In this document: piece after piece, positions 1 to 64,000 of the stretch | Numbering within the stretch: position 1 is the first letter of the stretch | How the letters are laid out: each line of letters begins with the position of its first letter | Origin: an uncultured Piscirickettsiaceae bacterium | Lineage (GTDB): Bacteria; Pseudomonadota; Gammaproteobacteria; GCF-002020875 | Direction: 5' to 3' | Length of the DNA stretch: 64,000 nt | NCBI GenBank assembly: GCA_964344785.1 | Contig: CAYFOR010000001.1 | Span: 22,723 to 86,722, forward strand | The notes under the pieces: model-generated | Databases searched by the model: none | The model's input: the letters and a program-made list of their open reading frames with translations, nothing else | What the model was told of the DNA's origin: nothing | Translations under genes and position numbers: made by a program

Positions 1-957
1 CTCCTTGTGCATGGGGAAATAGAGATAGCGGGTAGACGCCAGCTCGTCCTCACTCATGACGGAGAATTGCCCTCTCTGGCGCCACTTGAGATACTCCGAA
101 CGGTAAAATTCACGGATCTTTGCCAGCAGTGGCTTGGGCCGAACCCCCCGTTTTCCCGGACGTACCCAGTGTGCCACATGAGCAATCGCAAGATCAATGA
201 AACCGCGATGGCTGGATAGCCAGCCCCGAGAGGCCCCACGCTTCCAGTTCTGGAGGATGAAGTCCACCGTTTTCGGTCTCTCCCGAAAGCGGTTGATAAA
301 TGCCTTTGCATCGTCACTGACCTCTGCCTGCGATGCGCGCTTTTCAGCGTATAGCGCATGTCCCATCTCGTTGAACATCCAGCGGTTGGTGGTCCAGTAG
401 GAGCGTTTCGAATGGATCTTCGACTGTCTACCCTGAATAAAGGGAATCCCCATCTTCTGTGCCAATAGCGAAGCAGAGAAGTAGTGGGGAGAGGCCCCGT
501 TGCCACAGAGGATCAGATCGGGCTGGAAGCGCTCAATCACTTCGACAGTAAACTCAAACATCGCCGCCACCACACGACGCGGCACCTCATTGTCTCGTAG
601 CGACGCCTTGCCCCCGGCATTGTCCGGCCAGAGATAGCTGGAGAAGCCGAACGCCCGCCCGATGTCCCGCTCGCCAGCAAGTACGATTCGATTAACCGAA
701 ACCCCGGAGACATGCTCACACTCGGAGATGAGCGCCTCTGTCTCCTTCTTGACCGGTTTTTTCAGAATCTCCGCAGCATGAAAGTCAGGAAGGAAGAAAA
801 AATCCTCTTCTGCCACCATCCCCTGATACTCCTTGCGTGCAGCGACCGGACAGAGTACGGCGATTTTCCAATTTTCCTGCTTCCTGGCATGCTCGAGAAA
901 GGAGAGGTAATACGTACGGCGCAGGCCGTGAGGAAGAAAGAGAACGCGTTTTGACAT
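1..957 (-). CDS. Large polysaccharide-biosynthesis protein; N-terminal ~319 aa only, C-terminus lies beyond the window start. Possibly a KpsC/KpsS-like capsule transferase fold.
   Basis: Hand translation from ATG at 957..955 (MSKRVLFLPHGLRRTYYLSFLEHARKQENWKIAV...ILCGNGASPHYFSASLLAQKMGIPFIQ...) stays open to position 1. It is absent from the ORF track because there is no stop codon inside the window. The track ORFs 54..506, 537..719 and 785..997 are in other frames of the same DNA. Confidence 0.55.
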   Translation of the reverse strand, partial: MSKRVLFLPHGLRRTYYLSFLEHARKQENWKIAVLCPVAARKEYQGMVAEEDFFFLPDFHAAEILKKPVKKETEALISECEHVSGVSVNRIVLAGERDIGRAFGFSSYLWPDNAGGKASLRDNEVPRRVVAAMFEFTVEVIERFQPDLILCGNGASPHYFSASLLAQKMGIPFIQGRQSKIHSKRSYWTTNRWMFNEMGHALYAEKRASQAEVSDDAKAFINRFRERPKTVDFILQNWKRGASRGWLSSHRGFIDLAIAHVAHWVRPGKRGVRPKPLLAKIREFYRSEYLKWRQRGQFSVMSEDELASTRYLYFPMHKE

Positions 958-974
958 AGAGTTTAAAGAGGTGG

Positions 975-1718
975 TTAACGGTCCAATGCACGCTCACCGA
1001 GATATTCGAACGTAGTCAGCTTGCGTACATTATCCTGCTGAACCTCATAGCGCCCTTTCAGGTTTCTTTTCAGAAAATTGACATTCTTCGCCCTACCATC
1101 CACCAAAATGTAGAAATCGTTGGGGGCACTGCTTTCATAGAGGAGGATATCCGCAGAGAGATCTGCACGAAGCCATTGACCACCCTCACCAAAACCGAGA
1201 CCGTCTATCTCTCCCTGTACGCTGGCAGAAGAAGGGCCATCCAGATAGACAAAATTAGGAACGATATTGGGTAGTGAGTCGAACCGGAAACAGAGCTGCC
1301 CACTCAACTCCCGAACAGAGACTGTTGAGTAATGAAAAGTTACAAATTCCTGTAGCTCCTCGGGAACCTTCTTGCTGGTATTCTCCAGCCAATACTGTTC
1401 CGGGTCTACCGTCCAGAGTTTTCCCGGATGGCCCTCTTCACTATTCCTCTTCAGCGCATAGGCCATCAGAATTGAGGAGAAACCCACGCCAAACTCAAGC
1501 ACCACTTGGGGTCGACGGCTACGAATCAGGCGATAGAGATTGGCCAGATCATGATACATGGGACGAAACTCCTCTTCCGCTCCACGCTCCAGATAGGCCA
1601 ATGCTCCCTCATTACGCAGAAATGACTCTGACTCAACAATCAGATGCGGCAGATTGCGTTTTGTCTCCGCATCACGAAAGCGTGTTCGAAGAGAAAAGAG
1701 TTTACCCATTAATCCCAC
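975..1718 (-). CDS. Class I SAM-dependent methyltransferase
   Basis: 247-aa ORF with motif I VVLEFGVGFSS; lies inside the glycan locus on the same strand. Confidence 0.65.
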   Translation of the reverse strand: MGLMGKLFSLRTRFRDAETKRNLPHLIVESESFLRNEGALAYLERGAEEEFRPMYHDLANLYRLIRSRRPQVVLEFGVGFSSILMAYALKRNSEEGHPGKLWTVDPEQYWLENTSKKVPEELQEFVTFHYSTVSVRELSGQLCFRFDSLPNIVPNFVYLDGPSSASVQGEIDGLGFGEGGQWLRADLSADILLYESSAPNDFYILVDGRAKNVNFLKRNLKGRYEVQQDNVRKLTTFEYLGERALDR

Positions 1719-1727
1719 ACTGACCTC

Positions 1728-3644
1728 CTACGAGCCGATCTCAGCGATCACTCTTTCCACAAGACTTGCCGCATCCAGACGGTGGTAACCCAACACCTCA
1801 TCATTGAGACCACAGGCGGGAACCTCTTCTACCCCCCAGCGTACAATCTTTCTGTTCCCGGCGAGACCTGCCGCAGCAAGGTGCGAGGTGAGCATCTCAC
1901 CCATCCCCCCTGTCACATAGTGATCATCCAGAGTAATCACGGTGCCAACCTCACCCAATACATTTTGCAACCACGCAGTGTCGATACGGTTGAGCCAGGG
2001 TTGATTGACCACTTTAAGCCCCACACCATGTTCATCCCGCAGCGTCTGCGCCGCTTTCCACGCCTCACTCAGAAGAACAGAGCCATAGGCAAAGAGCGTG
2101 GCATCCCCCCCTTCAGTCACCTCAACACCTCGTCCCAATTCCACGTTATACGCCTGCGGAAGCTGGAAAGGGACGTGATAGGGGATCGTGATCAGGCGCA
2201 GATAGGTGCTTTCACCGTTCTCTTCTACCGCCCAACGCAGTGCCTGCTTCACCTCACTCTCACAACAGGGCTGGAAGAGAGAGAGGCCCGGTACGGCGGC
2301 CAGCGCCGAGATGTCACGCACCGACTGGTGGGAGTGCCCTGGGCCAGAGGGGAGAACCCCAGCCAGGGACCCGGCATAGATGCTCTTGGTACCTTCGGTG
2401 GCATTGTTGTAGAAGTGCTCGTTCGGGCGTGTGGAGAGGAAGCAGGCGAAGGAGTGCACCACCGGGAGAAAACCCTGCAACGCCATACCACCCGCCTGAG
2501 AAACCATATCCTGCTCGGCAATACCACACTCGATGAAACGGTCAGGGAATGCCTTGGCAAACGGAATGAGGCCACAATCGAGCATCAGGTCAGCATCCAG
2601 TACCAGTAGCTCGGGATACTCTTTACCCAGCGCCAACAGCTCCTCGGCATAGGCGGCAATCAGTTTCTGCGGTTGCTGCGGCACTGCTTTCACAGGTCTT
2701 GGCTTGCCGACCAGGCTCAGCTCCGGCAGCTCCAGCGACTGCAGTTGCCGGTTGGCACTCTCCACCAGCTCTGCCATCGCTTTCTCGTAGTCCTCTTCCG
2801 AGGGGGCACCGCTGTGATAGCCATAGAGTTCGTCTTCCGCCAGTTCACCCGGCTCCATAAAGGAGACACCGCATCCCTTGACGGTATCTGCAACGATCAC
2901 TTTGGGACGGTCAGAAACTTCGGCACAACGCGTCATGGCCGCAGTAAGCGCCTCCAAGTCATTGCCATCACACCGGTCCACATACCAACCGAAGGCAGCA
3001 AACTTCGCCTCCAGATCGCCAAGGTCACTGACACGGGAGACATAGGTATCGGACTGCAGTTTGTTATGGTCAACAATGACAGTGATGTTGTTCACTCCGT
3101 TATTGACGGTGGGGCTGAGAGACTCCCAGAACTGCCCCTCCTGCAACTCCCCATCTCCGGTAAGGACATAGTAGTGACTCTCGTGACCACGCAAACGATC
3201 GGCAATGGCCATACCGCGCGCCTTGGAGATCCCCATACCGAGAGAGCCGGTGTTGGTAACGATGTGATCAGTCTCCACATCAGGGTGCCCCGGGAGGCCA
3301 TCAAGACGACGCAACTGCTGCAGCCCCTCTTCCGGTAACAGGCCGCAACCGATCATTACAGCATAGATACCGGGGACGTCATGCCCTTTGGAGGAGAAGA
3401 AGATATCACGAGGTTCTGCCCCCCCCTCCTGGTTGACCCGGCGCAATACGTTAAGGAAGAGCCAGGAGAAGATATCCATGCTGCTGAAACTGGAACCAAT
3501 ATGGCCAGAACCTGCATAAGAGATCATGGAGAGGGTGTTGATGCGTGACAATGTGGCGAAGAGCCGGGTACGGGCAACGGGGTCGCCATCGTGGCTACGC
3601 ACTGCCTGTAGTTGACTTACGGGGACGAAACGAATCTCGGACAT
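1728..3644 (-). CDS. Transketolase, full length (ThDP-dependent)
   Basis: 638 aa; N-terminal GSGHIGSSFSSMDI and the GDGELQEG ThDP-binding motif; Pyr and C-terminal transketolase domains are present. Confidence 0.85.
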   Translation of the reverse strand: MSEIRFVPVSQLQAVRSHDGDPVARTRLFATLSRINTLSMISYAGSGHIGSSFSSMDIFSWLFLNVLRRVNQEGGAEPRDIFFSSKGHDVPGIYAVMIGCGLLPEEGLQQLRRLDGLPGHPDVETDHIVTNTGSLGMGISKARGMAIADRLRGHESHYYVLTGDGELQEGQFWESLSPTVNNGVNNITVIVDHNKLQSDTYVSRVSDLGDLEAKFAAFGWYVDRCDGNDLEALTAAMTRCAEVSDRPKVIVADTVKGCGVSFMEPGELAEDELYGYHSGAPSEEDYEKAMAELVESANRQLQSLELPELSLVGKPRPVKAVPQQPQKLIAAYAEELLALGKEYPELLVLDADLMLDCGLIPFAKAFPDRFIECGIAEQDMVSQAGGMALQGFLPVVHSFACFLSTRPNEHFYNNATEGTKSIYAGSLAGVLPSGPGHSHQSVRDISALAAVPGLSLFQPCCESEVKQALRWAVEENGESTYLRLITIPYHVPFQLPQAYNVELGRGVEVTEGGDATLFAYGSVLLSEAWKAAQTLRDEHGVGLKVVNQPWLNRIDTAWLQNVLGEVGTVITLDDHYVTGGMGEMLTSHLAAAGLAGNRKIVRWGVEEVPACGLNDEVLGYHRLDAASLVERVIAEIGS

Positions 3645-3677
3645 AGTTCTCAGCTTTTTGTTGGTCGAAAGGTATCT

Positions 3678-5156
3678 TCAGATGGAATCGGGATTCACAA
3701 TCATGTAGACATCTTTCAGGTCGGAATAGATATCGAGTGCCTCGGTACCGGGTTCACGGCTACCGTTGCCTGACTGCTTCACCCCACCGAAAGGCATGTG
3801 TGGTTCCGAACCATAGGTTCCTGCATTCACCACCACAACGCCAGAGTGGGCATTATGGGTAAACTGCATGGCACGGTCGAAGCTACGGGTATGGATAGAG
3901 GCGGTGAGGCCATAGGGGCTGTCATTGGTCATCTCCAATGCCTCCTCGAAGTCACTCACCCGGTAGAGGGTGGCAATGGGGCCGAACAGCTCACAGGTGG
4001 AAATCTCGTCACTGGGTGTAACCCCTTCCACCAGCGTAGGGGCCATGTAGTAGCCATTGGCATGCTCTGGGGTCTCCAGTCGTTTGCCTCCGGCAAGCAG
4101 TGTTGCACCGGCCACGACCGCACGCTCGACCGAGCCGACCATATTATCCAGCTGACGCTGGTTGATTACCGGTCCAAGGTCATCGCCATCGTTTGGCCCA
4201 ATCTTGAGATTGGCAGTCGCTTCTACCAGCATTTTCTTGAAACGGTCGTAGACGGCATCAAAGATGATGATGCGACTTCCTGCTGCACAGCGCTGCCCGG
4301 CATTACTGAAGGCGGAGAGACAGACCCACTTCACCGCATTCTCCAGATCGGCATCATCACAGACCACCAGTGGATTCTTCCCCCCCAGTTCAAGCGAGAC
4401 CTTGGCCAACCGCTTGCCTGCCTGTTCGGCAATCCAGCGCCCCACACCCGTGGAGCCGGTAAAGCTGATCACATCGACCCCTTCGTGTTCAACGATGGGG
4501 GCACCCGCCTCCAGCCCCAACCCCTGGATCACGTTGAGCACCCCTTTCGGTATGCCGACAGCGTGGGCAACCTCGGCAAAGAGCCAAGCCGTAGCAGGCG
4601 TATCCTCTGCCCCCTTGAGCACCACGCCATTACCGCAGATCAGCGCAGGAAACACCTTCCAGGCCACATTGGCAATCGGGGTGTTGGCTGCAATAATGAG
4701 TCCCGCCACACCACAGGGCTGACGGATGGTCATGGCATATTTATTCTCCGCACCGCTGGTGGTGGTGCGGCCATAGAGGCGTTGCCCCTCACCCGCATAG
4801 AAACGGCCCAGGGCAATGGCACCACCGGTCTCTCCAAGCGCCTCCTGATAGCTCTTGCCGGTCTCCAGCGCCACAGTTCGCGCCATCTCTTCCTGGCGAC
4901 CTTCCAGCAGGTTACAGATCTTGTGCAGCAGATTGCCACGCTGCACTGCTGGTGTTTTGGCCCAAGCAGGCTGCGCAGATCGCGCCGCACTTACCGCAGC
5001 ATCAACATCCTCCTTATGGGAGCGTGCGAGATGGGAGATCACCTCTCCACTGTGAGGAGAGTATTTCTCCACCCACTCCCCACAAAGAGCAGGAACCTCT
5101 TCCCCATTGAGCCAGTTTGGAATTTGTTGTGGAAATGGTTGGTGTTCACTTGCCAT
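3678..5156 (-). CDS. NAD(P)-dependent aldehyde dehydrogenase
   Basis: 492 aa; ELGGKNP (catalytic Glu) and GQRCAAGSR (catalytic Cys) motifs. Confidence 0.85.
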   Translation of the reverse strand: MASEHQPFPQQIPNWLNGEEVPALCGEWVEKYSPHSGEVISHLARSHKEDVDAAVSAARSAQPAWAKTPAVQRGNLLHKICNLLEGRQEEMARTVALETGKSYQEALGETGGAIALGRFYAGEGQRLYGRTTTSGAENKYAMTIRQPCGVAGLIIAANTPIANVAWKVFPALICGNGVVLKGAEDTPATAWLFAEVAHAVGIPKGVLNVIQGLGLEAGAPIVEHEGVDVISFTGSTGVGRWIAEQAGKRLAKVSLELGGKNPLVVCDDADLENAVKWVCLSAFSNAGQRCAAGSRIIIFDAVYDRFKKMLVEATANLKIGPNDGDDLGPVINQRQLDNMVGSVERAVVAGATLLAGGKRLETPEHANGYYMAPTLVEGVTPSDEISTCELFGPIATLYRVSDFEEALEMTNDSPYGLTASIHTRSFDRAMQFTHNAHSGVVVVNAGTYGSEPHMPFGGVKQSGNGSREPGTEALDIYSDLKDVYMIVNPDSI

Positions 5157-5170
5157 CTGATTTTAATCCT

Positions 5171-5983
5171 TTAAAGTGCGGTCCAGCCGCCATCGATCAC
5201 CATGTTGGAACCGGTCATGTAGGATGAGGCATCCGACATCAGAAAGACCGCCGCACCGTTGTACTCCGACTCATCCGCCATTCTCCCCATCGGCACACGA
5301 CCACAATAATTCTCCAGAAACTCCTCATCCTGGTGATTGAAGACGCCACCAAAGGAGAGCACGTTGGCCCGAACCCCCTGCCGTCCCCAGTAGGCCGCCA
5401 GATAGCGGGTGAAGTTGATCAGTGCAGACTTGGAGGTCGCATAGGCGACCGGTTTGTAGAAGACTTCCCCTCGCTGGCGACGATATTCGTAGATGGACTG
5501 GTCGGGGGAGACCATGCCGTAGGTGGAGCCGATGTTGACGATGGAACCGCCCCCTGCTTTCGCCATCATTTCACCGAATACCTGACAGGCGAGGAAGATG
5601 CCGGTTACATTCACCTCCATCACCTTGCGGAAAGACTCCTCAGGGTAGCTCTCGAAAGGGCCATTCTCTTCCGCAGGTGCCCCCGGCGGCGAGTCGAGGG
5701 CAGCGTTGTTGATCAGCCCGTAGGGGGTGCCGAGCTTCTCTTTAACTCTCTCTGCCGCCGCCACCAGTGCGCCACGATCGGTAATGTCTGCGCCAACAAA
5801 GAGCACACGCTCCTCCCCCAACGAAACGAACTCTTCTGCCAGCTCACCGATACCGGGAAGATCGATCACTGCCACCTTGGCACCATGCTGCAACAGTGTC
5901 CGGGTAAATTGTCGCCCCAACTGCCCCAGGCCACCGGTTACCACCACCACACGATCCTTGAGATCGAATAACTCTGTACCCAT
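5171..5983 (-). CDS. Short-chain dehydrogenase/reductase (SDR)
   Basis: 270 aa; N-terminal VVVVTGGLGQLG Rossmann motif. Confidence 0.8.
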   Translation of the reverse strand: MGTELFDLKDRVVVVTGGLGQLGRQFTRTLLQHGAKVAVIDLPGIGELAEEFVSLGEERVLFVGADITDRGALVAAAERVKEKLGTPYGLINNAALDSPPGAPAEENGPFESYPEESFRKVMEVNVTGIFLACQVFGEMMAKAGGGSIVNIGSTYGMVSPDQSIYEYRRQRGEVFYKPVAYATSKSALINFTRYLAAYWGRQGVRANVLSFGGVFNHQDEEFLENYCGRVPMGRMADESEYNGAAVFLMSDASSYMTGSNMVIDGGWTAL

Positions 5984-5991
5984 AACGTTCT

Positions 5992-6522
5992 CTATTTCTC
6001 GTTAAACACTGAAACGATGAGGTCGCAAACCTCACGCACCGCGCCTTTGCCACCCAACAGTTGTGTACGGTAGCGACCATACGGGATCACATCCGGGTGA
6101 GAGTCCTGTACCACGATTGGCAGACCCACAACCTCCAGACAGGAGATATCGTTGATGTCATTGCCCATGAATGCGGCCTGCTCAGGCTTCAGCCCGCGCT
6201 GCTCCAACATTTCCAGAAGAACTCCACGCTTCTCATCACACCCCTGAACATAGGGCAGGCCCAACTTTTTACAGCGAGCCCCTACCACGGGATTCACCTC
6301 CTTGGAGATGACACACATCTCGACTCCCAGCTTGCGCAGCTCTGCCAGTCCCATGCCATCCAAGCGAGAACAAGCGACCGCTTCACGCCCGTCTTCCAGT
6401 ACATAGACCCCGTTATCGGTAAAGACTCCATCGAAGTCGAAGGCGATAAAGCGAAGTGTGCGGATACTCTCCTTCAGCCCTTCCGCTATCGGAACGGTAA
6501 AGAGGGGAGAAACCGATCTCAT
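5992..6522 (-). CDS. KdsC-family HAD phosphatase (3-deoxy-ulosonate/nonulosonate-phosphate phosphatase)
   Basis: 176 aa; FDFDGVFTDNGVY and MGNDINDISCL motifs typical of KdsC/YrbI. Its stop overlaps the start of the adjacent NeuB gene. Confidence 0.7.
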   Translation of the reverse strand: MRSVSPLFTVPIAEGLKESIRTLRFIAFDFDGVFTDNGVYVLEDGREAVACSRLDGMGLAELRKLGVEMCVISKEVNPVVGARCKKLGLPYVQGCDEKRGVLLEMLEQRGLKPEQAAFMGNDINDISCLEVVGLPIVVQDSHPDVIPYGRYRTQLLGGKGAVREVCDLIVSVFNEK

Positions 6523-7571
6523 TCGCTCAGGTTTTCAAAGAGGAGATTTTCATCCTCTGCGATCGGTCTCAGTGCCTTGCGTCCGAGAATTGCACCCATT
6601 TCATAAGGTGGCAGACCATCACCCGGGGACTTGATGGCGATATCCTCTTCGGTCAATACATGCCCTTCGGGCAAGGCACGAGCTGCAACCAGCTTCTTGC
6701 CCATCTTGTGCATCGGGGCAAGCTCCGATTCATAGACCGACTTGGCACCACTACCCAGTGCCAATCGGGTCCGGCGCAGATCACGCACCATACGACGCAT
6801 GCCTGGAGGTGCCAGGGAGAAGGCATGATCGGACCCTTTCATGGTACGGTCCAGTGTGAAATGCTTCTCGATGACCCGTGCTCCAAGAACATAGGCCACC
6901 ACACTCATGGCAATACCGTTATCGTGCGATGAGAGGCCGATGGTCGCCTCTGGAAAATCTTGACGAAAACTCTCAATGACTCTCAGATTGAGTTCTTCCC
7001 ATTTGGGTGGATATCCGGCAGTACACTGCAGAATACAGAACTGTTCATTGATGGGCATCACCTCTTCATAGACACGACGCACATCGTCGATGGTTCCCCC
7101 TCCTGTACTCACGATCACGGGCTTGCCAAATGAGGCGACATGCTTGATCAGTGGCAGATTTTTCAGGTCTCCGGAGGCGATCTTGTAGAGTGGCATCTCC
7201 AGCTCTTCCAGAAAATCTGCACTCTGAATATCAAAGGGTGTGGAGAACATCGTCAGCCCCAACTCCTTTGCATACCCCTGCAGCTCTACATACTCATCAT
7301 GCCCCAGTTCCAGCGCCTCACGATGCTCACCATAGGTCGGGGCAAAAGCACTATGGCTGTTATAGGTTTGCCCAAACATCTCCTTGGTAAACAGAGAGCG
7401 GTTATTCCGTTTCTGCAGTTTGACCGCGTCAGCACCACATTCCTTGGCGGAGTCGAAAAGCTTCTTGGCAAGCTCGACACTACCCTGGTGGTTATGCCCA
7501 ATTTCTGCGATGACATAACAGTCGCTCTCATCATCGACCCGCTTTCCGTCAATCTCTAGTCCTCTAGCCAT
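6519..7571 (-). CDS. N-acetylneuraminate (nonulosonate) synthase family protein, NeuB/PseI/LegI-like, with C-terminal SAF domain (paralogue 1)
   Basis: 350 aa; VIAEIGHNHQGS, TIGLSSHD and VIEKHFTLDR motifs; SAF domain at the C-terminus. Confidence 0.85.
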   Translation of the reverse strand: MARGLEIDGKRVDDESDCYVIAEIGHNHQGSVELAKKLFDSAKECGADAVKLQKRNNRSLFTKEMFGQTYNSHSAFAPTYGEHREALELGHDEYVELQGYAKELGLTMFSTPFDIQSADFLEELEMPLYKIASGDLKNLPLIKHVASFGKPVIVSTGGGTIDDVRRVYEEVMPINEQFCILQCTAGYPPKWEELNLRVIESFRQDFPEATIGLSSHDNGIAMSVVAYVLGARVIEKHFTLDRTMKGSDHAFSLAPPGMRRMVRDLRRTRLALGSGAKSVYESELAPMHKMGKKLVAARALPEGHVLTEEDIAIKSPGDGLPPYEMGAILGRKALRPIAEDENLLFENLSE

Positions 7572-7644
7572 TTCACTTCCCTTGTTGAGCGTCGAAATTC
7601 GACGTGTCTACTATTTAAAGATAAATTGATCCGTACCCAGTGCC

Positions 7645-8352
7645 CTACTTCTTGCGCGAGAGGATAAACTCTGTCAGTTCGATATCCCATTCGGTATCTA
7701 TGCTGACAAACTCCCCTTCCAGCACAAGAGCACCGGTCTTCCGCCCCTTCATTTTTCCCTGCTCCATCACACACTCACGGGTCAGTGCATAGCAGACCCC
7801 ATTGCGATGATAGACCGGCTTAAGCTGCTGACGGGCGACGATCTCGGCCCCCTTGGGATCGTAGTAATCCAGCTGATCCTCTTCCCCAACCACTAGCTGT
7901 TTCAACGGATGCCCCTTCGAGTCGGTCTCGGACAGTGTCCAGACCGAATCAAGATCTTCCTCCACCAGCTTTCGAATGGTAGCCTCCACCTGCTCCGGCT
8001 CTCGCAGCGGTGCTGTGGGCTGAAGAAGAACCGCAATATCGTAGCGCACACCATCGATCCGTTCACACTCCTGCAGCGCATGCTGCAGAACCGGAATATC
8101 GGCAATACGATCCCCTGCCAGGTCATCCGGGCGCATGAAAGGGGCCGCCAGCCCCGCTTCTGCTGCCACCCGTGCAATCTCTGCATGGTCTGTAGAGATC
8201 ACCGCACGATCGATCAACGGTACTTGACGCACAACATCCCCCACCAGCGCTACCATCGGCCGTCCACCGATCTTGCGCAGGTTCTTCAGCGGAATCCCCT
8301 TGCTGCCACCACGCGCCTGACAAACTGCCAGTACCCTTTTCCCTTCGATCAT
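7645..8352 (-). CDS. CMP-nonulosonate synthetase (acylneuraminate cytidylyltransferase family)
   Basis: 235 aa; ARGGSKGIPLKN glycine-rich loop of the NeuA/KdsB fold. Confidence 0.8.
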   Translation of the reverse strand: MIEGKRVLAVCQARGGSKGIPLKNLRKIGGRPMVALVGDVVRQVPLIDRAVISTDHAEIARVAAEAGLAAPFMRPDDLAGDRIADIPVLQHALQECERIDGVRYDIAVLLQPTAPLREPEQVEATIRKLVEEDLDSVWTLSETDSKGHPLKQLVVGEEDQLDYYDPKGAEIVARQQLKPVYHRNGVCYALTRECVMEQGKMKGRKTGALVLEGEFVSIDTEWDIELTEFILSRKK

Positions 8353-8366
8353 CCCTGTTTCTCCAG

Positions 8367-8996
8367 CTATACCATCCGTTCCATCAATTCCGGCAGGCCG
8401 CTCATCCCATCAATGAGATTGTGCGGCGGCTGCTGAAACGGATTCTCTTCGTTATCGATACCAACAAAGTGGCACCCCACCTCTTCGGCAGCGGCACGAT
8501 CGGGTTCACCATCACCTACCATCAACACCTCTTCACGCTTTACATGACACGCTGCCATGATGGCATTGAGGTTTTCACTCTTTCCCTGAGGCGCGCCATA
8601 GATACCATCAAACCAGTGCCCCATCTGTCGCAGATGAATCAACTCCGTGAGGGGGCCGGTTGGAGTGGCCGAGTTGACGTAGAGGCGCTTGCCCGCTCCA
8701 CTGAGGGCACGTAACGTCCTCTCTGTTCCAACAATTTCGGGGGCCTCGGTGATCTTTTCCTCACAGAGCCTGGTATAGCGCTCCGCCAGTTGTGCTGCAT
8801 CGGCTTTTTCGGAAAGCGCCGCTGCAAACTGATCAAAGACCCAGTACCGATCTCCTGCATCTTCACGCCCGAGTACCGATTCCATCAAACCCACACCGCC
8901 TCCAAACGCCTGTGCGACCTCAAAGAAGCTCTGGCGTTTGATGTGGTTGGAATCTACCAGGGTCCCGTCAAAATCGAACACCACACAGCATATCAC
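8367..8996 (-). CDS. HAD-superfamily hydrolase (phosphatase-like)
   Basis: 209 aa; VVFDFDGTLVDS motif I. Confidence 0.65.
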   Translation of the reverse strand: MICCVVFDFDGTLVDSNHIKRQSFFEVAQAFGGGVGLMESVLGREDAGDRYWVFDQFAAALSEKADAAQLAERYTRLCEEKITEAPEIVGTERTLRALSGAGKRLYVNSATPTGPLTELIHLRQMGHWFDGIYGAPQGKSENLNAIMAACHVKREEVLMVGDGEPDRAAAEEVGCHFVGIDNEENPFQQPPHNLIDGMSGLPELMERMV

Positions 8997-9010
8997 CGCT
9001 GACAGACCTG

Positions 9011-10540
9011 CTACTCTGCATCCATCATCTCGAAGCGCCCCCAGTGTTCCACCACCGTCTTGCGCTCCTCGCGTTCCATTTCATTGATACGCCGGTCATT
9101 ATAGGTGGAGTCGTTGTTGAAATGAGTCGTGGAAACCTCTTCAAAGACACACCCTTCCTCGGTCCAGAACCGGTGCCACACGCCAGGTTGTACCAGTGCA
9201 GTTTCTCCTGCATGGAGGGTGCGGCGATGTCCATCAACCTCGGACTCCAGCACTCCGTAGAGCACCTGGAAGGTCTCTTCCTTGCGCTGATGGAAGTGAA
9301 CGGGATGCTTCTGACCGGGAAGCTGGACGATGATCTTCTTGCAGTATTCGCGATTGATGCAGTTGATGATCAACGCACCGACCTCACGGAAATTCTCCAT
9401 ACCGTAGTGGTGGGAGAATTCGATCTGGAAATCGCTGTTCAGTTCGATACGGGCCTCATTGAGCAGCGCCTTCACCTCATGCACCGCATCCTTGAGGACC
9501 ATGTAGTCAGGCACTTCAGGCGTCTCAATCTGATCAATCATCACAGAGGCATCCTTGGGCATATCCGCCTTGCAGGCCACGCCTTTCTGCCAATGCCCAC
9601 TCTCCAACTGCCCCTCGTTATAGGGCATGGCAAAATAGACATCATCACGGCTCAGTACGGCCCCTTTCTTGACCGCTTTCTTCAGGTAGACACCACGGCG
9701 CAAACTGTCGATGGACTCTTTTTCCGCTTCCGGTATTCCGCGTGGTGCCTGTTCACCACAAAGCTTCTTGGCATAGAGGCAGGCCTCAATCCATCGATCC
9801 ACCTGCCCGGGCGTCGAAGAGTAGGCATTGAGTTTGATCTCGTCCGTCACCACCCCCACATGACGCTCATACATCCGTGCTCCCTTGGCTACCGCCAACT
9901 GCCCGGGCAATACATTATCCGGATCTTCATGGGTGGACCAGCCAATCGTGTGTTTGCGGTAACGACGACGCAGAATGTCGATCTGACTGAGATGGAACTC
10001 CTCGTCCGGAATGGGGTAGATCGAAACACAATGCATGATGGCGTGGGCAACGCCACGGTGCTCCATGAAACTCACCACATTATCGACATCACTCACCTCC
10101 AGTCCACCCGTTGAGACGATCACCGGCATACAGGCCGAGGCCACCTTTTCCAGCAACGGCCAATCCTTGGCCGAACAACTGGCAATCTTGAGGAAGTCGA
10201 ATCCCATATCGGTAATCACATCGACCGACTCTTCATCGAAAGGGGTACACATAGCGTACATCCCCTCCTCTCGGACTGCATCCAAAAGAACCTGATACTG
10301 TTCGCGATTGAGGCGAGTGGAGAGGAAGCGCTCGATATGTTTTGCCTTGCTTCCCTGCTGGTGGTCTGGGTGGATAAAGGTATCCAACTGACGGAACTGA
10401 AACTTCATCACCCCACGAATGCCATGTTTTCGTGCCACCTCGCCAATCTGGCGTACGATCTTCAGGCCGTGATCCACGTCTCCCTGATGGTTGTTGGCCA
10501 TGTCGAAGACAAACAGATCGGAAAAATCGAATTCTTTCAT
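9011..10540 (-). CDS. NeuB-family nonulosonate synthase homologue fused to a C-terminal cupin domain (paralogue 2)
   Basis: 509 aa; N-terminal FDMANNHQGD...IGWSTHEDP with NeuB-like TIM-barrel signatures; the C-terminal ~120 aa (PGQKHPVHFHQRKEETFQVLYG...GVWHRFWTEEG) is a cupin fold instead of SAF. Confidence 0.7.
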   Translation of the reverse strand: MKEFDFSDLFVFDMANNHQGDVDHGLKIVRQIGEVARKHGIRGVMKFQFRQLDTFIHPDHQQGSKAKHIERFLSTRLNREQYQVLLDAVREEGMYAMCTPFDEESVDVITDMGFDFLKIASCSAKDWPLLEKVASACMPVIVSTGGLEVSDVDNVVSFMEHRGVAHAIMHCVSIYPIPDEEFHLSQIDILRRRYRKHTIGWSTHEDPDNVLPGQLAVAKGARMYERHVGVVTDEIKLNAYSSTPGQVDRWIEACLYAKKLCGEQAPRGIPEAEKESIDSLRRGVYLKKAVKKGAVLSRDDVYFAMPYNEGQLESGHWQKGVACKADMPKDASVMIDQIETPEVPDYMVLKDAVHEVKALLNEARIELNSDFQIEFSHHYGMENFREVGALIINCINREYCKKIIVQLPGQKHPVHFHQRKEETFQVLYGVLESEVDGHRRTLHAGETALVQPGVWHRFWTEEGCVFEEVSTTHFNNDSTYNDRRINEMEREERKTVVEHWGRFEMMDAE

Positions 10541-10581
10541 AACAAAGTCTCTTCTATTTAGTTTCTGAAGCAGCAGCCAAC

Positions 10582-11682
10582 CTATCCCAGGTTAAGCGCC
10601 TCGGGTACAAACCCCTTGCTGTAATCAATATGGACGGTTGCACCTTCCGCTGCCGACTTGTGAGCGGCTGCCACCACCATCATGGTCTCCAGTCCTCTCT
10701 CCAGGGAGATGGGAGAGGAGGCCGGGCCATCCACCAGTGCAGCCTCGATATGGCGCAACTCCTGAATAAAATCATCCGGCCGTGTCTTGCTGATTTCCGT
10801 CTCGGAGATCTCACCACAATCCAGGGCATGAACGACGGTGTCGATTCCCGGCTTATTGCCGCAATACCACTCCAGATAGCCATCGCTGCCCTGAACACGT
10901 GCCCATTTGCGGGTAGGACGAGTCACCACATCCTGGACCACACGCCCCACCATCCCGTTCTCGGTACGAACATGCATCAGACAGAGCTTGTCATAATCGG
11001 CACCACCTTCCTGGACATATTCCAGTTCAGCAGAGACCTCGACAATACGCCCGGCACCTGCCTGATGGGCATAATATTGCCATAGATTGGCGGCATGCGA
11101 GTGCTCACCACAGGCTCCCCCTCCCTTCTTCCAGAAACCGAGATAGGTATCCGATGGGCCATCCAGCCACGGATGTGCAGCGAAGATCCCGCCCCAGAAC
11201 TCACGAAACTCCACATCCATGGTATCGATGGTACCCACAGCCTGGGCAGCCAGCAGTGCACCAACGCGCTGGGCCGACTTGCCCACCACATGGTCATAGC
11301 CGGTGAAGACCGCCACACCGGCCTCGCCCGCCCGCTCCAGCAGTTCCTGACCACCGGCGAGATCGGGGCCGCATAGTGGTTTCTCCACCAAAATGACGCC
11401 GGGCTTCTCTTCCAGTGACTTCAATGCAAGGTCCATGTGACTATCGGGAGGCGTCCCAATGACCACCATGTCATATCCACCACTGGGAACCTCGTCGCAG
11501 GAGTAGAGTCCGATCCCTTCATCCCAGGCACCGTAGCGGCTGGGATAGATCTCATCCCTGGTACGTGCCAGAGCGGCAGAATCGATATCACAGATATCCA
11601 CATCCCACCCCATGGTACGGGACGCATTTGCCAGGTGATTGCCGATTGATCCGGCACCATAAACCTTAACTCGGTAAGCCAT
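10582..11682 (-). CDS. Gfo/Idh/MocA-family NAD(P)-dependent oxidoreductase
   Basis: 366 aa; N-terminal VKVYGAGSIGNHLA Rossmann motif and Gfo/Idh/MocA C-terminal domain. Confidence 0.75.
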   Translation of the reverse strand: MAYRVKVYGAGSIGNHLANASRTMGWDVDICDIDSAALARTRDEIYPSRYGAWDEGIGLYSCDEVPSGGYDMVVIGTPPDSHMDLALKSLEEKPGVILVEKPLCGPDLAGGQELLERAGEAGVAVFTGYDHVVGKSAQRVGALLAAQAVGTIDTMDVEFREFWGGIFAAHPWLDGPSDTYLGFWKKGGGACGEHSHAANLWQYYAHQAGAGRIVEVSAELEYVQEGGADYDKLCLMHVRTENGMVGRVVQDVVTRPTRKWARVQGSDGYLEWYCGNKPGIDTVVHALDCGEISETEISKTRPDDFIQELRHIEAALVDGPASSPISLERGLETMMVVAAAHKSAAEGATVHIDYSKGFVPEALNLG

Positions 11683-11764
11683 GTTGTAAAGCCTCGCTCT
11701 CTTCAGTTTTCAATAATTCTGAAATGGACCGTTCCACTGCCCCTTGCAGCATCATCCAGACCAT

Positions 11765-12430
11765 CTACTTAATCAGATAGAATTTCCCGGTGAATTCGTC
11801 ACGTTTGATTTCATTGATCCGGTCTCCCATGTATTCGTCAATCGCCTTCTGTGCACCTGGAAACTTGAGGTGTTCGCGTGTCGCCATGTATTCATCAAAC
11901 ATCACCACTCCACCCTCGATCACTCGCGGATAGAGCGTATCGAGCGCCACCTTGTAGGAGTCATAGAGATCCACATCGAGGTGCAGAACTGCAATGTCAC
12001 GTCCACGATATTTGTGCAGACTGTCTTCAAGAAAACCTTGAACCAGCGTCACCTGCGTATTGATCCAGTACTCATCCAGGCCGGCCTCTTCCAGCATCGC
12101 CAGGACACCGGGCAAGCTGGTCTCATTCCACTCTCCCTTTTGTGGGTTGCGGATACTCTTGTCGTGCTCGGAAGGCTCAGGGAACCCTTCAAAAGAGTCA
12201 AAGCCCCAGATATGACGCTGCTCCCTGTCTTCCTTTACCAGATAGCTGAACATGGCAATACTGCTCCCCTTGCCAACGCCACACTCTACAATATCCCCTT
12301 GCAGATGAGCGACCTGGTCCAGCACTCTTCTGAAATAGAGAAGGCGGGATGCATTGGGATACCCCAACGCCGGAACGGGCATCGCCTCGATCTTGCCACC
12401 GTTCTCAGCATACATATTCAATGGTTTCAT
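11765..12430 (-). CDS. TylF/MycF-family (macrocin-O-methyltransferase-like) SAM-dependent methyltransferase
   Basis: 221 aa; IVECGVGKGSS and the LDVDLYDSY motif characteristic of the TylF family. Confidence 0.75.
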   Translation of the reverse strand: MKPLNMYAENGGKIEAMPVPALGYPNASRLLYFRRVLDQVAHLQGDIVECGVGKGSSIAMFSYLVKEDREQRHIWGFDSFEGFPEPSEHDKSIRNPQKGEWNETSLPGVLAMLEEAGLDEYWINTQVTLVQGFLEDSLHKYRGRDIAVLHLDVDLYDSYKVALDTLYPRVIEGGVVMFDEYMATREHLKFPGAQKAIDEYMGDRINEIKRDEFTGKFYLIK

Positions 12431-13929
12431 ATTCTCTTCCTTGCAGGCTGCCTCATCTGGCCTTTATCGGTCACAAGCTCCTTGAGCAGTGAGGCAAAAC
12501 GTTCACTATTTTTTCCATCTATATCGGTAAGCCATCTCTTCAACACCGCTCTGCGACCCTCCATCACCTCTTCTGAAGGAGTGTACTCCTCCGTCAATCG
12601 CTGCTTGATCAAGGCGACATATCGCTCCACATCACCTGCCACATCGAAAAGCTCCAGATCCTCAGGATAGAAACCAAGGTGCTGCCTGCAATCCTCTGAC
12701 TCGGCATACTCCCGAAACAGCGGCACAATCACCGCTTTCCCTGCAATGGCCGACTCCAGTGTGGTAGTGGAGCGTAGCCCGATCACGACCTTTGAGCGGA
12801 AAATGAGGTCATGCACATCAGCATCCGGATCAATACGAAAATTGGGCAACGATGACGGTGGGTGAGGTGAGTGCTCCATTTCCTGCAACAGTTCAAGCCA
12901 GTCCGCAGTGCGGAGATGTTTTGGCTTTGGCTTGATCACAAATTCCACTTCCGGCATCTCCGCCGCCAAGCGTAAAATTGCCATATGTGAATCACGGAAT
13001 TGCGCATTGTAGCAGTAAGCACTGGTATCCCCTATCTCCAGTCTTCTATTAATCTCTCCTTCAAAGGCCATGGGATAGCGAAAAGAAAAAAGAGTGACTC
13101 GTTCGCATTCCGGTTTGGGGTGATTTCCCTCATTGATACTCCGGAAAAAAGCATCCATCCTTGGCGGCCCCATTACAGTAATCTTCTCAGGTGCCACGAA
13201 TTGAGATTTGAGAAACATCTCCTTGTTGTCCTGATTCCAGGCAATGACCCGGCTGCAGTGAAATGGCTTTAACATTCGGTGTCGATCCGCCACTTTTCGC
13301 TGCAAATACTCTGTGATGACCAGGCCTTCCCTGAACAACAGAACGAACGGGTAGTTCAGCTCATCAGAGACTCTTCCCCAATCAATATCCTCCCGATAGC
13401 GTGCATTGGCACTGACCACAACATCAATCCCGAGATGGGCATAGAGCCTGGGTAAAAAATTTCGAAAAAACCCCCTCAGACGACTCCGACACTCCACTTC
13501 CCCATCCCCCTGCTCTCCTCCCTGAAACTCAATGAGATCAGCGTAGTTCTCCAGTCTGCAGAAGCTGTTGACCAGTCGGCTATGCCAATGAGTAGACATC
13601 TCGAGCACTCGCATGCCTGGCTCACCGGCCAGACTGACCTGATCACCGCGAAAATTGACCGGACTCAGAAATAGAGCCGTAATGTTCCCATCCGATTCAG
13701 TGGGAGGGACCCGCTCACCATCAGCCGTCACTTCCCGAACCTTCGTGGAAAAAAAGAAAACCAGTGCACCGTACAGTCCAAACTGGGCAAAAAGCTTGAG
13801 GATCCATACAAGAAACAGTTCCAAAATGGATTTGGTTATTTTTTTCATCGTCTCTGGAAAGGGCTTGCAGGCAACCTTGATGGGAAGGGGGATGCACAGG
13901 CGTGGCAATGATACCGCTGCCCCCTTCAA
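12427..13929 (-). CDS. Membrane-anchored polysaccharide-biosynthesis protein of uncertain family (capsule-biosynthesis/KpsS-like?)
   Basis: 500 aa; an N-terminal hydrophobic helix (ILELFLVWILKLFAQFGLYGALVFFF) followed by a large soluble domain (VIGLRSTTTLESAIAGKAVIV). No GT2/GT4 signature was seen. The likely true start is the internal Met at MKKITKS. Confidence 0.45.
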   Translation of the reverse strand: MKGAAVSLPRLCIPLPIKVACKPFPETMKKITKSILELFLVWILKLFAQFGLYGALVFFFSTKVREVTADGERVPPTESDGNITALFLSPVNFRGDQVSLAGEPGMRVLEMSTHWHSRLVNSFCRLENYADLIEFQGGEQGDGEVECRSRLRGFFRNFLPRLYAHLGIDVVVSANARYREDIDWGRVSDELNYPFVLLFREGLVITEYLQRKVADRHRMLKPFHCSRVIAWNQDNKEMFLKSQFVAPEKITVMGPPRMDAFFRSINEGNHPKPECERVTLFSFRYPMAFEGEINRRLEIGDTSAYCYNAQFRDSHMAILRLAAEMPEVEFVIKPKPKHLRTADWLELLQEMEHSPHPPSSLPNFRIDPDADVHDLIFRSKVVIGLRSTTTLESAIAGKAVIVPLFREYAESEDCRQHLGFYPEDLELFDVAGDVERYVALIKQRLTEEYTPSEEVMEGRRAVLKRWLTDIDGKNSERFASLLKELVTDKGQMRQPARKRI

Positions 13930-13980
13930 TTTACGACACCTCGCAAGCCCTATTGAGACCCCGCTCTGCTATCTGTCACT

Positions 13981-15783
13981 TCACGCCCCATCCTGACATC
14001 CACGCTCAGCAACGGCAAAACCGCCTTCGACCCGATAGACACAATCCGCCACATCAACCAGTGGCTGCCGGTGAGATACGGCCAGCACAGTCACCTTGCG
14101 GGATATGGTGTGGATCAGCTTGCAGAGTGCGCGCTCCGTTTCGTAGTCAAGATTGGCGGTCGCCTCGTCGAGGATCAACAGTTGGGGTTTACGAACCAGC
14201 GCTCTGGCAATCGAGATCCGCTGCCGCTGGCCACCTGAAAGCTGGCTGCCCCGCTCACCGATCTGACTGTTGACACCTCCCACTCTGGAGGCGACAAACT
14301 CCCAGGCGCCAGCAAGCTGCAACGCCTCTTCAACCTCCGCCTCCCCAATCTCCGGGTCATTCAAGGTAACATTTGCATGAATGGTGTCGTTGAGCAGCAA
14401 GACCTCTTGTGGAACATAGCCAACCTGTGCCCGCCACTGATGAATATCGGTATCACTGAGCAGCTGCTGCTCCAGCATCACGGCCCCTTCGGCAGGTTGG
14501 TGCAGACCGGAAAAAAGATCAATGATGGTGGTCTTTCCCGCACCGGATGGGCCCACCAGAACCGTCAACTGACGGGCTGGCAAGGTGATTGAAATATTCT
14601 CGAAAACCCGATACGAACCATAGCTGAACCCCACATCCCGCAGACTGAGTCCAGCATTGATCTGCGGGGGAGGATTACCACCTGCCAATTGCTCCTGCTC
14701 CTCACGAGTATCGGCAATCGCATTATGGATGGCCCAGAATGCACTCTCCTTGTTAATCAGCTTCTGGTAGGCCTTCTGGGTATCCCCAAGCCTCGATACC
14801 AGACGAATAAACAATAGCGCGGTGACCATCAGTTCCGCAATAGGCTCCTTGAAAATCACCAGGGCAACATAAGCTGCAGCACCAAGGAAGATCACAATCA
14901 ATACCTCATGTGATGCCCGCAGCAGCCCGTTGCTGAAGGCGCGATGATAGTCGGCAATACGCAGCTCTGAAGACTCTTCCTGCAGAACTTGGCCAAATCG
15001 CCCTTCCATCGCCATCGCCTTGATCGGCTTGATTGCTGCAATCCCATCGGTAAGGCGGGTGATCAAGGACTGCATTAACTCTGTCTGCCGCTCTCCAGCA
15101 CGACGTGCCATTGCCACCACACCTCTAAGCAATACCAGGATGAGCAAGCCAAATAGTGCTGCCGCCAATGCGACCCGCCATGAGACGGAAAAAACCAGCA
15201 CAACCAATATCAGTGCCTGCGTGATACCCACTCCCATATCGACCACACCCCGATAGGCAGCAGCGCCACGGGCAGCCTCACTGCTGATGGCATTGGAGAG
15301 CCTACCGATAGGTTGCCGTGAAAAGTAGCTCCAGCGAGCACACATCAGCCCCTTCAGCAGTCCAATACGCATCTCCTCCAAAACCCGGGCTGATGCAAAG
15401 CTGGCCAATACCAAGGCAGCCATGGTCAGGAGTGCCTTGAAGATGACAGCAACGACAATCACGCCCAACAGAACACCTATATCGGCACTCAGGCCAAACC
15501 ACGCCAAGGCGTCTTGAATCAGAACTGAAATACTGTCGCTGGCTGCCCCTTCTCCTAAAACCCCCCCCAATAGAGGGAGAAGGGAGACAATGCTCAGCCC
15601 CTCAGCAAAACCCCCAAGAAAGAGCAGCATGAATACCAGCGCACTGCGCCCAGGATAGGCTCGAAGGAAGAACCGCAGCATACCGATAAAGTTCTGCGGC
15701 AGCGCCTTGTCTTGGGGTTCGAACTTTTTCACTCGGCAGTTATATAGGCGTGCCGAAAAGCTGGATCGCTCAACCGCAGGCAA
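13981..15783 (-). CDS. Fused TMD-NBD ABC exporter (MsbA/PglK-like type I exporter)
   Basis: 600 aa; six predicted TM helices followed by Walker A GPSGAGKTT, signature LSGGQRQRISIARAL and Walker B LILDEAT. The 5' end overlaps the upstream ORF, so the true start is probably the internal Met near 15690. Confidence 0.85.
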   Translation of the reverse strand: MPAVERSSFSARLYNCRVKKFEPQDKALPQNFIGMLRFFLRAYPGRSALVFMLLFLGGFAEGLSIVSLLPLLGGVLGEGAASDSISVLIQDALAWFGLSADIGVLLGVIVVAVIFKALLTMAALVLASFASARVLEEMRIGLLKGLMCARWSYFSRQPIGRLSNAISSEAARGAAAYRGVVDMGVGITQALILVVLVFSVSWRVALAAALFGLLILVLLRGVVAMARRAGERQTELMQSLITRLTDGIAAIKPIKAMAMEGRFGQVLQEESSELRIADYHRAFSNGLLRASHEVLIVIFLGAAAYVALVIFKEPIAELMVTALLFIRLVSRLGDTQKAYQKLINKESAFWAIHNAIADTREEQEQLAGGNPPPQINAGLSLRDVGFSYGSYRVFENISITLPARQLTVLVGPSGAGKTTIIDLFSGLHQPAEGAVMLEQQLLSDTDIHQWRAQVGYVPQEVLLLNDTIHANVTLNDPEIGEAEVEEALQLAGAWEFVASRVGGVNSQIGERGSQLSGGQRQRISIARALVRKPQLLILDEATANLDYETERALCKLIHTISRKVTVLAVSHRQPLVDVADCVYRVEGGFAVAERGCQDGA

Positions 15784-17354
15784 TCATCTCGAAGGGCTGT
15801 GTGCAAATGCTCCCACTCCAGACCAGCACGATAGGTATCCCTGGCGTAGTTGGCCTCTACAATCGCGACTCGACGCTCCAGCAGCGCACGTGCTGTCTCA
15901 GAAAGGGCATCAACGCCAAAATCCACCAGTACCATTGGCCTGCCGGAACTGACCCCCGAAATAAAGGCCGTGGTATGGAAGGTATCAAACAACAGGGCAT
16001 CCGCCTTTTCATACCACTCTTCAACCACCCCCTCCACCAGATGCACCCCAATCGAGTCGAGGTAGTTCCCGGGCGGAAGTGCTCGCTCACTGGGGTGGGG
16101 CTTCCAGTAGACTTCATAGCCCCACTTGCGCAGCTGTGACATCAGCCGCGCATACCAGTCCATCATCCCCACCCTCGGCAATGTCGGTGAGAAGAACAGT
16201 GACGCTTCATCGGCCAGCCCTGAGACGAACAGAATGCGTTTGACCTGCTGTGCCGATAAGCGCCCTTGCGCGCTGGATCTCGATGCCACACGCATCGACG
16301 GAGCACTCTGCGGGAGTGGTATCCAGTCTATAACCGGTGCAGTCTTCTGTATCAGCAGGCTCTTGTCGATGTTGTGACGATTCCCCTCTGCCTGCCCTGG
16401 CGCAAAAGTGACAAAACGGCTGCAGTGTTCGAACTCTCTGAGTGTCTTGTAACGGTCACTGCGGTGACCGGCCCCGGTACCATGGTCATGCCCTGTTACT
16501 TCACCGCCATTTCGCATCACTGCAACGCGCAACATCCTGGACCAGATCTGCATGCCTGCCCCTGTCCATAGACGCCGGGGAACCTTTTCCATGTTCACTT
16601 CAAGGTGACGCAGATGAAAGCGTACTGCCCCCAGTGCCTGATGCAGCCAACGCCTCTGGTGTTCGATAATGATGGTGGGCAGCGACTCTCCCCCTTCCGT
16701 AAAGGCACGTTCGGTCAATGCCACAACATCCTCCACCACGCGCTCATCATCCTCTTGATCTGCCACCGGAGCGTTGACCGGGCCAAACCAGGTATGGGGG
16801 CCACGATAAACGACCCGTTCACCACACTTCTCGGCATGACTCTGAATCAGCGGCGACAAAGTCATGGTCACGATATCGCGATTGTAGTCCACCCCAAGGA
16901 GAGGATAGCGTGATATGGAGTCCACAAAACGCATCAGCCAGCCGCGTGCAACACGCAGTGGGAGTCGCAGCTTTCTGGGCCGAAAAGGTCCGCTCAACAG
17001 TTCACGCAGCATCGGAGGCGAAGCCGGCACGCTGCCTTCATACAGCGCCGAAAACAACCTTTCATTCTGTGGAAGTATCAGCTCACGCCCTGCTTCCCGA
17101 CTGCGACGTACCACGCCCCAAGCTTGATAGAGTGACATGATCTCTGTGTTGATGATGAAGATCAGCACCAACAGAATCTCTGCCGCCTCACCTCGACCCT
17201 CAGCCTGTAATTGACGCACCAGCCCAACCAACCCCTGAACGGTTACATCACGCACCGCCAATATCTCTGAACGGGCAACCGGCCAGTGGTAATCAACCAC
17301 CCCATTTGGCCCAACCTGCGCCTGTGCACAGTCCAGAAACACCGGCTTTCCCAC
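15729..17354 (-). CDS. Large hypothetical protein inside the glycan locus (candidate transferase)
   Basis: 541 aa; no family motif recognised by eye; coding-like composition; same strand and tight spacing with neighbours. Confidence 0.4.
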   Translation of the reverse strand: MGKPVFLDCAQAQVGPNGVVDYHWPVARSEILAVRDVTVQGLVGLVRQLQAEGRGEAAEILLVLIFIINTEIMSLYQAWGVVRRSREAGRELILPQNERLFSALYEGSVPASPPMLRELLSGPFRPRKLRLPLRVARGWLMRFVDSISRYPLLGVDYNRDIVTMTLSPLIQSHAEKCGERVVYRGPHTWFGPVNAPVADQEDDERVVEDVVALTERAFTEGGESLPTIIIEHQRRWLHQALGAVRFHLRHLEVNMEKVPRRLWTGAGMQIWSRMLRVAVMRNGGEVTGHDHGTGAGHRSDRYKTLREFEHCSRFVTFAPGQAEGNRHNIDKSLLIQKTAPVIDWIPLPQSAPSMRVASRSSAQGRLSAQQVKRILFVSGLADEASLFFSPTLPRVGMMDWYARLMSQLRKWGYEVYWKPHPSERALPPGNYLDSIGVHLVEGVVEEWYEKADALLFDTFHTTAFISGVSSGRPMVLVDFGVDALSETARALLERRVAIVEANYARDTYRAGLEWEHLHTALRDDCLRLSDPAFRHAYITAE

Positions 17355-17374
17355 GAGAGTCTGCCCCCTATCCT

Positions 17375-18676
17375 CTATTTACGCACCTGAAAAACGGGCT
17401 GGATCGGTTCTCCCAGCAACTGTTTTTCAGGGGCATCCGTATTCAAATGGGATTGTAGGGTGCCAAGTGCCTGTTCAATTCCGTGAAGGGTGTGCCCCAA
17501 CACCTCTGGATCGCTGCAATGGGCATAACTGAGGTTGAACCCCCCGCCCATCAGGACTCCATTGGCCACCAACTCCTGACGCAACAGACTGGTAACCATC
17601 GTGGGCTCAACCCCATCCACCCCTTTCACCGCAAAACGGGGCCACCACTCGACCCCCTGCAACCCGACAACTTCCTGTACACCACTCTTTTCAATCACTG
17701 CTCCCAGTTCGGAAAAGATCCGGTTACCAAACTGTGCAAACTGCTCGGGAGCCTCCACCCGTTCCAGCTTGTCCAGTGTAGCGATCGAAGCTGCCAGCGA
17801 AAGTGCCTCACCACCAAAGGTTCCAGAGAAGAAGATATCCTCCATAAACCGCATGATTTCACGCTTTCCAACGATCGCGGAGATCGGCATTCCATTGGCC
17901 ATCGCTTTGCCGAAGGTGGCAAGGTCGGGGGTCACCCCGTATTTGGCCTGTGCGCCTCCCATATCAATGCGAAAACCGGTCACGATCTCGTCAAAGACCA
18001 GTACCACTCCATATTTCTCGGTCAGCTCCCGAATTCGCTCCAGGTACCCCGGTTCCGGTGCAGCCACCCCGGCAGGTTCAAGGATCACGGCCGCATAGGC
18101 TTCAGGGGATGTCTTAAGCAGTTTTTCCAGAGAGTCGGCATCGTTATACGAGAACGTGTCGGTCAATTCGCGCACAGCCCCCGGTACGCCCAGGTGGCGG
18201 GCAGTAGAGCCGATATACCAGTCATGCCAGCCATGATATCCGGCCACGGCGACCCGATCACGCCCGGTATGAGCTCGCGCCAGACGGATTGCGGCGCTGG
18301 TTGCATCAGAACCATTTTTTCCGAAACGCACCATCTCTGCGCAAGGAATCAGCCTCACCAGTCGCTCAGCAAGAACCATCTCCAGTTCGCTGGGCAGCGA
18401 GAAGACAATTCCTTTATCCAGCTGGGCACGGATTGCCGCATCCACATCAGGGTCACGATAGCCCAGAACCACAGGCATCAACCCCAATACAAAATCCACA
18501 TAGCGATTGTCATCAGGGTCCCATACCCATGCGCCTTCACCACGCTCCATGAACAATGGAGAAGCACCTCGCACATACATCATGGCAGACTTGGAGAAAG
18601 TCTGGGAGGCAAGCGGGATGGTGTTGAGCGCCCGCTGATAGAGCCGGTTGGAGTGGTCGAAACGGTTGACGGTCAT
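17375..18676 (-). CDS. Class III PLP-dependent aminotransferase (glutamate-1-semialdehyde aminomutase-like)
   Basis: 433 aa; VVLVFDEIVTGFR, the PLP-lysine region ATFGKAMANGMP, and N-terminal GSDATSAAIRLAR. Confidence 0.85.
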   Translation of the reverse strand: MTVNRFDHSNRLYQRALNTIPLASQTFSKSAMMYVRGASPLFMERGEGAWVWDPDDNRYVDFVLGLMPVVLGYRDPDVDAAIRAQLDKGIVFSLPSELEMVLAERLVRLIPCAEMVRFGKNGSDATSAAIRLARAHTGRDRVAVAGYHGWHDWYIGSTARHLGVPGAVRELTDTFSYNDADSLEKLLKTSPEAYAAVILEPAGVAAPEPGYLERIRELTEKYGVVLVFDEIVTGFRIDMGGAQAKYGVTPDLATFGKAMANGMPISAIVGKREIMRFMEDIFFSGTFGGEALSLAASIATLDKLERVEAPEQFAQFGNRIFSELGAVIEKSGVQEVVGLQGVEWWPRFAVKGVDGVEPTMVTSLLRQELVANGVLMGGGFNLSYAHCSDPEVLGHTLHGIEQALGTLQSHLNTDAPEKQLLGEPIQPVFQVRK

Positions 18677-18694
18677 CTCTATATCTTGTCGCTA

Positions 18695-19642
18695 TTATTG
18701 AGGGCGGACGATCTCTCTGCTAAGCCGGTAGACACTGGCTCCCGACTCTAGCCGAACCTCTGGAATCGAATAATCGCCCGCTGCGGCACGCACCATCCAG
18801 ATCAAGTCCTGAAAGCCGAGGAGATGTCTCATTTTTACGGTGCTGGAAATACGTGGATTGATCTCGAAAATCCCCGGCCCATCCGCTCCCATACGTAGCT
18901 GTACATTGAGTGGCCCCTGAAGATCTGCAGCTTCTGCAAGGTGGCACAGCATCTCAGCAACCTCAGGCAGATCTTCGACAATTGCCGCGATGGTTCTCCC
19001 GGCATCGAGCTTTCTCCGCAGTATCAGGGTTCGCACCTCACCGGATATACGCAATACTGCACAGGTATACTCCTGTTCGGCATCCGACAGGTATCCCTGT
19101 GCCACATAATCATCACCAAACTGGGTCTGCAACCCCACCAGTAACGCCTCTGTCGTAACCAGAATGACTCCGGACGACCCTGATCCTGCCCGTGGCTTGG
19201 CAATGAGTGGCAACTCCTCTGCAACGGCCTGTGACAACGGTTTGGTCGGTAGCGTAGGCAAACCATGAGACTCCAGCCAGTGCGCACCACGCAACTTGTC
19301 AACGAACGCCTCCACCAGATGGGGCTGTGGCATCATTAGTGGCAGGTCACACTCACCATCACGCTGTGCCTGGGCAAGACGTAGAAGCTCGGTATCGTTG
19401 CAAGGAATCACCCACTCGGCACCAACCTCCTCGGCACGTTTGCTCAATGCCTTGATGTAATCTGGATGGTCGCCTCTCGGTACCCTCGCATTCGAGCAGT
19501 ATATGGCCTCTGCAGGCCATGCATCACCTGCATCCACACTATGTACCAAGGTATCCGGCATGGCATCTGCAAAGACACCGCACACCGCCTCGGCAAGATC
19601 ACCATTGGCAGCGGTGACCAGTACACTTTTAGGTTCGCTCAC
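18695..19642 (-). CDS. ATP-grasp domain protein (carboxylate-amine ligase-like)
   Basis: 315 aa; LIAKPRAGSGSSGV and FEINPRISS segments resemble an ATP-grasp fold. Confidence 0.5.
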   Translation of the reverse strand: MSEPKSVLVTAANGDLAEAVCGVFADAMPDTLVHSVDAGDAWPAEAIYCSNARVPRGDHPDYIKALSKRAEEVGAEWVIPCNDTELLRLAQAQRDGECDLPLMMPQPHLVEAFVDKLRGAHWLESHGLPTLPTKPLSQAVAEELPLIAKPRAGSGSSGVILVTTEALLVGLQTQFGDDYVAQGYLSDAEQEYTCAVLRISGEVRTLILRRKLDAGRTIAAIVEDLPEVAEMLCHLAEAADLQGPLNVQLRMGADGPGIFEINPRISSTVKMRHLLGFQDLIWMVRAAAGDYSIPEVRLESGASVYRLSREIVRPQ

Positions 19643-20343
19643 GCCTGTTCTGTCCTTTCCAACACTGTTCTCAGATAGTCGAGACCGGGATCACGGCGGG
19701 AACACTCGTATTGAACCCTCTTGATATCATAGGGCTCCACCCGGTGTTCCACCTGCCTGGTAGTCAGGTCCACAACTGCCCAGTGCGCACCTGGTCGGTG
19801 GTTTCGCGGCTGCCCGACCGAGCCCGGATTCACTACCATGCCACTCGCTCCCTGCCACACCAGCGGGTAGTGGGTATGGCCGTAAAACACCATGTCATAG
19901 CCATTCGCCACCCGTTCCAGCACCTCTTCATCTGCATCAGGATAGAGATAGGCATCCGCATCCCATGGCGTACCATGACACAGCAACATCCGCACTCCTT
20001 CCAGCTCCAGTTCACGTGACTCAGGAAGAGTACAGAGCTGATCCAACTGTGCCTCTGTGCACTGTTCCAATGCGGCTTCGATACCATTGCCGTAACGGCC
20101 TCTCAACATCAAACGATAGGTCGGATTTTGCCTTGCCATACAGAGCATGCGCTCATGATTACCTCCGATCATCACTGCATCGACCTGTTCCAGTCGCTCA
20201 AGGCACCGTACGGGCCAATAGTAGTACCCCACCAGATCACCCAGAAAAAACCAGTGGCTGATCTCCTCTCTCTCGGCAGCCTTTAAGACCTCTTCTAACG
20301 CGGTAAGGTTGGCATGTATATCGGAGAGGATGCCAACTCTCAC
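19639..20343 (-). CDS. Metallophosphoesterase (YfcE/MJ0936-like phosphodiesterase)
   Basis: 234 aa; ILSDIHAN, GDLVGY, GNHE and GHTH metallophosphatase motifs. Confidence 0.75.
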   Translation of the reverse strand: MRVGILSDIHANLTALEEVLKAAEREEISHWFFLGDLVGYYYWPVRCLERLEQVDAVMIGGNHERMLCMARQNPTYRLMLRGRYGNGIEAALEQCTEAQLDQLCTLPESRELELEGVRMLLCHGTPWDADAYLYPDADEEVLERVANGYDMVFYGHTHYPLVWQGASGMVVNPGSVGQPRNHRPGAHWAVVDLTTRQVEHRVEPYDIKRVQYECSRRDPGLDYLRTVLERTEQA

Positions 20344-21249
20344 CTACACGGCTCCGGTGCGAACAACAATGGTAAGGGTTCGGCCAATACCGCACTTTGC
20401 CATGGCACGCCCCAGATTGTGGAAGTGCTCCATCCCCTGCCCAGCCATCATCAGGTCCATGGTGACTCTTGCATGATGGGCCGCTTTTCCCTGAGTCTGG
20501 TCGTTCACATAGTTCGAAGCCGGATGAAAGAGGAAGAGCTCTATCGGAAAACCGCCATAGAGGTCCAGCACCTTGCAGCCCGCTTCCTCAAAAAAATGGG
20601 GCAACGTGTTGCAGTTGAAGTAGTGAAGGTGTTGCGGTGGAGAGAACCAGTACTCCCGGTCCACATGTCCTATCTCCAACAGACGCTGCTGCATGTCACT
20701 ATAGTCGTTGGGAACCGTTACGACGAGGACGCCACCAGGCTCTACGATGGTGGCAAGCCGCTGAATCAGTGCCTCGGGGTCCAGTACATGCTCCAGCACG
20801 TTGTTCAGGGTACAGGCATGGTAGCGCTCGCCACGATCCACCGCCTCTTCCAACAGGCGGTAGGCGTCCCCGACACGAACCTGCTCTGCCACTTGAGGGT
20901 TAAGATTTTCAACCGCGAAACCAGAAAAATCGATTCCGCTCACTTCCCATCCTCGATCAGCCGCCGACGCCAGTACATACCCCTCTCCGCAGCCAACATC
21001 CAACAGCTTCCGTAGCGGCACCCCTGCTCTGGTTTGAAGCGAGTGTTCAATTGCATAGACGTGCTGGTCTGCACAGAGCCTCTTGTGTGCCAACTCCTCA
21101 TCACTATAGCTGCGTTGATAGGAGCGGCTCTCCGATTGCTGGTAATAACGCTGGTGATAGAACGCTGTCAGCTCCTCCTCATTAGGAAGAGGATCGGCAC
21201 TCTTATATCCTCCAGCTGCATCTACGCAGCGAAACGCCTTATCTTCCAT
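20344..21249 (-). CDS. Class I SAM-dependent methyltransferase
   Basis: Motif I LLDVGCGEGYVL. Start placed at ATG 21249 (MEDKAF...). The track ORF extends to 21462 but that would overlap the upstream gene. Confidence 0.7.
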   Translation of the reverse strand: MEDKAFRCVDAAGGYKSADPLPNEEELTAFYHQRYYQQSESRSYQRSYSDEELAHKRLCADQHVYAIEHSLQTRAGVPLRKLLDVGCGEGYVLASAADRGWEVSGIDFSGFAVENLNPQVAEQVRVGDAYRLLEEAVDRGERYHACTLNNVLEHVLDPEALIQRLATIVEPGGVLVVTVPNDYSDMQQRLLEIGHVDREYWFSPPQHLHYFNCNTLPHFFEEAGCKVLDLYGGFPIELFLFHPASNYVNDQTQGKAAHHARVTMDLMMAGQGMEHFHNLGRAMAKCGIGRTLTIVVRTGAV

Positions 21250-22090
21250 ACTGCGATTTGATCTGTTCCAGTGATTCCAGGAAGGTGTGTCCTGCTGGCA
21301 GGGCCGGAGATGGCTCAACGACACTGTCAACCGAGCGCCCCCCCGATAACCGCAGCGGTTCACTGCCGGGAATGAAGGTGTCACACAGCTGTTGCAGCAT
21401 CTGTGCAATGGTGAGCGGCTCCCTTCCAGCAACAAGATGCACGCCCTCAATCCGCTGTTCAATCACAGTAGCCACACTATCCGCCAGGTCGTCGACATAA
21501 ATGTAGTTGCGCTTACCAAGCCCATCACCATAGAGCTCCGGCACCTCTTCTGAATCCACTGCAGCGCTGATTGCACGATTCAGCCCCAGATGTGCGGGAC
21601 CTCCATAGCCATAAATCCCGGCAATGCGCAAGATGGCATAGCGATCGACACTGGCAGTCACGATTTGCTCTGCCAACAGCTTTGCTTCAGCGTAGGGAAT
21701 GGCTGGAGAAAGAGGAGTTGAAGCGTCAACCCTGGTCATCGCGCCATGAACCAGCGTGCCTGAGGCCAGCACAAAGTGAGCATCCCAACGCCGGGCCAGA
21801 TTCGCCAGAAGCGTTGTCGCCAGTACGTTGGTTCCAAAGAACTGCTTCAGCTCTGCATCCGGGGAGAAATCGACCCGTGTAGCCAGATGAACAATGGCAT
21901 TGCAGGGCGGCAACCCCTCCAGCAGGGCTGCTGCATCTGCACTATCAAAGTCTACAACCCTCTCTCCAGACATCCCAGAGGATCTGCGCAGCAGTGGAAC
22001 CACCTCCCAACCCAGGCGCTTCAGCTGCGCCATAACCGACTGACCGGAAAAACCGCCAGCACCCGTCACCAGTACCCGTTTTGACTCCAT
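21239..22090 (-). CDS. NAD-dependent epimerase/dehydratase (extended SDR)
   Basis: 283 aa; VLVTGAGGFSGQ Rossmann motif and YAEAK catalytic pair. Confidence 0.75.
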   Translation of the reverse strand: MESKRVLVTGAGGFSGQSVMAQLKRLGWEVVPLLRRSSGMSGERVVDFDSADAAALLEGLPPCNAIVHLATRVDFSPDAELKQFFGTNVLATTLLANLARRWDAHFVLASGTLVHGAMTRVDASTPLSPAIPYAEAKLLAEQIVTASVDRYAILRIAGIYGYGGPAHLGLNRAISAAVDSEEVPELYGDGLGKRNYIYVDDLADSVATVIEQRIEGVHLVAGREPLTIAQMLQQLCDTFIPGSEPLRLSGGRSVDSVVEPSPALPAGHTFLESLEQIKSQYGR

Positions 22091-22099
22091 ACTCCAGCT

Positions 22100-22837
22100 T
22101 TACTGCTCGACACCAAGCAACTCTGGCCTGCGTGTTGCCAAAGACAAGGCATCCAGCCAGCTATACTCTTCCGGAAGATTGCACACCAGCGCTCGAATGC
22201 GCTCCATATCCTCTGCAGTATCCAGGGTCCAGCGAAGGTGTCCAAGGTCCGTCATGAAAGTGACCTGTTCACGATGAAAATCACCTGCACCATATTGTGG
22301 ATGGCTGCCACGAATATAGGGAGTCACATGCTCACGGGGAAACGGCTGCTCTACGCTACGGTCTGCCTCTCGCAAAGCATCCATGGTAAATACCTCCACA
22401 TCCAGGCCATCCGGGTAGGTTCGCACATTGCAATTTGAGACATAATCCGCCTCTCCAACTTCGTAGGCGGTGACAATCTCGTCAATCAACTCCGGATCAA
22501 TCATCGGGCAGTCTGCTGTGAGGCGCACAACCGATTCTGCTCCATTTTCGTCAGCCGCTGCCAGAAAGCGTCCCAGAACATTCTGCTCATCCCCACGAAA
22601 GGTTTTCACTGCAAGTGAGTCACACAGCTCCACCACCGGGTCATCGGTGGCATTGACCGTAGTGGCCACTACCACCTGATCAATACGACGAGCCCGCAAC
22701 ACCCGCTCCAGCATGCGTTGCAGAGCTGGTCTTCCACAGATATCCATCAGCACCTTCCCCGGCAATCGTGATGAAGTCATACGCGCCTGGATGATGGCAA
22801 CAACGCGCCCACGTTGACCATGCGTCTCCATGCTCAA
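22100..22837 (-). CDS. Cytidylyltransferase of the SpsF/PseF/NeuA fold (CMP-nonulosonate synthetase-like)
   Basis: 245 aa; VVAIIQARMTSSRLPGKVL N-terminal motif of SpsF/PseF-type cytidylyltransferases. Confidence 0.7.
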   Translation of the reverse strand: MSMETHGQRGRVVAIIQARMTSSRLPGKVLMDICGRPALQRMLERVLRARRIDQVVVATTVNATDDPVVELCDSLAVKTFRGDEQNVLGRFLAAADENGAESVVRLTADCPMIDPELIDEIVTAYEVGEADYVSNCNVRTYPDGLDVEVFTMDALREADRSVEQPFPREHVTPYIRGSHPQYGAGDFHREQVTFMTDLGHLRWTLDTAEDMERIRALVCNLPEEYSWLDALSLATRRPELLGVEQ

Positions 22838-23781
22838 GCGATCAACACTCCATGAAGCTGTTCCGCCAGATCGATTGCAATACGGCGCTGAGCATCCAGC
22901 GTAGAGGCTGCCATGTGTGGTGTCACGGTCACCCTTGGGTGGGCGAGAAGTGGGTGAGAATAGTTGTGCGCTTCAGGACTGGCATCAAAGGGAGGTTCGG
23001 GATCCAGCACGTCAAGCGCGGCCCAACCGATTTGTTCTGAGTTCAGCGCCTCCAACAGCGCCTCTTCATCAATGAGAGCCGCTCTGGCACTGTTGACCAG
23101 CAATAACCCGGAACGCACTTTGGAAAACTGGTCACGCCCCAGCATATGACGGTTGTCACTGGTTAGGCGCGCATGAAATGAGAGCAGGTCAAGCCGTGGC
23201 AGCATCGACTCAAAGTCATCGACCAGTTCCCCCCCCAGCTCAATAAAGCGTTCATGTCCGGCACTACCTGGGTCATACCCCAGCAATTTACAGCCAAACG
23301 GTGCCAGCCTCTCCGCCACTGCCAGACCCACACGCCCAAGCCCGACCAGCCCGACCGTGAGACACTGCAACTCTCTCCCTTCAAGCAGATGGCGCCGAAA
23401 GTCCCCGCTTGCGATAAAGCGTTCCGCCTCAGGAAAACGGCGACACAGTGAGAGAATCTGTCCTACTGCATACTCCGCACCTGAAATACTGTTTCCCGCA
23501 GGCACGGTATGGACCGCAATACCGCGACGCTGCGCTTCATCCAAGTCAATATTATCAACTCCAGTACCTGCCCGGCCCACTACCTGAAGCTTCGGAGCAT
23601 GCTTGAAAAGTTGACCATCCACCTGAACTACACTCTTGACAACAACTGCATCCGACTTCGCAACGGCGTCCAACACAGCGGCACGCTCAAGCCCAAGTGA
23701 GAGATGTACTTCTGCAAACTGCGCCATACGGTCCACCCCGTCAGGGTGTATCGCTTCCAGAATGGTAATTCTCGGCCTCAT
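22834..23781 (-). CDS. D-isomer-specific 2-hydroxyacid dehydrogenase (PGDH/GDH-like)
   Basis: 315 aa; GLVGLGRVGLAVAERL NAD-binding motif and catalytic His region. Confidence 0.8.
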   Translation of the reverse strand: MRPRITILEAIHPDGVDRMAQFAEVHLSLGLERAAVLDAVAKSDAVVVKSVVQVDGQLFKHAPKLQVVGRAGTGVDNIDLDEAQRRGIAVHTVPAGNSISGAEYAVGQILSLCRRFPEAERFIASGDFRRHLLEGRELQCLTVGLVGLGRVGLAVAERLAPFGCKLLGYDPGSAGHERFIELGGELVDDFESMLPRLDLLSFHARLTSDNRHMLGRDQFSKVRSGLLLVNSARAALIDEEALLEALNSEQIGWAALDVLDPEPPFDASPEAHNYSHPLLAHPRVTVTPHMAASTLDAQRRIAIDLAEQLHGVLIA

Positions 23782-24812
23782 TTGCTCACCACACGGAGAG
23801 ATTTGTAGGGGACCACTCTGCTTCCCAACGGAACATCCACCTCAGGCAACGGTTCCCCCTTGGCCAGCGAGACCACATCCTCCAGCAGTGGCACCCCTGC
23901 AGCAATACTGACCACAACACTGCCACTTTGCCGGGGATTGATCTCCAGTACACAGGGGTTTCCCTGGCGGTCGTACATCACATCGCAATCGTAAAGCCAG
24001 GAGAGGTTGAACCCTTTGATCAGCTGCTCTCCCAGTTGCTGCAACTCGGGAGCATCAACCAGTGTATGCCCCTCATTGGGTACTGCGGAATCAATACGCC
24101 TGCGAGCAACCACACGCATCGGTTCCCCCTTCCATGCCAGCATATCAAGATCATGTACCGGTTCTTCAAGTCGTTCCATTACCAGTACAGGAAATGACTC
24201 CGAGAACCCTTGCAGATAGCGGTTCTTGAAGTGCTCCAGATCCATATGGATCTCACGTCGGTCATCAAACCGCTGCTCCCCTTCAATATCACTGCGGATC
24301 ACACAGACCCCCCGTCCTCCCCGCTCCGAAGAGGGTTTGATCACAAACTCGGGAAGCTCCTTTGCAAAGTCAGCAATCACTGCCTCCAGTGAGGTAATAC
24401 TTGTAGTCTCTTTCCAGGCAGGCATCTTTACCCCCAATAACTCAAGGCGGCGGTAGGTCTCTACCTTGCTGGAGACCGTCTGTACCACCTCCGTCGGCGC
24501 ACAGGCCAGAATCCGTTCACCCGACTCAACACGCTGTCGCGCTTCGGCAAGCGCAAGCGCCTCTTCATCCGAAGTAGGCAGAATCAGATCCACCTGAAAA
24601 CGCTCTGCAATCTCGATAATGGCGTCCACATAACCCGGCTCTGCACCCATCGGAGTCAGTGCGAAGTGGTCACAAAAGTGACGGCCGATGGCGCTCTCCT
24701 GGGCGTCCACACCCACAACCTTGATATCATGGCGTTGGCTCTCTTTAAGCCCCTGGATCATTTGCGGGGCCATCTCACCGCCTACACATGTCAATAGAAT
24801 AGTAAAGCTCAC
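23778..24812 (-). CDS. ATP-grasp enzyme (CPSase large-subunit-like ligase)
   Basis: 344 aa; VIKPSSERGGRGV and LEINPR segments. Confidence 0.6.
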   Translation of the reverse strand: MSFTILLTCVGGEMAPQMIQGLKESQRHDIKVVGVDAQESAIGRHFCDHFALTPMGAEPGYVDAIIEIAERFQVDLILPTSDEEALALAEARQRVESGERILACAPTEVVQTVSSKVETYRRLELLGVKMPAWKETTSITSLEAVIADFAKELPEFVIKPSSERGGRGVCVIRSDIEGEQRFDDRREIHMDLEHFKNRYLQGFSESFPVLVMERLEEPVHDLDMLAWKGEPMRVVARRRIDSAVPNEGHTLVDAPELQQLGEQLIKGFNLSWLYDCDVMYDRQGNPCVLEINPRQSGSVVVSIAAGVPLLEDVVSLAKGEPLPEVDVPLGSRVVPYKSLRVVSK

Positions 24813-24918
24813 GATAGTTTCTCAACGAATTCCAAGGATAGAGTCACAAAAGGCCATATTCGGATCACTTCACTGCAAGTTGACCGGTAGTCACTACCGT
24901 AGTGCAACCGCAGGCTCT

Positions 24919-25971
24919 TTATTCGAACAGCCCCTCAGTTACCGGTTCATCCACTGCCAGATCGCGAACGGCCCGGCAGCCCAGCACCTCATCATAACGT
25001 GCGGGCTCCAGTCCTCTGTGCTCTGGCAAAGGACGTTTGACCGTCAAATTCTCCTCTGTAAACCGCTCACCTGCAGCCAATGCACGACGCACAACCAGAC
25101 AACGCATGAATTTCTTTCGTGTCCCACCCAGAATCTCAGCACTCTCTTTGCCGACGTGTTTTCCCATCACAGTCTCTGCCTGACGTACCCGGGTTACCAA
25201 TCTGCGCAGACCCTCAGGATCAACCGAGATATGATGATCCAAACCACTACGTGAGGGGTCCAGAGTAAAGTGTTTCTCAATCATGCTCGCTCCGGCCGCA
25301 ACAGCAAGTGCCGCCGCTTCATCTCCCAGCGAGTGGTCCGAAAAGCCGACCGGTACTTCCCACTTCCTAGACATCCGCTCCATAGTCGCGAGATTGAGTG
25401 TTTCAGGAGGTGCCGGGTAGAGGGAGGTACACTGAAAGAGGGCAATCTTGTCCGCCCCCTCCTGCCGTACCATCTTTAGTGCGGTATCAAGCTCTGCCTC
25501 CTCTGCCATACCACTGGAGATCAGAATGGGCCTGCTGTAGCCGGCAATACGGCGAATCAGCGGGAGATGGGTCAGCAATCCCGATGAAACCTTGTGTGCG
25601 GCTGGCTGCAGTGCCTCAACCCATTGCAGGGTGTTGAAATCACCTGCGGTAGTGAGTGGCTCCATACCCAATGAACGGGCCAATTCAAACATCCTGGCGG
25701 TCTCTTCACGGGTCAGGCCCGCCCCCTTGAATACCTTATGACTCTCACTGCCTACCACATAGTTCTCATCGGCATCGATGGTCTGCAACTTGATGGCGTC
25801 TGCCCCGGCACGAGCCGCCTCTTCGACCATCCTGGCACACTGCTCGACACTCCCCTCATGGTTGACTCCAATCTCGGCAATCACCACAACCGGTGCATCC
25901 GGGCCAATTCTGCGGCGCCCAAATGGGATGGATGCCACACGATCCGTCTCTTCCATTTCGAGCTTCATCAC
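24919..25971 (-). CDS. pseI: NeuB/PseI-family nonulosonate synthase with SAF domain (paralogue 3; probable pseudaminic acid synthase given its neighbours)
   Basis: 350 aa; VIAEIGVNHEGS, GFSDHS and IEKHFTLD motifs; adjacent to pseG. Confidence 0.8.
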   Translation of the reverse strand: MMKLEMEETDRVASIPFGRRRIGPDAPVVVIAEIGVNHEGSVEQCARMVEEAARAGADAIKLQTIDADENYVVGSESHKVFKGAGLTREETARMFELARSLGMEPLTTAGDFNTLQWVEALQPAAHKVSSGLLTHLPLIRRIAGYSRPILISSGMAEEAELDTALKMVRQEGADKIALFQCTSLYPAPPETLNLATMERMSRKWEVPVGFSDHSLGDEAAALAVAAGASMIEKHFTLDPSRSGLDHHISVDPEGLRRLVTRVRQAETVMGKHVGKESAEILGGTRKKFMRCLVVRRALAAGERFTEENLTVKRPLPEHRGLEPARYDEVLGCRAVRDLAVDEPVTEGLFE

Positions 25972-25984
25972 TTTTCTCTCTTAT

Positions 25985-26962
25985 TCAAACGGAATATTCA
26001 CTCATGACTGCCGCTACTCGCCTGCCTCCTCCCCCATCGACGGCCCCACGTCCCATTCTGGCCATCTCTCCTCGCCTAGAGCAGTCTTGAAGCAGTGCTT
26101 GGAGCTGATTCATCATCATCTCGACCGTAAGCCCCGAAGCGATACCCAGGTTTTGGGTAGCCCCCTGTTCCACAGCCCACTCCACCTGATTACGTTGATT
26201 GTCGGCCACAATCACAGACAGTGAAGGTCTGCCGGCAGCCATGCGCTCAAACAGACTGACACCACCAGCACCCATAACCAGCTGTACTGAAGACATCAAC
26301 TCACACATTGCCCTGGTATCGACATACAACTCAACTTCCACCCTTCCCATCGAAACGGCATTACGTAATGCTGCAAGATGGGGCGCACCACTGCCAATTG
26401 CGATCGCCACTTTCCCCTTGAAACCAGTCTGCTCCAGAGCCTGCAGGGCCAAACTACTCAGATTATGTGAATCACGCAGACCAAAGGCGAGGAGTACACT
26501 GTCAACCTCACCTTCAGGTTCACGAAGTCCCGCGTAGCAGGGATCGAGCAACGCATAGCGAGCACCAGAAAGCAGACGGGAATCTCCGATCAGATGGTGA
26601 GGTACAACGTGCAGGCTCGGCGCAATGATCAGGTCCGCTTGCTCCGAGGCCGTACCGAGATCGTCGATCTGGGCCAAAACACCGCAACGTCCCTTCCACT
26701 CCTTTCGCTGCGCCTCACTGAAACTGTAACCATCCATCAAAACCCCACGGAACGAGGCAAGATCCGGCAACATTTGTCCACTATAGGAGATGCCCATCCC
26801 TTCTGCCTCGATCCTTTCAGCCCATGATTCACCGCCGGGATCCAATACAAAATGAACCGGCTGAAGGCGTTTAAGCTCCTTTGCCAATGTAAGGCAACGC
26901 GCCAGATGCCCCCCTCCCACTTCTGGTGTCGAAGCAACGCGAAAGACCCAGCCTCCGGCCAC
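25985..26962 (-). CDS. pseG: UDP-2,4-diacetamido-2,4,6-trideoxy-beta-L-altropyranose hydrolase (PseG, GT28-like fold)
   Basis: N-terminal FRVASTPEVGGGHLARCLTLAKEL resembles the PseG signature. Start placed at GTG 26962 to avoid overlap with the upstream gene; the track ORF runs to 27082. Confidence 0.65.
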   Translation of the reverse strand: MAGGWVFRVASTPEVGGGHLARCLTLAKELKRLQPVHFVLDPGGESWAERIEAEGMGISYSGQMLPDLASFRGVLMDGYSFSEAQRKEWKGRCGVLAQIDDLGTASEQADLIIAPSLHVVPHHLIGDSRLLSGARYALLDPCYAGLREPEGEVDSVLLAFGLRDSHNLSSLALQALEQTGFKGKVAIAIGSGAPHLAALRNAVSMGRVEVELYVDTRAMCELMSSVQLVMGAGGVSLFERMAAGRPSLSVIVADNQRNQVEWAVEQGATQNLGIASGLTVEMMMNQLQALLQDCSRRGEMARMGRGAVDGGGGRRVAAVMSEYSV

Positions 26963-26975
26963 TGACTGGGTTCCG

Positions 26976-27944
26976 TTAACCGGGAAGACCTGCCATACGA
27001 CGTGCACGAACGGTCTCGTGCAGGATACGGGCAGCCTCCACCCCATCACATGCGGGCTTCTCTTGCCCTTCAACACAAGCAAGAAAAGATGCCATCTCTA
27101 CCTTGTAGTCCTCTGCTGCACTACTCTCCCACACCCACTGATTGAGCAGGGTACCATCGGTTGACGTATGCTGAAGACGACGGTTGCTGATCTCCAGGCG
27201 TAGAAAGCCGCTTGAGCCACAAATTTCCGTTACCCTGTATTTTGGACGGGTGATGTAATCCACGTGAGTAACCGAAACCAAACCATCAGGATGACGCAAC
27301 ATGATATCCGCACAGTCGTCACTTTCGATCTCCAGTTGACCACTGGTTCTCGCCTCGCATGCCACCGTCTCACCCGCTCCAAAAAGATAGTTGGCCAGAT
27401 CGAGTTCATGAATGGAGTCAAACAGCACACCACCGCTCTTCGGATCAGCGGCATACCCTTTTCGATAATCACTATCCGGTCGCCAATCGGGCAGATAGGA
27501 GCCACACATCAGCCGACTCCAGAGTATCTCTCCAATCGCGTTAGACTCAATCAGTGACTTTGCCTTGCGAACACCAGGGTGGTAACGCAGATTCTGCCCT
27601 ACAAAAAAGACCCGTCCAGTACTGGCAGCAGCCTCAACCAGTGCATCCAGCCCCTCTATGGTATGTGCCAGTGGCTTCTCTACAAAGATGTGGCACTCCT
27701 GATCCAGGGCTGCGGCGCAATGATCAATATGGTGCGCATTCGGTGTTGCAACAACAACCGCTTCGCCTCCTCGAAGAGCGGCCTCGACACTGTCAACAGT
27801 CCGCCCCCCCTTCTCTTCGAGCATGGCTTGCCGCTGCGTGTCAGGGTCAAACCCGATCACCTCCGCACCAAGCTCAATGAGGTTAGTTGCATGACGCAGA
27901 CCAATGGAGCCCAACCCAAGAACCGCAACTACACGCCTAGCCAT
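26976..27944 (-). CDS. Gfo/Idh/MocA-family oxidoreductase
   Basis: 322 aa; VVAVLGLGSIGLRHA Rossmann motif. Confidence 0.75.
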   Translation of the reverse strand: MARRVVAVLGLGSIGLRHATNLIELGAEVIGFDPDTQRQAMLEEKGGRTVDSVEAALRGGEAVVVATPNAHHIDHCAAALDQECHIFVEKPLAHTIEGLDALVEAAASTGRVFFVGQNLRYHPGVRKAKSLIESNAIGEILWSRLMCGSYLPDWRPDSDYRKGYAADPKSGGVLFDSIHELDLANYLFGAGETVACEARTSGQLEIESDDCADIMLRHPDGLVSVTHVDYITRPKYRVTEICGSSGFLRLEISNRRLQHTSTDGTLLNQWVWESSAAEDYKVEMASFLACVEGQEKPACDGVEAARILHETVRARRMAGLPG

Positions 27945-28494
27945 TTTGCGCTAACCACTCACTACGTAATAGACCAAACTCAATACAGTCCACAAACTCG
28001 TTATCACAAAACGCGTGACCTCTGCGGACCCCTTCAGTGGCAAAATTGAGTTTCTCGAAGAGCCTGACCGAAGGTCGGTTGACCACATAGGCGGATGCTG
28101 TCACCTTGTTTAGCTCCAGCTCCTGAAAGGCAAACCGTGCCAGCAGCATGATCGCCTCACCGCCAAACCCCTTTCCATGGCTCCGGCTATCCCCAATCAG
28201 AATACCAATGCTGCCGCGACGATGGTTCCAGTCCACTGGCCCCAGCTTGATGTTGCCAATGTGCTGGTCATCCTCTATGGTGGCGACCGCAAACAGATAA
28301 CTGTTTTTATCCTTCTCCATCGACGTGACATAGTCACGAAGGGACTCTCTATCCCAAACTCGATAACGGCTCTCCAGATAACGGTTGATCTCGGGATTGT
28401 TCATCCACTTGCAGTAGCACTCTGTGATTTCATCCAGACGTAACTGCCGCAAGCGGATACGCTGCCCATCCAGTTGGTACTGGTCAACATTCAC
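27937..28494 (-). CDS. GNAT N-acetyltransferase (PseH-like)
   Basis: 185 aa; acetyl-CoA-binding motif IGDSRSHGKGFGGEAI; position between pseB/pseC and pseG. Confidence 0.65.
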   Translation of the reverse strand: MNVDQYQLDGQRIRLRQLRLDEITECYCKWMNNPEINRYLESRYRVWDRESLRDYVTSMEKDKNSYLFAVATIEDDQHIGNIKLGPVDWNHRRGSIGILIGDSRSHGKGFGGEAIMLLARFAFQELELNKVTASAYVVNRPSVRLFEKLNFATEGVRRGHAFCDNEFVDCIEFGLLRSEWLAQNG

Positions 28495-28533
28495 AGCACG
28501 CCCTCACCCCTAGAACACAGCATCAAATCTGGC

Positions 28534-29562
28534 TCAATCCGCCATCATCTCCTTGAGTGCCACTTCATCCAGCCACATTGAATTGAGATTACTTGCATAC
28601 TCAAACTCCCCTTCAATCGCTGTGGCCCCTTTCTCGCTCCAACTGGTATAGGCCCACTCATGGAACATCGGTTCAATAATATAACGGTCATCCAGCTCAA
28701 CCGCATTGTGTGCGTCATCCTTGGTAATCATCAGTTCATGCAGCTTTTCTCCGGGACGAATACCAATCAGGTGTGTTGGCAGTCCTGGTGCCAGTGCATC
28801 AGCCAGATCAACAATCTTCATACTGGGGATCTTGGGCACAAACAGCTCTCCCCCCTGCATCGAGGTTAAAGACGAGAGCACAAACTCCACACCCTGACGC
28901 AGGGTGATCCAGAAACGGGTCATACGCTCATCGGTGATCGGCAGGCTTTCAACCCCTTCGGCAACCAATCGCTGAAACAGCGGAACAACACTGCCGCGTG
29001 AACCGACCACATTTCCATATCGAACCACGGCAAAGGAGGTCTTGCTCTCGCCACTCATCGCATTCGCGGCAATACAGATCTTGTCCGCCGCCAGTTTAGT
29101 CGCACCATAGAGATTGAGCGGACTTGCGGCCTTGTCTGTTGAAAGTGCCACCATACGCTTTACACCACAGCGTATGGCTGCCCTGCAGACATTCTCTGTA
29201 CCAATGATGTTGGTATTGACACACTCAAACGGATTGTACTCAGCAATTGGTACATGCTTCAGGGCTGCCGCATGGATCACATAGTCGACTCCGCGCATCG
29301 CCATCACTAGCCGCTCCTGATCACGCACATCGCCAATATAGAAGCGGATCTGTTTCTTGTACTCTTCAAACTCGGCAGCCATTTCATACTGCTTGAGTTC
29401 GTCACGAGAGTAGACCACGATCTTTCTTGGGCTGTAGTTCTCCAGCACATACCGAATAAAGGCCTTACCGAAAGAACCGGTACCACCCGTTACCAGAATG
29501 GCACTGTCATTCATGTACTCCGCTTCCATTCCGGACAAAAAAGATTTACTAGAAAAATTCAT
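28534..29562 (-). CDS. pseB: UDP-N-acetylglucosamine 4,6-dehydratase, inverting (PseB/FlaA1 family)
   Basis: ILVTGGTGSFGK, YGATKLAADK and a size of ~330 aa. The likely start is the internal Met (MNDSAILV) near 29514. Confidence 0.8.
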   Translation of the reverse strand: MNFSSKSFLSGMEAEYMNDSAILVTGGTGSFGKAFIRYVLENYSPRKIVVYSRDELKQYEMAAEFEEYKKQIRFYIGDVRDQERLVMAMRGVDYVIHAAALKHVPIAEYNPFECVNTNIIGTENVCRAAIRCGVKRMVALSTDKAASPLNLYGATKLAADKICIAANAMSGESKTSFAVVRYGNVVGSRGSVVPLFQRLVAEGVESLPITDERMTRFWITLRQGVEFVLSSLTSMQGGELFVPKIPSMKIVDLADALAPGLPTHLIGIRPGEKLHELMITKDDAHNAVELDDRYIIEPMFHEWAYTSWSEKGATAIEGEFEYASNLNSMWLDEVALKEMMAD

Positions 29563-29718
29563 TTAACTACCACCCAATAATTACCAACACCTACCAATTT
29601 AGGCATTTTTTGTTTTACACAGAACCGCGTTACCAAACACTTTTCCAAATCCGTAGCTCAATATCGGCTCTTCATTTACCCTCTTCCTGTTTCCTGTTCC
29701 CTGCAACCACGCCAGAGG
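29563..29718 (-). promoter_or_regulatory. AT-rich intergenic spacer, probably an internal promoter / 5' leader for the pseB-proximal half of the locus
   Basis: A 156-nt non-coding gap, the only large one inside the locus, AT-rich with a short direct repeat ttcctgtt x2. Confidence 0.35.
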
Positions 29719-30411
29719 TCACCAAAGCTCACGAATCACCACAAAGGCCTCGGCCGCCATACAACCGACACTACAACCCCGAAATCCGGCCAGATGACGT
29801 ACCCCTTCCATAGACCGGGGGTGAGGAAATGGCCTCATCTCATCTGCATAGGCCTCAAGTGCCTCCATCTTTTGCTCCAGTTGCTGCGATATATCGACAT
29901 AGCGGACAGGGCGAAAGCCCGTTTGATCCACTGAGGGGACGGACCACTCCGTACTGGACAGCGTCTCAAAACAGTAGATGGAGCGTTTATGCGTGCCCGG
30001 CATCGGACGTGTTGCGGTGATCACGGCCTGATGCACGATACGATGATCTACATTCAGATCCCCACCATGATGAGTGTAGATGATATCCGGATCCACCTCC
30101 TGGATGACTGCTTCAATCGGCTTGATCACATCCAGCAGGTCCCCCCGATCAAGACGGTTATCTGGAAAGCAGAGAAACGTTGGATCATCATATCCTAGGA
30201 TATCGGATACCTGACATGCCGCCTGCTTCAACCGATCAACCTCATCCGAGGCACCATCAGCTTCCTCCCCACCTTTTCTGGAAGTGGCCCCCTCGGCAAC
30301 AATCAAAACAGAGACACGGTCCCCTTCCATCACATGGCGTGCAATGGTCCCTCCGCAACCGAGCACTTCATCATCCGGATGGGCAGCAACGACTAATACG
30401 GTTTGTGACAC
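29719..30411 (-). CDS. PIG-L/LmbE-family N-deacetylase
   Basis: 230 aa; AHPDDEVLGCGG signature. Confidence 0.8.
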   Translation of the reverse strand: MSQTVLVVAAHPDDEVLGCGGTIARHVMEGDRVSVLIVAEGATSRKGGEEADGASDEVDRLKQAACQVSDILGYDDPTFLCFPDNRLDRGDLLDVIKPIEAVIQEVDPDIIYTHHGGDLNVDHRIVHQAVITATRPMPGTHKRSIYCFETLSSTEWSVPSVDQTGFRPVRYVDISQQLEQKMEALEAYADEMRPFPHPRSMEGVRHLAGFRGCSVGCMAAEAFVVIRELW

Positions 30412-30469
30412 TGGCTTGTATCCTTCTTGTTTCAGTCTATAAGGTAGAGCAGTCTTTCTCAGGGAATGG

Positions 30470-31675
30470 TCAGTCTACCCCTAACTCTTCCATCAACCCA
30501 GCAGCGATAAACTCCACATCCGCATCCTGCAGGGATGGATAGAAGGGGATGGAGAGGGTACGAGCATAGTAGCGGTCTGCGCCATCCAGCTGGCTCTCCC
30601 CATAACGGTTGCAATAGTAGGGTTGCCGATTGATGGGAAGGTAGTGCACCTGTGTGCCGATCCCACGCTGGGACAGCCCTCTCATCATCTCGCCACGCTC
30701 ACGCCCCAACCCCTCAAAATCGATCAATACAGGATAGAGGTGTAGCGCATTGTCACTGAACTGCTGCTTCCTGACCGGTACCAGAACTGGTGCTGCCGCT
30801 TCCAGCAGTTGATCATATTGTGACTCAATCTGGCGGCGCCGCTGCAGAAAGCGGGAGAGCTTACCCAGCTGACTCAATCCCAATGCGCAGTGAATATCAC
30901 TGGCACGGTAGTTATAACCCAGCTCCTGCATCTCGTAATACCACGGGTTGGCACTCTCATCACTCCCAAACCCCTGTGTCTGGTCCTGCCACTGCCGGGC
31001 GTCACGTGTCATCCCATGATTACGCAGCAGCGATGCACGTGCAGCCATTGCATCATCATTACAAGTGACCGCTCCCCCTTCACCCATGGCAATATGTTTT
31101 ACCGGGTGAAACGAGAAAATGGTGAGATCACTATGGGCACAGTCACCGACAGCATAGTTGCTACCATCGCGGCTTCTATAACGTGTTCCCAGTGCATGAC
31201 ATCCATCCTCAACAACATACAATCCATGTTGCCGGGCATACTGGGCCAAAGGCTCCATCTCCACACACTGTCCGTTCAGGTGAACCGGAAAGACCGCTTT
31301 GACCGGGCCTTCTGCCCGTTCTACTGCATTCTTGAGGGTCTCTACGTTCATCAACCCCGTATCCGGGTCTACATCGGCAAATACCACCTCTCCACCGACA
31401 AAACGGATGGCATTGGCAGTGGACAGAAAGGTAACCGCAGGTACTACAACCCAATCACCAGGCCCAATACCGAGGACCATCGCGGCCAAGTGCAGTGCGG
31501 CAGTACCATTCGCGCAAGCGACTGCATGTCGACTCTCAACCTGTTTGGCAAGCGCCTCTTCGAAAGCGCTTACGGCTGGGCCGGTCGTTAGATAATCCCC
31601 CATCAAGACTGCCGATACCGCAGCCACGTCATCCTCATCGATCTGCTGACGGGCATAGGGGAAAAAACGGCTCAT
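30470..31675 (-). CDS. pseC: DegT/DnrJ/EryC1-family sugar aminotransferase (PseC-like)
   Basis: 401 aa; the PLP-lysine region [15 protein letters not shown] and the C-terminal [12 protein letters not shown] motif typical of PseC. Confidence 0.75.
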
Positions 31676-32238
31676 GAACGGATTGGCTCCAGCCCGTCAT
31701 CCCCCTTCTGATAACGTGTCCCACACTCCGGGCAGGCGAGCTGTTCATCCAGTTTTACTCCACAGCTGCAGGCCCACCCCTTCTGCCTGGCAGGGTTTCC
31801 CACCATCAATGCATGATCAGGAATATCCCGTGTTACCACCGCACCAGCCCCGATCAGGCAGTACCGTCCCAACGTGTTGCCACAGATGATGGTGGCATTC
31901 GCTCCGATTGTGGCGCCCCGCTTGACCCGAGTCTCACGATATTCATGTTTGCGGGAGACATGGGCACGCGGATTGATCACATTGGTAAAGACCATGCTTG
32001 GACCACAAAAGACATCCTCTTCCAGCACCACACGATCATAAAGGGAGACATTATTCTGGATCCGTGCATTGTCTCCAATTATCGCCTCATTGCCGACAAA
32101 GACATTTTGCCCTAAGGAGCAACCAGCACCAATCCTCGCTCCAGAACAGACATGTACCCAGTGCCAAATTGCAGTACCATCACCAATAGTCGCACCCTCA
32201 TCTACAATAGCGGAAGGGTGAATGTTGATATTATCCAA
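31672..32238 (-). CDS. wbpD: Hexapeptide-repeat (LbH) N-acetyltransferase (WbpD/WlbB-like)
   Basis: 188 aa of left-handed beta-helix hexapeptide repeats. Confidence 0.7.
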
Positions 32239-32241
32239 GCG

Positions 32242-33330
32242 TCAAAGCTCCAACGGCAGTGAGACCTGTTTTCCATCACGCGCCGAAAGATATGCTGCGA
32301 TCAGCAGTTCAAGTGAACGCAATCCTTCCCTACCATCGGTCTCTGGCCCTGCCTCGCCACGTAGCGTCTGGATCACATTATGGTAGTAGAGCGGATGACC
32401 AAAACCATATACGGAGGTGGTCTGATAGCTTGCTTCACGGATTTTTTCATCCTCTTCCCGCGGCTCATCAAACTCCCAGTGCTGAATCTCATTCACGGCT
32501 ACACCACCAACCCGTACCGTCCCCTTCTCACCGATGATGGTGATGGAACCTTCCATATTTTTAGGATAGGTGAGCATGGTGACGCTCATGGAACCCAACG
32601 CACCGGAGCGCCACCGAACATTCATCACGGCGGTATCCTCCACCTCGATATTGCGCGCCAAGGTTCCCGTCATTGCCTGTACGCTATGGACTGGTCCAAT
32701 CAGCCAATCGAGCAGATCGACATAGTGGCTTGCCTGATTCATCAGTGCACCACCATCAAACTCCCAGGTGCCACGCCAACCGGCACTGTCATAGTACTCC
32801 TGTGGACGGGTCCAGAAAACGTTGACATGGACCATGAAGATCCGCCCGAACCGCCCTTCATCCACTGCCTTCTTGAGTAACTGCAAGGTGGCATTACGCC
32901 GATTCTGCTTCACCACGAAGAGGCGGACACCAGCTTCATCACACGCCTGTACCATGGACAGTCCGTCTTTCCAACGGGTCGCCATCGGTTTTTCGGTCAT
33001 GATATGACGCCCTGCTCTGGCACACTGAATGGCCTGCTCCGGATGTTGGCCGCTGGGTGTACAGATGGTCACCAGATCAACATCCGACTGTTCCAGCATG
33101 GATTGGAGATCACCGTAAGGCGCAGCCCCGGTGGCCTCACTCGCCCTCTGCAGAACGCCGGAGTCTGCATCACAGACTGCTGCCAGCTCAATCTGATCCC
33201 CATGCTTCTTGACCGCCTCGAAGTGCTTTTGGGCGATACGGCCACACCCCACCAAACCAAAACGGATTTTTCGATCAGAAATAATTTTGGCGCCAGTACT
33301 CATTCTGCTACACCGTTGCCAAGCCAGCAA
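32242..33330 (-). CDS. wbpB: Gfo/Idh/MocA oxidoreductase (WbpB-like UDP-GlcNAcA 3-dehydrogenase)
   Basis: IRFGLVGCGRIAQKH Rossmann motif; sits between the wbpD-like and wbpA/wbpE-like genes. Confidence 0.7.
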   Translation of the reverse strand: MLAWQRCSRMSTGAKIISDRKIRFGLVGCGRIAQKHFEAVKKHGDQIELAAVCDADSGVLQRASEATGAAPYGDLQSMLEQSDVDLVTICTPSGQHPEQAIQCARAGRHIMTEKPMATRWKDGLSMVQACDEAGVRLFVVKQNRRNATLQLLKKAVDEGRFGRIFMVHVNVFWTRPQEYYDSAGWRGTWEFDGGALMNQASHYVDLLDWLIGPVHSVQAMTGTLARNIEVEDTAVMNVRWRSGALGSMSVTMLTYPKNMEGSITIIGEKGTVRVGGVAVNEIQHWEFDEPREEDEKIREASYQTTSVYGFGHPLYYHNVIQTLRGEAGPETDGREGLRSLELLIAAYLSARDGKQVSLPLEL

Positions 33331-33336
33331 AGTGGC

Positions 33337-34779
33337 TTACCGCCCATAAATATCCTCAAAACGAACAATATCATCCTCTCCAAGATAACTCCCCGACTGC
33401 ACTTCGATCATCTCCAGAAGCAGTTTCCCGGGGTTTTCAAGCCGATGTCGGGCACCTACCGGAATATGAATGGACTCATTTTCACTGAGCAGAAGTTCTT
33501 CCTCTCCTCGAGTCACCTTTGCGGTTCCCTTCACTACAATCCAGTGTTCAGCCCTGTGATGGTGCATCTGTAAACTGAGACTGGCCCCGGGTTTCACCGT
33601 AATCCGCTTGACCTTGAATCGATATCCCTCATCGATACAGTCATAGGTGCCCCAGGGGCGTGCCGTATGGCTATGTTCAGTCGCTTGCGGCAGCTCCTCT
33701 TCTTTGAGCTGAGTAACCACCTCCTTGACCTGTTCGGCATGGCTGTTATCTGCAACAAGCAGCGCATCCTGGGTATCGATAATCAGGAGATTACTGGTAC
33801 CTAGGGCCACTACAGGTCGATGTGGAGCATGGATATAGGTATTTTCTGCGGAATGTACTCTTCCCTTCCCATATACGTGATTATTCTCACCATCTCCGGG
33901 AGAGAGATCTGCAACCGCATTCCAGCTACCCACATCACTCCAAACCCCTTTAAAAGGGACCACTGCAATGGAGTATTGCCCATCAGGGTCTGACGCCACC
34001 TTCTCCAGCAGCGCATAATCGATCGACTCGCTACGACACTCCGCAAATGCATCATGGTCGAGGTAGTGAAAATCACCACTTACACGCTGCTTCTCTACCG
34101 CACTGCAACTTGACTCCAGAATATCCTCGGCATAGCCATCCAGTGCATTGATCAGAACGTCCGCCTTGGCAAGAAAAATCCCGGCATTCCAGTAGTACTG
34201 TCCACTACACAGATAGCGATCCGCCGTCTCAAGGTCGGGCTTTTCAACAAACTCCTCCACTTCGAAAGCAGCCTGATTCTCATTGGAGCCATGTGCCCGT
34301 TTGATATAGCCATAGGCGGTACTGGGGAAGGTAGGCTCAATGCCAAAGGTGACCACGGACCCTTTTTCTGCCTCCGCAACACCACTTTCGATCGTTTCAG
34401 CAAAACGTTCCACATCTGGAATATGGTGGTCTGCCGGTACGAACAGCAGCAGTCGATCCCCTCCGTGCGACTGCCTGATATTCAAGGCCGAAACCGCAAT
34501 GGCTGCTGCGGTATTGCGCCCTACAGGTTCAAGCAGATGGACAACCTCCATGCTGGCTGCCTCTGCCGCTTCGGCAACAAGAAAGCGGTGCTTCTCACTG
34601 GCAACAATCCAGGTCTTGTGATCTTCGTGGCTGCTTAGCGATTTGGTCCTCTCCAGAGTAGCCTGCAGCAGGCTTTTTCCACCAATGAGAGGTACAAACT
34701 GTTTGGGCAGGGATGCTCGAGAAAGGGGCCAGAGGCGTGTCCCGGAGCCGCCAGCCAATATCACCGGTGTTACATTCAC
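33337..34779 (-). CDS. manC: Mannose-1-phosphate guanylyltransferase / mannose-6-phosphate isomerase (bifunctional ManC/AlgA type, C-terminal cupin)
   Basis: 480 aa; VILAGGSGTRLWPLS N-terminal motif and a C-terminal cupin. Confidence 0.85.
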   Translation of the reverse strand: MNVTPVILAGGSGTRLWPLSRASLPKQFVPLIGGKSLLQATLERTKSLSSHEDHKTWIVASEKHRFLVAEAAEAASMEVVHLLEPVGRNTAAAIAVSALNIRQSHGGDRLLLFVPADHHIPDVERFAETIESGVAEAEKGSVVTFGIEPTFPSTAYGYIKRAHGSNENQAAFEVEEFVEKPDLETADRYLCSGQYYWNAGIFLAKADVLINALDGYAEDILESSCSAVEKQRVSGDFHYLDHDAFAECRSESIDYALLEKVASDPDGQYSIAVVPFKGVWSDVGSWNAVADLSPGDGENNHVYGKGRVHSAENTYIHAPHRPVVALGTSNLLIIDTQDALLVADNSHAEQVKEVVTQLKEEELPQATEHSHTARPWGTYDCIDEGYRFKVKRITVKPGASLSLQMHHHRAEHWIVVKGTAKVTRGEEELLLSENESIHIPVGARHRLENPGKLLLEMIEVQSGSYLGEDDIVRFEDIYGR

Positions 34780-34825
34780 TATTTTGCGATGCTGTTGCGT
34801 TGAGATTGCAGGCGAGTCAAGAGCG

Positions 34826-36100
34826 TTACAGCCGTAAGTCTACCTCTTCACTGGAGAAGAGATATTTCACATCATACAGCACATGTTCCGCTTTACCTAA
34901 AGCGCGCACTTGAGAGGCCCCCAGTGCCCTGAACTGATCGTGTGCGACGGCCAGTATAATCGCATCATAACTGGAAGTTTGGGGTTCGCCAATCAGCTCA
35001 ATTCCATACTCTTCTGAGGCATCTTCCGGGTTTACCCAAGGGTCGTAGACATCAACGCTGCAGCCATACTCACCAAGCTCATTGATGATATCGGTCACCC
35101 GAGTATTCCGTAGATCCGGGCAGTTCTCCTTGAACGCAAGCCCCATAACCAGTACTCGTGCCCCATCGACCTGAATACGGCGTTTGGTCATCACCTTGAC
35201 CAGTTGGCTGACTACATACTCACCCATTCCATCATTCATTCGCCGTCCGGCCAGAATGATCTGCGGGTGATAACCAATCGCCTCGGCCTTGTGGGTCAGG
35301 TAGTACGGGTCCACTCCGATACAGTGCCCTCCAACCAGCCCCGGCCGGAACGGCAGGAAGTTCCATTTACTTCCCGCTGCCTCCAGTACGGCCTGTGTGT
35401 CAATTCCCATACGGTTGAAGATCAGCGCCAGCTCATTGACCAGCGCAATATTGAGATCACGCTGAGTATTCTCAATCACCTTGGCCGCTTCCGCCACTCG
35501 AATACTGCTGGCCTTGTGGGTACCCGCAGTAATGACTTGCAGATAGAGTTCGTTGACAAAGTCAGCCACCTCGGGTGTTGAGCCGGATGTCACCTTCTTG
35601 ATTGTGGTAACACGGTGTTCCTTATCCCCCGGATTGATCCGCTCTGGGCTGTAACCACAATAGAACTGCTCGTTGAACTTCAGTCCCGACTCCTTCTCAA
35701 GCACAGGAACACAATCCTCTTCGGTCGCCCCTGGATAGACAGTAGACTCATAGATCACAACATCCCCTTCTTTGAGGACTGATCCAACAGAACGGCTGGC
35801 ACTAATCAGTGGTGAAAGATCGGGCCGCTTATAGTCATCGATTGGTGTCGGAACGGTGACGATAAAGCAGTTGCATTGCCTCAGGGCCTGCAGATCGGTT
35901 GTAAAGCTAAGCTGTGTGGCAGCCTGAAGCTCCTTTTCGGTTGTCTCCAGCGTTGAATCAACTCCTGATTCCAGCTCATCAATACGCTGCTGGTTGATAT
36001 CAAAACCAACAACCGAGCGAATCCGCCCAAACTCGACAGCCAGAGGTAACCCCACATAGCCAAGACCGATAATGGCTAGTTTTACATCAGATAATTTCAA
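34826..36100 (-). CDS. wbpA: UDP-N-acetyl-D-glucosamine 6-dehydrogenase (WbpA/WecC-type nucleotide-sugar dehydrogenase)
   Basis: 424 aa; [16 protein letters not shown] motif and the central catalytic Cys region. Confidence 0.8.
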
Positions 36101-36146
36101 GTAAGCGCCCTCATCAAGTACTGTTTATTACTTCACCATCAACTGC

Positions 36147-37241
36147 TCAGCCCAACGCCTCTTTCAACCCTTCTACCACCAACTGTTGATCTGACTCCGT
36201 CAGATAGGGGTGCATTGGAAGGCTCAGTACCCGCTGGGCAAGAGACTCTGCCACTGGCAAATTGACCTCCCCCACCCCTCTCGCCTGCAATGCTGGCTGA
36301 TGATGCAAAGGCAGCGGATAGTGTACTGCAGTCGGGATATCTTTCTGCTTCAGCTCAGCCACTACTTTGTCCCGCTCATCCACCTGAACGGTGTACTGTG
36401 CATATACCGACTGATTATACGGTTCAATGCGCGGTGTCCTGCAGGCCACTTCAGATAACAACGTGGAGTAGCGTTCACCCACTTCCCTTCTCGCAATCAC
36501 CTCCTGTGGAAATTTGGGGAGTTTTGCCAATAACATGGCTGCTTGCAAGGTATCGAGTCGTCCGTTTACACCGATTGAGGCATGCTGATACCGTCTACTC
36601 TGTCCGTGTATTCGAAACTCTCTGATCCGCTGTGCGAACTGGGGATCATTTGTGAAACAGGCACCGCCATCACCAAACCCTCCGAGCGGCTTGGATGGAA
36701 AAAAGCTGGTACAGCCAACATTACCCAGGCTGCATGCCATGCGTCCTTTGTAGGTCGCACCAAAGCTCTGCGCACCATCCTCGATCACAACCAGATTGTT
36801 TCTCTCTGCAACCTCATTGATTGGATCGTAGTCAGCACACTGGCCATAGAGGTCCACAGGAATGATCGCCTTGGTCTTTGGCGTGACCTTCTTCTCCAGC
36901 TGCTGCGGGTTGAGGTTGTAGTTTTCTGGATCCACATCCACAAAAAGAGGGGTTGCCCCCAACAGCATGATCACCTCTACTGTGGCAAAGAAGCTGAACG
37001 GGGTTGTGATCACCTCATCCCCTTGCCCAATATCTGCCGCCATCAGCGCCAACAGAAGTGCATCCGTTCCACTGGACACTGCAATGCAGTGCTCAACGCC
37101 TACATAGGCCCGCAAGACCGCCTCCAACTCCTCAACTTCAGGCCCCATAATATAGCGCCCATGCTGAAATACCTGATCAATACGATCCCGAACTTCCTGT
37201 TCAACCCCCTGAAACTGGGATTTGATATCAAAAAACTGCAC
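36147..37241 (-). CDS. wbpE: DegT-family aminotransferase, WbpE-like (UDP-2-acetamido-2-deoxy-3-oxo-glucuronate aminotransferase)
   Basis: 364 aa; collinear with P. aeruginosa WbpE (GDEVITTPFSF, TKAIIPV(D/S)LYGQCAD, RLDTLQAA(M/I)LL, AVHYP(L/I)PL(H/N)(H/K)QPA). Confidence 0.85.
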   Translation of the reverse strand: MQFFDIKSQFQGVEQEVRDRIDQVFQHGRYIMGPEVEELEAVLRAYVGVEHCIAVSSGTDALLLALMAADIGQGDEVITTPFSFFATVEVIMLLGATPLFVDVDPENYNLNPQQLEKKVTPKTKAIIPVDLYGQCADYDPINEVAERNNLVVIEDGAQSFGATYKGRMACSLGNVGCTSFFPSKPLGGFGDGGACFTNDPQFAQRIREFRIHGQSRRYQHASIGVNGRLDTLQAAMLLAKLPKFPQEVIARREVGERYSTLLSEVACRTPRIEPYNQSVYAQYTVQVDERDKVVAELKQKDIPTAVHYPLPLHHQPALQARGVGEVNLPVAESLAQRVLSLPMHPYLTESDQQLVVEGLKEALG

Positions 37242-37267
37242 GAGCTAAAGGCTCAGGTTAGCCCCAA

Positions 37268-38278
37268 TCAGATGTTGTAATACTCTTTGTACCACTGCAC
37301 AAAGCGTTCGATTCCTGATGCCACGGTGGTCTCAGGCTTGTAATCAAACTGCTCTACCAGGTCGTCCACATTGGCATAGGTATCGGGCACATCTCCTGCC
37401 TGCAGCGGCAACAGCTCTTTCGTTGCAGTCATTCCCAACGAGTTCTCCAGCGCCTCGATGTAGTCCATCAACTCAACAGGCTTGTTGTTCCCAATATTGT
37501 AGACCCGCCATGGTGCCTTGCTGGTACCGGGATCGGGATCGCCACTATCCCACTCTTCATTCCCCATTGCAGGCCGATCCAGCACCCGGATCACTCCCTC
37601 TACGATATCGTCGATATAGGTGAAGTCACGGCGGTGCTTACCGTAGTTGAAGACCTGAATCGGCTCTCCAGCCAGAATCGCCTTGGTGAACTTGAAGAGC
37701 GCCATATCGGGCCGTCCCCATGGCCCATAGACCGTAAAGAAACGCAGTCCGGTTGTCGGTAATTCGTACAGATGGCTATAGGCATGCGCCATCAACTCAT
37801 TTGATTTTTTACTTGCCGCATAGAGACTTATCGGGTGATCAACATTCTGGTGCACCGAAAACGGCATGGCCGTATTTGCGCCATACACACTGGAGCTGCT
37901 GGCATAGACAAAATGCTCGACACCATGATGCCGGCACCCTTCCAGAATATGAACAAAACCGACGATATTGCTATCGACATAAGCCATCGGATTTTCAATC
38001 GAATAGCGTACACCCGCCTGGGCCGCCAGGTTGACTACCCGATTGGGTTTGTGGGTTGCAAAGGCGCTTTCAACCGCCTCCCGGTCCCCAAGATCAATTC
38101 TCAGATGGGTATAGGCCGGATGACCTGCATAGCGTGCCAACCGCGCCTCTTTGATTTTGGGGTCATAATAGTCGTTGTGGTTATCGATTCCGATCACCTC
38201 ATCGCCACGCTCCAACAACCGCAATATCAACGTAGAACCAATAAACCCAGCCGCACCTGTAACAAGAACTTTCATCAC
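37268..38278 (-). CDS. NAD-dependent epimerase (UDP-glucuronate 4-epimerase family); first gene of the locus
   Basis: [31 protein letters not shown]. The track start is GTG 38278; ATG at 38275 is an alternative. Confidence 0.8.
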
Positions 38279-38301
38279 GTCTTCCCAATATTTATTAACA
38301 G

Positions 38302-38313
38302 CACGCTACCGCC
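38302..38313 (-). promoter_or_regulatory. ops element (RfaH-recruiting site) in the 5' leader of the glycan operon
   Basis: Plus strand reads cacgctaccgcc; its reverse complement is 5'-GGCGGTAGCGTG-3', an exact match to the 12-nt ops consensus. It lies ~25 nt upstream of the first gene's start and is followed by GGGAAGA (RBS). Confidence 0.6.
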
Positions 38314-38503
38314 ACGACGCACAAATACTTATGCATCCTGCAGAAATTTCCACATTGTAGGATCTGTAAGAAGCGCGAAATTGTAGCCCATATGACTTAT
38401 TTGTATTCACAGTAAAAATTATTGGCAGATTATAAAATCATTGTTTATAGACTACCGAAAGCGGTATATATTTGACCGTTCTTGAATCTAATTCCAGTGC
38501 TAT

Positions 38504-38591
38504 GGAGAGATGGCCGAGTGGTCGAAGGCGCACGCCTGGAAAGTGTGTATACGGAAACGTATCGAGGGTTCGAATCCCTCTCTCTCCGCCA
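38504..38591 (+). tRNA. tRNA-Ser (anticodon GGA), type II with long variable arm, CCA encoded
   Basis: Cloverleaf folded by hand: acceptor GGAGAGA/TCTCTCC, anticodon stem CACGC/GTGTG with loop CTGGAAA, variable arm TATACGGAAACGTAT, T-loop GGTTCGAATCC. Confidence 0.85.
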
Positions 38592-38661
38592 TTTGATATG
38601 GTGCCCAATCGTTCAAAAGACTGCTTGGGATAACTCCCACCCAAAGTATTAGGCATTTCCG

Positions 38662-39225
38662 CTAGAGTCCATCCCTCAACACCGGCCAAGCTACTCTCAG
38701 ATAGAGCACCATCGACCATAGAGTGAGCAACATCGCCACATAGAGCAGGACCAGTCCAACGACCGTCGTTGGGAACTCACCAACTGGTTCACGGTAGAGT
38801 AGCAGCAGTATGGCCGTCATCTGCATGGTGGTCTTGACCTTACCGATCATCGAAACCGCTACGCTGGTACGATTTCCCATCTCGGCCATCCATTCCCGTA
38901 GCGCCGATATGGTAATTTCTCTTCCGATAATCACAATTGCCGGTATGGCCACCAACCACTCCGGCATATCACTGACCAGCAATACCAGCGCTGCAGCTAC
39001 CATCAATTTATCTGCCACCGGATCGAGAAAGGCGCCGAATGACGAAGCCTGCTGCCACTTCCGGGCCAGATATCCATCCAGCCAGTCAGTCACTGCGGCC
39101 AACACGAACAGTATCGCTGCAGCAACTCTCCCCCACTCCAAGGGAAGATAGAAGGCGACAACGAAAAATGGGATCAGTGCTATCCGTAACAGGGTAAGTG
39201 CGGTGGGCAGGTTTACTTGAGTCAT
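38662..39225 (-). CDS. pgsA: CDP-diacylglycerol--glycerol-3-phosphate 3-phosphatidyltransferase
   Basis: 187 aa, collinear with E. coli PgsA (LTLLRIALIPFFV, TDWLDGYLARKW, FGAFLDPVADK). Confidence 0.9.
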   Translation of the reverse strand: MTQVNLPTALTLLRIALIPFFVVAFYLPLEWGRVAAAILFVLAAVTDWLDGYLARKWQQASSFGAFLDPVADKLMVAAALVLLVSDMPEWLVAIPAIVIIGREITISALREWMAEMGNRTSVAVSMIGKVKTTMQMTAILLLLYREPVGEFPTTVVGLVLLYVAMLLTLWSMVLYLRVAWPVLRDGL

Positions 39226-39360
39226 GTATCAATGTTACCGCAGTCTTCAGATATTCCAACCCTTCGTACCCACAGCGCAGGATACTGAAAATCCATACAC
39301 GAATCAGTACATTGTACCCATCAAACCAAAGCCTACAAATTCCACTTGATCACAGCAGAC

Positions 39361-40002
39361 TCAGACAACCCCTCTGACATGCAGCAGTTCCAACACTCTC
39401 TCGACAGACTCATCCAGTGTCTCCTGTGCTGTATGAACAGCTAATTCAGGATTGACCGGGGACTCATAAGGGGCACTGATGCCAGTGAATGCTGCAATTT
39501 CTCCAGCCCTCGCCCTCTTGTAGAGCCCTTTAACATCGCGTTGCTCACATACCTCAAGTGGACAGTCAACATAAACCTCAAGAAATTCACCATGCGGCAT
39601 CAACCCTCTTACCCGGTCCCGATCTGCACGATAGGGCGAGATGAATGCGGTCAGGATGATGGTACCCGCCTCGATAAAAAGCTTGCACACCTCACCAATT
39701 CGGCGCAGGTTCTCTTTACGATCCGCTTCACTGAACCCCAGATCACCGCTTAGTCCATGTCGAACATTGTCACCATCCAGCACAAAGGTTCTACTTCCTT
39801 GCTGATGGAGCCGCTCTTCGACCGCATGGGCCAGTGTCGATTTACCTGACCCGGACAGACCGGTAAACCAAAGCACTACTGACTTATGACCATTCTGCTG
39901 ATTGCGCCGCTCACGATTCACTGTCGCATGGTGCCAGACCACATCGCTTGAAGTTTCCATAATCAATCCCTTTGGTTTTTCCGCCACATCATAGCAGTTC
40001 AC
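39361..40002 (-). CDS. cysC: Adenylyl-sulfate (APS) kinase
   Basis: P-loop [28 protein letters not shown]. The likely start is the internal Met (METSSDV). Confidence 0.85.
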
Positions 40003-40017
40003 CTAACCGCCCATAAG

Positions 40018-41829
40018 TCACTCATGAAATCGATCATAGATTCGCTGCGCAATCTCGCGGTTGATCCCCGGTATCGCCGCCAGATCCTCCACACCGGCCC
40101 GGGCCACCTCCTGCAATCCACCAAAGTGGTTCAACAACTGCTGTCGTCGCTTCGGTCCAACCCCGGAAATTCCCTCCAGCGGGGACTGGTTGCGCTTTTT
40201 CGCACGCCGCTGACGATGCCCGGTAATGGCAAAACGGTGCGCCTCATCACGAATCTGCTGAACCAGTAGTAGTGCGGGTGAATCTCTCTGCAGTGACTGA
40301 GCACTACCGCCATTGAGGAACAGTCGCTCCTGCCCATCCTTGCGGTCCGGCCCCTTGGCCACACCGAGAATGGGCACACCCTCCACCTGCAGCTCTTCCA
40401 GCACCGCATCCGCCTGGGCGCACTGCCCCGCCCCCCCATCGATCAGCAACAGATCGGGCATCTTCCCTTCACCCCGCTTCAGACGGGTGTAACGCCGCTC
40501 CAGTACCTGGCGCATCGCCGCATAGTCATCACCACCGGTAATGGCATCGATATTGAACCGACGATAATCGGACTTCAACGGAACACCGTCTTCAAATACC
40601 ACACAGGAGGCAACCGTCCCCTCTCCCATGGTGTGGCTGATATCGAAACACTCCATCCGCTGCGGCAACTGGTCGAGCTGCAACGCATCCTGGAGTGCTT
40701 CGACGCGTGCCACGGCACTGGCCGCATGAGAGAGACGACTGCTCAATGCCAGTGATGCGTTTTCCTCTGCCATCTTCATCCAGCGGGCACGGTCACCACG
40801 CAATTTATGGTGAATGGAAACCTTGTGACCACACTGCTCGGACAGTACCGCCTGCAGCAGCGCCTGTTGATCTGGCGGGTGGCTGACCAATATCTCCGCA
40901 GGGGGTTGGTGCTCCAGATAGTGCTGGGCAAGGAAGGCGTAGAGTACCTCTGCCTCGCTCTGTCCCTGCACATTCTTTGGAAAGTAGCTCCGGCTCCCCA
41001 GATTCTGCCCATAACGAAAATTGAACAGCTGAATCGCAGCACCACCACCCTGTAGTGAAACGGCCGCCACATCAAGATCCCCTCGCTCGCTACTGATATA
41101 TTGCCGCTCCTGTACCCGGCGCAGACTGGAAATCTGATCCCGCAAGCGAGCCGCCTCCTCGTAGCGCAATGCATCCGCTGCCTGTCCCATCTTCTCTGCC
41201 AGCTCTTCAATCACCTCACCACTTTTACCCTCCAGGAAGAGCACCGCATGGCGCACATCCTGCCGGTAGCGATCTGTGGTTATCAAATCAACACAGGGGG
41301 CGGTGCAGCGCTCGATCTGGTACTGCAAACAGGGACGGGCACGGTTACGAAAGAAGCCATCCTCACACTGCCGCACCGGAAACAGCTTCTGCATCAGACG
41401 CAGACTCTCACGCACGGCACCGGCACTGGGATAGGGCCCGAAGTATCGCCCGTTCCCTCTTCGTGCCCCGCGGTGGAAACCGAGACGTGGAAATTCCTGA
41501 TCTTCAGAGAGATAGATATAGGGGTAACTCTTGTCATCCCGCAACAGAATATTGTATCTCGGCCGATGCTTTTTGATTAGATTGCTCTCAAGAATCAGTG
41601 CCTCATTCTCGGTGTGCGTGGTGATCACCTCAATCGAAGCGACATGTGACATCAGAGCTGCCGTCTTGGGGGCCAATCCGCTGCTGCGAAAGTAGCTAGA
41701 GACACGCTGCTTCAGGTTCCGTGCCTTACCTACATAAAGTATCTCTCCCGATACGCTGAGCATCTGGTAGACTCCAGGGCGTGAGGTCTCTGGTGGCGTT
41801 GGTCTCTGCATAGTCCCGGATGGTATCAT
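40018..41829 (-). CDS. uvrC: Excinuclease ABC subunit C
   Basis: 603 aa; N-terminal GIY-YIG (GVYQMLSVSGEILYVGKARNLKQRV), UvrBC and C-terminal HhH domains; conserved uvrC-pgsA synteny. Confidence 0.9.
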   Translation of the reverse strand: MIPSGTMQRPTPPETSRPGVYQMLSVSGEILYVGKARNLKQRVSSYFRSSGLAPKTAALMSHVASIEVITTHTENEALILESNLIKKHRPRYNILLRDDKSYPYIYLSEDQEFPRLGFHRGARRGNGRYFGPYPSAGAVRESLRLMQKLFPVRQCEDGFFRNRARPCLQYQIERCTAPCVDLITTDRYRQDVRHAVLFLEGKSGEVIEELAEKMGQAADALRYEEAARLRDQISSLRRVQERQYISSERGDLDVAAVSLQGGGAAIQLFNFRYGQNLGSRSYFPKNVQGQSEAEVLYAFLAQHYLEHQPPAEILVSHPPDQQALLQAVLSEQCGHKVSIHHKLRGDRARWMKMAEENASLALSSRLSHAASAVARVEALQDALQLDQLPQRMECFDISHTMGEGTVASCVVFEDGVPLKSDYRRFNIDAITGGDDYAAMRQVLERRYTRLKRGEGKMPDLLLIDGGAGQCAQADAVLEELQVEGVPILGVAKGPDRKDGQERLFLNGGSAQSLQRDSPALLLVQQIRDEAHRFAITGHRQRRAKKRNQSPLEGISGVGPKRRQQLLNHFGGLQEVARAGVEDLAAIPGINREIAQRIYDRFHE

Positions 41830-41837
41830 GCAAAATC

Positions 41838-42428
41838 ATGAGCACTGCCGAGAAGAGCCTGAAGCGGCTTCACCACATTCTGCAACAGAAAACGAACAGC
41901 AAGCCCTATCAACGTACGCTACGCCCACGTCATACACAGTCTGACGTCTACTCACAGTCCTCCATCCCCCCACAGAAAAACCGGAACATCAAGGGGCGCA
42001 AGCCACTCTTCTATCTATCAAAAAGCACAACCAGTAAACAGCTGTTGCAACAGTCCTACCAAATCAAGCGACTGAATGAACAGGTGATGAAACGTGTCGG
42101 CCTCCCCTTCATGGCACATATCCGACTCAGCGCCATCACTTCAACCGGTATTGCCATCTTCCACGCCAATTCACCCGCCTGGCTGTCGAAAGGTCGTTTT
42201 CTTCAACGAAATCTTATCGATCTGCTCCATCAGGAAGGGGCCACCGGAGTAAAACAGGTCAAACTCAAGGTACGCTACCATCATGATTCACAACGCGCTG
42301 CCCATACTGCGTTGAAGCACCCAACCCAATCTACAGCACAACAGTTGGCTGATGAGAGCAGACAGAGCACAGGAAGATTGAGTCAGGCACTACAGCGCCT
42401 TTCCAACACGCTGCTGCGTAGCACATAG
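41838..42428 (+). CDS. Hypothetical basic protein (196 aa), function unknown
   Basis: Open frame with an ATG just past the divergent uvrC start; Lys/Arg/Gln/Ser-rich; no motif recognised. Confidence 0.35.
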   Translation: MSTAEKSLKRLHHILQQKTNSKPYQRTLRPRHTQSDVYSQSSIPPQKNRNIKGRKPLFYLSKSTTSKQLLQQSYQIKRLNEQVMKRVGLPFMAHIRLSAITSTGIAIFHANSPAWLSKGRFLQRNLIDLLHQEGATGVKQVKLKVRYHHDSQRAAHTALKHPTQSTAQQLADESRQSTGRLSQALQRLSNTLLRST

Positions 42429-42582
42429 AGGTTGGTTTTCATTCTGATATCAAACCCTTTCGATTGAGTGTAATTTCACTCCGGGCTGGGAAATGCTGTG
42501 CCAAATCTGCCGACTCCTGCAGCACCCCTACCCGCGTTGGATTAGAATAGGCCGTTTTACCACCCAATCAAAAGGAAAGACC

Positions 42583-43011
42583 ATGTCTCAAGCCACCGAT
42601 GGCAATACCGTAAAGATCCACTACACAGGAACCCTGGATGATGGGTCTGAATTCGACTCTTCTGTAGGTCGGGAACCATTGGAATTCACTATTGGCAGCG
42701 GTCAGGTGATTGTCGGTTTTGACAATGCCTGTCGCGGGATGGCAGTCGGTGAGAAGAAAACCGTGACTCTACCCCCCGAAGAGGCCTACGGCGAGCACAA
42801 CCCCGAGATGGTAACTGAAGTGGACCGATCCATGATGCCGGATGACCTGGAGCCCGAAATCGGCTTGCAGATGCATGCCACCGGGCCGAATGGAGAGATG
42901 GTCAATTTTGTCATTGTCGACTTTACCGACGAGACGGTAACCGTAGATGGAAACCCGCCACTGGCTGGAAAGGCACTCACCTTTGATATCGAGATGATGG
43001 AAATCAGTTAA
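42583..43011 (+). CDS. FKBP-type peptidyl-prolyl cis-trans isomerase (SlyD/FkpB-like, with IF insert)
   Basis: Start at the internal ATG after RBS AAAGGAAAG; [26 protein letters not shown] and the overall FKBP + insert-in-flap layout. Confidence 0.8.
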
Positions 43012-43018
43012 GCCCACG

Positions 43019-44599
<1,581 letters not shown>

Positions 44600-44724
44600 C
44601 CACATCTATCAGATAATAATTATATTAATTTGTTAACATTCAACAAAGTTATTATACAATACAGAGCCAGTTAAGGAGTGAGTCGGTCACCTTACATTTT
44701 CCTCAAACGACTAAGGATATAGAC

Positions 44725-45057
44725 ATGAAAAAGATTATTGCTACGATTGCCCTGGTTGCCGTTGCCTCGAGCGCTTCTGCTTTCTTCGGTGGTGATGACA
44801 ACGAGTCTGGTTATGGTACTGGCTCAGCTGACGCCGCTTTCGACGGAAAGGGCCGTGGTGCTGGCAAAGGCAAGGCTGACGCAGAAGGTAACTTCAGCAT
44901 GACCGTCAACGCATCCGGCAAGGGCTCTTCTGACATGCAGGCTGATATGGACGCTGCCGAAAATGCCCGCTTCAAGGGTGATAGTGACATCCGCACCGAG
45001 TCTCGTCCAGGCTACTACCCATACGCCCCTGCCCCTATGGCGCCTGCTGCACAGTAA
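44725..45057 (+). CDS. Small secreted Gly/Asp/Lys/Ala-rich protein (110 aa) with Sec signal peptide
   Basis: MKKIIATIALVAVASSASA signal peptide; low-complexity mature part; RBS AAGGAT 8 nt upstream; strong terminator immediately downstream. Confidence 0.6.
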   Translation: MKKIIATIALVAVASSASAFFGGDDNESGYGTGSADAAFDGKGRGAGKGKADAEGNFSMTVNASGKGSSDMQADMDAAENARFKGDSDIRTESRPGYYPYAPAPMAPAAQ

Positions 45058-45073
45058 GCAAGTCCACTTCAAT

Positions 45074-45108
45074 AAAACCTCGATGTGGAGACACATCGAG
45101 GTTTTTTC
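45074..45108 (+). terminator. Rho-independent terminator
   Basis: aaaacctcgatgtg-GAGA-cacatcgaggtttt hairpin (10-bp GC-containing stem) followed by a T-run. Confidence 0.6.
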
Positions 45109-45148
45109 TTGTCTGTAATCCAAGTTTTTTGTATGATCTCGCGCCTCT

Positions 45149-45240
45149 GGAGAGATGACAGAGCTGGTTGAATGTACCGGTCTTGAAAACCGGCGTAGGT
45201 TAATAGCCTACCCAGGGTTCGAATCCCTGTCTCTCCGCCA
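45149..45240 (+). tRNA. tRNA-Ser (anticodon UGA), type II, CCA encoded
   Basis: Acceptor GGAGAGA/TCTCTCC, anticodon stem CCGGT/ACCGG with loop CTTGAAA, variable arm GTAGG-TTAATAG-CCTAC, T-loop GGTTCGAATCC. Confidence 0.85.
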
Positions 45241-45251
45241 ACAACACAAGC

Positions 45252-45290
45252 AACCGATTGAAAATCATGTTTTTTTCAATCGGTTTTTTT
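45252..45290 (+). terminator. Hairpin + T-run terminator after tRNA-Ser(UGA)
   Basis: aaccgattgaaaa / ttttcaatcggtt perfect 13-nt inverted repeat followed by TTTTT. Confidence 0.5.
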
Positions 45291-45373
45291 GTATTCACGA
45301 CTGTGCCTAACACTTTATATCCTCTTTAAATTAGTGACGCGCCCAACAATTAGTCCATGAGTACTCATTAAAG

Positions 45374-46489
45374 ATGACCTTTATCACGACCTTCACAGTC
45401 GTTATGGCGTTGATGAACAGTTATATCTATCGCCGCTTTTTCCGCCAGCTCTCTTCCCGTATACATCACTTTGGTGCACTACTGGTTACACTGCTGATGG
45501 GGGCCGAGCTACTGTTTGTAGTGGACCGGCTGACCGGACTTTTGCCAGATTCACTACTGCTCTATATTGTCTCAACCACTGCTGTCGGAATCAGTTTTAT
45601 GCTCTTTGTGGTAGCTGTCGCCTATGACCTGGTCCTCACCACCTCTCGAAAGGTACCGTTTGACCAGGAGCGACGCCACACCATCAAGCTGATGTTCGAT
45701 CTAACCATACTCACTGCAGCCGCCGCCTATCTGTTACGTGGTTTTACCGAAGGTGCGAAACTCCCGTCTATTAACCCGGTAGCCGTTGGGATCAAAGATT
45801 TTCCAGCAGATGGTTTCACCATCGTCCAACTATCCGATGTCCATGTTGGTCACACCATCCGCCGCCCTTTTATGGAAGAGATTGTGGCCCGAGTAAACAG
45901 GCTACAGCCCGATCTGGTAGTAATTACCGGCGACCTGTTTGACCGTACCGCAGCGCGTATTGCTGATGACTTGAAGCCACTGCAAAATATCACTGCACCA
46001 ACCTATTTTGTTACCGGCAACCATGAGTATTTTCGTGGCGTCACGCCAGCACTGGAAATGCTACGTACACTGGATGTCACCCCTCTGACCAACCAGCACC
46101 GAATCATCGAGACCCCAAACGGCCACTTTAATCTGGTCGGCCTCAATGACCTGGTGGGTGAACGCTTCGGAGCAGAACCGTTCGACATTGATGCAGCCTA
46201 TCACGGAGTGAACAGCGATTTACCGACCATTGTCCTCTCTCACCAGCCCAAATCGATACACCACTTTACGGGGAGGCGCTGCGACCTGATGCTGAGTGGC
46301 CACACCCACGGTGGACAGATATTCCCCTTCGGACTGCTGGTAAAGCTGGACCAGCCCTATGCGTCGGGGCTCCATCAGCACGGCCCGGAAACACAGATAT
46401 TCGTCAGCCGGGGTACCGGTTACTGGGGGCCTGCAATCCGCGTCTTGGCTCCAAGCGAAATCAGTCAGATTACCATTAGAGCTGCTTGA
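45374..46489 (+). CDS. Membrane-anchored metallophosphoesterase (YkuE-like)
   Basis: 371 aa; N-terminal TM helices, then the motifs VQLSDVHVG, ITGDLFDR, GNHEYF and GHTHGGQ. Confidence 0.75.
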   Translation: MTFITTFTVVMALMNSYIYRRFFRQLSSRIHHFGALLVTLLMGAELLFVVDRLTGLLPDSLLLYIVSTTAVGISFMLFVVAVAYDLVLTTSRKVPFDQERRHTIKLMFDLTILTAAAAYLLRGFTEGAKLPSINPVAVGIKDFPADGFTIVQLSDVHVGHTIRRPFMEEIVARVNRLQPDLVVITGDLFDRTAARIADDLKPLQNITAPTYFVTGNHEYFRGVTPALEMLRTLDVTPLTNQHRIIETPNGHFNLVGLNDLVGERFGAEPFDIDAAYHGVNSDLPTIVLSHQPKSIHHFTGRRCDLMLSGHTHGGQIFPFGLLVKLDQPYASGLHQHGPETQIFVSRGTGYWGPAIRVLAPSEISQITIRAA

Positions 46490-46697
46490 GTGTACTGACT
46501 GGTTATCCATCCCATTGTCCGCACTTCCGCGGTATCTCCCACCACCTTTTTTCTACTCAATCAGGTTAGGACGTATTGAAAAAATGTCTGATTTTCGTAT
46601 CCTATCCCACCACCTGATAAGTAAAATTTAACGGAACTACAGCATCAACCTGTGTTCTAATTAGACCATTGTTCAGCCAAATTTATTGAGGAATATC

Positions 46698-47387
46698 ATG
46701 AATCCATTGGAACAAGCACTTCCCCGCAGTGAAGAATCGATTCTCGCCACCAACAAGGTATTGAAAAATACCTACCTGTTGCTCTCCGCGTCGCTGATCT
46801 GGACCGCCATGGTTGCAGCGTTGGCGATGGTTACGAATGCCTCTCCCATGGCCGGAATGATCAGCTCCCTGGCTGCCTTGGCCGTACTCTGGTTTGTGAT
46901 GCCGAAGCACGAGCACAAAGCCAGCGGAATTGGCGTGGTTTTCCTGTTCACTGCACTGCTCGGCTACGGTCTTGGTCCTACACTCAGTTACTATGCCGGA
47001 ATCCCGGGTGGTAACCAGATCATCACCACTGCTTTCGGCCTGACCGGAATGATCTTTCTGGGCCTCTCCGGCTTTGTTCTGACAACCAAGAAGGATTTCT
47101 CCTTCATGACCGGCTTCCTGATGTCCGGCATCATGATTGCGTTTTTCGGCTCACTGATCCTGATGGGCGCATCGCTCTTCGGTGTGGATGTCTCGATGGG
47201 CATGCTGGTCATCTCCGGGATGTTTGCCCTGCTCTCCAGTGGTCTGATCCTCTGGGAGACCAGCAATATCGTTAACGGTGGGCAGACCAACTATATTGCG
47301 GCAACCGTCACTCTCTATGTTGCGCTCTACAATCTCTTCACCAGCCTGCTGCATATTCTGATGGCCTTTGCCGGCGGTGATGACTAG
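46698..47387 (+). CDS. Bax-inhibitor-1/YccA-family membrane protein (FtsH modulator-like)
   Basis: Seven hydrophobic segments, ~230 aa, BI-1/YccA-like layout; ATG at 46698 (the track start 46686 is TTG). Confidence 0.75.
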   Translation: MNPLEQALPRSEESILATNKVLKNTYLLLSASLIWTAMVAALAMVTNASPMAGMISSLAALAVLWFVMPKHEHKASGIGVVFLFTALLGYGLGPTLSYYAGIPGGNQIITTAFGLTGMIFLGLSGFVLTTKKDFSFMTGFLMSGIMIAFFGSLILMGASLFGVDVSMGMLVISGMFALLSSGLILWETSNIVNGGQTNYIAATVTLYVALYNLFTSLLHILMAFAGGDD

Positions 47388-47468
47388 TTTGGAATAACCA
47401 CCATCTATCAGTCTGTAGTGGAAACGCCCTCTGTTGAGGGCGTTTCTGCTTTCAGGGATAATGCAGTC

Positions 47469-47693
47469 ATGTCCGAGATGAGCTATTACGATGCGGTCTG
47501 CCGGATGATCGAATTGAATGTCGACCCGGAGTACATGGAGGGCTGGATGGGAGGCTATCTGCGAAACCCTCGTCGACAGGAGCATGAAATCACCCCTGAA
47601 TACTCAAGTGGCTTTGAGGATGGACTGGAGAGAGACACACGCCACTTCTGCAGCTGGGTAATCCCACTATCTACGGATAACACCGCTCCTTAA
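47469..47693 (+). CDS. Small hypothetical protein (74 aa)
   Basis: ATG after AGGGATAA; acidic; no motif; its stop overlaps the stop of convergent dsrS. Confidence 0.3.
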   Translation: MSEMSYYDAVCRMIELNVDPEYMEGWMGGYLRNPRRQEHEITPEYSSGFEDGLERDTRHFCSWVIPLSTDNTAP

Positions 47694-48247
47694 TCCACAT
47701 CAATTCCCACAATACCGCCTATGGATTTCTTCAAGGCTTCAATTGCATCCGGGGCCTCGATATCCATCATCTGATCAATCACCCACTTGTTGTCCTGATC
47801 GTCGCCCATAATCGCACCAACCCGCTCACCAAAGTAGCGAAGAAAATGGTAGCTTGGTCCCTCTTCGCTGTAGCTGAACTCGGCATAATCATTGGCTCGC
47901 TCATTGATAAGTCCTACCAGATCGGTTCTTTCCGGTCCCTCTTCTGCCAAGTCACCATAATTATCGAGCACAATATCGAGGAAACGGTAGGCCATTGCTC
48001 CGACAAACCGGGCACGATCCTCCGCCTCCATCGACTCATAGATCAAACGGTCAGTGACCTGCAGCAGGAAGATCAACATCTCGGTCATCACCTCCATCCC
48101 CTGTACCTTGGAGGTGAAGTAGAAATTCTCATCCTGTAGCCCACGAACACTGCTGAGTGTGATCTTCCAACAGTTATAGGCTAGCGACTCCGCGATCTGC
48201 TTCAGCTCACGGTCACTGTTCTTGTGCCATTTATGGACAATGCGCAT
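47690..48247 (-). CDS. dsrS: DsrS, last gene of the dsr operon (function unknown)
   Basis: 185 aa; assigned by position after dsrR in the conserved dsrABEFHCMKLJOPNRS order. Confidence 0.6.
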   Translation of the reverse strand: MRIVHKWHKNSDRELKQIAESLAYNCWKITLSSVRGLQDENFYFTSKVQGMEVMTEMLIFLLQVTDRLIYESMEAEDRARFVGAMAYRFLDIVLDNYGDLAEEGPERTDLVGLINERANDYAEFSYSEEGPSYHFLRYFGERVGAIMGDDQDNKWVIDQMMDIEAPDAIEALKKSIGGIVGIDVD

Positions 48248-48250
48248 CGT

Positions 48251-48577
48251 CTACAGGCGCTTTTTCTTTTTTGGCGGAACAAAGGTTGGATCATTGGGAT
48301 TGAGCACAATCAGACTCATTTCACCCTCGTCCAGCTCCACATAATCGAGGGTGGCATCATCGAGGTACTCTTCAAGGTCCTGGTTGATAAAGAGTTTCAC
48401 CCCCTCAAACTCGAATTCAAGATCCTTTTCCCGCTTCTCATCAAAACCGATCCCATAGTCATAGCCGCCATCGCCCGCCTCCTTAATGGCAACTCTCAAC
48501 CCCAATTCCTCCTCAATCTCGCCCTGCTCAGCAGAGTGACGGATAAAATCCAATGCGCTATTCGTTACTGTAATCAT
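48251..48577 (-). CDS. dsrR: DsrR, IscA/HesB-like A-type carrier homologue
   Basis: 108 aa with the HesB/IscA fold (MITVTNSALDFI...GLRVAIKEAGDGGYDYGIGFD); the Cys ligands of true IscA are absent in the part seen, as described for DsrR. Confidence 0.7.
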   Translation of the reverse strand: MITVTNSALDFIRHSAEQGEIEEELGLRVAIKEAGDGGYDYGIGFDEKREKDLEFEFEGVKLFINQDLEEYLDDATLDYVELDEGEMSLIVLNPNDPTFVPPKKKKRL

Positions 48578-49932
48578 TCCACGTCCTTGTACTTATGCTG
48601 TCGAACCCGCTCGACAAAATCATTAACCCAGGGATTTTCTCGGGTATTGCGTTGATGAACATACCCTGCCAATAGGTTTTTGTAAACCACTCCATCCCTA
48701 TTTCCATCAATTCCATGACCACGATGGATGGTAAAGGCATACTCTGTACTTTCCGGCAATCCCTCAAGCGAGGAGTAGTGAAACTCATGGGCCGGGCGCT
48801 GATGAACACCATCATGGCTGAAACGTACATAACCTCTGCCTTGCGGCCGTTTATGCATCTGACTGACCGCCGAGACCACCCCCACCATCTCAGCCCGCTC
48901 CCCCCCCCATTCAATGGAGTCGGACAGATACATCAACCCTCCACACTCCGCATAGGTTGGCAGACCATGCTCAATCGCTTCATGGATCTGCTGACGCATC
49001 TTCCGATTGGATGCCAACTGCTTCATATGGGTTTCCGGGAAACCGCCACCGATCAGTAATCCATCCACGGCAGGAAACGTATCATCGTGAATCGGACTGA
49101 ATGGAACCAGCTCTGCGCCTGCCTGCGCAAAGGCCTCCAGGTCAGCCTCATAATAGAAGCCAAACGCTTCATCACGTGCAATGGCAATCCGTAACGGACG
49201 GGATAGATCAGTCGGCACAGAAGAAGGCTCTTTGGAGAAAGAGTCTTGCCCTGTTTCGGTTTTGCAGAGCGATCGCAGCCGTTCCAGATCAACCTGTGAC
49301 TCAATCCGCGTGCGAATCTGATCAATCTTCTGCTGCACACGATCCGCCTCATTACTGGGCACCAAGCCGAGGTGACGCTCAACAATTTCAACCGCTGGAT
49401 CTTTCCCAACCACCCCGAGGATCGGAAGGTCGGTATAGTACTCAACCACCTGTCGAAGTTTCTGCTCGTGTCGACTGCCTGCCGTCTGGTTCAATATCAC
49501 CCCGGCAATCTCGACCTGAGGGTCAAACTGCTGATAACCGATCAATAAAGGCGCTACTCCGCGGGTAATGCCATGGGTATCAATAACCAGCAGCACCGGT
49601 ACCTCCAGGAGTTTTGCCATTGCAGCATTGCTGTCACTACCATCCAGAGAGAGACCATCAAAGAGCCCTTTATTGCCCTCAATCAGAGTCAGATCACTGC
49701 CTGCCTGTTTGGACCGGTAGAGTTCGATAATCTCCTCTTCGGCCATGGTGTAGAAGTCGAGTGTGTGACAGGGAGAAACCGATGCCCTGGAGAGCCACAT
49801 CGGATCGATATAATCCGGCCCCTTCTTGAAAGCGGAAACAGAATGGCCGCGTGCCGCAAAAGCGCCACACAAGCCAATCGTAATCGTGGTCTTGCCTGAG
49901 GATTTATGGGCTGCAGAGAGATAAAGAGACAC
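48574..49932 (-). CDS. dsrN: DsrN, cobyrinate a,c-diamide synthase-like amidase (siroheme amidation)
   Basis: 452 aa; CbiA/CobB N-terminal P-loop AAHKSSGKTTIT and a C-terminal glutamine amidotransferase-like domain. Confidence 0.8.
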   Translation of the reverse strand: MSLYLSAAHKSSGKTTITIGLCGAFAARGHSVSAFKKGPDYIDPMWLSRASVSPCHTLDFYTMAEEEIIELYRSKQAGSDLTLIEGNKGLFDGLSLDGSDSNAAMAKLLEVPVLLVIDTHGITRGVAPLLIGYQQFDPQVEIAGVILNQTAGSRHEQKLRQVVEYYTDLPILGVVGKDPAVEIVERHLGLVPSNEADRVQQKIDQIRTRIESQVDLERLRSLCKTETGQDSFSKEPSSVPTDLSRPLRIAIARDEAFGFYYEADLEAFAQAGAELVPFSPIHDDTFPAVDGLLIGGGFPETHMKQLASNRKMRQQIHEAIEHGLPTYAECGGLMYLSDSIEWGGERAEMVGVVSAVSQMHKRPQGRGYVRFSHDGVHQRPAHEFHYSSLEGLPESTEYAFTIHRGHGIDGNRDGVVYKNLLAGYVHQRNTRENPWVNDFVERVRQHKYKDVE

Positions 49933-49958
49933 CCTGCCGGCCTCAACCGCCTGTCACA

Positions 49959-51185
49959 TCAGCAAGGAACGTCTGCAGCAGAGCGTCGGTCCACATGCTC
50001 CAGATTCAGTGTCTCCGGTACCAGGCGAATCACCTTGATCGCGAACAGGAACAGTGCCAATGCCAGCGCCACACCGCCGAGACCCAACAGAATCTCTGGC
50101 AGGGATGGGGTATAGCTATTGACCCCACCGTCATAGAAACTACTGGTCACCTCTTTACCGGGGAACAGAATCAATGGGTAGGCCTGTCCACCAATCACGA
50201 TACCATAGATCTGGGCAATGCCACCGATGATCACCAGACCGGCTGCAGTCAACAGCGCCTGATAGTTATGATCGAATGCAGAGTGGTAGATCAGCACCAA
50301 TGGAATCACCCCCCCAATCACTACCTGTCCAATCCAGAACAACAGAGTATAGACTCCGCCATCCACCAGGATGAAATATTCGAAGCCATGATGCTCCGCT
50401 GCATATAGATTGGTGATATGAAACACGACGGTAAAATAGAGTACGGCAGCCACGAATACGCCGAACAGATTTTTCAGGCGTACAATCAGATCCGTACTGA
50501 TTGAACGGTTCGTCAGACGGTAGGTCCCAACCAGCAGGATCAGGAAAAAGGCCTTACCGAAGGCAAAGGACATAATGATAAACATCGGTGCCATCAGCGA
50601 GGCATCATACCCCTGTCGCGCCGATAGAAAGCCGAAAATGGAGCCTGTACCGGTTGTCAATGCCAGCCGCCAGAGGAAGGCCGCAGTTCCGGCAACACGG
50701 GTATATTTCTGCATGGCAGGATCAAACATGGTCCAGAGATAGGCCAGAACAATTGCAAAGAAACCGGTATAGAGATAGATATTCCAGGCAAAGATTGATT
50801 TGAAATTATATTGTGTCATCGCAACGATCAGTCGGTCTGCACGCCCCAGATCGAGCACCAGTACGGCCAATCCACCCGCCAGCAGAGTCAATGCAAGAAT
50901 TGCTGACATCCGTGCGAGCGGCTTGTAGATACGCTGATTGAACACAGACGAGATTGAGGCCACATTGAGCGCTCCAGATGCCGCCACAATCAGGAAAATC
51001 GCAAACACGTGGGGTACCCCCCAGACGACCTGGTTATCCATTCCGGTAACATAGTGCCCACTATGCATATAGAAGAAGGACCCGGCAGCCATCAGGATAA
51101 AGAGCCCAAGAACGCCCATCAATCCCCAATAGCCTATACTCCGGCCTTCAATTCCACTATAGATCACCTTTTTTGTTTCATACAT
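49959..51185 (-). CDS. dsrP: DsrP, NrfD/PsrC-like integral membrane subunit
   Basis: 408 aa, ~10 TM helices, follows dsrO. Confidence 0.8.
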   Translation of the reverse strand: MYETKKVIYSGIEGRSIGYWGLMGVLGLFILMAAGSFFYMHSGHYVTGMDNQVVWGVPHVFAIFLIVAASGALNVASISSVFNQRIYKPLARMSAILALTLLAGGLAVLVLDLGRADRLIVAMTQYNFKSIFAWNIYLYTGFFAIVLAYLWTMFDPAMQKYTRVAGTAAFLWRLALTTGTGSIFGFLSARQGYDASLMAPMFIIMSFAFGKAFFLILLVGTYRLTNRSISTDLIVRLKNLFGVFVAAVLYFTVVFHITNLYAAEHHGFEYFILVDGGVYTLLFWIGQVVIGGVIPLVLIYHSAFDHNYQALLTAAGLVIIGGIAQIYGIVIGGQAYPLILFPGKEVTSSFYDGGVNSYTPSLPEILLGLGGVALALALFLFAIKVIRLVPETLNLEHVDRRSAADVPC

Positions 51186-51214
51186 ACAGACTAGCCCTAT
51201 TCGCTGGTTACTGA

Positions 51215-51991
51215 TCAGATCCCCTGGTATCGAATACCAGGATTGGTCCCCAGGTCTGCCCGGATCTGCGTTGAATTGACGCTGGCCAACCGTTTGGAAA
51301 TTTCACTGTTGGGGTCCTTGAGGTCCCCGAAAATGATCGCCCCGCTTGTGCAGCTCTCAACACACGCAGGCTGCTCACCACGATCCACACGATGTACACA
51401 CATGGTGCATGACTCAACCGTGCCCATGCCTCGTGGTGCATGGGCTCTCTGATCATGCAGTGACTCATGGATAAAGGAGCGCGCCTTGTATGGACAGGCC
51501 ATCATGCAATAACGACAACCGATACAGATATGTTTATCGACCAGAACGATGCCGTCATCCCGTTTCATTGATGCCCCGGTGGGACACACATCCACACACG
51601 GTGGGTGCTCACAATGCTGACACATCATCGGCAGCTGATTCGTATGTCCGGTCTGTGTATCACGGACAGTAACGGTTCGGATCCACTGTGCCTTCTGACG
51701 ATCACTGGAGTGCCCTTCATCACTTGATCCTGCACCCCATCCATTCTCCATCTGGCAGGCCGTTACACAATCCTTGCAGCCCTCAACACACTTGTTGGTA
51801 TCGATCAACATGCCCCAACGTACTGCACTGCTGGCTCCCTGACTGGCATCCTTTCCATCCGCATGTGCAATGGTCAACAGGGTGACACCGGGTGCAATGA
51901 CCGCTGTGGCACCCGCAGCCTGACCCAGGAAGCGACGCCGCGCGGCATCGACCACCTCTGTATCATGCTCTATATTCCTCTCCTTGCTCAT
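51215..51991 (-). CDS. dsrO: DsrO, Tat-exported ferredoxin-like 4Fe-4S protein
   Basis: RRRFLGQAAGATAV Tat motif; multiple CxxCxxC(x)nCP clusters. Confidence 0.85.
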   Translation of the reverse strand: MSKERNIEHDTEVVDAARRRFLGQAAGATAVIAPGVTLLTIAHADGKDASQGASSAVRWGMLIDTNKCVEGCKDCVTACQMENGWGAGSSDEGHSSDRQKAQWIRTVTVRDTQTGHTNQLPMMCQHCEHPPCVDVCPTGASMKRDDGIVLVDKHICIGCRYCMMACPYKARSFIHESLHDQRAHAPRGMGTVESCTMCVHRVDRGEQPACVESCTSGAIIFGDLKDPNSEISKRLASVNSTQIRADLGTNPGIRYQGI

Positions 51992-52398
51992 TTTGCTGCC
52001 CTCTCACTTTCCGGGCGGGTTGCATGACACTCGAAACAGTCCAGACTTACCGCGGTATAGGCATGACAACCCGCGCAGAATTCGCCTTCTGCATCGACCG
52101 GGATAAAATGCCCTTGATCATCCTTGTTGGCATGACAGTCAACACAGCCCTTGAGGCTACCATCGACCGGACGTATCCCCATACGAAGCGTGCGGTCACG
52201 GTCATGCTGCAACAGTTCCATATGGTTACGGCGCATCCACTCCGTCTCACGCACACAGGCATCACCGGCATTGGCACCAATTCGATGATCACGCTCTGCA
52301 CCCTCATGGCTACTGGCAAAAGAGCCAAAGCCGAGCGATGCAGTAACCAAAACGGCCAACACCATTCCCAACTGTTTAAACTGTTTAGACAACACCAT
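51988..52398 (-). CDS. dsrJ: DsrJ, periplasmic triheme cytochrome c
   Basis: Signal peptide plus three CxxCH motifs (CVDCH, CAGCH, CFECH). Confidence 0.85.
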   Translation of the reverse strand: MVLSKQFKQLGMVLAVLVTASLGFGSFASSHEGAERDHRIGANAGDACVRETEWMRRNHMELLQHDRDRTLRMGIRPVDGSLKGCVDCHANKDDQGHFIPVDAEGEFCAGCHAYTAVSLDCFECHATRPESERAAK

Positions 52399-52428
52399 TT
52401 TCGCCTCTGGATTATGGAATAGATTGGG

Positions 52429-54408
52429 TTACTCACCCAGCCCCATCTGGATATATCCTGTTGGACAGACATCTGCACAGACATGGCAGCCAACACACTT
52501 GGCATAGTCGGTATCTACATAACGGCCCAGCGTACTCTCATTTTTGCGCACCTTGAATACCGCATCCTGAGGGCAGAAGACTACACAGTTGTCACACTCG
52601 AAACACATGCCACAGCTCATGCAACGCTTTGCTTCGGCAACGGCATGATCCCTGTCGAGCCCCTGCATACGCTCTTCGAAGTTCTGCAGCACTGCCTCGG
52701 AGCCAATCTCGACAAAGCTCCGATGGTTACGTGGTTCGAAATCAAAGTGTCCCAAGAAAAGATCATTATGGGTAATAACCGAAGCAAAAGAGCGATCTTC
52801 ATAGTTGTGGATTGCAAATTTGCTATCCGAGGTGCCGCGGTGACCATCCTCCTTCTCCTTGCCGGCATTCTCGGACTCGAAATGCTCCGGCTCAAGCCCG
52901 GCACTCTTCAACTGCTCCAGCATCTGGAAGTGATGTACGTCAACCTTTGGACGAGGACGCTGCTCACTACCTTTCATGTAATCATCGATCGACTCTACAG
53001 CCACGGAAGCCTGGCCGATCGCAGTTGTCAGCAGATGAGGACGGATGATATCACCCGCCACAAAATGGCCCGGCTTGCCCTTCAGCTCGTAGTTCTTGGT
53101 GGCATCCATCAGGCCGCGACCATTACTCAGATCCTCATAACCGGTAAAGTCACCGGTCTGCCCGATTGCGGATGCGATCAGCGTACACTCCAGCACCTCT
53201 TCAGTCCCTTCAATCGGCTCCGCCTTACCAGACTCGTAACTCAACTGGACAACCTTGAGACCGGTAGCACGGCCTTCATCATCCAGCACCACCTCGACCG
53301 GGCTCAGCCCACCACGGATCTCAACACCTTCACGCAGTGCATCATCAATCTCATGCTGCGCGGCATTCATGTTCTCGACCGGCTGACGGGAGATCAGCAA
53401 CACTTCCGCACCTTCACGCGCAGCAGTTTCCGCCACATCATGCGCTGTATCTCCCATGATGACACGCTCCGGGCGATCCTTCTCATGGGTGGTCTCGATA
53501 TTACCGATACGGCGTGCAACCGAGGCCACATCGATCGAGGTATCACCACCACCGACAACCACGATCTTGCCACTGACATGCTTCAGTTTTCCTGAATTAA
53601 ATGCGGCAAGAAAATCAACACCGGTCACACAGTTCGGCGCATCCCCACCAGGGATCGGCAAACTGCGCCCAGACTGTGCGCCAATCGCCCAGAGAATCGC
53701 ATCGTACTCTTTCTCCAGCTCATCTACAGTAATATCGGTTCCAACACGGGTACTGAGTTTGATCTCCACACCCATATCAGTAATACGCTTGACCTCTCCG
53801 GCAAGCATCTCACGCGGTGTACGATATCCTGGAATACCGTAGACCATCATACCGCCCAAGGTATCGTGATCATCAAAAACGGTAGCACCATGCCCCATCT
53901 TGCGTAGCTGATAGGCTGCAGTCAGTCCGGCACAGCCGCCACCAACGATCGCTACCTTCTTTCCAGTATCTTCCCCAGCCTCAAACCCAAGGTCTGACTC
54001 CAGTGCATTATCACCGATAAACTGATCAATCGAGTTGATCCCGACGAAGTCCTCTACCTCATTCCGGTTACAACCATCCTGGCACGGTGCAGGACAGACA
54101 CGCCCCATCGTTGATGGAAATGGGTTAGCCTTGGTGTAGAGACGGAACGCATGTTCCTCCATGGTTACCCCTTCCGGTGGCGTATCGATACCACGCACGA
54201 TATCGAGCCAGCCACGGACATCATGGCCGGATGGACAGCTCGCCTGACAAGGTGGTGTCTGATGAACATATGTTGGGCATTTGTGGGTCCAGCTGGCCTG
54301 CCAGATCATCTCATCGTTGTCGTAGGATTGGACTCCCTCATCACGTGGGTAGTCCTCATAACGACGGAAGTTCAGCTTTGTGTTCATCTCATCACTTGGC
54401 GTTGCCAT
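52429..54408 (-). CDS. dsrL: DsrL, NAD(P)H:acceptor oxidoreductase (GltD-like, with C-terminal ferredoxin domain)
   Basis: 659 aa; N-terminal Fe-S Cys cluster, FAD/NAD Rossmann motifs (VAIVGGGCAGLTAA, VVVGGGDTSID), C-terminal 2x[4Fe-4S] ferredoxin (CMSCGMCFECDNC...CVGCHVCADVCP). Confidence 0.85.
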   Translation of the reverse strand: MATPSDEMNTKLNFRRYEDYPRDEGVQSYDNDEMIWQASWTHKCPTYVHQTPPCQASCPSGHDVRGWLDIVRGIDTPPEGVTMEEHAFRLYTKANPFPSTMGRVCPAPCQDGCNRNEVEDFVGINSIDQFIGDNALESDLGFEAGEDTGKKVAIVGGGCAGLTAAYQLRKMGHGATVFDDHDTLGGMMVYGIPGYRTPREMLAGEVKRITDMGVEIKLSTRVGTDITVDELEKEYDAILWAIGAQSGRSLPIPGGDAPNCVTGVDFLAAFNSGKLKHVSGKIVVVGGGDTSIDVASVARRIGNIETTHEKDRPERVIMGDTAHDVAETAAREGAEVLLISRQPVENMNAAQHEIDDALREGVEIRGGLSPVEVVLDDEGRATGLKVVQLSYESGKAEPIEGTEEVLECTLIASAIGQTGDFTGYEDLSNGRGLMDATKNYELKGKPGHFVAGDIIRPHLLTTAIGQASVAVESIDDYMKGSEQRPRPKVDVHHFQMLEQLKSAGLEPEHFESENAGKEKEDGHRGTSDSKFAIHNYEDRSFASVITHNDLFLGHFDFEPRNHRSFVEIGSEAVLQNFEERMQGLDRDHAVAEAKRCMSCGMCFECDNCVVFCPQDAVFKVRKNESTLGRYVDTDYAKCVGCHVCADVCPTGYIQMGLGE

Positions 54409-54469
54409 TATCAGATGCTCCTATCTCTGTTATAACCAATCAATTCAGTCGATTGTGCGTAATACACAA

Positions 54470-56011
54470 TCAGTCGTTGTTCTCAAATACAAGTGCGTCA
54501 CCAACCAACTGGTGGACGCTGGTAATCATATGCATCGGCATGCCATAGAACGGCAATACCTTGGTAAACTGACTCTTGCAGATCGCGCAGATTGCGGCCA
54601 GGGTATCGACCCCTTCCTCCTCTACTACCCGCTTGAGTGCATTCATTCGAGGCATTGCACCCTTGACTCGAAGTTCCATCAAATCATCCGTCAACAGGCC
54701 ACCGCCACCACCACAACAGAAGGTCTCCTCGAAAATGGTGGAATTGTCCATCTCAACATATTTGTTGACCACATTCTTGATCACGGCACGAGGAAGAATG
54801 AACTGACCGCGCTCAATGCCCCCCATACCGGCACCACGTGCAATATTGCATGAGTCGTGGAAGGTCACTGTGCGGTGGTCATTGGCGGACTTGTCGATCT
54901 TCAGCACATTGTCCTGCATCAAGCCGTAGGTATACTCAATGATGTGCTGCGGTGCCGGATAACGCGGGTCCAGCTGCTTCTGCAGCATCTGGGCATATTT
55001 ATCATCCTCGGCAGCTCCATGACCGGTACCCGCCAAGGTATTCCAGAAGCTATAGGCAACACGCCAGGCATGACCACACTCACCCACCATCACCCGCTTG
55101 ACCCCTAACTCAAGGGCCGCTGTACGAATGCGCTCAGCCACGCGCTTCATGGTAGGGTAGTTGCCGATAAACATACCGAAGTTTGCCCCTTCAGAGGCGT
55201 ACGTGCTGAGTGTCCAGCTCAAGCCGGCCTGATGGAAAACCTTGGCATAGCCCATCAACCCATCAATATGAGGCTCGGCAAAAAAGTCTGCGGAAGGCGT
55301 GATCAGCAGGACATCCGCACCCTGTTCGTCCAGCGGCATCCGAATCGGCTCGCCGGTATCGTCCTCAAGATCCTCTTCACAGTCCTCAAGGGTCGACTCC
55401 AGAGCCGGCCCCGGTAGCCCCAGGTTGTTTCCGATCTTCAGAACCTTACCCAGAATCTCATTATCATATTTCTGACCATAGCCAACGGCATCAAGAATAT
55501 CACGGGCCGCCATGGTGATCTCAGCAGTATCAATGCCATATGGACAGAAGACCGAACAGCGCCTACATTCAGAGCATTGATGGTAGTAGCTATGCCACTC
55601 ATCCAGCGTTTCACGGGTCAGCTCCTCTGCACCCACCAGATTGGGGAAGTACTTACCGGCAAATGTAAAGTAGCGACGATAGACATTGCGCAACAGATCC
55701 TGGCGTGCAACCGGCATATTCTTCGGATCACTGGTCCCGAGGAAATAGTGGCATTTATCCGTACAGGAGCCGCAGTGGACACAGATATCCAGAAAAAGTT
55801 TGAAGCTGAGAGAGGTCTTGCTCAGCTCATCCATCTTCGCCAACGCCTGCTCGTGCCAGTTTTCCACCAGCTCACCGGGGAAATTGAGAGGCGTTTGGTG
55901 CTCAGGCTTCGCCACAAATGGCGAGGAGCCGGACATAACCCCCTCCTGCAGCACAGGGATATTAAGGTGATCGGTTAGCGCCGGAGTATCGAAATCAACT
56001 TTCTTAGCCAC
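54470..56011 (-). CDS. dsrK: DsrK, HdrD-like catalytic subunit with CCG domains
   Basis: Ferredoxin-like Cys clusters plus a CCGGGGG motif. Start placed at GTG 56011 directly after the dsrM stop (RBS GGAGAAA); the track ORF extends to 56038. Confidence 0.8.
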   Translation of the reverse strand: MAKKVDFDTPALTDHLNIPVLQEGVMSGSSPFVAKPEHQTPLNFPGELVENWHEQALAKMDELSKTSLSFKLFLDICVHCGSCTDKCHYFLGTSDPKNMPVARQDLLRNVYRRYFTFAGKYFPNLVGAEELTRETLDEWHSYYHQCSECRRCSVFCPYGIDTAEITMAARDILDAVGYGQKYDNEILGKVLKIGNNLGLPGPALESTLEDCEEDLEDDTGEPIRMPLDEQGADVLLITPSADFFAEPHIDGLMGYAKVFHQAGLSWTLSTYASEGANFGMFIGNYPTMKRVAERIRTAALELGVKRVMVGECGHAWRVAYSFWNTLAGTGHGAAEDDKYAQMLQKQLDPRYPAPQHIIEYTYGLMQDNVLKIDKSANDHRTVTFHDSCNIARGAGMGGIERGQFILPRAVIKNVVNKYVEMDNSTIFEETFCCGGGGGLLTDDLMELRVKGAMPRMNALKRVVEEEGVDTLAAICAICKSQFTKVLPFYGMPMHMITSVHQLVGDALVFENND

Positions 56012-56013
56012 GA

Positions 56014-56736
56014 TTATTTCTCCATCTCTGCAGCCCATGGAGCGATATGGCGCCGCTCACGGGAATCGTCGATCTGGTTCCTCGTTGGACTGAAAAAGAT
56101 ACCAGGGGCGTGCATCAATTTACTGATCGGAAAAATCACCATCAGGACAATCACCAGCAAAAGATGAATAATCAGTATCGGATCACTCGGCATAGGATTG
56201 AATTCAAAGGTATACAGCCCGGTCATGAACTGCTTGAGCGCGACGATATCCGTATGGATCACCTGGGTCATCATCAGTCCACTCACACCGATCCCCAGCA
56301 AAAGCACCAGCATCAGATGGTCTGAAGGAGTACTGATATAGCGAATCCGCTCTACGATAAACCGTCTTGCCCAGAGGCCTGCCAGACCGATTACCATCGC
56401 AAAGCCACCATACTTACCGAACGGCTGGACAATCTCGGTAATAAACCAGGGACTCTCTTGAAAGTAGCGGCCATGTCGCAACAGCACCAGAAAAAGTGCC
56501 ATATGGAACATCCAGCCAAATATCCAGATCCACTTATTGGAACGGAACAGGCTTTCAAACAGTACCAGTTCACGCCCCATCCGGTAGACCATCCCACTTT
56601 GAGTGCGCGGTGCCGGCATGGTTGGAATCTTGAGTGGTGCTGGGGTCTGCCAGTAGTCAATCACCCGCTTCACAACCCCCACCACAAGTATGGCGGTCGC
56701 AGCATAAAAAAGTATGGCAAATAGTGCGGTCAACAT
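56014..56736 (-). CDS. dsrM: DsrM, NarI-like dihaem cytochrome b membrane subunit
   Basis: 240 aa, five TM helices with conserved His, follows dsrC. Confidence 0.8.
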   Translation of the reverse strand: MLTALFAILFYAATAILVVGVVKRVIDYWQTPAPLKIPTMPAPRTQSGMVYRMGRELVLFESLFRSNKWIWIFGWMFHMALFLVLLRHGRYFQESPWFITEIVQPFGKYGGFAMVIGLAGLWARRFIVERIRYISTPSDHLMLVLLLGIGVSGLMMTQVIHTDIVALKQFMTGLYTFEFNPMPSDPILIIHLLLVIVLMVIFPISKLMHAPGIFFSPTRNQIDDSRERRHIAPWAAEMEK

Positions 56737-56828
56737 ATACCGTTCGCCTCCGCGATCATCTCGATTCCATCAAATAGAGTGTCAGCCATCCAAGGCCAGA
56801 CCGACACCATAAACTCAGCACCCGAACA

Positions 56829-56852
56829 GGAGGCGGATCGATCTCCGCCTCC
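56829..56852 (-). other. GC-rich stem-loop in the dsrC-dsrM spacer (intra-operon attenuator / RNA stability or processing element)
   Basis: ggaggcgga-tcgatc-tccgcctcc: a perfect 9-bp G+C stem with a 6-nt loop, ~45 nt after the dsrC stop, with no following U-tract. Confidence 0.4.
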
Positions 56853-56896
56853 GGCTCTCTTGGTCAGCTAAAAGTACAATCAATCAGTACTTAAGT

Positions 56897-57232
56897 TTAG
56901 ATACAGCCAGTTGGCTTGGGCAAACCACCAATCTTACAGGCCTGTTTTGCTGGACCATATGGGAACAGCTCATAGAGATACTTGCTGTTACCCTTATCCT
57001 TGCCCAGCTTCTTGCCGATCGCCTTGGTCAATACACGCACGGCCGGTGCAATCTGATACTCGTCATAATACTCACGTAGGAAGTCAATCACCTCCCAATG
57101 TGCATCAGTCAACTCGACCTCTTCAGTCTCGGCCAGCGCAGAAGCGATGTCCTTGTTCCAATCGTTGATATCTACCAGATAACCTTCCTCATCAACTTCA
57201 ACCGAATTACCGCTTACGTCCATATTTGGCAT
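56897..57232 (-). CDS. dsrC: DsrC, sulfur-carrier substrate protein of DsrAB/DsrMK
   Basis: 111 aa; TusE/DsrC fold with the two-cysteine C-terminal arm ...KQACKIGGLPKPTGCI. Confidence 0.9.
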   Translation of the reverse strand: MPNMDVSGNSVEVDEEGYLVDINDWNKDIASALAETEEVELTDAHWEVIDFLREYYDEYQIAPAVRVLTKAIGKKLGKDKGNSKYLYELFPYGPAKQACKIGGLPKPTGCI

Positions 57233-57348
57233 AATATTTTCTCCTACTTACTTGTTTGCTAATATCTACTCAATAATCTAAAGCCCAAAACCCTGAAATC
57301 ACAAATATAAGACACAAGGCAACAGGCTGGCAGCGACAATGTCGTCCG

Positions 57349-57639
57349 CTATACCCAGGATTGAACCTTTTCGTTATCTGTTACCAGATCAACAAACCCT
57401 GCATAGTCAATGGTCTCAATCCCATCGGCCAGATTACTTTCAATCCCACGTGCCGCAACATCACTCTGCAGCGCTACTACCTTGGGTCCTGCAGTAAGCT
57501 TGTCGGCAACACTGCTTCCCTTCAACGCGGCATAGACGCCGTCCTCGATCAGGAGAATAGTGCTCTCACTCGTCGCGTGCGCCACACAGGAACTGAAGGC
57601 ATCCTTTTCAAAAGGTGATTTGTTTACAATATGAAGCAT
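57349..57639 (-). CDS. dsrH: DsrH (TusB-like)
   Basis: 96 aa, follows dsrF, DsrH/TusB size and layout. Confidence 0.75.
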   Translation of the reverse strand: MLHIVNKSPFEKDAFSSCVAHATSESTILLIEDGVYAALKGSSVADKLTAGPKVVALQSDVAARGIESNLADGIETIDYAGFVDLVTDNEKVQSWV

Positions 57640-57651
57640 GTTTGTACTCCC

Positions 57652-58065
57652 TTAGAAACTGAGGACAACATCACTCTCTTCCATGAGATTACGAATCTCA
57701 TCGGCAGAGACCAGACGAATAGAGGACTTTTCAGCCCAGTCGTCATCTTCATCCTCATAGGTCAGCTCCATCAGATCATCAATCGTCAATCCACGAGCTT
57801 CCAATGATTCCTTCTCGACATAGATCTTGTTTACATCGTAATCACCCAACGCATTATAGGTTGGAGAGAAGTTCTTCATCCCTGAAGCCTCGGTACTCTG
57901 ACCCTTTTTGATCTGAAACACACCGTCATCCATGAAGACCAGACTCACATCCTGATCAAATGCAGCACCAATCAACACCACCTCGAGTGACTCCAGTGCG
58001 TAGACGGTGCCATATGGAGCCTTGCGGTTGACGTAGAGAAATTTTTTCACATCAGACATTTCCAC
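57652..58065 (-). CDS. dsrF: DsrF (TusC-like)
   Basis: 137 aa, follows dsrE. Confidence 0.75.
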   Translation of the reverse strand: MEMSDVKKFLYVNRKAPYGTVYALESLEVVLIGAAFDQDVSLVFMDDGVFQIKKGQSTEASGMKNFSPTYNALGDYDVNKIYVEKESLEARGLTIDDLMELTYEDEDDDWAEKSSIRLVSADEIRNLMEESDVVLSF

Positions 58066-58075
58066 TACTCCTTAA

Positions 58076-58468
58076 TTAATCACCGAAGACAACCAGACGG
58101 TCAGACTGAATACCTGCCTCAATCAACTGACCAAGACCCGAAATACGAAAGCCATCCATGATATTGGTAGCATCCTTGCCGTTCCGCTCTGCCTCACCAT
58201 CATCCACAATCCCACGGCGCTGGGCTGCTGCCACACAGACCACCAGATCTACATCGTGCTCCTTGGCCAGATCACTCCAACGCTGCTGCACATTACGGTC
58301 ATCCTGTGGGGGAGTAGCCAGACGGGTACCGTTATTGACTCCATCATGGTAGAAGAAGACACGAAAGATTTCGTGCCCCTTCTCCAAGGCTGCCTTGACA
58401 AAATTATAGGCACTATCAGAAGACTGATGCTGATAGGGTCCTTCGTTAACCTGAACAGAAATTTTCAT
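58076..58468 (-). CDS. dsrE: DsrE (TusD-like, active-site Cys)
   Basis: 130 aa DsrE/TusD fold, follows dsrB. Confidence 0.8.
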   Translation of the reverse strand: MKISVQVNEGPYQHQSSDSAYNFVKAALEKGHEIFRVFFYHDGVNNGTRLATPPQDDRNVQQRWSDLAKEHDVDLVVCVAAAQRRGIVDDGEAERNGKDATNIMDGFRISGLGQLIEAGIQSDRLVVFGD

Positions 58469-58532
58469 TCCAATTGATTCCTTACTCTGTTTTTCCTATA
58501 TCCAATTATTACTGAGAGGCATCTCAGTACAT

Positions 58533-59606
58533 TCAGAAACGGATATGTGCAGAGTTGTTCAGGCTGGCACGAGCACCACGCCAAGTATCGATATGGTACT
58601 TGGTAAACGGCAGACCGGTCTTTTCGAAAAACTTCGGCCAACCAATCCGCTCAGCCCACTCACCCATACGTTCCCAATCCTTGGCATCCTCTTTATAGAC
58701 CTTCAGAATCTTCAAGACGATCTCGGATATTTCAGGCCAGCGTGGCGGATTATTGGGGATACCTGCGGCAACCAGCTTATGGAAACTCGGCTTGCTACGG
58801 GCATTGGAGTGCTTGCCGCCTACCCAGATGGCCAGCTTGGAGTGCTCCGGATCGTTGATCAGCATCGGCGGACACGGAGGGAAGCAGGCACCACAGCAGA
58901 CACACTTTTTCTCATCCACCTCAAGTGAAGGCTTGCCATTCACCATTGCAGGGCGAATCGCTGCAACCGGGCAACGCGCAACTACCGATGGGCGCTCGCA
59001 GACACCCGATACCAGGTCATGATTGATCTTGGGCGGCTTGGTATGCTGGATATTGATTGCAATATCACCCTGACCACCACAGTTGATCTGGCAACAGGAA
59101 GAGGTGATCTTCACTCGGTTAGGCATATCCTCCTTGGTGAACTCCTCATACAGATCATCCATCAGCGCCTTTACCGCGCCCGATGCATCCGTACCAGGAA
59201 TATCACAGTGCATCCACCCCTGAGTGTGCGAAATACTGGTTACAGAAGGTCCGGTACCACCGACCGGGAAGCCCTCCTCGTTCAGGCGGTCAATCAGCGG
59301 TTCTACGCGGCTCTCATCCTTACAGAGGTATTCAACATTGTTACGTGTGGTGAAACGCAGGTAACCATCGCTGAATTCATCAGCAATATCTGCCAGCAGA
59401 CGGATGGTGTATACATCCAATTGACGCTGGGTACCACAGCGAACGCTCCAAATCTCATCACCACTCTTTGCAACGTGGTGAAGCACACCCGGACGTGGGC
59501 GGTCATGGAATTTCCATGCACCGTAGTTCTCCTTCATGATCGGGTGGATAAATGGGGTTGCGTCTGGTACACCCGTCTCTTCCGGCATGCGTGGTGCTTC
59601 TGCCAT
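58533..59606 (-). CDS. dsrB: Dissimilatory sulfite reductase beta subunit (reverse/oxidative type)
   Basis: 357 aa; ferredoxin insert CVCCGACFPPCP; collinear with DsrB. Confidence 0.9.
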   Translation of the reverse strand: MAEAPRMPEETGVPDATPFIHPIMKENYGAWKFHDRPRPGVLHHVAKSGDEIWSVRCGTQRQLDVYTIRLLADIADEFSDGYLRFTTRNNVEYLCKDESRVEPLIDRLNEEGFPVGGTGPSVTSISHTQGWMHCDIPGTDASGAVKALMDDLYEEFTKEDMPNRVKITSSCCQINCGGQGDIAINIQHTKPPKINHDLVSGVCERPSVVARCPVAAIRPAMVNGKPSLEVDEKKCVCCGACFPPCPPMLINDPEHSKLAIWVGGKHSNARSKPSFHKLVAAGIPNNPPRWPEISEIVLKILKVYKEDAKDWERMGEWAERIGWPKFFEKTGLPFTKYHIDTWRGARASLNNSAHIRF

Positions 59607-59665
59607 ATCTCTTCTCCAATTACTCTATGGTTGAATTCAGTTTCGTCAGTACGTAATAGTCAGGC

Positions 59666-61015
59666 TTATGCGCTCTTGCGCTCATTCCACTTGGCTACCT
59701 CCTCATCCCAGCCATCCATACGGACATAGGAGGATTGACGTGGGTTGTCGACCATCTCAGGCTCGACCTCAAGACCCATACCCTCCAGGTAGGCCGGCAG
59801 GCCGATTCGCTCGATCATCTCACCGGAACGCTCATGCTCCAGTGCATTCTCGGCAAAGAAGTCGACGTGGTTCTCGGAGAGCTCGATGAACTCTTCGATC
59901 TGCTCCTCGGTCTCCACCTTCATGAACGGAACAATCACGGTACCGAAGGTGTCACCAATCTTCAGTGTACGCTTGCCGCCCATCAGAATGGTGATCCCCT
60001 TGTCATCACCCTGTGCCAGAATGGCGTCACCATCCTTGCCTACATATTTCTGACTGACTGAGGAGACCACATTGATACAGTGCATGCAGCGTACACACTG
60101 ACTGTTTTCGATGGTCAGGCTATTGTCATCGGCCATCTCCATGCATTGACCGGGGCAGCGGCTGATCACGTTGTCCATCACATGCTTCACGCCTTTGTCG
60201 GCCACGTAGGCCTTCCACCCTTCCTGGTTGATCTTGATATCATCACGCCAGGTACCGATCACCGCCATATCCGCACGCTGGATTGAATTGGTGCAGTCGT
60301 TGGGGCAGCCGGAGAACTTCCACTTCATCTTGTAGGGCAACGCCGGACGGTGCATGTCATCAAGGAAGCTGTTAACGGTGGTGCGCTGCAGATTGCCCTC
60401 ATCGAAGCAGGACTGCTCGCAGCGGGCCGCACCGACACAGGCCACTGAGGTACGTACCGCAGGGCCGGCACCACCGAGATCAAAGGCCAGATCATCGGCG
60501 ATATCCTTGAAGTTCTCGGCATCGTTGAACTTGTCGAAGGCGACCTGTACGCCATCGGTATCGGCACCCTGAAACATGATGTCACCCGACTGCCCATGCA
60601 GGGCAATCAGACCGGTGCCGGTCTCTTCCCAGAGATCACACATACGACGCAGCAGCGCAGAGTTATAATGGTTGCCCCAAGGTGGCATGATACGCAGTGT
60701 GTGGAACTCCAGCGCATCGGGGTACATGGTCTCGCCCTTCTCATCCTTCAGCTCGGAGAAGCGGGGGATAATACCGCCACCATAACCAATCACACCCACC
60801 GTACCGCCCTTCCAGTAGCCGCGACGGTTGATGAAGGACTGCTCCAGCGTACCGATGACGCCGCGCATCATCTTGGCCTGCAGGGCATCGCCGGTAGCCA
60901 GACGCTTCAGGCCGGAGACATAGCTTGGCCATGGGCCCTTTTCCAACTCGTCCAGATTCGGGGTGGGAATATCCAGCTCAGGGCTGACCGCGTTTAGCTT
61001 GGTTTTCTCTGACAT
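59666..61015 (-). CDS. dsrA: Dissimilatory sulfite reductase alpha subunit
   Basis: 449 aa; LEKGPWPSYVSG N-terminus, sirohaem-[4Fe-4S] Cys motifs (CVGAARCE, CPNDC), CVRCMHCIN ferredoxin motif identical to A. vinosum DsrA. Confidence 0.9.
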   Translation of the reverse strand: MSEKTKLNAVSPELDIPTPNLDELEKGPWPSYVSGLKRLATGDALQAKMMRGVIGTLEQSFINRRGYWKGGTVGVIGYGGGIIPRFSELKDEKGETMYPDALEFHTLRIMPPWGNHYNSALLRRMCDLWEETGTGLIALHGQSGDIMFQGADTDGVQVAFDKFNDAENFKDIADDLAFDLGGAGPAVRTSVACVGAARCEQSCFDEGNLQRTTVNSFLDDMHRPALPYKMKWKFSGCPNDCTNSIQRADMAVIGTWRDDIKINQEGWKAYVADKGVKHVMDNVISRCPGQCMEMADDNSLTIENSQCVRCMHCINVVSSVSQKYVGKDGDAILAQGDDKGITILMGGKRTLKIGDTFGTVIVPFMKVETEEQIEEFIELSENHVDFFAENALEHERSGEMIERIGLPAYLEGMGLEVEPEMVDNPRQSSYVRMDGWDEEVAKWNERKSA

Positions 61016-61491
61016 TTGTAAGGCGCTCCTTAACGTTTACCAGTCAATACACGTTTGTTTCATTACTCCTCTCCGGCCTTGGGAAATCAATGCCTCTGCC
61101 ATGACCAGAGAAGTACTGTTCTTTACGATGTTCGATCACCACGATTGAGCCGATACTCATCGACTCATCTCGAATGGAGCACGAAGTATGTCAGAGCACT
61201 TTTTTCGATTCAACGCCGATTCAACACGCAATCGGGATACCCCATCTATCCCCAATGGGATACTTCATTATCGTTTCATAATAAAATCATGATATTAATG
61301 ATCGATACAAATTAAGCATATAATCTCCCCTCTTGTATTTGGGAAAAAAACCCTTAATCTACAGTAAAAAAGTTGGTTATTAATGTAACTGCATACACGT
61401 TCCACAACCCGGCTTGGCAACCGTTCAGGCAGCCCATGGAACACAACATTGTAAAGATAAACATATTTTGAATATTCCAGAGTGAGCCAGG
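61016..61491. promoter_or_regulatory. Divergent regulatory region / long dsrA leader
   Basis: A 476-nt AT-rich non-coding gap between dsrA and the divergent plus-strand genes. It carries direct repeats CGATTCAAC x2 (11-nt period) and GGGATAC x2. Confidence 0.4.
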
Positions 61492-61677
61492 ATGCTAAAT
61501 TTAAGTGAAGTGCTGATGGAAAAGCAGCACGAGATGGAGACCTTCGAAGATCTGGAACGCGCAGTCCATGATATGGCGCGCGAAAAAAATGAACGATTCT
61601 TTCGGATCGATGTGCGCCCCCCCTTTACGGACACCCCGGATAACTGGGAAGACCGCCTTGAAGCAGCCTTTTACTGA
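61492..61677 (+). CDS. Small acidic hypothetical protein (61 aa)
   Basis: ORF-track ORF with charged, protein-like composition, divergent from dsrA; weak RBS. Confidence 0.35.
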   Translation: MLNLSEVLMEKQHEMETFEDLERAVHDMAREKNERFFRIDVRPPFTDTPDNWEDRLEAAFY

Positions 61678-62368
61678 GATTGAGGGTAGAGCATTGAACA
61701 GTAACATCCCATCAGACCCGCTTACTAAAGAAGACCAGGAGTCAAAAGAGAGCCGCCTGGCTGACCTGGAGCAGCAATTGAGTGGGCTCCCATCTTCTGA
61801 TGAGCGCGCACAACTTCTACTCGATTACGGAACGCTGCTACTCGATTTTCAACGGAAGGAAGACGCCTGGAGTGCTGCCAAGGAGGCATTTGACCACTTC
61901 AGCACGACAGCTGATTGGGAGCTGGCAGTCACCGCTACCGATATTCTGGTCTCATCCGACCAGAAGGCATCACTGATTGCACTGGCCCATGGTATCTGGC
62001 TTGGTATCACCTACCCGATTAACCCGGAGACCACAGTAGCCATCCTTCAGCACATGGTTGATGAATCACCCGCCGGTTCGGATACAGCCGCTGTGGCAGC
62101 CGTAACGGCCCACTTTATCGCCGATAAACGTGGTGGCGATGACAAGGCCGGTGAGAATATTCGCTTCTTTACCAGTCAGCGTCTTGCAGAGGTTGCCTCG
62201 CAACACCGCAATATCAAAAACCAGGAAGAGTTCGATATCTGGATGATGGGTAATGAGTTCGACAACCCCGACTCTTTTCTACCCAAGCTTTCTGCAGCGG
62301 TCGATGCGCTTGCTGATGGTCACTGGTGGATTGACCGGGATTCACTGCGAGCCGCTCTTCCACAGTAG
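61568..62368 (+). CDS. Hypothetical protein (225-266 aa, start uncertain)
   Basis: The track ORF overlaps the 61-aa ORF in another frame. A better start is TTG at 61694, 7 nt after GAGGG and 16 nt after the small ORF's stop. No motif recognised. Confidence 0.45.
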   Translation: MIWRAKKMNDSFGSMCAPPLRTPRITGKTALKQPFTEIEGRALNSNIPSDPLTKEDQESKESRLADLEQQLSGLPSSDERAQLLLDYGTLLLDFQRKEDAWSAAKEAFDHFSTTADWELAVTATDILVSSDQKASLIALAHGIWLGITYPINPETTVAILQHMVDESPAGSDTAAVAAVTAHFIADKRGGDDKAGENIRFFTSQRLAEVASQHRNIKNQEEFDIWMMGNEFDNPDSFLPKLSAAVDALADGHWWIDRDSLRAALPQ

Positions 62369-62378
62369 GTTGCAGGCC

Positions 62379-63065
62379 ATGAGCTACTGGCAAGAGGAGA
62401 CAAAAGAGCAGACGGTTGTCATCGATGACAGCGTGATCGATCTGAGCTTCCGAATCCAGTGCAAGGCACTGCCGGTAGACCATGGCTGGGCACTCAGTCA
62501 GGTAGTACAGCAGCACATACCCTGGTTTGCAAAAGAACCCCACGCCGCACTCCATCAGATCCTGGTAGCAGAGTCTGGAAATGGCTGGTTCTCTCCTGAG
62601 CAGGGCGACGCCCTACTCTATCCTTCGCGCAGAACCCGCCTCATCCTGCGCCTGCCAAGGCATCGAGTCGAAGAGACAAAAGATAGACTGGATGGAGCCA
62701 CACTACCGATATCGGGCCACCCCTTGCAGTTGAGCCGCCCGGAGACTCAAATGCTGAGCAGACATACCACGCTATATACCCGCTTTGCCCTGTTTGCAAC
62801 CAACGAAAGTGAAGATACCTTCATGGAACGCACCAGAGAAGAGCTCGCGATCAGGGAAATCTATCCCCGAAAGATGGTATGTGGGCGCATGAACCGGATA
62901 CAGGTTGCCGACCGGGAGCGAATCACACACAGCCTGATGCTGGCTGATCTGACCCCGATGGAGTCCCTGAAACTGCAGCAACAGGGGCTTAGTGAGGGCA
63001 AGGATTTTGGCTGCGGGTTGTTTTTACCCCACAAAACCGTGGAAAATCGACTCCAGCAGGAGTAG
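62379..63065 (+). CDS. Hypothetical protein (228 aa)
   Basis: ATG 11 nt after the upstream stop; Arg-rich; C-terminal Gly-rich stretch GLSEGKDFGCGLF; no confident family call. Confidence 0.45.
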   Translation: MSYWQEETKEQTVVIDDSVIDLSFRIQCKALPVDHGWALSQVVQQHIPWFAKEPHAALHQILVAESGNGWFSPEQGDALLYPSRRTRLILRLPRHRVEETKDRLDGATLPISGHPLQLSRPETQMLSRHTTLYTRFALFATNESEDTFMERTREELAIREIYPRKMVCGRMNRIQVADRERITHSLMLADLTPMESLKLQQQGLSEGKDFGCGLFLPHKTVENRLQQE

Positions 63066-63099
63066 AAATTCAAATATCAACAACAAGGAGAACGTAAAG

Positions 63100-63438
63100 A
63101 TGAGCTACGAAGTCAATGGAAAGACCATCGAAACCAATGCCAATGGATATCTTGAGGAAACGGATGACTGGAGCGAAGATGTTGCCCAGGTCATTGCAGC
63201 GGAAGAGGGCGTTGAACTGACAGACAAACATTGGGATCTGATCAACTTTCTGCGTGATGAGTTCCTCAATAACGGAGGCAACCAGCCCAATGACCGCAAC
63301 ATCGTCAAGGCGATGTCGAGCGCTTGGGGAGAGAAGGTCAACTCCAAGGATCTCTATGCCCTGTTCCCCAAGCAGCCATCCAAACAGGCTGGCAAGATTG
63401 GCGGTCTTCCAGAGTCTCGCCGCAAAGGAGGATACTGA
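63100..63438 (+). CDS. DsrC/TusE-family protein lacking both conserved cysteines
   Basis: 112 aa; RBS AAGGAG 9 nt upstream; core conserved with DsrC/TusE (NGYLEETDDWSEDVA..ELTDKHWDLINFLRDEF...KAM...GEK..SK.LY.LFP..P.KQA.KI.GLP), but the C-terminus is ...GGLPESRRKGGY with no Cys. Confidence 0.8.
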   Translation: MSYEVNGKTIETNANGYLEETDDWSEDVAQVIAAEEGVELTDKHWDLINFLRDEFLNNGGNQPNDRNIVKAMSSAWGEKVNSKDLYALFPKQPSKQAGKIGGLPESRRKGGY

Positions 63439-63582
63439 TCTCCAGCAACCCAGATGCCTCCTGCACACTCCCATTATTACGTTAGAAAATGTTTTTTTTA
63501 CACAGGTAAACTCACATTTTCTGCCTTGTTCTGGAAGCACGCAGAAATAATCTGAATCACTGGATACAGTGTTACCAAGAGG

Positions 63583-63605
63583 CCTGGCAACTGCCGGGTC
63601 TTTTT
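63583..63605 (+). terminator. Weak hairpin + T-run (possible terminator of the plus-strand dsrC-like operon)
   Basis: cctggca-ac-tgccggg followed by tcttttt; the stem is imperfect (U-G pair) and the loop short. Confidence 0.25.
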
Positions 63606-63619
63606 CATTGAGAAATCAA

Positions 63620-64000
63620 ATGGCCGCCCCCTCCACCTCAGACCTGATTGAGTCTCTGCGCAACCGTTTTGCTGCCGGTGAGGTGATCCCTGAACTTGAT
63701 CAACTTGAACAGCGGCTGCTCCAGAGTGAACAGCAGACAGAGTTGCAGATCCGGACCAAGACCCGGCACCTGGCACAACAAGCTGCATCACTTCGTATTC
63801 TCTATGATGTAGTTGCCAGCCTTAACAGCTCGGAGAATGTCCGGGAGCTGCTACTGCGCTTTCTCTCCTTTCTGAAGGAGATGGTAGGCGCCGATGCAGC
63901 CACCATCCGTCTTCTGACCCGAGACAACCAGATGCGCCTGCTCTCCAGCATCGGCATGGCCGAACAGCGTGAACAGCAGAAGGGGATGATTCCGGTTCGG
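63620..64000 (+). CDS. Partial N-terminus of a GAF-domain-type sensor/regulator; continues beyond the window end
   Basis: ATG 63620, open through 64000 in frame (127 codons), not in the ORF track (no stop). A coiled-coil-like N-terminus is followed by LRILYDVVASLNSSENVRELLLRFLSFLKEMVGADAATIRLL, which looks GAF-like. Confidence 0.4.
   Translation, partial: MAAPSTSDLIESLRNRFAAGEVIPELDQLEQRLLQSEQQTELQIRTKTRHLAQQAASLRILYDVVASLNSSENVRELLLRFLSFLKEMVGADAATIRLLTRDNQMRLLSSIGMAEQREQQKGMIPVR

What the first reader, a model, noticed from the sequence alone, without database searches (positions are those of the whole stretch)
17375..24812. Decoration module: two ATP-grasp ligases, HemL-like aminotransferase, 2-hydroxyacid dehydrogenase, phosphoesterase, methyltransferases, second cytidylyltransferase
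ATP-grasp enzymes next to a D-2-hydroxyacid (phosphoglycerate-type) dehydrogenase, HAD/metallophosphatases and SAM methyltransferases resemble the modules that attach glyceroyl/amino-acyl and O-/N-methyl groups to pseudaminic or legionaminic acids in flagellin-glycosylation islands.

The 2-HADH + phosphatase pair would make D-glycerate. An ATP-grasp could then ligate it to the nonulosonate amino group. The TylF- and class-I methyltransferases would methylate it.
Basis: inference. Interest (0 to 1): 0.55.

Follow-up and report, generated by a model that had tools for sequence, protein, structure and literature searches.

The report
Nonulosonic-acid remodelling and activation operon
The genes are real and form the second half of one operon for a modified, sialic-acid-like nine-carbon surface sugar; its core gene set recurs, uncharacterised, in many marine bacteria and offers candidates for the still-unknown enzymes that put unusual acyl groups on such sugars.

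Summary
It missed an SDR gene (21239-22090). The TylF and HAD genes it used lie outside the interval.

The interval is not a free-standing decoration module. In about 100 related loci the order NeuB–ATP-grasp2–[PGDH-type 2-HADH]–SpsF-type cytidylyltransferase–class-III aminotransferase–PIG-L deacetylase is conserved, next to PseB and PseC.

- The "second" cytidylyltransferase is most likely the pathway's own CMP-activating enzyme.
- The aminotransferase is that enzyme's regular partner and is often fused to it.
- SDR–methyltransferase–phosphoesterase–ATP-grasp1 is a rare accessory insert.
- Fusions join ATP-grasp to PseG, to the cytidylyltransferase and to GNAT, which places the ligases on the sugar itself.

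Best model: PIG-L frees an amine and the ATP-grasps re-acylate amines. The 2-HADH would supply or modify a D-2-hydroxyacyl unit. The aminotransferase adds a further nitrogen.

The acyl groups are unknown. The specific [quoted passage not shown] scheme is not supported. No characterised member of this cassette was found.

The parts
30470..31675 (-). PseC: UDP-4-amino-4,6-dideoxy-N-acetyl-beta-L-altrosamine transaminase
   Evidence: NCBIfam TIGR03588, 472 bits against a cut-off of 423. Conserved alongside ATP-grasp2 in related loci.
29719..30411 (-). PIG-L family de-N-acetylase. Proposed to free a sugar amine for re-acylation.
   Evidence: Pfam PIG-L, 99 bits. Present in 42 of 54 ATP-grasp2 loci of 9 kb or more, usually directly after the class-III aminotransferase. 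Correlates with the aminotransferase, p = 0.008.
28534..29562 (-). PseB: inverting UDP-GlcNAc 4,6-dehydratase
   Evidence: NCBIfam TIGR03589, 511 bits against a cut-off of 408.
27937..28494 (-). GNAT N-acetyltransferase, PseH-like
   Evidence: Acetyltransf_3, 82 bits. PseH model 57 bits, below its cut-off of 93. GNAT domains are found fused to ATP-grasp, to the cytidylyltransferase and to the aminotransferase in relatives.
26976..27944 (-). GFO/IDH/MocA oxidoreductase. A possible source of a keto group for the aminotransferase.
   Evidence: Pfam. Present in only 4 of 54 related loci. Its role is inferred.
25985..27082 (-). PseG-like UDP-sugar hydrolase (true start probably near 26947)
   Evidence: NCBIfam PseG, 138.5 bits, just below its cut-off of 153.6. 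One relative, P0497, is a fusion of PseG-like and ATP-grasp domains.
24919..25971 (-). NeuB_b: divergent nonulosonate synthase
   Evidence: Pfam NeuB 227 bits plus SAF. NeuB model 272 bits and PseI model 253 bits, both below cut-off. Directly upstream of ATP-grasp2 in 65 of 77 loci.
23778..24812 (-). ATP-grasp 2: core amide ligase
   Evidence: Pfam. AlphaFold model pLDDT 92. Foldseek matches 2pn1, RizA, PurK and PylC at TM 0.6-0.83. Invariant K159, E290, N292 and R294. The family has 452 representatives at 50% identity with E <= 1e-30. Fusions to CTP_transf_3, PseG-like and GNAT domains exist.
22834..23781 (-). Short PGDH-type D-2-hydroxyacid dehydrogenase without an ACT domain
   Evidence: TIGR01327, 281 bits, below its cut-off of 454. 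Best PDB matches are D-3-phosphoglycerate dehydrogenases. Catalytic Arg, Glu and His are kept. Its start overlaps the stop of ATP-grasp2 by 4 bases. Directly downstream of ATP-grasp2 in 32 of 70 loci.
22100..22837 (-). SpsF-type cytidylyltransferase: proposed CMP-nonulosonate synthetase of this pathway
   Evidence: CTP_transf_3, 109 bits. PseF model only 24.5 bits. PDB 6oew 137 bits. Present in 39 of 54 loci. Adjacent to the aminotransferase in 34 of 42 loci and often fused to it.
21239..22090 (-).
   Evidence: Pfam Epimerase, 102 bits. Motifs visible. Co-occurs with the phosphoesterase, p = 1e-5.
20344..21249 (-). Class-I SAM methyltransferase; part of the accessory insert
   Evidence: Methyltransf_23, 85 bits. 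Start inferred from the translation. Found in L006, L009 and L109 next to the phosphoesterase/ATP-grasp1 pair.
19639..20343 (-). Metallophosphoesterase; part of the accessory insert
   Evidence: Metallophos_2, 93 bits. All motifs present. Always directly upstream of ATP-grasp1.
18695..19642 (-). ATP-grasp 1: accessory amide ligase, paralogue of ATP-grasp 2
   Evidence: Pfam. AlphaFold model pLDDT 93.7. Foldseek 2pn1 at TM 0.81-0.83. hhalign against the ATP-grasp2 profile gives probability 99.9 at 24% identity. Small family of 135 hits; one is a fusion to GNAT.
17375..18676 (-). Class-III (HemL-like) PLP aminotransferase; regular partner of the cytidylyltransferase
   Evidence: Aminotran_3, 182 bits. 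Below all HemL equivalog cut-offs. PLP lysine (TFGKAM) and FDEIVTGFR motif kept; the region aligned to the HemL active-site loop is shorter. More than 8000 relatives, many fused to CTP_transf_3.
15729..17354 (-). 541-aa protein of unknown function; candidate cassette-associated transferase
   Evidence: No Pfam or NCBIfam hit. hhalign gives probability 94% (E = 1e-7) to the roughly 620-aa family that sits before NeuB in 24 related loci.
13981..15783 (-). MsbA/PglK-like ABC exporter
   Evidence: Pfam and NCBIfam. An ABC exporter is found in 13 of 38 related loci of 12 kb or more.
12427..13929 (-). Distant relative of the BFO_1060 glycosyltransferase family (the Tannerella Pse/Leg transferase family); membership not shown
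   Evidence: NCBIfam NF046086, 76 bits, below its cut-off of 200; TIGR04396, 74 bits, below its cut-off of 125. Genetic evidence for this family's role is in PMC5420450.

Best explanation
The interval is the downstream part of one long minus-strand operon (about 31675 to 12427). The operon builds, re-acylates and CMP-activates a pseudaminic-type nonulosonic acid for export to a surface glycan.

**Shown by sequence and comparison**
- PseB and PseC are bona fide.
- A PseH-like GNAT, a PseG-like hydrolase and a divergent NeuB complete the backbone route.
- ATP-grasp2, a PGDH-type 2-HADH, an SpsF-type cytidylyltransferase, a class-III aminotransferase and a PIG-L deacetylase form a cassette conserved across many bacteria.
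- SDR, methyltransferase, phosphoesterase and ATP-grasp1 form an optional insert between the cytidylyltransferase and the aminotransferase.

**Inferred mechanism**
1. PIG-L removes an N-acetyl group, most simply the one inherited from GlcNAc (the future N-5). This exposes an amine.
2. ATP-grasp2 activates a carboxylic acid as an acyl phosphate and joins it to a sugar amine.
3. The 2-HADH is translationally coupled to ATP-grasp2. It supplies or oxidises a D-2-hydroxyacyl unit with a distal anionic group. Candidates are glycerate or 3-phosphoglycerate, 2-hydroxyglutarate and malate.
4. The aminotransferase acts around the activation step and adds a further nitrogen. The target would be either the sugar backbone (an 8-amino sugar has precedent) or a 2-oxoacyl side chain. 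That nitrogen is then acylated.
5. In the window, ATP-grasp1 makes a second amide with a phosphorylated partner. The phosphoesterase trims it, the methyltransferase methylates it and the SDR reduces or epimerises it.
6. The SpsF-type enzyme makes the CMP-sugar. The transferase candidates and the ABC exporter downstream deliver it.
For: **Backbone pathway.** PseB and PseC score above equivalog cut-offs. PseH, PseG and NeuB homologues are present.

**Synteny.** In 54 loci of 9 kb or more that carry ATP-grasp2, the counts are:

| Gene | Loci (of 54) |
|---|---|
| NeuB | 50 |
| PIG-L | 42 |
| Aminotransferase | 39 |
| Cytidylyltransferase | 39 |
| 2-HADH | 23 |
| Phosphoesterase | 6 |
| SDR | 6 |
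| ATP-grasp1 | 5 |

The order NeuB–ATP-grasp2–[2-HADH]–cytidylyltransferase–aminotransferase–PIG-L is typical. The accessory block is inserted exactly as in the window in L009, L011 and L062.

**Fusions.**
- Cytidylyltransferase–aminotransferase.
- ATP-grasp2–cytidylyltransferase, PseG-like–ATP-grasp2 and ATP-grasp2–GNAT.
- ATP-grasp1–GNAT.
- Cytidylyltransferase–GNAT.
- Aminotransferase–GNAT.

These fusions tie the ligases and the aminotransferase to the steps between UDP-sugar hydrolysis and CMP activation.

**Enzyme integrity.** Both ATP-grasp folds are confirmed and their ATP/Mg residues are invariant. The 2-HADH catalytic residues are kept. The PLP lysine is kept in the aminotransferase.

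**Count of acylating enzymes.** The window and loci L109, L111 and L112 each encode three N-acylating enzymes (GNAT and ATP-grasp types) alongside the aminotransferase. L113 encodes four and L004 two.

**Precedents.**
- Deacetylase, then ATP-dependent ligase, then GNAT is the logic of mycothiol biosynthesis (MshB, MshC, MshD; established knowledge).
- SpsF is needed for the use of legionaminic acid but not for its synthesis (PMC7439481).
- The ATP-grasp SfmE contributes mass to the Shewanella flagellin nonulosonate (PMC3765264).
- An 8-amino nonulosonate of manno configuration and an R-2-hydroxyglutarate residue that forms part of a linkage occur in the Tenacibaculum maritimum O-antigen (PMC3210612).
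Against: - No enzyme of the cassette has been assayed, and no glycan structure is known for any carrier.
- The acyl donor, the amine that is acylated, and the stage at which this happens (UDP-sugar, free sugar or CMP-sugar) are not determined.
- Many minimal cassettes lack an obvious dehydrogenase that could create a backbone keto group for the aminotransferase.
- The 2-HADH is absent from about 40% of loci, so ATP-grasp2 cannot depend on it in general.
- L004 encodes only two N-acylating enzymes.
- Legionella and Leptospira clusters appear to hold an aminotransferase next to a cytidylyltransferase with no ATP-grasp reported (PMC3694923, PMC3438082). In Legionella it is a class-III enzyme; the class of the Leptospira one was not checked. 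The aminotransferase may therefore act independently of the ligases.
- NeuB_b and the PseG- and PseH-like proteins score below their equivalog cut-offs, so the final stereochemistry is not certain.
Confidence: 0.55

Rival explanations
1. The 2-HADH and a phosphatase make D-glycerate. An ATP-grasp ligates it to a nonulosonate amine. TylF and the class-I methyltransferase O-methylate it. The whole acts as in flagellin glycosylation islands, with the cytidylyltransferase as an extra decoration enzyme.
For: - The 2-HADH is PGDH-like and directly coupled to ATP-grasp2.
- N-glyceroyl pseudaminic acid exists in Tannerella forsythia, and the enzymes that make it are unknown (PMC5378307).
- A phosphoesterase and a methyltransferase are in the operon.
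Against: - The phosphoesterase co-varies with ATP-grasp1 and the SDR, not with the 2-HADH.
- TylF and HAD homologues occur in 0 of 54 related loci.
- There is no flagellin or Maf gene in 64 kb.
- The cytidylyltransferase is a core gene, often fused to the aminotransferase.
- The scheme leaves the aminotransferase, PIG-L and the SDR without a role.
Confidence: 0.12
2. Reversed polarity. The ATP-grasp enzymes activate a carboxyl group of a sugar: the uronic acid made by the upstream WbpA/B/E/D-like genes, the nonulosonate C-1, or a dicarboxylic side chain. They couple it to a small amine made by the class-III aminotransferase, and the phosphoesterase then removes a phosphate. This would follow the Campylobacter jejuni HS:2 route (Cj1437 transaminase, Cj1438 amidoligase, Cj1435 phosphatase; recalled from memory).
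For: - An aminotransferase, a ligase and a phosphoesterase occur together in the window.
- Genes for a 2,3-diacetamido uronic acid lie upstream at 31672-37241.
- Uronic acids amidated with amino acids are known in marine bacteria (PMC3210612).
- AsnB-like amidotransferases occur in 15 of 38 related loci, which suggests free carboxyl groups.
Against: - ATP-grasp2 is tied to NeuB, not to uronic-acid genes: UDP-sugar dehydrogenase is in 3 of 54 loci and WbpB in 1 of 54.
- The near-universal PIG-L creates an amine on the sugar, which implies that the sugar is the amine partner.
- A free C-1 carboxylate is normally kept in CMP-activated nonulosonates (established knowledge).
- The phosphoesterase is absent from most loci.
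Confidence: 0.12
3. A triamino sugar. The aminotransferase installs a third amino group on the nonulosonate backbone, for example at C-8 as in Tenacibaculum maritimum. One ATP-grasp acylates that new amine with a D-2-hydroxy dicarboxylic acid made by the 2-HADH. PIG-L and the other acylating enzymes handle N-5 and N-7. This is a sharper version of the best explanation.
For: - The described T. maritimum O-antigen contains an 8-amino nonulosonate of manno configuration and an R-2-hydroxyglutaric acid residue that forms part of a linkage (PMC3210612).
- Fusions of the aminotransferase to GNAT and to the cytidylyltransferase exist.
- Most fully annotated loci encode three N-acylating enzymes.
- The next-best PDB relatives after HemL include sugar C-6' aminotransferases and epimerases.
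- Arg residues are kept in the 2-HADH that, from my memory of work on human PHGDH, bind a distal anion.
Against: - Many minimal cassettes have no evident dehydrogenase for C-8.
- Legionella clusters carry the aminotransferase next to the cytidylyltransferase, yet the O-antigen reported for non-serogroup-1 strains is a diamino sugar (PMC3694923 and its reference 98).
- The T. maritimum gene cluster could not be compared here.
Confidence: 0.3
4. A one-carbon ligase. ATP-grasp2 works like PurT or PurK. It uses formate or bicarbonate to N-formylate or N-carboxylate the amine freed by PIG-L.
For: - PurK and PurT are among the closest folds.
- N-formyl pseudaminic acids are known in marine bacteria (PMC3210612).
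Against: - Fold similarity is generic among ATP-grasp enzymes. RizA and PylC, which ligate amino acids, score equally well.
- The Agaricicola locus carries a conventional formyltransferase as well as ATP-grasp2.
- A coupled PGDH-type dehydrogenase would have no role.
Confidence: 0.05

Closest known systems
CMP-pseudaminic acid pathway of Helicobacter pylori and Campylobacter jejuni (PseB, C, H, G, I, F)
   Same: PseB and PseC are clear orthologues. GNAT, PseG-like, NeuB and CTP_transf_3 proteins fill the remaining steps in the same logical order.
   Different: - The PseH, PseG and PseI homologues score below equivalog cut-offs.
- The cytidylyltransferase is not PseF-like (24.5 bits).
- PIG-L, two ATP-grasps, a 2-HADH, a class-III aminotransferase, an SDR, a methyltransferase and a phosphoesterase have no counterpart in the canonical pathway.
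Bacillus subtilis sps legionaminic acid pathway (SpsE, SpsG, SpsF)
   Same: An SpsF-type cytidylyltransferase sits with a PseG-like hydrolase and a NeuB. JGI names the fused relatives 'GSA aminomutase/SpsF'. SpsF is needed for transfer of the sugar, not for its synthesis (PMC7439481).
   Different: As far as I recall, the sps operon has no ATP-grasp, PIG-L or class-III aminotransferase. Its product is Leg, not a Pse-type sugar.
Shewanella oneidensis sfmABCDE flagellin-modification operon
   Same: A PseI-like synthase is combined with an SDR, a SAM methyltransferase and an ATP-grasp carboxylate-amine ligase. Loss of the ATP-grasp gives a smaller mass loss than loss of the other genes, as expected for a decoration step (PMC3765264).
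   Different: - SfmE is an ATP-grasp_4 protein of 412 aa, not the PylC_N/ATPgrasp_Ter type.
- The operon is a flagellin system with Maf proteins.
- No PIG-L, class-III aminotransferase or 2-HADH is reported.
- The sequences were not compared here.
Tannerella forsythia Pse5Am7Gra locus and the GtfS/BFO_1060 transferase
   Same: The sugar is a pseudaminic acid with non-acetyl N-acyl groups. The cytidylyltransferase is divergent: it was inactive on Pse5Ac7Ac and matched C. jejuni PseF at only 37 bits. The window's 12427-13929 protein gives a weak match, below cut-off, to the BFO_1060 transferase family (PMC5378307, PMC5420450).
   Different: The Tannerella modifying enzymes are unidentified, so no gene-by-gene comparison exists. 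The Tannerella locus could not be fetched with the tools that remained.
Mycothiol and bacillithiol biosynthesis (MshB or BshB deacetylase, then MshC ligase, then MshD GNAT)
   Same: A PIG-L-family deacetylase frees a sugar amine. An ATP-dependent ligase then acylates it, and a GNAT caps it. The window's PIG-L protein matches the BshB models best.
   Different: MshC is a Cys-tRNA-synthetase-like ligase, not an ATP-grasp. The substrate is GlcN-inositol or GlcN-malate, not a nonulosonate precursor. This is a resemblance of logic only.
Legionella pneumophila serogroup 6/12 O-antigen cluster and the Leptospira interrogans nonulosonate cluster
   Same: In Legionella a class-III ('GSA aminomutase') aminotransferase sits next to an acylneuraminate-type cytidylyltransferase, with PseG and GNAT genes nearby (PMC3694923). 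In Leptospira a CMP-synthetase, an unassigned aminotransferase and a synthase carry consecutive accession numbers in the cluster table, which suggests they are adjacent (PMC3438082). The closest solved relative of the window's cytidylyltransferase is PDB 6oew.
   Different: No ATP-grasp or PIG-L is reported there. The role of the aminotransferase is unknown there too. The class of the Leptospira aminotransferase was not checked.

Membership tests
ATP-grasp superfamily (both ORFs) | Three-domain ATP-grasp fold | tested here: met
   AlphaFold models with pLDDT 92 and 93.7. Foldseek against PDB gives 2pn1 at TM 0.75-0.83, plus PurK, PurT, PylC, RizA and biotin carboxylases at E of about 1e-15 to 1e-18.
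ATP-grasp superfamily (both ORFs) | Conserved ATP/Mg2+ residues (Lys in the central domain; the E-x-N motif) | tested here: met
   Invariant K159, E290, N292 and R294 in ATP-grasp2. Invariant K149, E260, N262 and R264 in ATP-grasp1.
ATP-grasp superfamily (both ORFs) | ATP-dependent ligation of a carboxylate to an amine through an acyl phosphate | not testable with these tools
   Needs an enzyme assay.
D-3-phosphoglycerate dehydrogenase (SerA) | 2-HADH catalytic and NAD-binding domains with the Arg-Glu-His catalytic set | tested here: met
   Pfam 163 and 91 bits. Aligned to PDB entries 1ygy and 6plf, the query keeps the Arg of NSARAA, the Glu of PEPP and the His of TPHMAAST.
D-3-phosphoglycerate dehydrogenase (SerA) | Score at equivalog level, and a role in serine biosynthesis | tested here: not met
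   TIGR01327 gives 281 bits against a cut-off of 454, and there is no ACT/ASB domain. The context is a glycan operon, with the start overlapping the stop of an ATP-grasp gene.
Glutamate-1-semialdehyde 2,1-aminomutase (HemL) | Class-III PLP fold with the Schiff-base lysine | tested here: met
   Aminotran_3, 182 bits. TFGK aligns with the TLGK/TFGK of HemL, and the FDEIVTGFR motif is kept.
Glutamate-1-semialdehyde 2,1-aminomutase (HemL) | Equivalog score and a full-length active-site loop | tested here: not met
   PRK06209 gives 382 bits against 486; TIGR00713 gives 264 against 527. The region aligned to the HemL loop ([20 protein letters not shown]...) is about 8 residues shorter. That this loop gates the HemL active site is from memory. 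The context is a nonulosonate operon, and relatives are fused to cytidylyltransferase.
CMP-nonulosonate synthetases (PseF, NeuA, LegF, SpsF) | CTP_transf_3 domain | tested here: met
   109 bits against a cut-off of 22.6. PDB 6oew gives 137 bits.
CMP-nonulosonate synthetases (PseF, NeuA, LegF, SpsF) | Orthology to PseF | tested here: not met
   TIGR03584 gives 24.5 bits against a cut-off of 205.7. KdsB models score higher, up to 72 bits, but also below their cut-offs.
CMP-nonulosonate synthetases (PseF, NeuA, LegF, SpsF) | Formation of a CMP-nonulosonate | not testable with these tools
   Inferred from two facts: it is the only CTP_transf_3 gene conserved alongside NeuB_b (39 of 54 loci), and SpsF genetics support this role (PMC7439481).
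Pseudaminic acid pathway | Inverting 4,6-dehydratase PseB and aminotransferase PseC | tested here: met
   511 bits against 408, and 472 bits against 423.
Pseudaminic acid pathway | PseH, PseG and PseI at equivalog level | tested here: not met
   57 bits against 93; 138.5 against 153.6; 253 against 340. Homologous, but divergent.
Flagellin glycosylation island | Flagellin and Maf/PseD/PseE-type transferase genes nearby | tested here: not met
   None was found among the main ORFs along the 64-kb window that were scanned. The neighbours are an ABC exporter, a weak match to the BFO_1060 glycosyltransferase family, uronic-acid genes and a dsr cluster.
Shewanella sfmABCDE-type decoration operon | Sequence homology of the ATP-grasp to SfmE | not tested
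   Only the domain composition was compared, using PMC3765264. SfmE is reported there as an ATP-grasp_4 protein.

The most novel reading that the evidence does not exclude
The cassette NeuB–ATP-grasp–(PGDH-type 2-HADH)–SpsF-type cytidylyltransferase–class-III aminotransferase–PIG-L encodes an undescribed branch of nonulosonate biosynthesis. In this reading the branch makes tri-N-substituted pseudaminic-type sugars: either triamino sugars or sugars bearing an aminoacyl group.

The enzymes for exchanging N-acyl groups on these sugars are not known. The PIG-L/ATP-grasp pair would fill that gap by deacetylating an amine and then ligating a hydroxy acid or amino acid to it with ATP.

The branch would be widespread on the surfaces of abundant marine bacteria, including Pelagibacteraceae, SAR86, Roseobacter and Rhodospirillaceae, as well as this sulfur-oxidising gammaproteobacterium.
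Probability: 0.3. Interest if true: 0.75.

Novelty: new variant of a known kind. Interest (0 to 1): 0.55.

Why it matters
Nonulosonic acids with unusual N-acyl groups (glyceroyl, hydroxybutyryl, alanyl, glutamyl, acetimidoyl) shape how bacteria are recognised by hosts, immune systems and phages. Apart from PseA- and PtmG-type amidotransferases, the enzymes that install these groups are essentially unknown. The Tannerella literature calls this "a major challenge" (PMC5378307, PMC6388019).

This work contributes three things:
- It defines a conserved gene set, linked by gene fusions, with concrete candidate enzymes: a deacetylase, two amide ligases, an aminotransferase and a dedicated CMP-synthetase.
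- It shows the gene set in cultured strains that can be tested directly.
- It shows the gene set in single-cell and metagenome-assembled genomes of Pelagibacteraceae and SAR86, groups that (to my knowledge) are among the most abundant ocean bacteria and whose surface glycans are largely uncharted.

It also corrects the reading of the cytidylyltransferase and the aminotransferase from "decoration" to "core" genes.

Tried and rejected
1. **Flagellin, Maf or other acceptor genes.** I looked for them among the main ORFs along the window and found none. The right-hand part of the window is a dsr sulfur-oxidation cluster.
2. **TylF and HAD genes as partners of the module.** I tested this by co-occurrence. 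They occur in 0 of 54 loci, so the link is rejected.
3. **Direct PDB sequence search with ATP-grasp2.** It found nothing. ATP-grasp1 hit only 2pn1. Fold search was needed.
4. **Literature searches.** I searched for ATP-grasp or class-III aminotransferase together with pseudaminic, legionaminic or nonulosonic acids. The searches returned only the Shewanella sfm paper and a Legionella gene table, and no characterised enzyme. The Iyer/Aravind amidoligase survey (PMC3268129) is not held.
5. **The Tenacibaculum O-antigen cluster paper.** It lists no ATP-grasp, cytidylyltransferase or dehydrogenase by name, so the link to the 8-amino sugar stays chemical only.
6. **Promoter and terminator scan of 11000-30800.** There were fewer sites than in shuffled sequence, so no internal boundaries were detected.
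8. **ATP-grasps acting on the upstream uronic acid.** Considered and disfavoured by synteny.
9. **Substrate assignment of the 2-HADH from active-site residues.** Only the catalytic set and the Arg residues could be checked. This does not separate 3-phosphoglycerate from 2-oxoglutarate or hydroxypyruvate.

Full report
**Observation**

The window carries one long run of minus-strand genes from about 38278 down to 975.

- a class-III, HemL-like aminotransferase (17375-18676);
- an ATP-grasp (18695-19642);
- a metallophosphoesterase (19639-20343);
- a class-I methyltransferase (20344-21462; its real start is probably at 21249);
- a CTP_transf_3 cytidylyltransferase (22100-22837);
- a PGDH-like D-2-hydroxyacid dehydrogenase, here called the 2-HADH (22834-23781);
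- a second ATP-grasp (23778-24812).

One gene was missed: an extended SDR at 21239-22090. The genes abut or overlap by a few bases, and promoter- or terminator-like sites are no more frequent than in shuffled sequence. This is consistent with a single operon.

Both have one.
- ATP-grasp2 folds with pLDDT 92 and ATP-grasp1 with 93.7.
- Both match 2pn1 at TM 0.75-0.83. They also match PurK, PurT, PylC, L-amino-acid ligases and biotin carboxylases at E of about 1e-15 to 1e-18.
- The ATP/Mg residues are invariant in each family.
- The two proteins are paralogues: hhalign probability 99.9 at 24% identity.

**Surroundings**

Upstream lie:
- PseC (30470-31675) and PseB (28534-29562), both above NCBIfam equivalog cut-offs;
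- a PIG-L de-N-acetylase (29719-30411);
- a PseH-like GNAT, a GFO oxidoreductase, a PseG-like hydrolase and a divergent NeuB (24919-25971).

Downstream lie:
- a 541-aa protein with no family match;
- an MsbA/PglK-like ABC exporter;
- a protein with a weak match, below cut-off, to the Tannerella BFO_1060 glycosyltransferase family.

Further upstream are genes for a 2,3-diacetamido uronic acid. Further downstream are two more NeuB homologues with their own cytidylyltransferase and a KdsC-like phosphatase. The rest of the window is a dsr sulfur-oxidation cluster, and no flagellin or Maf gene was found.

The source is an uncultured marine gammaproteobacterium. Its release factor 3 clusters at 90% identity with that of Candidatus Thiopontia autotrophica.

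**Comparative evidence**

ATP-grasp2 has about 450 relatives at the level of 50%-identity representatives with E <= 1e-30. The closest is 59% identical.

I fetched 23 genomic and 80 metagenomic loci that carry it and mapped the window's proteins onto them. In 54 loci of at least 9 kb the counts were:

| Gene | Loci (of 54) |
|---|---|
| NeuB_b | 50 |
| PIG-L | 42 |
| Aminotransferase | 39 |
| Cytidylyltransferase | 39 |
| PseB | 27 |
| PseC | 24 |
| 2-HADH | 23 |
| GNAT | 21 |
| PseG | 20 |
| Phosphoesterase | 6 |
| SDR | 6 |
| ATP-grasp1 | 5 |
| This methyltransferase | 2 |
| TylF | 0 |
| HAD | 0 |

- NeuB sits directly upstream of ATP-grasp2 in 65 of 77 cases.
- The 2-HADH sits directly downstream in 32 of 70.
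- The cytidylyltransferase and the aminotransferase are adjacent in 34 of 42.
- The usual order is NeuB–ATP-grasp2–[2-HADH]–cytidylyltransferase–aminotransferase–PIG-L.
- The block SDR–phosphoesterase–ATP-grasp1 (with or without the methyltransferase) is inserted between the cytidylyltransferase and the aminotransferase in L009, L011 and L062. This is exactly the arrangement in the window.
- In statistical tests the phosphoesterase goes with the SDR (p = 1e-5) and with ATP-grasp1 (p = 5e-4), and the aminotransferase goes with PIG-L (p = 0.008). The 2-HADH does not go with the phosphoesterase.

Other recurrent partners that the window lacks are an aldo/keto reductase, an AsnB-like amidotransferase, a second type of 2-HADH and a small methyltransferase. 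A roughly 620-aa protein of unknown function also recurs, and the window's 541-aa ORF is distantly related to it.

The carriers include single-cell and metagenome-assembled genomes labelled Pelagibacteraceae, SAR86, Rhodospirillaceae, Rhizobiaceae, Verrucomicrobia and others. Two carriers are cultured strains: Roseobacter sp. HKCCD7870 and Agaricicola taiwanensis.

**Gene fusions**

- The aminotransferase family is very large: more than 8000 hits at E <= 1e-40, with the closest 59-69% identical to the window's protein. Many members are fused to CTP_transf_3; JGI names these "GSA aminomutase/SpsF". One member is fused to a GNAT.
- The ATP-grasp2 family includes fusions to CTP_transf_3, to a PseG-like domain and to a GNAT.
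- ATP-grasp1 has a GNAT fusion.
- In the Roseobacter strain the cytidylyltransferase is fused to a GNAT.

These fusions link the ligases and the aminotransferase to the enzymes that act between UDP-sugar hydrolysis and CMP activation. The ligases therefore most likely act on the sugar intermediates themselves.

**Individual enzymes**

- *Cytidylyltransferase.* It is far from PseF (24.5 bits) and closest to PDB 6oew (137 bits). B. subtilis SpsF, after which JGI names the fused relatives, is required for the use of legionaminic acid but not for its synthesis (PMC7439481). Another cytidylyltransferase in the window (7645-8352) pairs with a different NeuB. The one in the interval is therefore the activating enzyme of this pathway, not an extra decoration enzyme.
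- *2-HADH.* It is closest to D-3-phosphoglycerate dehydrogenases. It keeps the catalytic Arg, Glu and His and the Arg of the GRAGTGVDN motif, and it has Lys in place of the Arg of "VRS". That these Arg residues bind the distal anion of the substrate is my recollection of work on human PHGDH. It scores below the equivalog cut-off and has no regulatory domain.
- *Aminotransferase.* It keeps the PLP lysine. It scores below all HemL cut-offs. The region aligned to the HemL active-site loop is shorter. Its next-closest solved relatives include sugar C-6' aminotransferases and epimerases.
- *Phosphoesterase.* It has all the metallophosphoesterase motifs and resembles entries 3rqz and 3qfm.

**How it most likely works**

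Shown:
- a PseB/PseC-based backbone route;
- a conserved cassette with the fusions described above.

Inferred:
1. PIG-L removes an N-acetyl group and exposes an amine.
2. ATP-grasp2 re-acylates a sugar amine through an acyl phosphate.
3. The coupled 2-HADH supplies or modifies a D-2-hydroxyacyl unit.
4. The aminotransferase adds one more nitrogen, either on the backbone or on a 2-oxoacyl side chain. That nitrogen is then acylated.
5. The accessory block performs a second ligation with a phosphorylated partner, followed by dephosphorylation, methylation and a redox or epimerisation step.
6. The SpsF-type enzyme makes the CMP-sugar.

The sequence deacetylase, ATP-dependent ligase, GNAT is the established logic of mycothiol synthesis (MshB, MshC, MshD). 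The window and loci L109, L111 and L112 each encode three N-acylating enzymes next to the aminotransferase. This fits three nitrogens, although L113 has four such enzymes and L004 only two.

Chemical precedents exist. The Tenacibaculum maritimum O-antigen contains an 8-amino nonulosonate of manno configuration and an R-2-hydroxyglutarate residue that forms part of a linkage. N-acetyl-alanyl and N-formyl amino sugars are common in marine bacteria (PMC3210612).

I cannot name the acyl groups, the position that is acylated, or the stage at which it happens.

**Rivals**

- *Reversed polarity,* in which a sugar carboxylate is joined to a small amine as in C. jejuni HS:2 (recalled from memory). It is disfavoured by the link of ATP-grasp2 to NeuB rather than to uronic-acid genes, and by PIG-L.
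- *A PurT/PurK-like one-carbon ligase.* It rests only on generic fold similarity.
- *A triamino sugar.* This is a sharper form of the main model and remains open.

**Comparison with known systems and novelty**

The backbone is the known pseudaminic acid pathway. The cytidylyltransferase is of the SpsF type. The nearest experimental precedent for an ATP-grasp in nonulosonate decoration is Shewanella SfmE (PMC3765264). A class-III aminotransferase next to a cytidylyltransferase is also listed in Legionella serogroup 6/12, and an unassigned aminotransferase next to a CMP-synthetase in Leptospira; no function is given in either case (PMC3694923, PMC3438082). The Tannerella papers state that the enzymes modifying its nonulosonate are unknown (PMC5378307, PMC6388019).

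I found no characterised member of the cassette. I rate it a new variant of a known kind and of moderate interest. The interest comes from the testable enzyme candidates and from the spread of the cassette among abundant marine bacteria, not from a new principle.

Noticed in passing
window 6519-7571, 9011-10540, 24919-25971: One glycan island holds three NeuB-family synthase homologues. The middle one (509 aa) is fused to a C-terminal cupin domain.
   Followed up: partly
window 5992-8352: A KdsC/Kdn-9-phosphate-phosphatase-like gene, NeuB_a and a PseF-like cytidylyltransferase lie together. This suggests a second ulosonic-acid pathway that runs through a phosphorylated intermediate.
   Followed up: partly
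window 975-5983: A transketolase-like protein (638 aa), an aldehyde dehydrogenase, an SDR and a Methyltransf_24-like protein sit at the far end of the glycan island. This is an unusual set for a sugar cluster, and its function is unexplained.
   Followed up: no
window 31672-38278: Genes resembling WbpA, WbpB, WbpE and WbpD, plus ManC and an epimerase, lie just upstream of the Pse genes. They are expected to make a UDP-2,3-diacetamido-2,3-dideoxy uronic acid.
   Followed up: no
window 48574-61015: This region looks like a dsr cluster of the sulfur-oxidising type. The Pfam hits fit dsrAB (NIR_SIR), dsrM, dsrK, dsrL, dsrO, dsrP and dsrN. That marks the host as a sulfur-oxidising gammaproteobacterium, in line with the relatedness of its RF3 to Candidatus Thiopontia.
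   Followed up: partly
window 38504-41829: The island ends at a tRNA-Ser(GGA) gene, next to pgsA, an APS-kinase gene and uvrC. GC content does not change across the boundary. A family of about 174 aa that resembles APS kinase by eye (not scanned against Pfam) also recurs in 7 related nonulosonate loci. This hints at sulfation.
   Followed up: no
window 23778-24812: The public gene call for this ATP-grasp is 331 aa (P0001). Homologues align from residue 1 of the 344-aa GTG-start ORF, and G11 and P16 are invariant, so the database start is probably wrong.
   Followed up: yes
L004 18016-21035: One related locus carries a PPDK_N/PEP-utilizers protein and a Peptidase_C26 glutamine amidotransferase right after the cassette. 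These resemble the Campylobacter O-methyl-phosphoramidate enzymes Cj1418 and Cj1417, a resemblance I recall from memory.
   Followed up: no
L113 4060-5061 (Agaricicola taiwanensis): A formyltransferase follows PseC where a PseH-like GNAT is expected. This suggests an N-formyl variant of the same cassette.
   Followed up: no
window 29719-30411: In the window PIG-L sits between PseC and PseB. In most related loci it follows the class-III aminotransferase. The cassette has been rearranged here.
   Followed up: yes

Follow-up and report, generated by a model that had tools for sequence, protein, structure and literature searches.

The RfaH-dependent operons of Escherichia coli and Salmonella include waaQ (rfaQ), rfb, region 3 of the group 2 capsule kps genes, hly and F tra. 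In enterobacteria and Vibrio, the leaders of polysaccharide gene clusters reportedly share a conserved element of 39 bp, JUMPstart, which Hobbs and Reeves are said to have described in 1994 and which contains ops. The processivity factors UpxY of Bacteroides, LoaP of Bacillus and TaA of Myxococcus are each encoded within the operon that they serve, and none of them relies on the GGCGGTAG ops.

Within ops, the bases G4, G5, T6, A7 and G8 are needed for the recruitment of RfaH and T11–G12 for the pause, and the sequence matches the general consensus pause (PMC5995543). Approximately 70% of the known rfaH genes are gammaproteobacterial; outside the Enterobacteriaceae, RfaH has a patchy distribution and has often been lost or transferred horizontally (PMC7593976). 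The neighbours of rfaH are often genes for nucleotide-sugar epimerases and HTH regulators, and in the RfaH clusters CL2–CL8 a cis-encoded RfaH and its ops lie beside sugar-epimerase/HTH-regulator genes (CL4 with an HTH regulator). The rfaH gene of E. coli is unlinked to its targets and its product acts in trans (PMC7593976).

The stretch of DNA analysed here, referred to as the window, is 64 kb long and contains a large glycan locus that begins beside a tRNA-Ser gene. At the head of this locus is a perfect copy of the 12-nt ops sequence, which is a genuine ops element and most likely the loading site of a trans-acting RfaH. The main features are collected in Table 1.

Table 1. Features of the window, and of one homologous locus (last row, in the coordinates of that locus).
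Feature	Position	Strand	Basis and remarks
Predicted ops-controlled unit, at least 37 co-directional genes	1..38275	-	Annotation; small gaps; no terminator-like site in larger gaps
Largest internal gap, before pseB	29563..29718	-	No ops; GGTGGTAG then TTAA, 5/12 mismatches, no T11–G12
NAD-dependent sugar-nucleotide epimerase, 335 aa, first gene	37268..38275	-	PF01370, 196 bits
AT-rich intergenic leader/promoter region, tRNA-Ser to first gene	38276..38503	-	Sequence; no credible ORF
ops element (RfaH loading and RNA polymerase pause site)	38302..38313	-	Exact, unique; motif kept before homologous first genes
Candidate sigma-70-type promoter, TAAACA-18-AATAAT, 9/12	38418..38447	-	Prediction; such sites no commoner than in shuffles
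tRNA-Ser(GGA), upstream locus boundary	38504..38591	+	Transcribed away from the locus; 3' end faces pgsA, not the locus
CobB-like amidotransferase	48574..49932	-	
DsrMKLJOP-like membrane and Fe-S proteins	49959..56736	-	
DsrC	56897..57232	-	
Two DsrE/F-family proteins	57652..58468	-	
DsrAB-like NIR_SIR proteins	58533..61015	-	
L114 module	3771..4265 and 4440..4834		

The ops element and its leader

The reverse complement of positions 38302–38313 reads GGCGGTAGCGTG, an exact 12-nt ops on the non-template strand, which is the sense strand for the locus, and is identical to the ‘ops12’ oligonucleotide of the structural work on E. coli RfaH and the RfaH:ops complex (PMC5995543). All 12 positions of the consensus that was used for assignment (GGCGGTAGnnTG) are intact. 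The element shares its strand with the gene train and precedes the first gene; it is intergenic, with no credible ORF covering it. The initial annotation had placed an exact ops here, ~25 nt before the first gene (an epimerase at 38278) and at the end of the locus that adjoins tRNA-Ser. This description is correct: the spacing is 23 nt to the GTG at 38278 and 26 nt to the ATG at 38275, and the tRNA-Ser(GGA) gene lies 190 nt upstream of ops on the opposite strand. The start on the public record is the ATG rather than the GTG, as identified from the 335-aa product, because this is the only one recorded.

The exact sequence occurs only once on the two strands of the window. About 0.01 copies per window are expected from base composition (an arithmetic estimate), and ~2e-5 copies on the sense strand of the ~230-nt leader alone; none of 100 dinucleotide-preserving shuffles contained an exact copy. 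Matches to GGCGGTAGNNTG with one mismatch (6, with 3.2 expected) are present at chance level, and so are matches to the element with two mismatches (7, with 4.5 expected). The exact copy apart, all near-matches are at other coordinates, and those with one mismatch break G4, G8 or A7. Near-matches at chance frequency elsewhere in the window would be in keeping with the exact 12-mer being a coincidence as well, but the shuffles, together with 12 homologous loci that carry the motif at a matching position (see below), effectively refute this explanation, to which we assign a negligible probability.

The largest internal gap of the train holds no second copy, as had been noted earlier, nor does any of the near-matches fall in it. 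A candidate in this gap, GGTGGTAGTTAA at 29566–29577 (- strand), 3 nt before the ATG of pseB, was rejected as an ops, with C3 replaced by T, no T11–G12 and mismatches at 5 of the 12 positions. Another GGTAG is found 20 nt upstream of it.

The AT-rich region between the tRNA-Ser gene and the first gene must hold the promoter of the locus and, on the + strand, the divergent promoter of tRNA-Ser. Promoter-like sites are present on both of its strands, in numbers that are not above chance. One candidate on the sense strand (38447–38418) would, as a prediction only, put the start of transcription near 38410, ~100 nt upstream of ops. TAATAA- and ATAAAT-like hexamers are found between ops and the ATG, which makes a start downstream of ops conceivable. 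The site could then be functional without RfaH, as a part of a promoter or operator upstream of the true start; alternatively, it could be read by another NusG paralogue or a DNA-binding regulator, and the fit of ops to the general consensus pause (PMC5995543) is compatible with a role outside the RfaH system. However, the 26 nt between ops and the ATG leave little room for a promoter and a leader, and no scored promoter-like site was found there. In addition, the homologous loci couple the motif to true RfaH genes, and the proteins score far below the cutoffs for UpxY and LoaP. A non-RfaH function of this kind is thus considered improbable.

A scan of 37000–47000 against Rfam, which presumably holds a JUMPstart family, returned only tRNAs and spurious matches at E≤1, with no JUMPstart-type or other cis-element in the leader. 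Judged by curated model, the window leader contains neither the ~39-nt JUMPstart element nor its hairpin, and Rfam scans of the five homologous loci that carry rfaH in cis likewise gave no JUMPstart or other cis-RNA. The heptamer CGCGCTT is present at 38371–38377 (- strand), 57 nt upstream of ops; in six of the homologous loci (L085, L086, L089, L091, L098 and L114) it is located ~19 nt upstream of ops, usually as CGCGCTTGC. This recurring heptamer could be a common piece of a promoter or operator, or a coincidence.

The Shine–Dalgarno sequence of the first gene is weak (GGGAAG, with an anti-SD duplex of -4.2 kcal/mol). Comparison of Shine–Dalgarno sequences along the train is noisy, because the ORF starts are the longest possible ones, and only the weakness at the first gene is used here. 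In the 26-nt gap after the first gene there is a weak terminator-like hairpin (37241–37255, - strand) with a 5-bp stem and a T-rich tail; it is a possible early attenuation point, which an antiterminator would have to override.

The motif and rfaH in homologous loci

The surroundings of the motif were compared in 80 metagenomic loci (555 kb) that contain a homologue of the first gene at 72–85% identity. Twelve copies of GGCGGTAGNNTG are present in this set, all of them on the sense strand and confined to the upstream side of the homologue, a total of 201 kb in which ~0.2 would be expected; antisense to the homologue or downstream of it, there is no copy in the 555 kb. The flanks of the 12 copies diverge between loci while the 12-mer is kept, with 9 of the 12 continuing ...GCC. 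The copies sit at the extreme 5' edge of the next open frame, and are therefore in leaders. Recurrence that is sense-only and upstream-only, with diverged flanks, bears the hallmark of a functional, orientation-dependent element that heads gene clusters of this kind and is under purifying selection.

In five of these loci (L114, L098, L119, L089 and L091), a homologue of RfaH ends ~160–180 nt upstream of ops. With E. coli RfaH as the tblastn query, the homologues in the first four loci are full-length and 32–35% identical to it, and the one in L091 is truncated. The four complete proteins score 158–166 bits, compared to the 144.5-bit cutoff of the NCBIfam RfaH equivalog TIGR01955, and fall well short of those set for NusG, UpxY and LoaP. 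In the alignment, K10, R23, Q24, T72, G74 and V75 are kept, while H20 is replaced by N and R73 by K; all of these are among the ops-contacting residues in the RfaH:ops structure (PMC5995543). The module shared by the rfaH-linked loci starts with rfaH, which a spacer of ~160–180 nt separates from an exact ops; next comes either ugd or a small MarR/EpsA-like ORF, and then the epimerase gene. This order agrees with the published neighbourhoods of rfaH, in which nucleotide-sugar epimerases and HTH regulators are common (PMC7593976). In the rfaH-linked loci, several of the ops copies lie between the arms of a short inverted repeat (GGCA...TGCC), which could pair into a stem enclosing the ops core.

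Searches by tblastn (E. coli RfaH and NusG, and the RfaH of L114) detected neither rfaH nor a nusG-like gene in the 64-kb window and its 1.26-kb extension (see below), and Pfam annotation showed no NusG-like domain among the non-locus genes of the window. As the rfaH gene of E. coli is itself unlinked to its targets (PMC7593976), absence from 64 kb says little.

The glycan gene train and its chromosomal site

The target of the element is a train of at least 37 co-directional genes for glycan biosynthesis and export, with a length of at least 39 kb. A 38-kb unit had been described in the initial annotation; the long co-directional train is indeed present, but its extent was given as too short, since the train runs past position 1. 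The window matches an ENA metagenome contig at 100% identity. On an identical contig from that metagenome the train continues for at least 1.26 kb, with a KpsS/C-like protein (a faint PF05159 match) and an enolase-superfamily-like gene. The intergenic gaps are mostly <60 nt, the largest ones between listed ORFs being 156, 106 and 82 nt; in the larger gaps no terminator-like sites were found, and those along the train are mostly intragenic.

The train encodes a UDP-diacetamido-uronic-acid (Wbp-like) pathway with a WbpB/D/E-like set of oxidoreductase, acetyltransferase and aminotransferase, as well as a sugar-nucleotide epimerase, DegT aminotransferases, a UDP-sugar dehydrogenase and ManC. Pseudaminic-acid genes are represented by PseB (511 bits, with a cutoff of 408), a PseG-like hydrolase, a NeuB/PseI-like protein and a CMP-transferase, in addition to a GNAT protein. 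The train specifies two cytidylyltransferases and two ATP-grasp enzymes, together with methyltransferases, an aldehyde dehydrogenase, a transketolase-like protein, a fused ABC exporter (13981–15783) and a glycosyltransferase-like ‘surface carbohydrate biosynthesis’ protein. The locus contains three paralogous NeuB-family nonulosonic-acid synthases (9011–10540, 6519–7571 and 24919–25971, all on the - strand), one of which (509 aa) is fused to a C-terminal cupin or lyxose-isomerase-like domain. The transketolase-like protein, the aldehyde dehydrogenase, the two ATP-grasp ligases and a class III aminotransferase are encoded near these paralogues, and together they suggest an elaborately decorated nonulosonic acid.

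The region upstream of the locus carries, in the same orientation, uvrC, an APS kinase gene and pgsA. The UvrC protein is no more than 64% identical to that of any GTDB species representative, the best matches being MAGs of Chromatiales, Sedimenticolaceae and Thioalkalispiraceae. The window also features a complete dsr-type sulfur-oxidation cluster at 48574–61015 (- strand; individual genes in Table 1). The UvrC matches and the dsr operon therefore point to an uncultured, Chromatiales-like sulfur-oxidising gammaproteobacterium as the host; in the literature that was searched, no paper ties RfaH to Chromatiales or to sulfur oxidisers. At the far end of the window there is a gene for a Cas6 endoribonuclease (62253–63065, + strand; PF09559, 180 bits), with neighbours at 61568–62368 and 63070–63540. 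Tandem Repeats Finder detected no CRISPR array in the window; an array or other cas genes may lie beyond position 64000.

Synteny was assessed in 80 uvrC loci from the nearest reference genomes. In none of the 80 is GGCGGTAGNNTG present after pgsA, and the same holds for this glycan locus. A single other match to the 12-mer among these loci (L063) was taken as chance, as it is inside a coding region. The relatives carry uvrC–pgsA–tRNA-Gly-Cys-Leu at this position (L002–L052): of 12 uvrC loci checked, 11 have tRNA-Gly after pgsA, in most cases accompanied by tRNA-Cys and tRNA-Leu. In the window, 38504–41829 breaks this synteny, with the APS kinase gene between uvrC and pgsA, followed by the opposite-strand tRNA-Ser(GGA) and the glycan locus. 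Since the relatives have neither the locus nor ops after pgsA, the arrangement is lineage-specific at this position, and the glycan locus could have been acquired together with its ops. For the same reason, with tRNA-Gly-Cys-Leu in the place of the locus, conservation at the orthologous site is not usable as a test of the element. Integration of an island at the tRNA gene is unsupported: it is the 5' end of tRNA-Ser that faces the locus, there was no sign of an integrase, and the G+C content equals that of the flanks.

An acquired locus raises the possibility of an orphan or vestigial ops, whereby the head of the locus and its leader came from, or recombined with, an RfaH-using lineage and now reside in a host without RfaH, the element acting as an elemental pause at most, or being inert. 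The chromosomal site that is not conserved, the lack of rfaH in the window and the patchy occurrence of RfaH outside the Enterobacteriaceae, with its frequent loss and transfer (PMC7593976), can all be cited for this, as can the finding that homologues of the first gene 85% identical to it are present in many unrelated contigs, while UvrC reaches only 64%. On the other hand, a 12-mer that is not under selection would decay, yet every position of this one is intact. The G+C content of the locus is the same as that of its surroundings, its sense strand is G-rich and its strand skew matches the flanks, giving no sign of recent import; moreover, rfaH is unlinked to its targets in E. coli too. We therefore consider an orphan ops to be unlikely, although it deserves to be kept in mind.

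Proposed function and comparison with known systems

The reading that we prefer is that ops is functional, with a trans-encoded RfaH loading at the element and the whole train of at least 39 kb being expressed from one promoter; this is probable on the evidence given above. The initial annotation went further in stating that the element ‘implies’ RfaH-dependent antitermination. The copy is exact, on the sense strand, in a leader, conserved, and linked to rfaH in five loci, but ‘implies’ is too strong: we infer that this genome encodes RfaH, that ops lies within the transcript and that the train forms a single operon.

In the proposed mechanism, transcription would start in the AT-rich 190-nt spacer beside tRNA-Ser. 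RNA polymerase would pause at U11 of GGCGGUAGCGUG, and the non-template DNA would form the small ops hairpin in which G5 and T6 are exposed; the pause and the hairpin are established for this exact sequence in E. coli. A NusG paralogue of the RfaH family, encoded elsewhere in the genome, would then bind the hairpin and the polymerase and switch to its active fold. By staying on the polymerase, RfaH would exclude NusG and Rho and suppress pausing, and it may help to load a ribosome on the first gene, with its weak Shine–Dalgarno sequence, 26 nt downstream. A single promoter could in this way serve the whole glycan train, with its 37 or more genes over at least 39 kb.

There is also a slim chance that a perfect ops is maintained in an organism without RfaH, where it would be used by the housekeeping NusG, by another paralogue, or by the polymerase alone as a ribosome-coupling pause. 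If this were true, the ops code could operate independently of RfaH outside the enteric lineage. The milder reading, in which RfaH acts in trans, would, if true, make this the first RfaH/ops regulon of the trans-acting type in a Chromatiales-like sulfur oxidiser. The unit, which spans at least 39 kb and has 37 genes or more, would then rank among the longest RfaH-type units predicted.

The finding reveals no new mechanism. It adds a deep-branching, uncultured gammaproteobacterium that oxidises sulfur to the hosts of the exact enterobacterial ops 12-mer, and is thus a known control element in a new host. With the homologous loci taken into account, ops/RfaH is a recurrent head-of-locus module for environmental polysaccharide clusters, in which rfaH is sometimes present in cis and sometimes, as here, is not. 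In the present case the element would show where a very large locus for a nonulosonic-acid glycan truly begins at its 5' end, and where its probable sole promoter lies. A prediction that follows is that heterologous expression of such clusters needs a matching RfaH.

Compared with the ops elements of E. coli and Salmonella, the window has the identical 12 nt on the non-template strand, as a single head copy in the leader of a long surface-polysaccharide operon. It differs in its host, an uncultured, Chromatiales-like sulfur oxidiser, and in the short distance of 26 nt between ops and the start codon. Nor is the locus AT-rich relative to its genome, in contrast with the enterobacterial paradigm of AT-rich, Rho-prone foreign DNA. 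As in capsule loci, the target train includes a KpsS/C-like protein and an ABC exporter. The leader resembles JUMPstart in having the 3' half with ops upstream of a polysaccharide cluster; unlike JUMPstart, it has no Rfam match at E≤1 and the sequence 5' of ops is dissimilar by eye, leaving a ‘bare’ ops. Like UpxY, LoaP and TaA, the presumed factor would be a specialised processivity factor for a long biosynthetic operon, whereas the RfaH homologues of the rfaH-linked loci are far below the cutoffs of both UpxY and LoaP. The closest arrangements are those with rfaH and ops in cis (L114, L098, L119, L089 and L091), which share the first gene of the window at 79–84% identity; in the window, tRNA-Ser and pgsA take the place of rfaH, and the factor would have to act in trans.

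Follow-up and report, generated by a model that had tools for sequence, protein, structure and literature searches.

The gap upstream of dsrA in the analysed DNA (a stretch of 64 kb, hereafter the window) appears to be a bidirectional control region that combines a weak promoter, a NarL-type site bound by a linked response regulator and a structured mRNA leader. We put the probability of this reading at roughly 55%. Its basis is conservation, geometry, gene linkage and family similarity, and from these we infer where transcription starts, which protein binds, whether it activates or represses, and what the signal is. In the model proposed here, the dsr operon would be transcribed from the -35 element TTGAAT and, after a 17-nt spacer, the extended -10 element TGACATACT, with a start near 61178. 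The promoter would depend on an upstream activator site, consisting of a 7-2-7 inverted repeat at -76.5 and a third heptamer at about -58, and the protein bound there is most likely the NarL-family response regulator linked to the dsr genes. A cytoplasmic, cysteine-containing GAF kinase would phosphorylate this regulator, with a rhodanese encoded alongside, and what the pair senses would presumably be sulfur or redox state, not periplasmic nitrate. The operator appears to overlap the -35 region of a candidate divergent promoter, so that one bound dimer could control both directions, activating dsrA and repressing or otherwise modulating the divergent operon. In the leader, a 5' hairpin domain and a weak Shine-Dalgarno hairpin would probably affect mRNA stability or translation.

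The induction of the reverse-Dsr pathway in sulfur oxidisers is poorly understood, and in the literature searched only the Allochromatium vinosum promoter is described, with no dedicated dsr regulator. The mechanism suggested here is itself textbook knowledge: a weak promoter served by a response regulator that binds a 7-2-7 site further upstream. The region offers a precise candidate operator, conserved across lineages and fixed in position, as well as a candidate pair of proteins, a cysteine-containing GAF kinase and a NarL-like regulator, together with a rhodanese. Sulfurivermis fontis and Thiohalomonas denitrificans are cultured organisms in which these predictions could be tested, and the open question of dsr induction becomes directly testable. 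If confirmed, the model would allow prediction of the regulon and a reading of dsr expression in metatranscriptomes from oxygen-minimum zones.

With dsrA extending to 61015 and the first divergent open reading frame (p61, 61 aa) beginning at 61492, the gap covers 61016-61491, i.e. 476 nt. The next genes after dsrA are dsrB, E, F, H and C, all on the minus strand. The GC content of the gap is 41%, compared with 53% across the window, and reaches a minimum of 30-32% over 61250-61399. The first-pass annotation, which had singled out this gap as a long AT-rich non-coding control region with phased direct repeats, was accurate as to its extent, its composition and the position of every feature listed. 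The 9-mer CGATTCAAC is present in exactly two copies, 11 nt apart from start to start, and GGGATAC is found at 61234-61240 and 61257-61263; a further copy in inverted orientation, TATCCCC at 61247-61253, had been overlooked. When the 476 nt were shuffled 5000 times with preservation of dinucleotides, an exact 9-mer direct repeat no more than 30 nt apart arose in 3.9% of the shuffles (p~0.04) and a 7-mer repeat in 48% (p~0.48). At least two inverted repeats of 6+6 nt with a spacer of at most 8 nt were found in 33% of a separate 2000 shuffles. In the single sequence alone, support for the 9-mer pair is only marginal and there is none for the 7-mer pair. Since the repeats are near chance level in one sequence, the case has to be made entirely from conservation in related loci.

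Of 80 loci retrieved in a genome scan with DsrA, 12 have the whole control region; these 12, three loci from a metagenome scan and the window itself form the set of 16 control-region loci. Their DsrA proteins are 79-90% identical, and the sources are marine gammaproteobacterial MAGs. One further sequence (L001) is the same contig as the window, represented by an identical ENA metagenome contig, and it extends the upstream side. The gene order there is LptG, followed by the group rhodanese - NarL-type regulator - GAF/HisKA_3 kinase, then by the Cys-less DsrC paralogue - Cas6/Cmx6-family gene - p224 - p61, and finally, divergently oriented, dsrABEFHCMK... The upstream genes are the same wherever related contigs reach far enough. 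Lone dsrA paralogues carried as phage auxiliary genes were considered as well and rejected, the flanking genes being chromosomal.

In the aligned upstream regions, sharp conserved blocks stand out with variable DNA between them, and this conservation bears out the earlier view of the gap as a genuine divergent control region of the dsr operon. Read towards dsrA, the order is an AT-rich block, TATCCCA-TT-GGGGATA, 7 variable bases, TATCCCG, a gap, TTGAAT, 17 nt, TGACATACT and the leader. The coordinates of these and the neighbouring features are collected in Table 1.

Table 1 Features of the dsrA upstream region and its surroundings, in window coordinates; promoter, leader and operator assignments are predictions
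Feature	Position	Strand	Details
dsrA	59666-61015	minus	TIGR02064, 470 bits; opens the oxidative-type dsrABEFHCMK... cluster
Predicted 5' leader of dsrA mRNA	61016-61178	minus	About 163 nt; start inferred from the -10 element
Ribosome-binding block TTGACTGGTAAACGTTAAGGAGCGCCTTACAA	61016-61047	minus	Near-invariant in the 11 loci compared; Shine-Dalgarno AAGGAG at 61026-61031
5' hairpin of leader	61147-61166	minus	GAGUCGAU-GAGU-AUCGGCUC in the window
Predicted extended -10 TGACATACT	61185-61193	minus	Hexamer CATACT at 61185-61190
Predicted -35 TTGAAT	61208-61213	minus	Inside the dsrA-proximal CGATTCAAC copy (61206-61214)
Distal CGATTCAAC copy	61217-61225	minus	Window-specific, not a conserved element
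Third heptamer TATCCCG (read towards dsrA)	61233-61239	minus	Overlaps the first GGGATAC copy; centre about -58
Candidate operator TATCCCA-TT-GGGGATA	61247-61262		7-2-7 inverted heptamers; includes the second GGGATAC copy
Conserved AT-rich block	61273-61298	plus	Candidate divergent -10 CATAAT at 61277-61282
Conserved block CCCCTCTTGT	61327-61336		MAFFT alignment, 12-14 loci
Conserved block CCTTAATCTACAGTAAAAAAGTTGGTTATTA	61352-61382		MAFFT alignment, 12-14 loci
Insertion of ~90 nt	61383-61470		Inverted repeat GTTCCA...TGGAAC; absent from the other aligned loci
Divergent operon	61492-63438	plus	p61 61492-61677, p224 61694-62368, Cas6/Cmx6-family 62379-63065, Cys-less DsrC paralogue 63100-63438
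GAF-HisKA_3 sensor kinase gene, start	63620-64000	plus	Runs off the window

At the -10 position, the block GCTCTGACATACTTC shows little or no variation across all 16 loci. TTGAnn is likewise found in 16 of 16, each time exactly 17 nt from the -10 hexamer. The arrangement shows the features of a sigma-70 promoter with an extended -10, namely hexamers 16-18 bp apart and a TG one base before the -10, and the dsrA promoter is accordingly predicted to be a weak promoter of this type, with its start placed by the -10 element. Extended -10 elements are typical for activator-dependent promoters. A consensus promoter scan gave no site over threshold; it did not call the predicted dsrA promoter because the score of the latter is only 8/12. 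A sigma-54 (-24/-12) reading of the conserved TGCTCTGAC block was rejected, as inspection by eye showed no GG element at the right distance.

The least probable of the readings weighed here is that the blocks act mainly as RNA, or as a promoter of the divergent operon only, and that dsrA is transcribed from elsewhere. The divergent side does have the better -10, its position reading TATAAT in 8 of 12 aligned loci, and a consensus-grade dsrA promoter was not found. However, the -35 and extended -10 elements and the spacing of 17 nt between them do not vary and are oriented towards dsrA, the distance from the palindrome to the -10 is conserved across lineages (see below), and no Rfam match was obtained in the region.

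The first-pass annotation had read both repeat pairs, the two CGATTCAAC copies and the two GGGATAC copies, as phased operators of a dedicated regulator. Both pairs exist and the 9-mer pair is marginally unusual, but alignment with related dsrA upstream regions keeps only the operator and the proximal 9-mer, and the latter coincides with the predicted -35. At the position of the distal 9-mer, which is missing in all 15 related loci, unrelated sequence such as CTGCATTTAG or CTGTGGAAAG is found. The GGGATAC copies do belong to a conserved operator, not as simple direct repeats at chance frequency but as the two outer heptamers of a three-heptamer operator with an inverted 7-2-7 core, and this palindrome is the key unit. 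Phased operation of both pairs is therefore very unlikely; what survives is the idea of an operator with a dedicated regulator, since candidate regulators exist for the GGGATAC-containing site.

The 7-2-7 geometry is kept in the 16 loci and in 8 loci from other lineages, and at the third heptamer TATC(C/T)C followed by nATT(G/A) is found in 16 of 16. Nine loci have exactly 20 nt between the operator and the -35 and the other seven exactly 30 nt, so that the operator is centred at -76.5, as in the window, or at -86.5 relative to the predicted dsrA start. The two distances differ by one helical turn, as expected for a protein whose position around the helix is fixed with respect to RNA polymerase. 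The 64-kb window holds a single copy of the operator; two matches with 2 mismatches, within genes at 7683 and 28350, were taken as chance. A scan of metagenomes with the exact operator gave three matches, all three of them in p61-dsrA gaps, a number of loci that says little on the wider regulon.

Distant DsrA loci (55-63% identity) were scanned separately for the palindrome. TAYCCC-N4-GGGRTA lies upstream of dsrA in seven loci of the genome scan (L028, L034, L038, L041, L051, L064 and L069), and L085, from the Acidiferrobacterales, has TATCCCT-TT-TGGGGTA 287 nt upstream of the dsrA ATG. The palindrome loci outside the clade carry the labels Sedimenticolaceae, Thiohalomonas and unclassified Gammaproteobacteria. 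A -10-like hexamer conserved within the lineage (TAGAAT, TAAACT or TAAAAT) is located, in all seven loci, 72-73 nt from the start of the palindrome, which would place the centre at -76.5/-77.5, as in the window, with the intervening DNA being unrelated. The predicted first transcribed bases also share a CCAWT-like motif. This fixed position of the palindrome across lineages is the strongest support for the promoter assignment and for the proposed role as an upstream activator site.

Beyond the kinase gene at the edge of the window, the same contig encodes a NarL-like response regulator and then a rhodanese. The regulator (219 aa) aligns over its full length with NarL (PDB 1a04, E = 5e-52) and reaches 233 bits with the NCBIfam NarL model, whose cut-off is 250. 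Its recognition helix is TVKLHVK compared with TVKVHVK in NarL, both lysines being kept. The kinase has 444 aa, in which Pfam finds only GAF, HisKA_3 and HATPase and no membrane, periplasmic or HAMP segment was found; on the NarQ model only the C-terminal part matches (profile positions 305-562, 158 bits vs. a cut-off of 553). In relatives of ~550 aa, a single short hydrophobic segment at the N-terminus is accompanied by HAMP. The single GAF domain carries four cysteines, with the spacing C-x15-C-x-C-x9-C, that are invariant within the clade, two of them also across the wider family. As a speculative reading, the rhodanese may persulfidate these cysteines, which would make the kinase the long-sought sulfane-sulfur sensor of the rDsr pathway.

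Kinase, regulator and rhodanese are found with the dsr cluster in the 10 related loci that have a long enough upstream flank. Among five longer contigs, which include the complete Sulfurivermis fontis genome (AP018724.1) and an assembly with a kinase sequence assigned by NCBI and UniRef to Thiohalomonas denitrificans, kinase homologues (42-48% identical) and a regulator lie immediately 3' of dsr...N-R in all five. Four of these regulators were compared and are 55-60% identical to the one here, all with the same recognition helix, and a rhodanese homologue (57-60% identical) follows directly in two of the five. In L064, dsrN, dsrR and the kinase are located in the divergent operon. The association with dsr thus holds in at least three different gene arrangements, and this speaks for a dedicated role of the two-component system. 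Within 6 kb upstream, six palindrome loci of other lineages showed no kinase or regulator; there the system may lie 3' of the cluster. Upstream of the kinase gene no operator-like site was found, and the gap there holds a terminator in most loci. The literature searched gave no two-component system beside dsrN/dsrR or for an oxidative dsr operon, and no defined operator.

The region looks like a NarL-type upstream-activated promoter, with the operator as a candidate NarL-family site. NarL prefers inverted heptamers 2 bp apart, e.g. in the engineered narG -89/-89 site TACCCCTAAAGGGGTA (PMC4549865), to which the operator is identical at 12 of 16 positions, and the site from which NarL and NarP act on the E. 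coli nrf promoter is at -74.5 (PMC5434802). Similarly to the E. coli NarL/NarP sites, the heptamers here are inverted, have 2-bp spacing and lie about 75 bp upstream of a predicted weak sigma-70 promoter, and the candidate partner, a regulator that resembles NarL over its full length, has a GerE helix-turn-helix and the same recognition-helix lysines. The heptamer differs, however, being TATCCCM instead of the consensus TACYYMT (5/7 matches each; T rather than C at position 3, A or C rather than T at position 7), the target is a sulfur-oxidation operon, and unlike in the E. coli promoters no FNR-like site was seen at -41.5. In contrast to NarX and NarQ, the kinase is without a periplasmic nitrate-sensing domain, membrane segment and HAMP; as the defining periplasmic sensor is absent, this is not the NarXL nitrate system.

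The operator could also be an ordinary NarL/NarP site, bound by a nitrate/nitrite regulator or another unlinked global factor that ties dsr to the electron acceptor. This would agree with the NarL-like heptamers, including the TACCCC variants of L034, L051 and L085, and with a position similar to that of the nrf site at -74.5 (PMC5434802). Nevertheless, among the proteins seen the linked regulator is the one most like NarL, its recognition helix is identical across the lineages that share the palindrome, the 64 kb contain no second copy of the site, and no nar, nap or nir context was seen around it, so that we regard an unlinked factor as quite unlikely.

As a candidate sensor, the linked kinase also resembles two other systems. 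NreB is a soluble HisKA_3 kinase with conserved cysteines and DosS has GAF domains, their partners being of the GerE type with GC-rich palindromes. The system described here shares with NreBC and DosS-DosR the soluble HisKA_3 kinase, a sensory domain of the cysteine or GAF type and a GerE-type regulator, but the type of domain and the cysteine spacing differ from those of NreB and DosS. The DosR box, GGGAC...GTCCC, has 4-bp spacing and the opposite orientation with respect to the operator. An NreBC pair is described as a sulfide sensor in Bacillus licheniformis (PMC9918477).

The operon on the other side of the gap is present upstream of dsrA in every related locus and also in other lineages, and a terminator follows it in most related loci. 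Pfam assigns 180 bits to Cas6 and 118 bits to DsrC, while p61 and p224 have no family match. Both catalytic cysteines have been lost from the DsrC paralogue, whose basic tail, LPESRRKGGY, is conserved across lineages. In A. vinosum, one main promoter upstream of dsrA is described as driving the long oxidative-type dsrABEFHC... operon (Grimm et al. 2010, as cited in PMC3368242). The present locus is comparable in its long oxidative-type operon, read from a predicted dsrA promoter, and in having a DsrC-family protein as a candidate DNA binder; unlike A. vinosum, it has a separate Cys-less DsrC paralogue alongside the catalytic DsrC. A two-component system or a 7-2-7 operator is not described for the A. 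vinosum dsr promoter in the literature searched.

These genes suggest another possible binder. The palindrome might be bound by a protein encoded in the divergent operon, with the Cys-less DsrC paralogue as the best candidate; this would make the divergent pair autoregulated and leave the two-component system another role. We consider this unlikely, but rank it second. Upstream of dsrA, every palindrome locus carries p61 together with the Cas6-like and DsrC-like genes (p224 was detected too, except in L064), the palindrome is absent from all loci without p61, and in the sampled loci its co-occurrence with the p61...DsrC-like operon is as strict as any possible with the two-component system. 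The DsrC fold contains a helix-turn-helix-like motif, the paralogue combines the absence of catalytic cysteines with a conserved basic tail, and the DsrC of A. vinosum reportedly binds DNA upstream of dsrA (Grimm et al. 2010). We know of no defined DNA site for DsrC, however, and it would have to be explained separately why the two-component system is linked to dsr in several arrangements. The ranking below the linked regulator reflects the inverted 7-2-7 heptamers, which are a hallmark of GerE/NarL-type dimers. For DsrD, a small Dsr protein once proposed as a regulator, DNA binding is non-specific only (PMC8794893).

Of the AT tract marked in the first-pass annotation, only 61273-61298 is conserved and bears the candidate divergent -10; the remainder is not. 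Tentatively, CATAAT may serve as the -10 of the divergent operon. A 17-nt spacer would put the corresponding -35 position on the outer heptamer and the centre of the palindrome at about -34.5 for the divergent promoter, and for a site in this position repression fits better than activation. Searched for by eye, Fur, FNR and IHF sites in the AT block amount to one-mismatch partial matches at best.

The dsrA leader is plausibly a moderately structured RNA. A structured 5' leader had been suggested as an alternative or additional role for the repeat region; the suggestion is plausible for the leader predicted here, which lies downstream of the repeats. In the window it folds with a minimum free energy of -46.6 kcal/mol (z = -1.95). 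A set of 14 distinct orthologous leaders has a mean z of -1.56, with 12 of the 14 full-length values negative, and for the first 75 nt the mean z is -1.83. Folds of individual sequences follow a common plan, consisting of a terminal helix (with the 5' CCAAUU motif), the 5' hairpin, a long variable hairpin and a Shine-Dalgarno hairpin. The last of these, a 5-bp hairpin UAAGG/CCUUA that overlaps the Shine-Dalgarno sequence, is predicted by RNAalifold in 11 of 11 loci and shows no covariation because its columns do not vary. When RNAalifold was applied to the MAFFT leader alignment, in which the variable region misaligns, this invariant hairpin was the only consensus structure. The 5' hairpin is clear in about 8 of the 14 leaders and weak or unclear in the rest. 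At the same position, a hairpin with an unrelated stem and a loop containing UGAU(A/G)U is present in L013, L014, L017, L020, L021, L024 and L082, and in the small alignment of 5' hairpins the register is shifted by differences in loop length. Rfam, run on 60900-61700 with permissive thresholds, gave four chance-level matches (E >= 1.2, far below gathering scores), and window-wide only two tRNAs. A conserved upstream open reading frame in the leader was rejected: the ATG after CTGAT is missing in L016, L021, L022 and L024, and the lengths vary.

A highly speculative role for the Cas6/Cmx6-family protein is that of a domesticated RNA-hairpin binder or endonuclease acting on the dsrA leader; it would set the processing, stability or translation of dsr mRNA, and the regulator-bound operator would set transcription in both directions. 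Assignment of the gene to a type I-MYXAN CRISPR-Cas system was rejected, as a search of 40000-64000 of the window and of 1-6000 of L001 found no CRISPR array, no other cas genes were found nearby and its neighbours are p224 and the DsrC paralogue. The literature searched contained nothing relevant that links Cas6 with dsr.

No promoter or known motif could be assigned to the two conserved blocks at 61327-61336 and 61352-61382. The inverted-repeat insertion next to them, specific to the window, accounts for part of the length of the gap.

Upstream of dsrA, and divergent from it, the window carries a four-gene operon encoding p61, p224, a Cas6/Cmx6-family protein and a Cys-less DsrC paralogue, which is common to many gammaproteobacterial sulfur oxidisers (loci L007-L024, L028, L034, L038, L041, L051, L064, L069 and L085-L088). 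Neither p61 nor p224 matched a family in Pfam or NCBIfam. The Cas6-like protein has more than 2000 homologues, some preceded by a TauD-like gene, and no CRISPR array or further cas genes were found near its gene. An insertion of about 90 nt before p61, present in none of the aligned related loci, contains the inverted repeat GTTCCATGG...GTGGAAC.

In a comparison that included the window, most loci have a hairpin and T-run resembling an intrinsic terminator in the gap that separates the DsrC paralogue gene from the kinase gene, which would divide the upstream genes into two transcription units. In L009 the corresponding gap contains a stretch of N as well as TAGCTTG repeated in tandem.

Coordinates of features around the dsrA control region and in related loci
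Feature	Position	Remarks
p61, p224, Cas6/Cmx6-family and Cys-less DsrC paralogue genes	window 61492-63438	four genes, divergent from dsrA
Insertion of ~90 nt	window 61383-61470	between conserved blocks and p61; contains inverted repeat
DsrC paralogue-kinase gap	window 63439-63619	compared with L007, L009, L013, L015, L016, L024
Kinase, regulator and rhodanese set	L001 (window's contig, extended) 901-3396	upstream of divergent operon in window's clade
Kinase gene	L001 2062-3396 (window 63620 onwards)	GAF domain with four cysteines
Second CCC...GGG element	about -51 to -34 from predicted dsrA start	L038, L041, L045, L051, L028, L034, L064, L069
Repeated UUAAGG	window 61016-61047 and 61150-61178	Shine-Dalgarno region and leader 5' end; repeat at the 5' end seen by eye in related loci

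Immediately 3' of dsrN-dsrR, other lineages (L089, Sulfurivermis fontis AP018724.1, and L090-L093) encode orthologues of the kinase and of the NarL-like regulator, with a rhodanese right after the pair in L091 and L092. In the window's clade the set has shifted to a place upstream of the divergent operon, and the N-terminal membrane/HAMP part is gone from the kinase. Its four GAF cysteines, spaced C-x15-C-x-C-x9-C, are all invariant in 10 clade members amid variable surroundings, and two of them are also invariant in the broader family, whose kinases are about 550 aa long, a pattern suggestive of redox, Fe-S or persulfide sensing.

Downstream of the main palindrome, other lineages have a weaker second CCC...GGG element near -42 to -46, whereas the window's clade has an extra heptamer at -58 or -68. 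In the predicted dsrA leader, inspection by eye shows the UUAAGG of the Shine-Dalgarno region recurring at the 5' end in related loci (AAUUUAAGG). This second copy might vie for pairing with the CCUUA anti-Shine-Dalgarno strand beside the start codon, a possible translational switch.

Many of the same MAGs carry a further dsrA paralogue that stands alone and shares 79-89% identity with the window's DsrA (L002-L006, L008, L010-L012 and L019). At these loci neither dsrB or other dsr genes nor the window's dsrA control region accompany it. Its neighbours (EAL response regulator, peroxiredoxin, PsiE, cytochrome c, DUF302 and P-type ATPase) form a conserved chromosomal context, and a phage auxiliary gene was therefore rejected.

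Follow-up and report, generated by a model that had tools for sequence, protein, structure and literature searches.

The oxidative Dsr pathway is a main biological route of sulfur oxidation, and little is known of how it is regulated or of its accessory factors. In sulfate reducers the reductive DsrAB is activated allosterically by DsrD, a small protein encoded alongside dsrAB that has no sulfur cargo. The C-terminal arm of DsrC carries a penultimate cysteine (CysA) and a second one upstream (CysB); its motif is AGLPKPTGC (PMC8477390). Homologues of DsrC without cysteines are conventionally assumed to be regulatory and are placed in the RspA class, which is defined solely by the absence of these residues (PMC8477390, PMC9371685). 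One DsrC-like protein of Methylovirgula thiovorans, MHY1_00075, lacks CysA and is encoded three genes from dsrQ-dsrAB (PMC9371685). The dsrQ gene of other lineages is tauD-like, divergent from dsrA and was named by Lenk et al. 2012; as summarised in PMC7596348, citing that work, it is widespread in aerobic chemotrophic sulfur oxidisers.

The window is a stretch of 64,000 nt from an uncultured Piscirickettsiaceae bacterium. Its minus strand carries an oxidative cluster, dsrABEFHCMKL..PN, which opens with dsrA (59666-61015) and continues with dsrB, dsrE/tusD, dsrF/tusC, dsrC, dsrM, dsrK, a dsrL-like gene, dsrP and a dsrN-like gene. Divergent from dsrA, four open reading frames run in one direction on the plus strand, from 61492 to 63438. 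This unit has been only partly unnoticed, as dsrQ was named (PMC7596348) and a nearby Cys-less DsrC was called RspA-type (PMC9371685). The reading preferred here, at a probability of roughly 0.4, is that the unit encodes a complex that carries no sulfur and serves the oxidative Dsr system as a regulator or adaptor. Such a complex would be a functional analogue of DsrD, with which it has no relation in sequence or fold; DsrD occurs in sulfate reducers, whereas the unit accompanies oxidative dsrABEFH clusters.

A four-gene unit and its distribution

The first gene (ORF1, 61492-61677) encodes a small acidic protein of 61 residues with a pI of 4.5. The second (ORF2, 61694-62368) encodes a TPR-like, all-helical putative adaptor of 224 residues from a TTG start; an alternative TTG at 61658 gives 236 residues, the version used in the public gene call (P0001). 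A protein of the Cas6 family (RAMP) with 228 residues follows (ORF3, 62379-63065), and the last gene (ORF4, 63100-63438) encodes a Cys-less DsrC paralogue of 112 residues. The intergenic gaps are 16, 10 and 34 nt, and a Shine-Dalgarno sequence, AAGGAGAA, lies 5′ of ORF4. Gene layout and divergence, as given in the original prediction, are confirmed by the reading frames, by the match of dsrA to TIGR02064 (470 bits, cut-off 392.85) and by the 476-nt spacer. Its description of two proteins of about 225 residues without a recognisable family did not hold, since ORF3 is a member of the Cas6/Cmx6 family and ORF2, which matches no family, has a predicted TPR-like fold. The frames are conserved, with 393 homologues of ORF1 and 2398 of ORF3; for ORF2, a word search gives 41 homologues and a profile search 341. 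On comparative grounds, each of the four is a conserved coding gene.

Species-representative genomes hold 561 Cas6-like loci, of which the best 80 were retrieved. Sixty-three loci among these best 80 of 561 have at least 5 kb of upstream flank: dsrA is divergent within 6 kb in 56 of them, the small protein is found in 58, and a TauD/DsrQ gene stands 5′ of the unit in 39, as first gene of the divergent operon and thus in the position of dsrQ. The TPR-like protein is missing from 25 of the same 63 and is dispensable. Again among the best 80 of 561, a DsrC paralogue ending in GGY lies immediately 3′ of the Cas6-like gene in 66 of 78 loci. A rhodanese gene is present 3′ in at least 13 of 70 loci and in the window's lineage. 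In contrast to the dsrQ-type operon, that of the window opens with the small protein, and no TauD homologue was found anywhere in the window.

The Cas6-like protein and its small partner make up the obligate core, whereas the TPR protein, TauD/DsrQ and the rhodanese are optional. Where the TPR gene is absent, the stop codon of the small-protein gene is 4-10 nt from the Cas6-like start, and by this spacing the two genes appear to be translationally coupled. The TPR-like protein is a lineage-specific addition to the unit. Carriers include relatives of the lucinid symbionts (Ca. Thiodiazotropha), Thiothrix, Sedimenticola, Acidiferrobacterales and purple sulfur bacteria. In one locus (L002) the small protein has the TPR protein as its sole companion, and two loci of Beggiatoaceae type (L088, L089) have only the core pair, away from dsr and amid translation genes (tuf-secE-nusG-rplKAJL in one case, aspS with gidB in the other). 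Since the core pair is found away from dsr as well, it may have a function that is not tied to Dsr. The proposal of an accessory module of sulfur oxidation is thus supported by the divergent dsrA and weakened by the dispensable TPR protein and by these displaced pairs. Most of the related gammaproteobacterial sulfur oxidisers that were examined have the operon at the dsr promoter, and only its optional first gene, dsrQ, has been named; the role of the operon, once known, would close a gap in the model of the Dsr pathway.

Downstream of the unit, the N-terminal part of a GAF-HisKA_3 sensor kinase (63620-64000, plus strand) is truncated where the window ends. Its sequence matches the complete kinase of six related loci (L008-L013; E 1e-48 to 1e-63), in which the next genes encode a NarL/LuxR-type response regulator and a rhodanese. 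Membership of this neighbour in the unit is uncertain.

The Cas6-like protein and its partners

ORF3 scores 179.8 bits against PF09559 (cut-off 26.7) and 109.2 bits against TIGR02807, Cas6-Cmx6 (cut-off 98.85). Like Cas6, it has two domains of the ferredoxin-like/RRM type and a G-rich loop at the C-terminal end, and the Gly-rich loop noticed in the original prediction is this element. It is as long as the Cas6 of type I-B/I-MYXAN CRISPR-Cas, a solved example of which is 8fcj chain B from a type I-B CRISPR-associated transposon, and it has the loop in common with these proteins (GLGxxRxxGCGLF, against GIGGKRKMMCGIF). Compared with CRISPR Cas6, the protein has an ESGNGWxRP loop as an insertion, residue 35 is His in place of Asn, and the G-rich loop is followed by PHK and not by PAT; its pI is near neutral and, in those 58 of 63 loci, it has an acidic protein of about 60 residues as partner. 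It also differs in its surroundings, which contain neither an array nor neighbouring cas genes. No CRISPR array was found in the window by TRF and direct-repeat scans, and no spaced direct repeats in the window and 89 related loci (1.44 Mb in total). A candidate array in one locus (L046) is a perfect 55-nt tandem repeat instead. The Pfam maps of nine loci contain no other cas genes (cas3, cas5, cas7, cas8), and none of the papers searched connects Cas6 or Cmx6 with dsr. On this genomic evidence, ORF3 is a Cas6 protein outside CRISPR immunity and the core of the unit. That the unit centres on a Cas6 homologue independent of CRISPR, together with the small partner of this protein, changes the question to be asked of the locus.

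The clade has its own invariant motifs, namely DH (34-35), H59, SGNGW (66-70) and PHK (217-219). His35 is at the start of helix 1, His218-Lys219 follow directly after the G-rich loop, and several arginines are invariant, so that a set of His, Lys, Arg and Ser is kept together with the loop in the orthologues. With neither array nor other cas genes, with strong purifying selection acting on it and with invariant motifs that are new, the protein is a clear case of RAMP exaptation and a defined system for probing further uses of the fold. In annotation it is misread as a sign of a CRISPR system. Three near-invariant cysteines were considered as an Fe-S or metal site, a reading that was dropped because one orthologue (L003) has no cysteine.

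RNA binding and cleavage is the sole known activity of the Cas6 fold. In the main rival explanation, somewhat unlikely but weightier than those discussed below, a domesticated Cas6 would still bind, and perhaps cleave, a specific RNA hairpin, which may lie in a dsr or other sulfur-metabolism transcript or in a tRNA. The Cys-less DsrC/TusE paralogue with its basic RRKGGY tail may join the ribonucleoprotein, and the small protein may act as antagonist or chaperone of the RNA site. The retained fold and loop, His35, His218-Lys219 and the invariant arginines favour such a role, as does the position of the core pair amid translation genes in the Beggiatoaceae-type loci. TusE-family proteins, too, are known to act on an MnmA-tRNA complex (PMC3397948). 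Against it, the proteins of the unit are not basic, and no RNA partner was found beside the unit. There are no CRISPR-like repeats, a permissive Rfam search returned only chance miRNA matches and no RNA family by the unit, and no conserved non-coding motif was found between the Cas6-like and DsrC-like genes, 3′ of the DsrC-like gene or 5′ of the small-protein gene. In its wider form, in which these three proteins make up a regulator of dissimilatory sulfur oxidation that binds or processes RNA, with the module conserved across hundreds of species of sulfur oxidisers, the proposal is unlikely. If true, it would provide the first CRISPR-independent physiological role of Cas6 and a new layer of post-transcriptional control for rDsr.

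The small protein has the invariant motif DV(R/K)PP..DTP.NWEDRLE.AF and matches no Pfam or NCBIfam family. It is mislabelled at NCBI as ‘sulfur relay protein DsrC’, a label that has no HMM support and no basis in similarity to DsrC. One sequence (P0175) raised the possibility that the small protein and the TPR protein are naturally fused; its N-terminal extension is unrelated and probably reflects a wrong start.

ORF2 likewise matches no Pfam or NCBIfam entry, and no TPR family appears even at E values up to 1. Its predicted fold is a TPR-like solenoid of helix-turn-helix repeats, which resembles peptide-binding TPR domains, including that of KLC2 solved with a tryptophan-acidic cargo. The profile search yields, in its weak tail only, TPR regions of CHAT, AAA_16 and NACHT proteins. 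These long proteins were set aside, as the matched parts are generic TPR regions that offer no functional lead.

The Cys-less DsrC paralogue and a possible complex

ORF4 belongs to the DsrC/TusE/DsvC family, with E 9.5e-34 for PF04358 and 102 bits for TIGR03342 (cut-off 53.5), both of which it has in common with DsrC. Its best solved relative is DsrC of A. vinosum (1yx3, E 2.9e-21), and its identity to the window's own DsrC is 47% across 103 residues, among them the arm's GLP hinge. By similarity, the paralogue is closest to oxidative DsrC. It fails to qualify as TusE, with 103.7 bits for NF008562 (cut-off 191) and no cysteine. The absence of both redox-active cysteines, previously noted for this homologue, was confirmed; the C-terminus reads GGLPESRRKGGY, the protein has no cysteine at all and so neither the CysA nor the CysB of a sulfur carrier, and 65 of 69 orthologues are equally Cys-less. 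In contrast to that of DsrC, the arm is two residues longer and basic and ends in RKGGY, invariant in all 69 orthologues, instead of PTGC(V/I).

As a DsrC fold without conserved cysteines, ORF4 would be filed as RspA-type by published convention. That class is a catch-all with a presumed regulatory role, whereas the subgroup of ORF4 is set apart by the RKGGY tail and by linkage to the Cas6-like gene, neither of which was found described. The paralogue is not a non-sulfur family living away from dsr, an outcome that had been named as counting against the original prediction. The role proposed there, a regulator or decoy of DsrAB or DsrMK, is possible.

In the favoured explanation, the unit would be an accessory operon of the oxidative Dsr pathway whose products form a soluble complex without sulfur cargo. 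The paralogue would keep the globular core of DsrC and so dock on the normal DsrC partners, DsrAB, DsrEFH or DsrK. Its inert, basic RKGGY arm could neither accept nor deliver sulfur, and the paralogue would thus modulate or cap these partners and not feed them. The Cas6-like protein and its acidic partner would form a heterodimer, in which the former RNA groove, with its G-rich loop and invariant Arg, His and Lys, may now accommodate either this partner or some small anionic ligand. For the TPR protein, the proposed target is a short linear motif, either the tryptophan-acidic NWEDRLE of the small protein or the RKGGY tail.

This accessory complex is supported by the synteny with dsrA, the core pair, the oxidative type of the DsrC paralogue and the conserved operator described below, and also by the lack of a CRISPR array or conserved RNA motif near the unit. 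The likeness of ORF2 to the KLC2 domain with its tryptophan-acidic cargo adds to this, and the pI range of the four proteins (4.1-8.7, acidic or neutral) suits a protein complex better than a nucleic-acid binder. It is weakened by the invariant residues and G-rich loop, which resemble a site for catalysis or ligand binding more than they do a passive scaffold, and by the activity for which the Cas6 fold is known. A strongly basic arm is also an odd fit to DsrAB, the substrate channel of which is positively charged.

The many invariant polar residues of ORF3, including the Gly-rich SGNGW loop, and the invariant GG-Y terminus of ORF4 could also be explained by enzymatic handling of sulfur or sulfonate together with DsrQ and the rhodanese. 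In this case, the Cas6-like protein would have become an enzyme that acts on an anionic sulfur compound or a carrier of one, or the DsrC paralogue would be cut at ..RKGG|Y to give a Gly-Gly thiocarboxylate carrier like ThiS, MoaD and QbsE. The genes of TauD/DsrQ 5′ and rhodanese 3′ are in keeping with the idea, but both are optional and TauD is missing from the window. The locus maps examined contain no E1-like adenylating enzyme or JAMM protease, and the invariance of the terminal Tyr argues for its recognition rather than its removal. Such an enzymatic role is improbable.

The shared spacer and its palindrome

The intergenic control region shared by dsrA and the unit (61016-61491) is AT-rich, with a GC content of 0.40. 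The equivalent spacer measures 155-1322 nt in 70 related loci and is shorter than 750 nt in all but one. Blocks of its sequence are kept among close relatives (alignment A3). A promoter scan of the region found no match to the sigma-70 consensus, and RNA folding of the spacer is unremarkable (z of -0.06 on the plus and -2.1 on the minus strand).

The spacer contains a perfect palindrome of 16 bp, TATCCC-CAAT-GGGATA (61247-61262), the sole perfect site in the window. With up to two mismatches, TATCCC-N4-GGGATA is present in 55 of 71 spacers. With at most one mismatch, 47 sites were found in 1.34 Mb of loci, and 45 of them fall within the dsrA spacer, between 72 and 315 nt upstream of dsrA. The palindrome is probably the operator of the divergent promoters, and its deep conservation agrees with the common control that was first suggested for this region. 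Through this operator, expression of the unit would be tied to dsr, and the site would probably be read by a dedicated transcription factor and not by the unit itself. It offers a concrete handle on dsr regulation.

The palindrome was also considered as an RNA hairpin for the Cas6-like protein, a reading that was rejected on two main grounds, both of which also count against the RNA-directed alternative. One variable position occurs as C-A, U-G and C-U, which is incompatible with consistent pairing on either strand. In Thiothrix eikelboomii (L070), moreover, the palindrome remains with dsrA-tauD although 8.6 kb separates them from the Cas6-like and DsrC-like genes.

The same separation speaks against a further alternative, in which the Cys-less DsrC paralogue, as an RspA-type transcription factor, binds TATCCC-N4-GGGATA and controls both divergent promoters. 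The conserved operator and the customary assignment of Cys-less DsrC homologues to regulation would fit, and DsrC of A. vinosum reportedly binds dsr promoter DNA. However, the paralogue is acidic (pI 4.75-5.7), and the palindrome resembles the 7-2-7 arrangement of NarL-type sites, and in the window's lineage a GAF-HisKA_3 kinase and a NarL/LuxR regulator are encoded immediately downstream. This alternative would also leave the Cas6-like protein and its partner unexplained, and direct control by the paralogue is improbable.

A third half-site, GGGATA (61234-61239), is located 7 nt upstream of the palindrome and is kept in the window and in seven related loci (L008-L014). One further palindrome with at most one mismatch lies upstream of a small-protein gene at a contig end (L085).

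A Cas6-family gene beside the dsr promoter

The unit consists of four co-directional ORFs on the plus strand of the window (61492-63438). The first, s (61492-61677), encodes a 61-aa acidic protein and is followed by the TPR-like u (61694-62368; 224 aa from TTG 61694), the Cas6-like c (62379-63065; 228 aa) and the DsrC paralogue d (63100-63438; 112 aa), which has the ribosome-binding site AAGGAGAA upstream. A public gene call on an identical sequence places the start of u at TTG 61658, giving 236 aa. Re-derivation of the ORFs from the window reproduced the coordinates and the protein ends described in the original prediction. The layout is judged operon-like because the intergenic gaps are 16, 10 and 34 nt and a terminator scan found no convincing internal terminator within the four ORFs. 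A hairpin (CCTGGCA..TGCCGGG, then TCTTTTT) at 63583-63606, about 150 nt past the stop of d and just ahead of a kinase gene, may terminate the operon; it was not reported by the consensus scan.

The dsrA gene (59666-61015, minus strand) is divergent from the unit across a spacer of 476 nt with a GC content of 0.40. NCBIfam models identify dsrA, dsrB, dsrE, dsrF, dsrC, dsrM, dsrK, a DsrL-like flavoprotein, dsrP and a DsrN-like amidase on the minus strand, and these genes are recognised as an oxidative-type dsrABEFHCMKL..PN cluster.

Protein c matches Pfam PF09559 (E 7.6e-53) and scores above the curated cut-off of NCBIfam TIGR02807, the type I-MYXAN Cas6/Cmx6 model. A PDB search with a profile of 26 orthologues returned one real relative, a Cas6 from a CRISPR-associated transposon of type I-B (8fcj chain B, E 2.6e-22). 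By these matches c is assigned to Cas6, and the Gly-rich loop already noticed in the original prediction is identified as the RAMP G-rich loop. The claim of no recognisable family for either ~225-aa protein is thus contradicted for c and incomplete for u, a TPR-like solenoid. In contrast to the true Cas6 of 8fcj, the c clade carries an inserted ESGNGWxRP loop, His rather than Asn at position 35, and a PHK following the G-loop. ESGNGWxRP, His35, PHK, H59 and several Arg residues are invariant across 51 c orthologues of 43-71% identity.

Direct-repeat scans found no CRISPR-like array in the window or any related locus, and the gene maps of related loci, drawn from precomputed Pfam matches, contain no cas genes. 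The database name “type I-MYXAN CRISPR-associated protein” is a misleading one for this protein. At the contig start of one related locus (L046, 1-230) a 55-nt tandem repeat is present in slightly more than four perfect copies; this was rejected as a CRISPR array, as unique spacers are absent.

Conservation and composition of the unit

Scanning one genome per species gave at least 561 confirmed Cas6-like loci, of which the best 80 were inspected with HMMs of s, u, c and d and with Dsr references. These best 80 come from named sulfur oxidisers, comprising Sulfuricaulis and other Acidiferrobacterales as well as Ca. Thiodiazotropha, Sedimenticola, Thiohalomonas, Thiothrix, Thiolinea, Thioploca, Thiomargarita, Parabeggiatoa and Halochromatium. 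The nearest relatives of the window's unit are MAGs labelled uncultured Piscirickettsiaceae. Among the 63 of the best 80 loci with at least 5 kb of upstream flank, dsrA is divergent within 6 kb in 56, s is present in 58, u is present in 38 and a TauD-family gene stands first in the operon in 39. A DsrC paralogue ending in ..GGY lies directly downstream in 66/78 loci with at least 1.5 kb of downstream flank. Gene maps with precomputed Pfam matches agree with these counts.

In loci lacking u, 4-10 nt separate the stop codon of s from the start codon of c, and s keeps its motif unaltered. Beggiatoaceae-type genomes carry s and c alone among housekeeping genes, with neither dsr nor an adjacent DsrC-like gene. 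At four such loci the pair is divergent not from dsrA but from a PF03692 CxxCxxCC (YkgJ-type) protein of ~291 aa (L028 7020-7898, L046 1816-2694, L068 8411-9289), or 325 aa in L040 (7227-8204). A single locus has s and u alone. The obligate pair is therefore s with the Cas6-like protein, s being the shared partner. A third member, the RKGGY DsrC paralogue, is usually present, and the TPR protein, TauD/DsrQ and a rhodanese are lineage-specific additions. In two Acidiferrobacterales loci (L006 9110-13102, L005 9134-10829) two family-less proteins of ~375 and ~185 aa come after the unit and rhodanese, preceded in L006 by a MoxR-like AAA ATPase and a DUF2201 protein; the cluster may extend further, in conserved form, into these genes.

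As cited in PMC7596348, Lenk et al. 2012 gave the TauD-like gene at this position the name dsrQ, and its function is described as unknown (PMC7596348, PMC6018796). An enzymatic role of the unit together with DsrQ and the rhodanese, including a speculative Gly-Gly thiocarboxylate exposed by removal of the terminal Tyr, appears improbable. Among the papers searched, none links Cas6 or Cmx6 to dsr genes, and none describes s, u or the RKGGY tail. The unit combines known kinds of component (Cas6, DsrC/RspA and dsr accessory genes) and is not a new kind of system; the operon is widely conserved at the dsr promoter and centres on a Cas6 that has departed from CRISPR. The module singled out in the original prediction is real. 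Its interest is greater than was first recognised, for a partly different reason: its core includes a Cas6 and is not a family-less pair.

Component proteins and proposed role

Pfam and NCBIfam place d in the DsrC/TusE family. It is closest to oxidative DsrC (E 2.9e-21 to that of A. vinosum; 47% identity to the DsrC encoded in the window). The absence of cysteines had been predicted and holds: d has none, nor do 65/69 orthologues, and the C-terminal arm ends RKGGY in all 69. The protein is predicted to keep the DsrC core, with cysteine-borne sulfur carriage impossible. DsrC homologues without cysteines have been recognised as a class (PMC8477390). Methylovirgula thiovorans has a DsrC-like gene without CysA three genes from dsrQ-dsrAB, placed in the presumed regulatory RspA class (PMC9371685). 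A second type of DsrC-family ORF, ending DKGFGSVA and without a terminal Cys motif, occurs ~4.7 kb from the Cas6-like gene in the lineage lacking the TPR gene (minus strand at L044 ~14784, L053 ~14633, L060 ~14681, L071 ~14765 and L072 ~14695; also L064 ~11878).

No Pfam or NCBIfam family matches s, which has 393 homologues and the near-invariant motif DV(R/K)PP..DTP.NWEDRLE.AF. Some NCBI records of its homologues (58-61 aa; P0318, P0340, P0366, P0370) are titled “sulfur relay protein DsrC”. This identity was rejected, as no NCBIfam model matches and there is no similarity to DsrC; the label is an annotation error now spreading between records. Structure matches of u include 3zfw, a kinesin light-chain TPR. 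One large membrane protein of 1039 aa (P0180) has a spermidine-synthase-like domain and, C-terminally (residues 828-1038), a u-like TPR domain; the combination is a genuine fusion or else an artefact of gene calling.

The favoured reading, held at a probability of about 0.4, is that the unit forms a soluble accessory complex modulating the oxidative Dsr machinery. It is preferred because d, with its DsrC core, cannot carry sulfur on cysteine, all four proteins have an acidic or neutral computed pI, and Rfam and conserved-motif searches found no RNA target or conserved RNA element near the unit. The latter two points weigh against the main rival, in which c retains RNA binding or cleavage. That alternative would exapt the only known activity of the Cas6 fold, and is thus parsimonious, and the G-loop with invariant His, Lys and Arg is what a nuclease would be expected to show; it is nevertheless considered rather unlikely. 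Within the accessory complex, d would dock at the docking sites of DsrC with an inert basic arm, and c would hold its acidic partner s, or an anionic ligand, in the former RNA groove. The TPR protein would bind a short motif, either the RKGGY tail of d or the tryptophan-acidic NWEDRLE stretch of s, the latter a candidate because kinesin light-chain TPRs bind tryptophan-acidic motifs.

The control region and a candidate regulator

Across 70 loci the dsrA spacer is long, measuring 155-1322 nt, and less than 750 nt in all but one. Its two commonest hexamers, TATCCC and GGGATA, combine into the 16-bp palindrome TATCCC-N4-GGGATA. Distant sulfur oxidisers (L003-L087) share this site upstream of dsrA, and the window has a single perfect copy of it, at 61247-61262. 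If two mismatches are tolerated, 55/71 dsrA spacers contain it. A limit of one mismatch gives 47 sites over 1.34 Mb. Of these, 45 are in a dsrA spacer, at 72-315 nt ahead of dsrA, and another precedes s at a contig end (46/47 in the region). The predicted shared control region is thereby supported. The window's lineage has a third half-site (61234-61239) and more conserved blocks, including a TATAAT-like box. A G-rich, ATGGGG-like element is often found ~25 nt upstream of the palindrome.

An RNA hairpin was rejected, as the variable position reads C-A, U-G, C-U or U-A and pairing is kept on neither strand. In Thiothrix eikelboomii the palindrome stays with dsrA-tauD and the Cas6-like and DsrC-like genes are 8.6 kb away. 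For these two reasons it is read as a DNA site and a probable operator for the dsr promoter. Direct binding of this operator by d is a distinctly weaker proposal than RNA binding by c.

The palindrome resembles a NarL-type 7-2-7 arrangement, and a kinase/NarL-type two-component system is a candidate for recognising it, on suggestive grounds only. Most other lineages do not encode this system at the position. The gene that follows d in the window's lineage encodes a GAF-HisKA_3-HATPase sensor kinase (63620-64000, plus strand, cut by the window end). At L007-L013 and L052 (11217-13693 in L013) a NarL/LuxR-type response regulator and a single-domain rhodanese come after the kinase.
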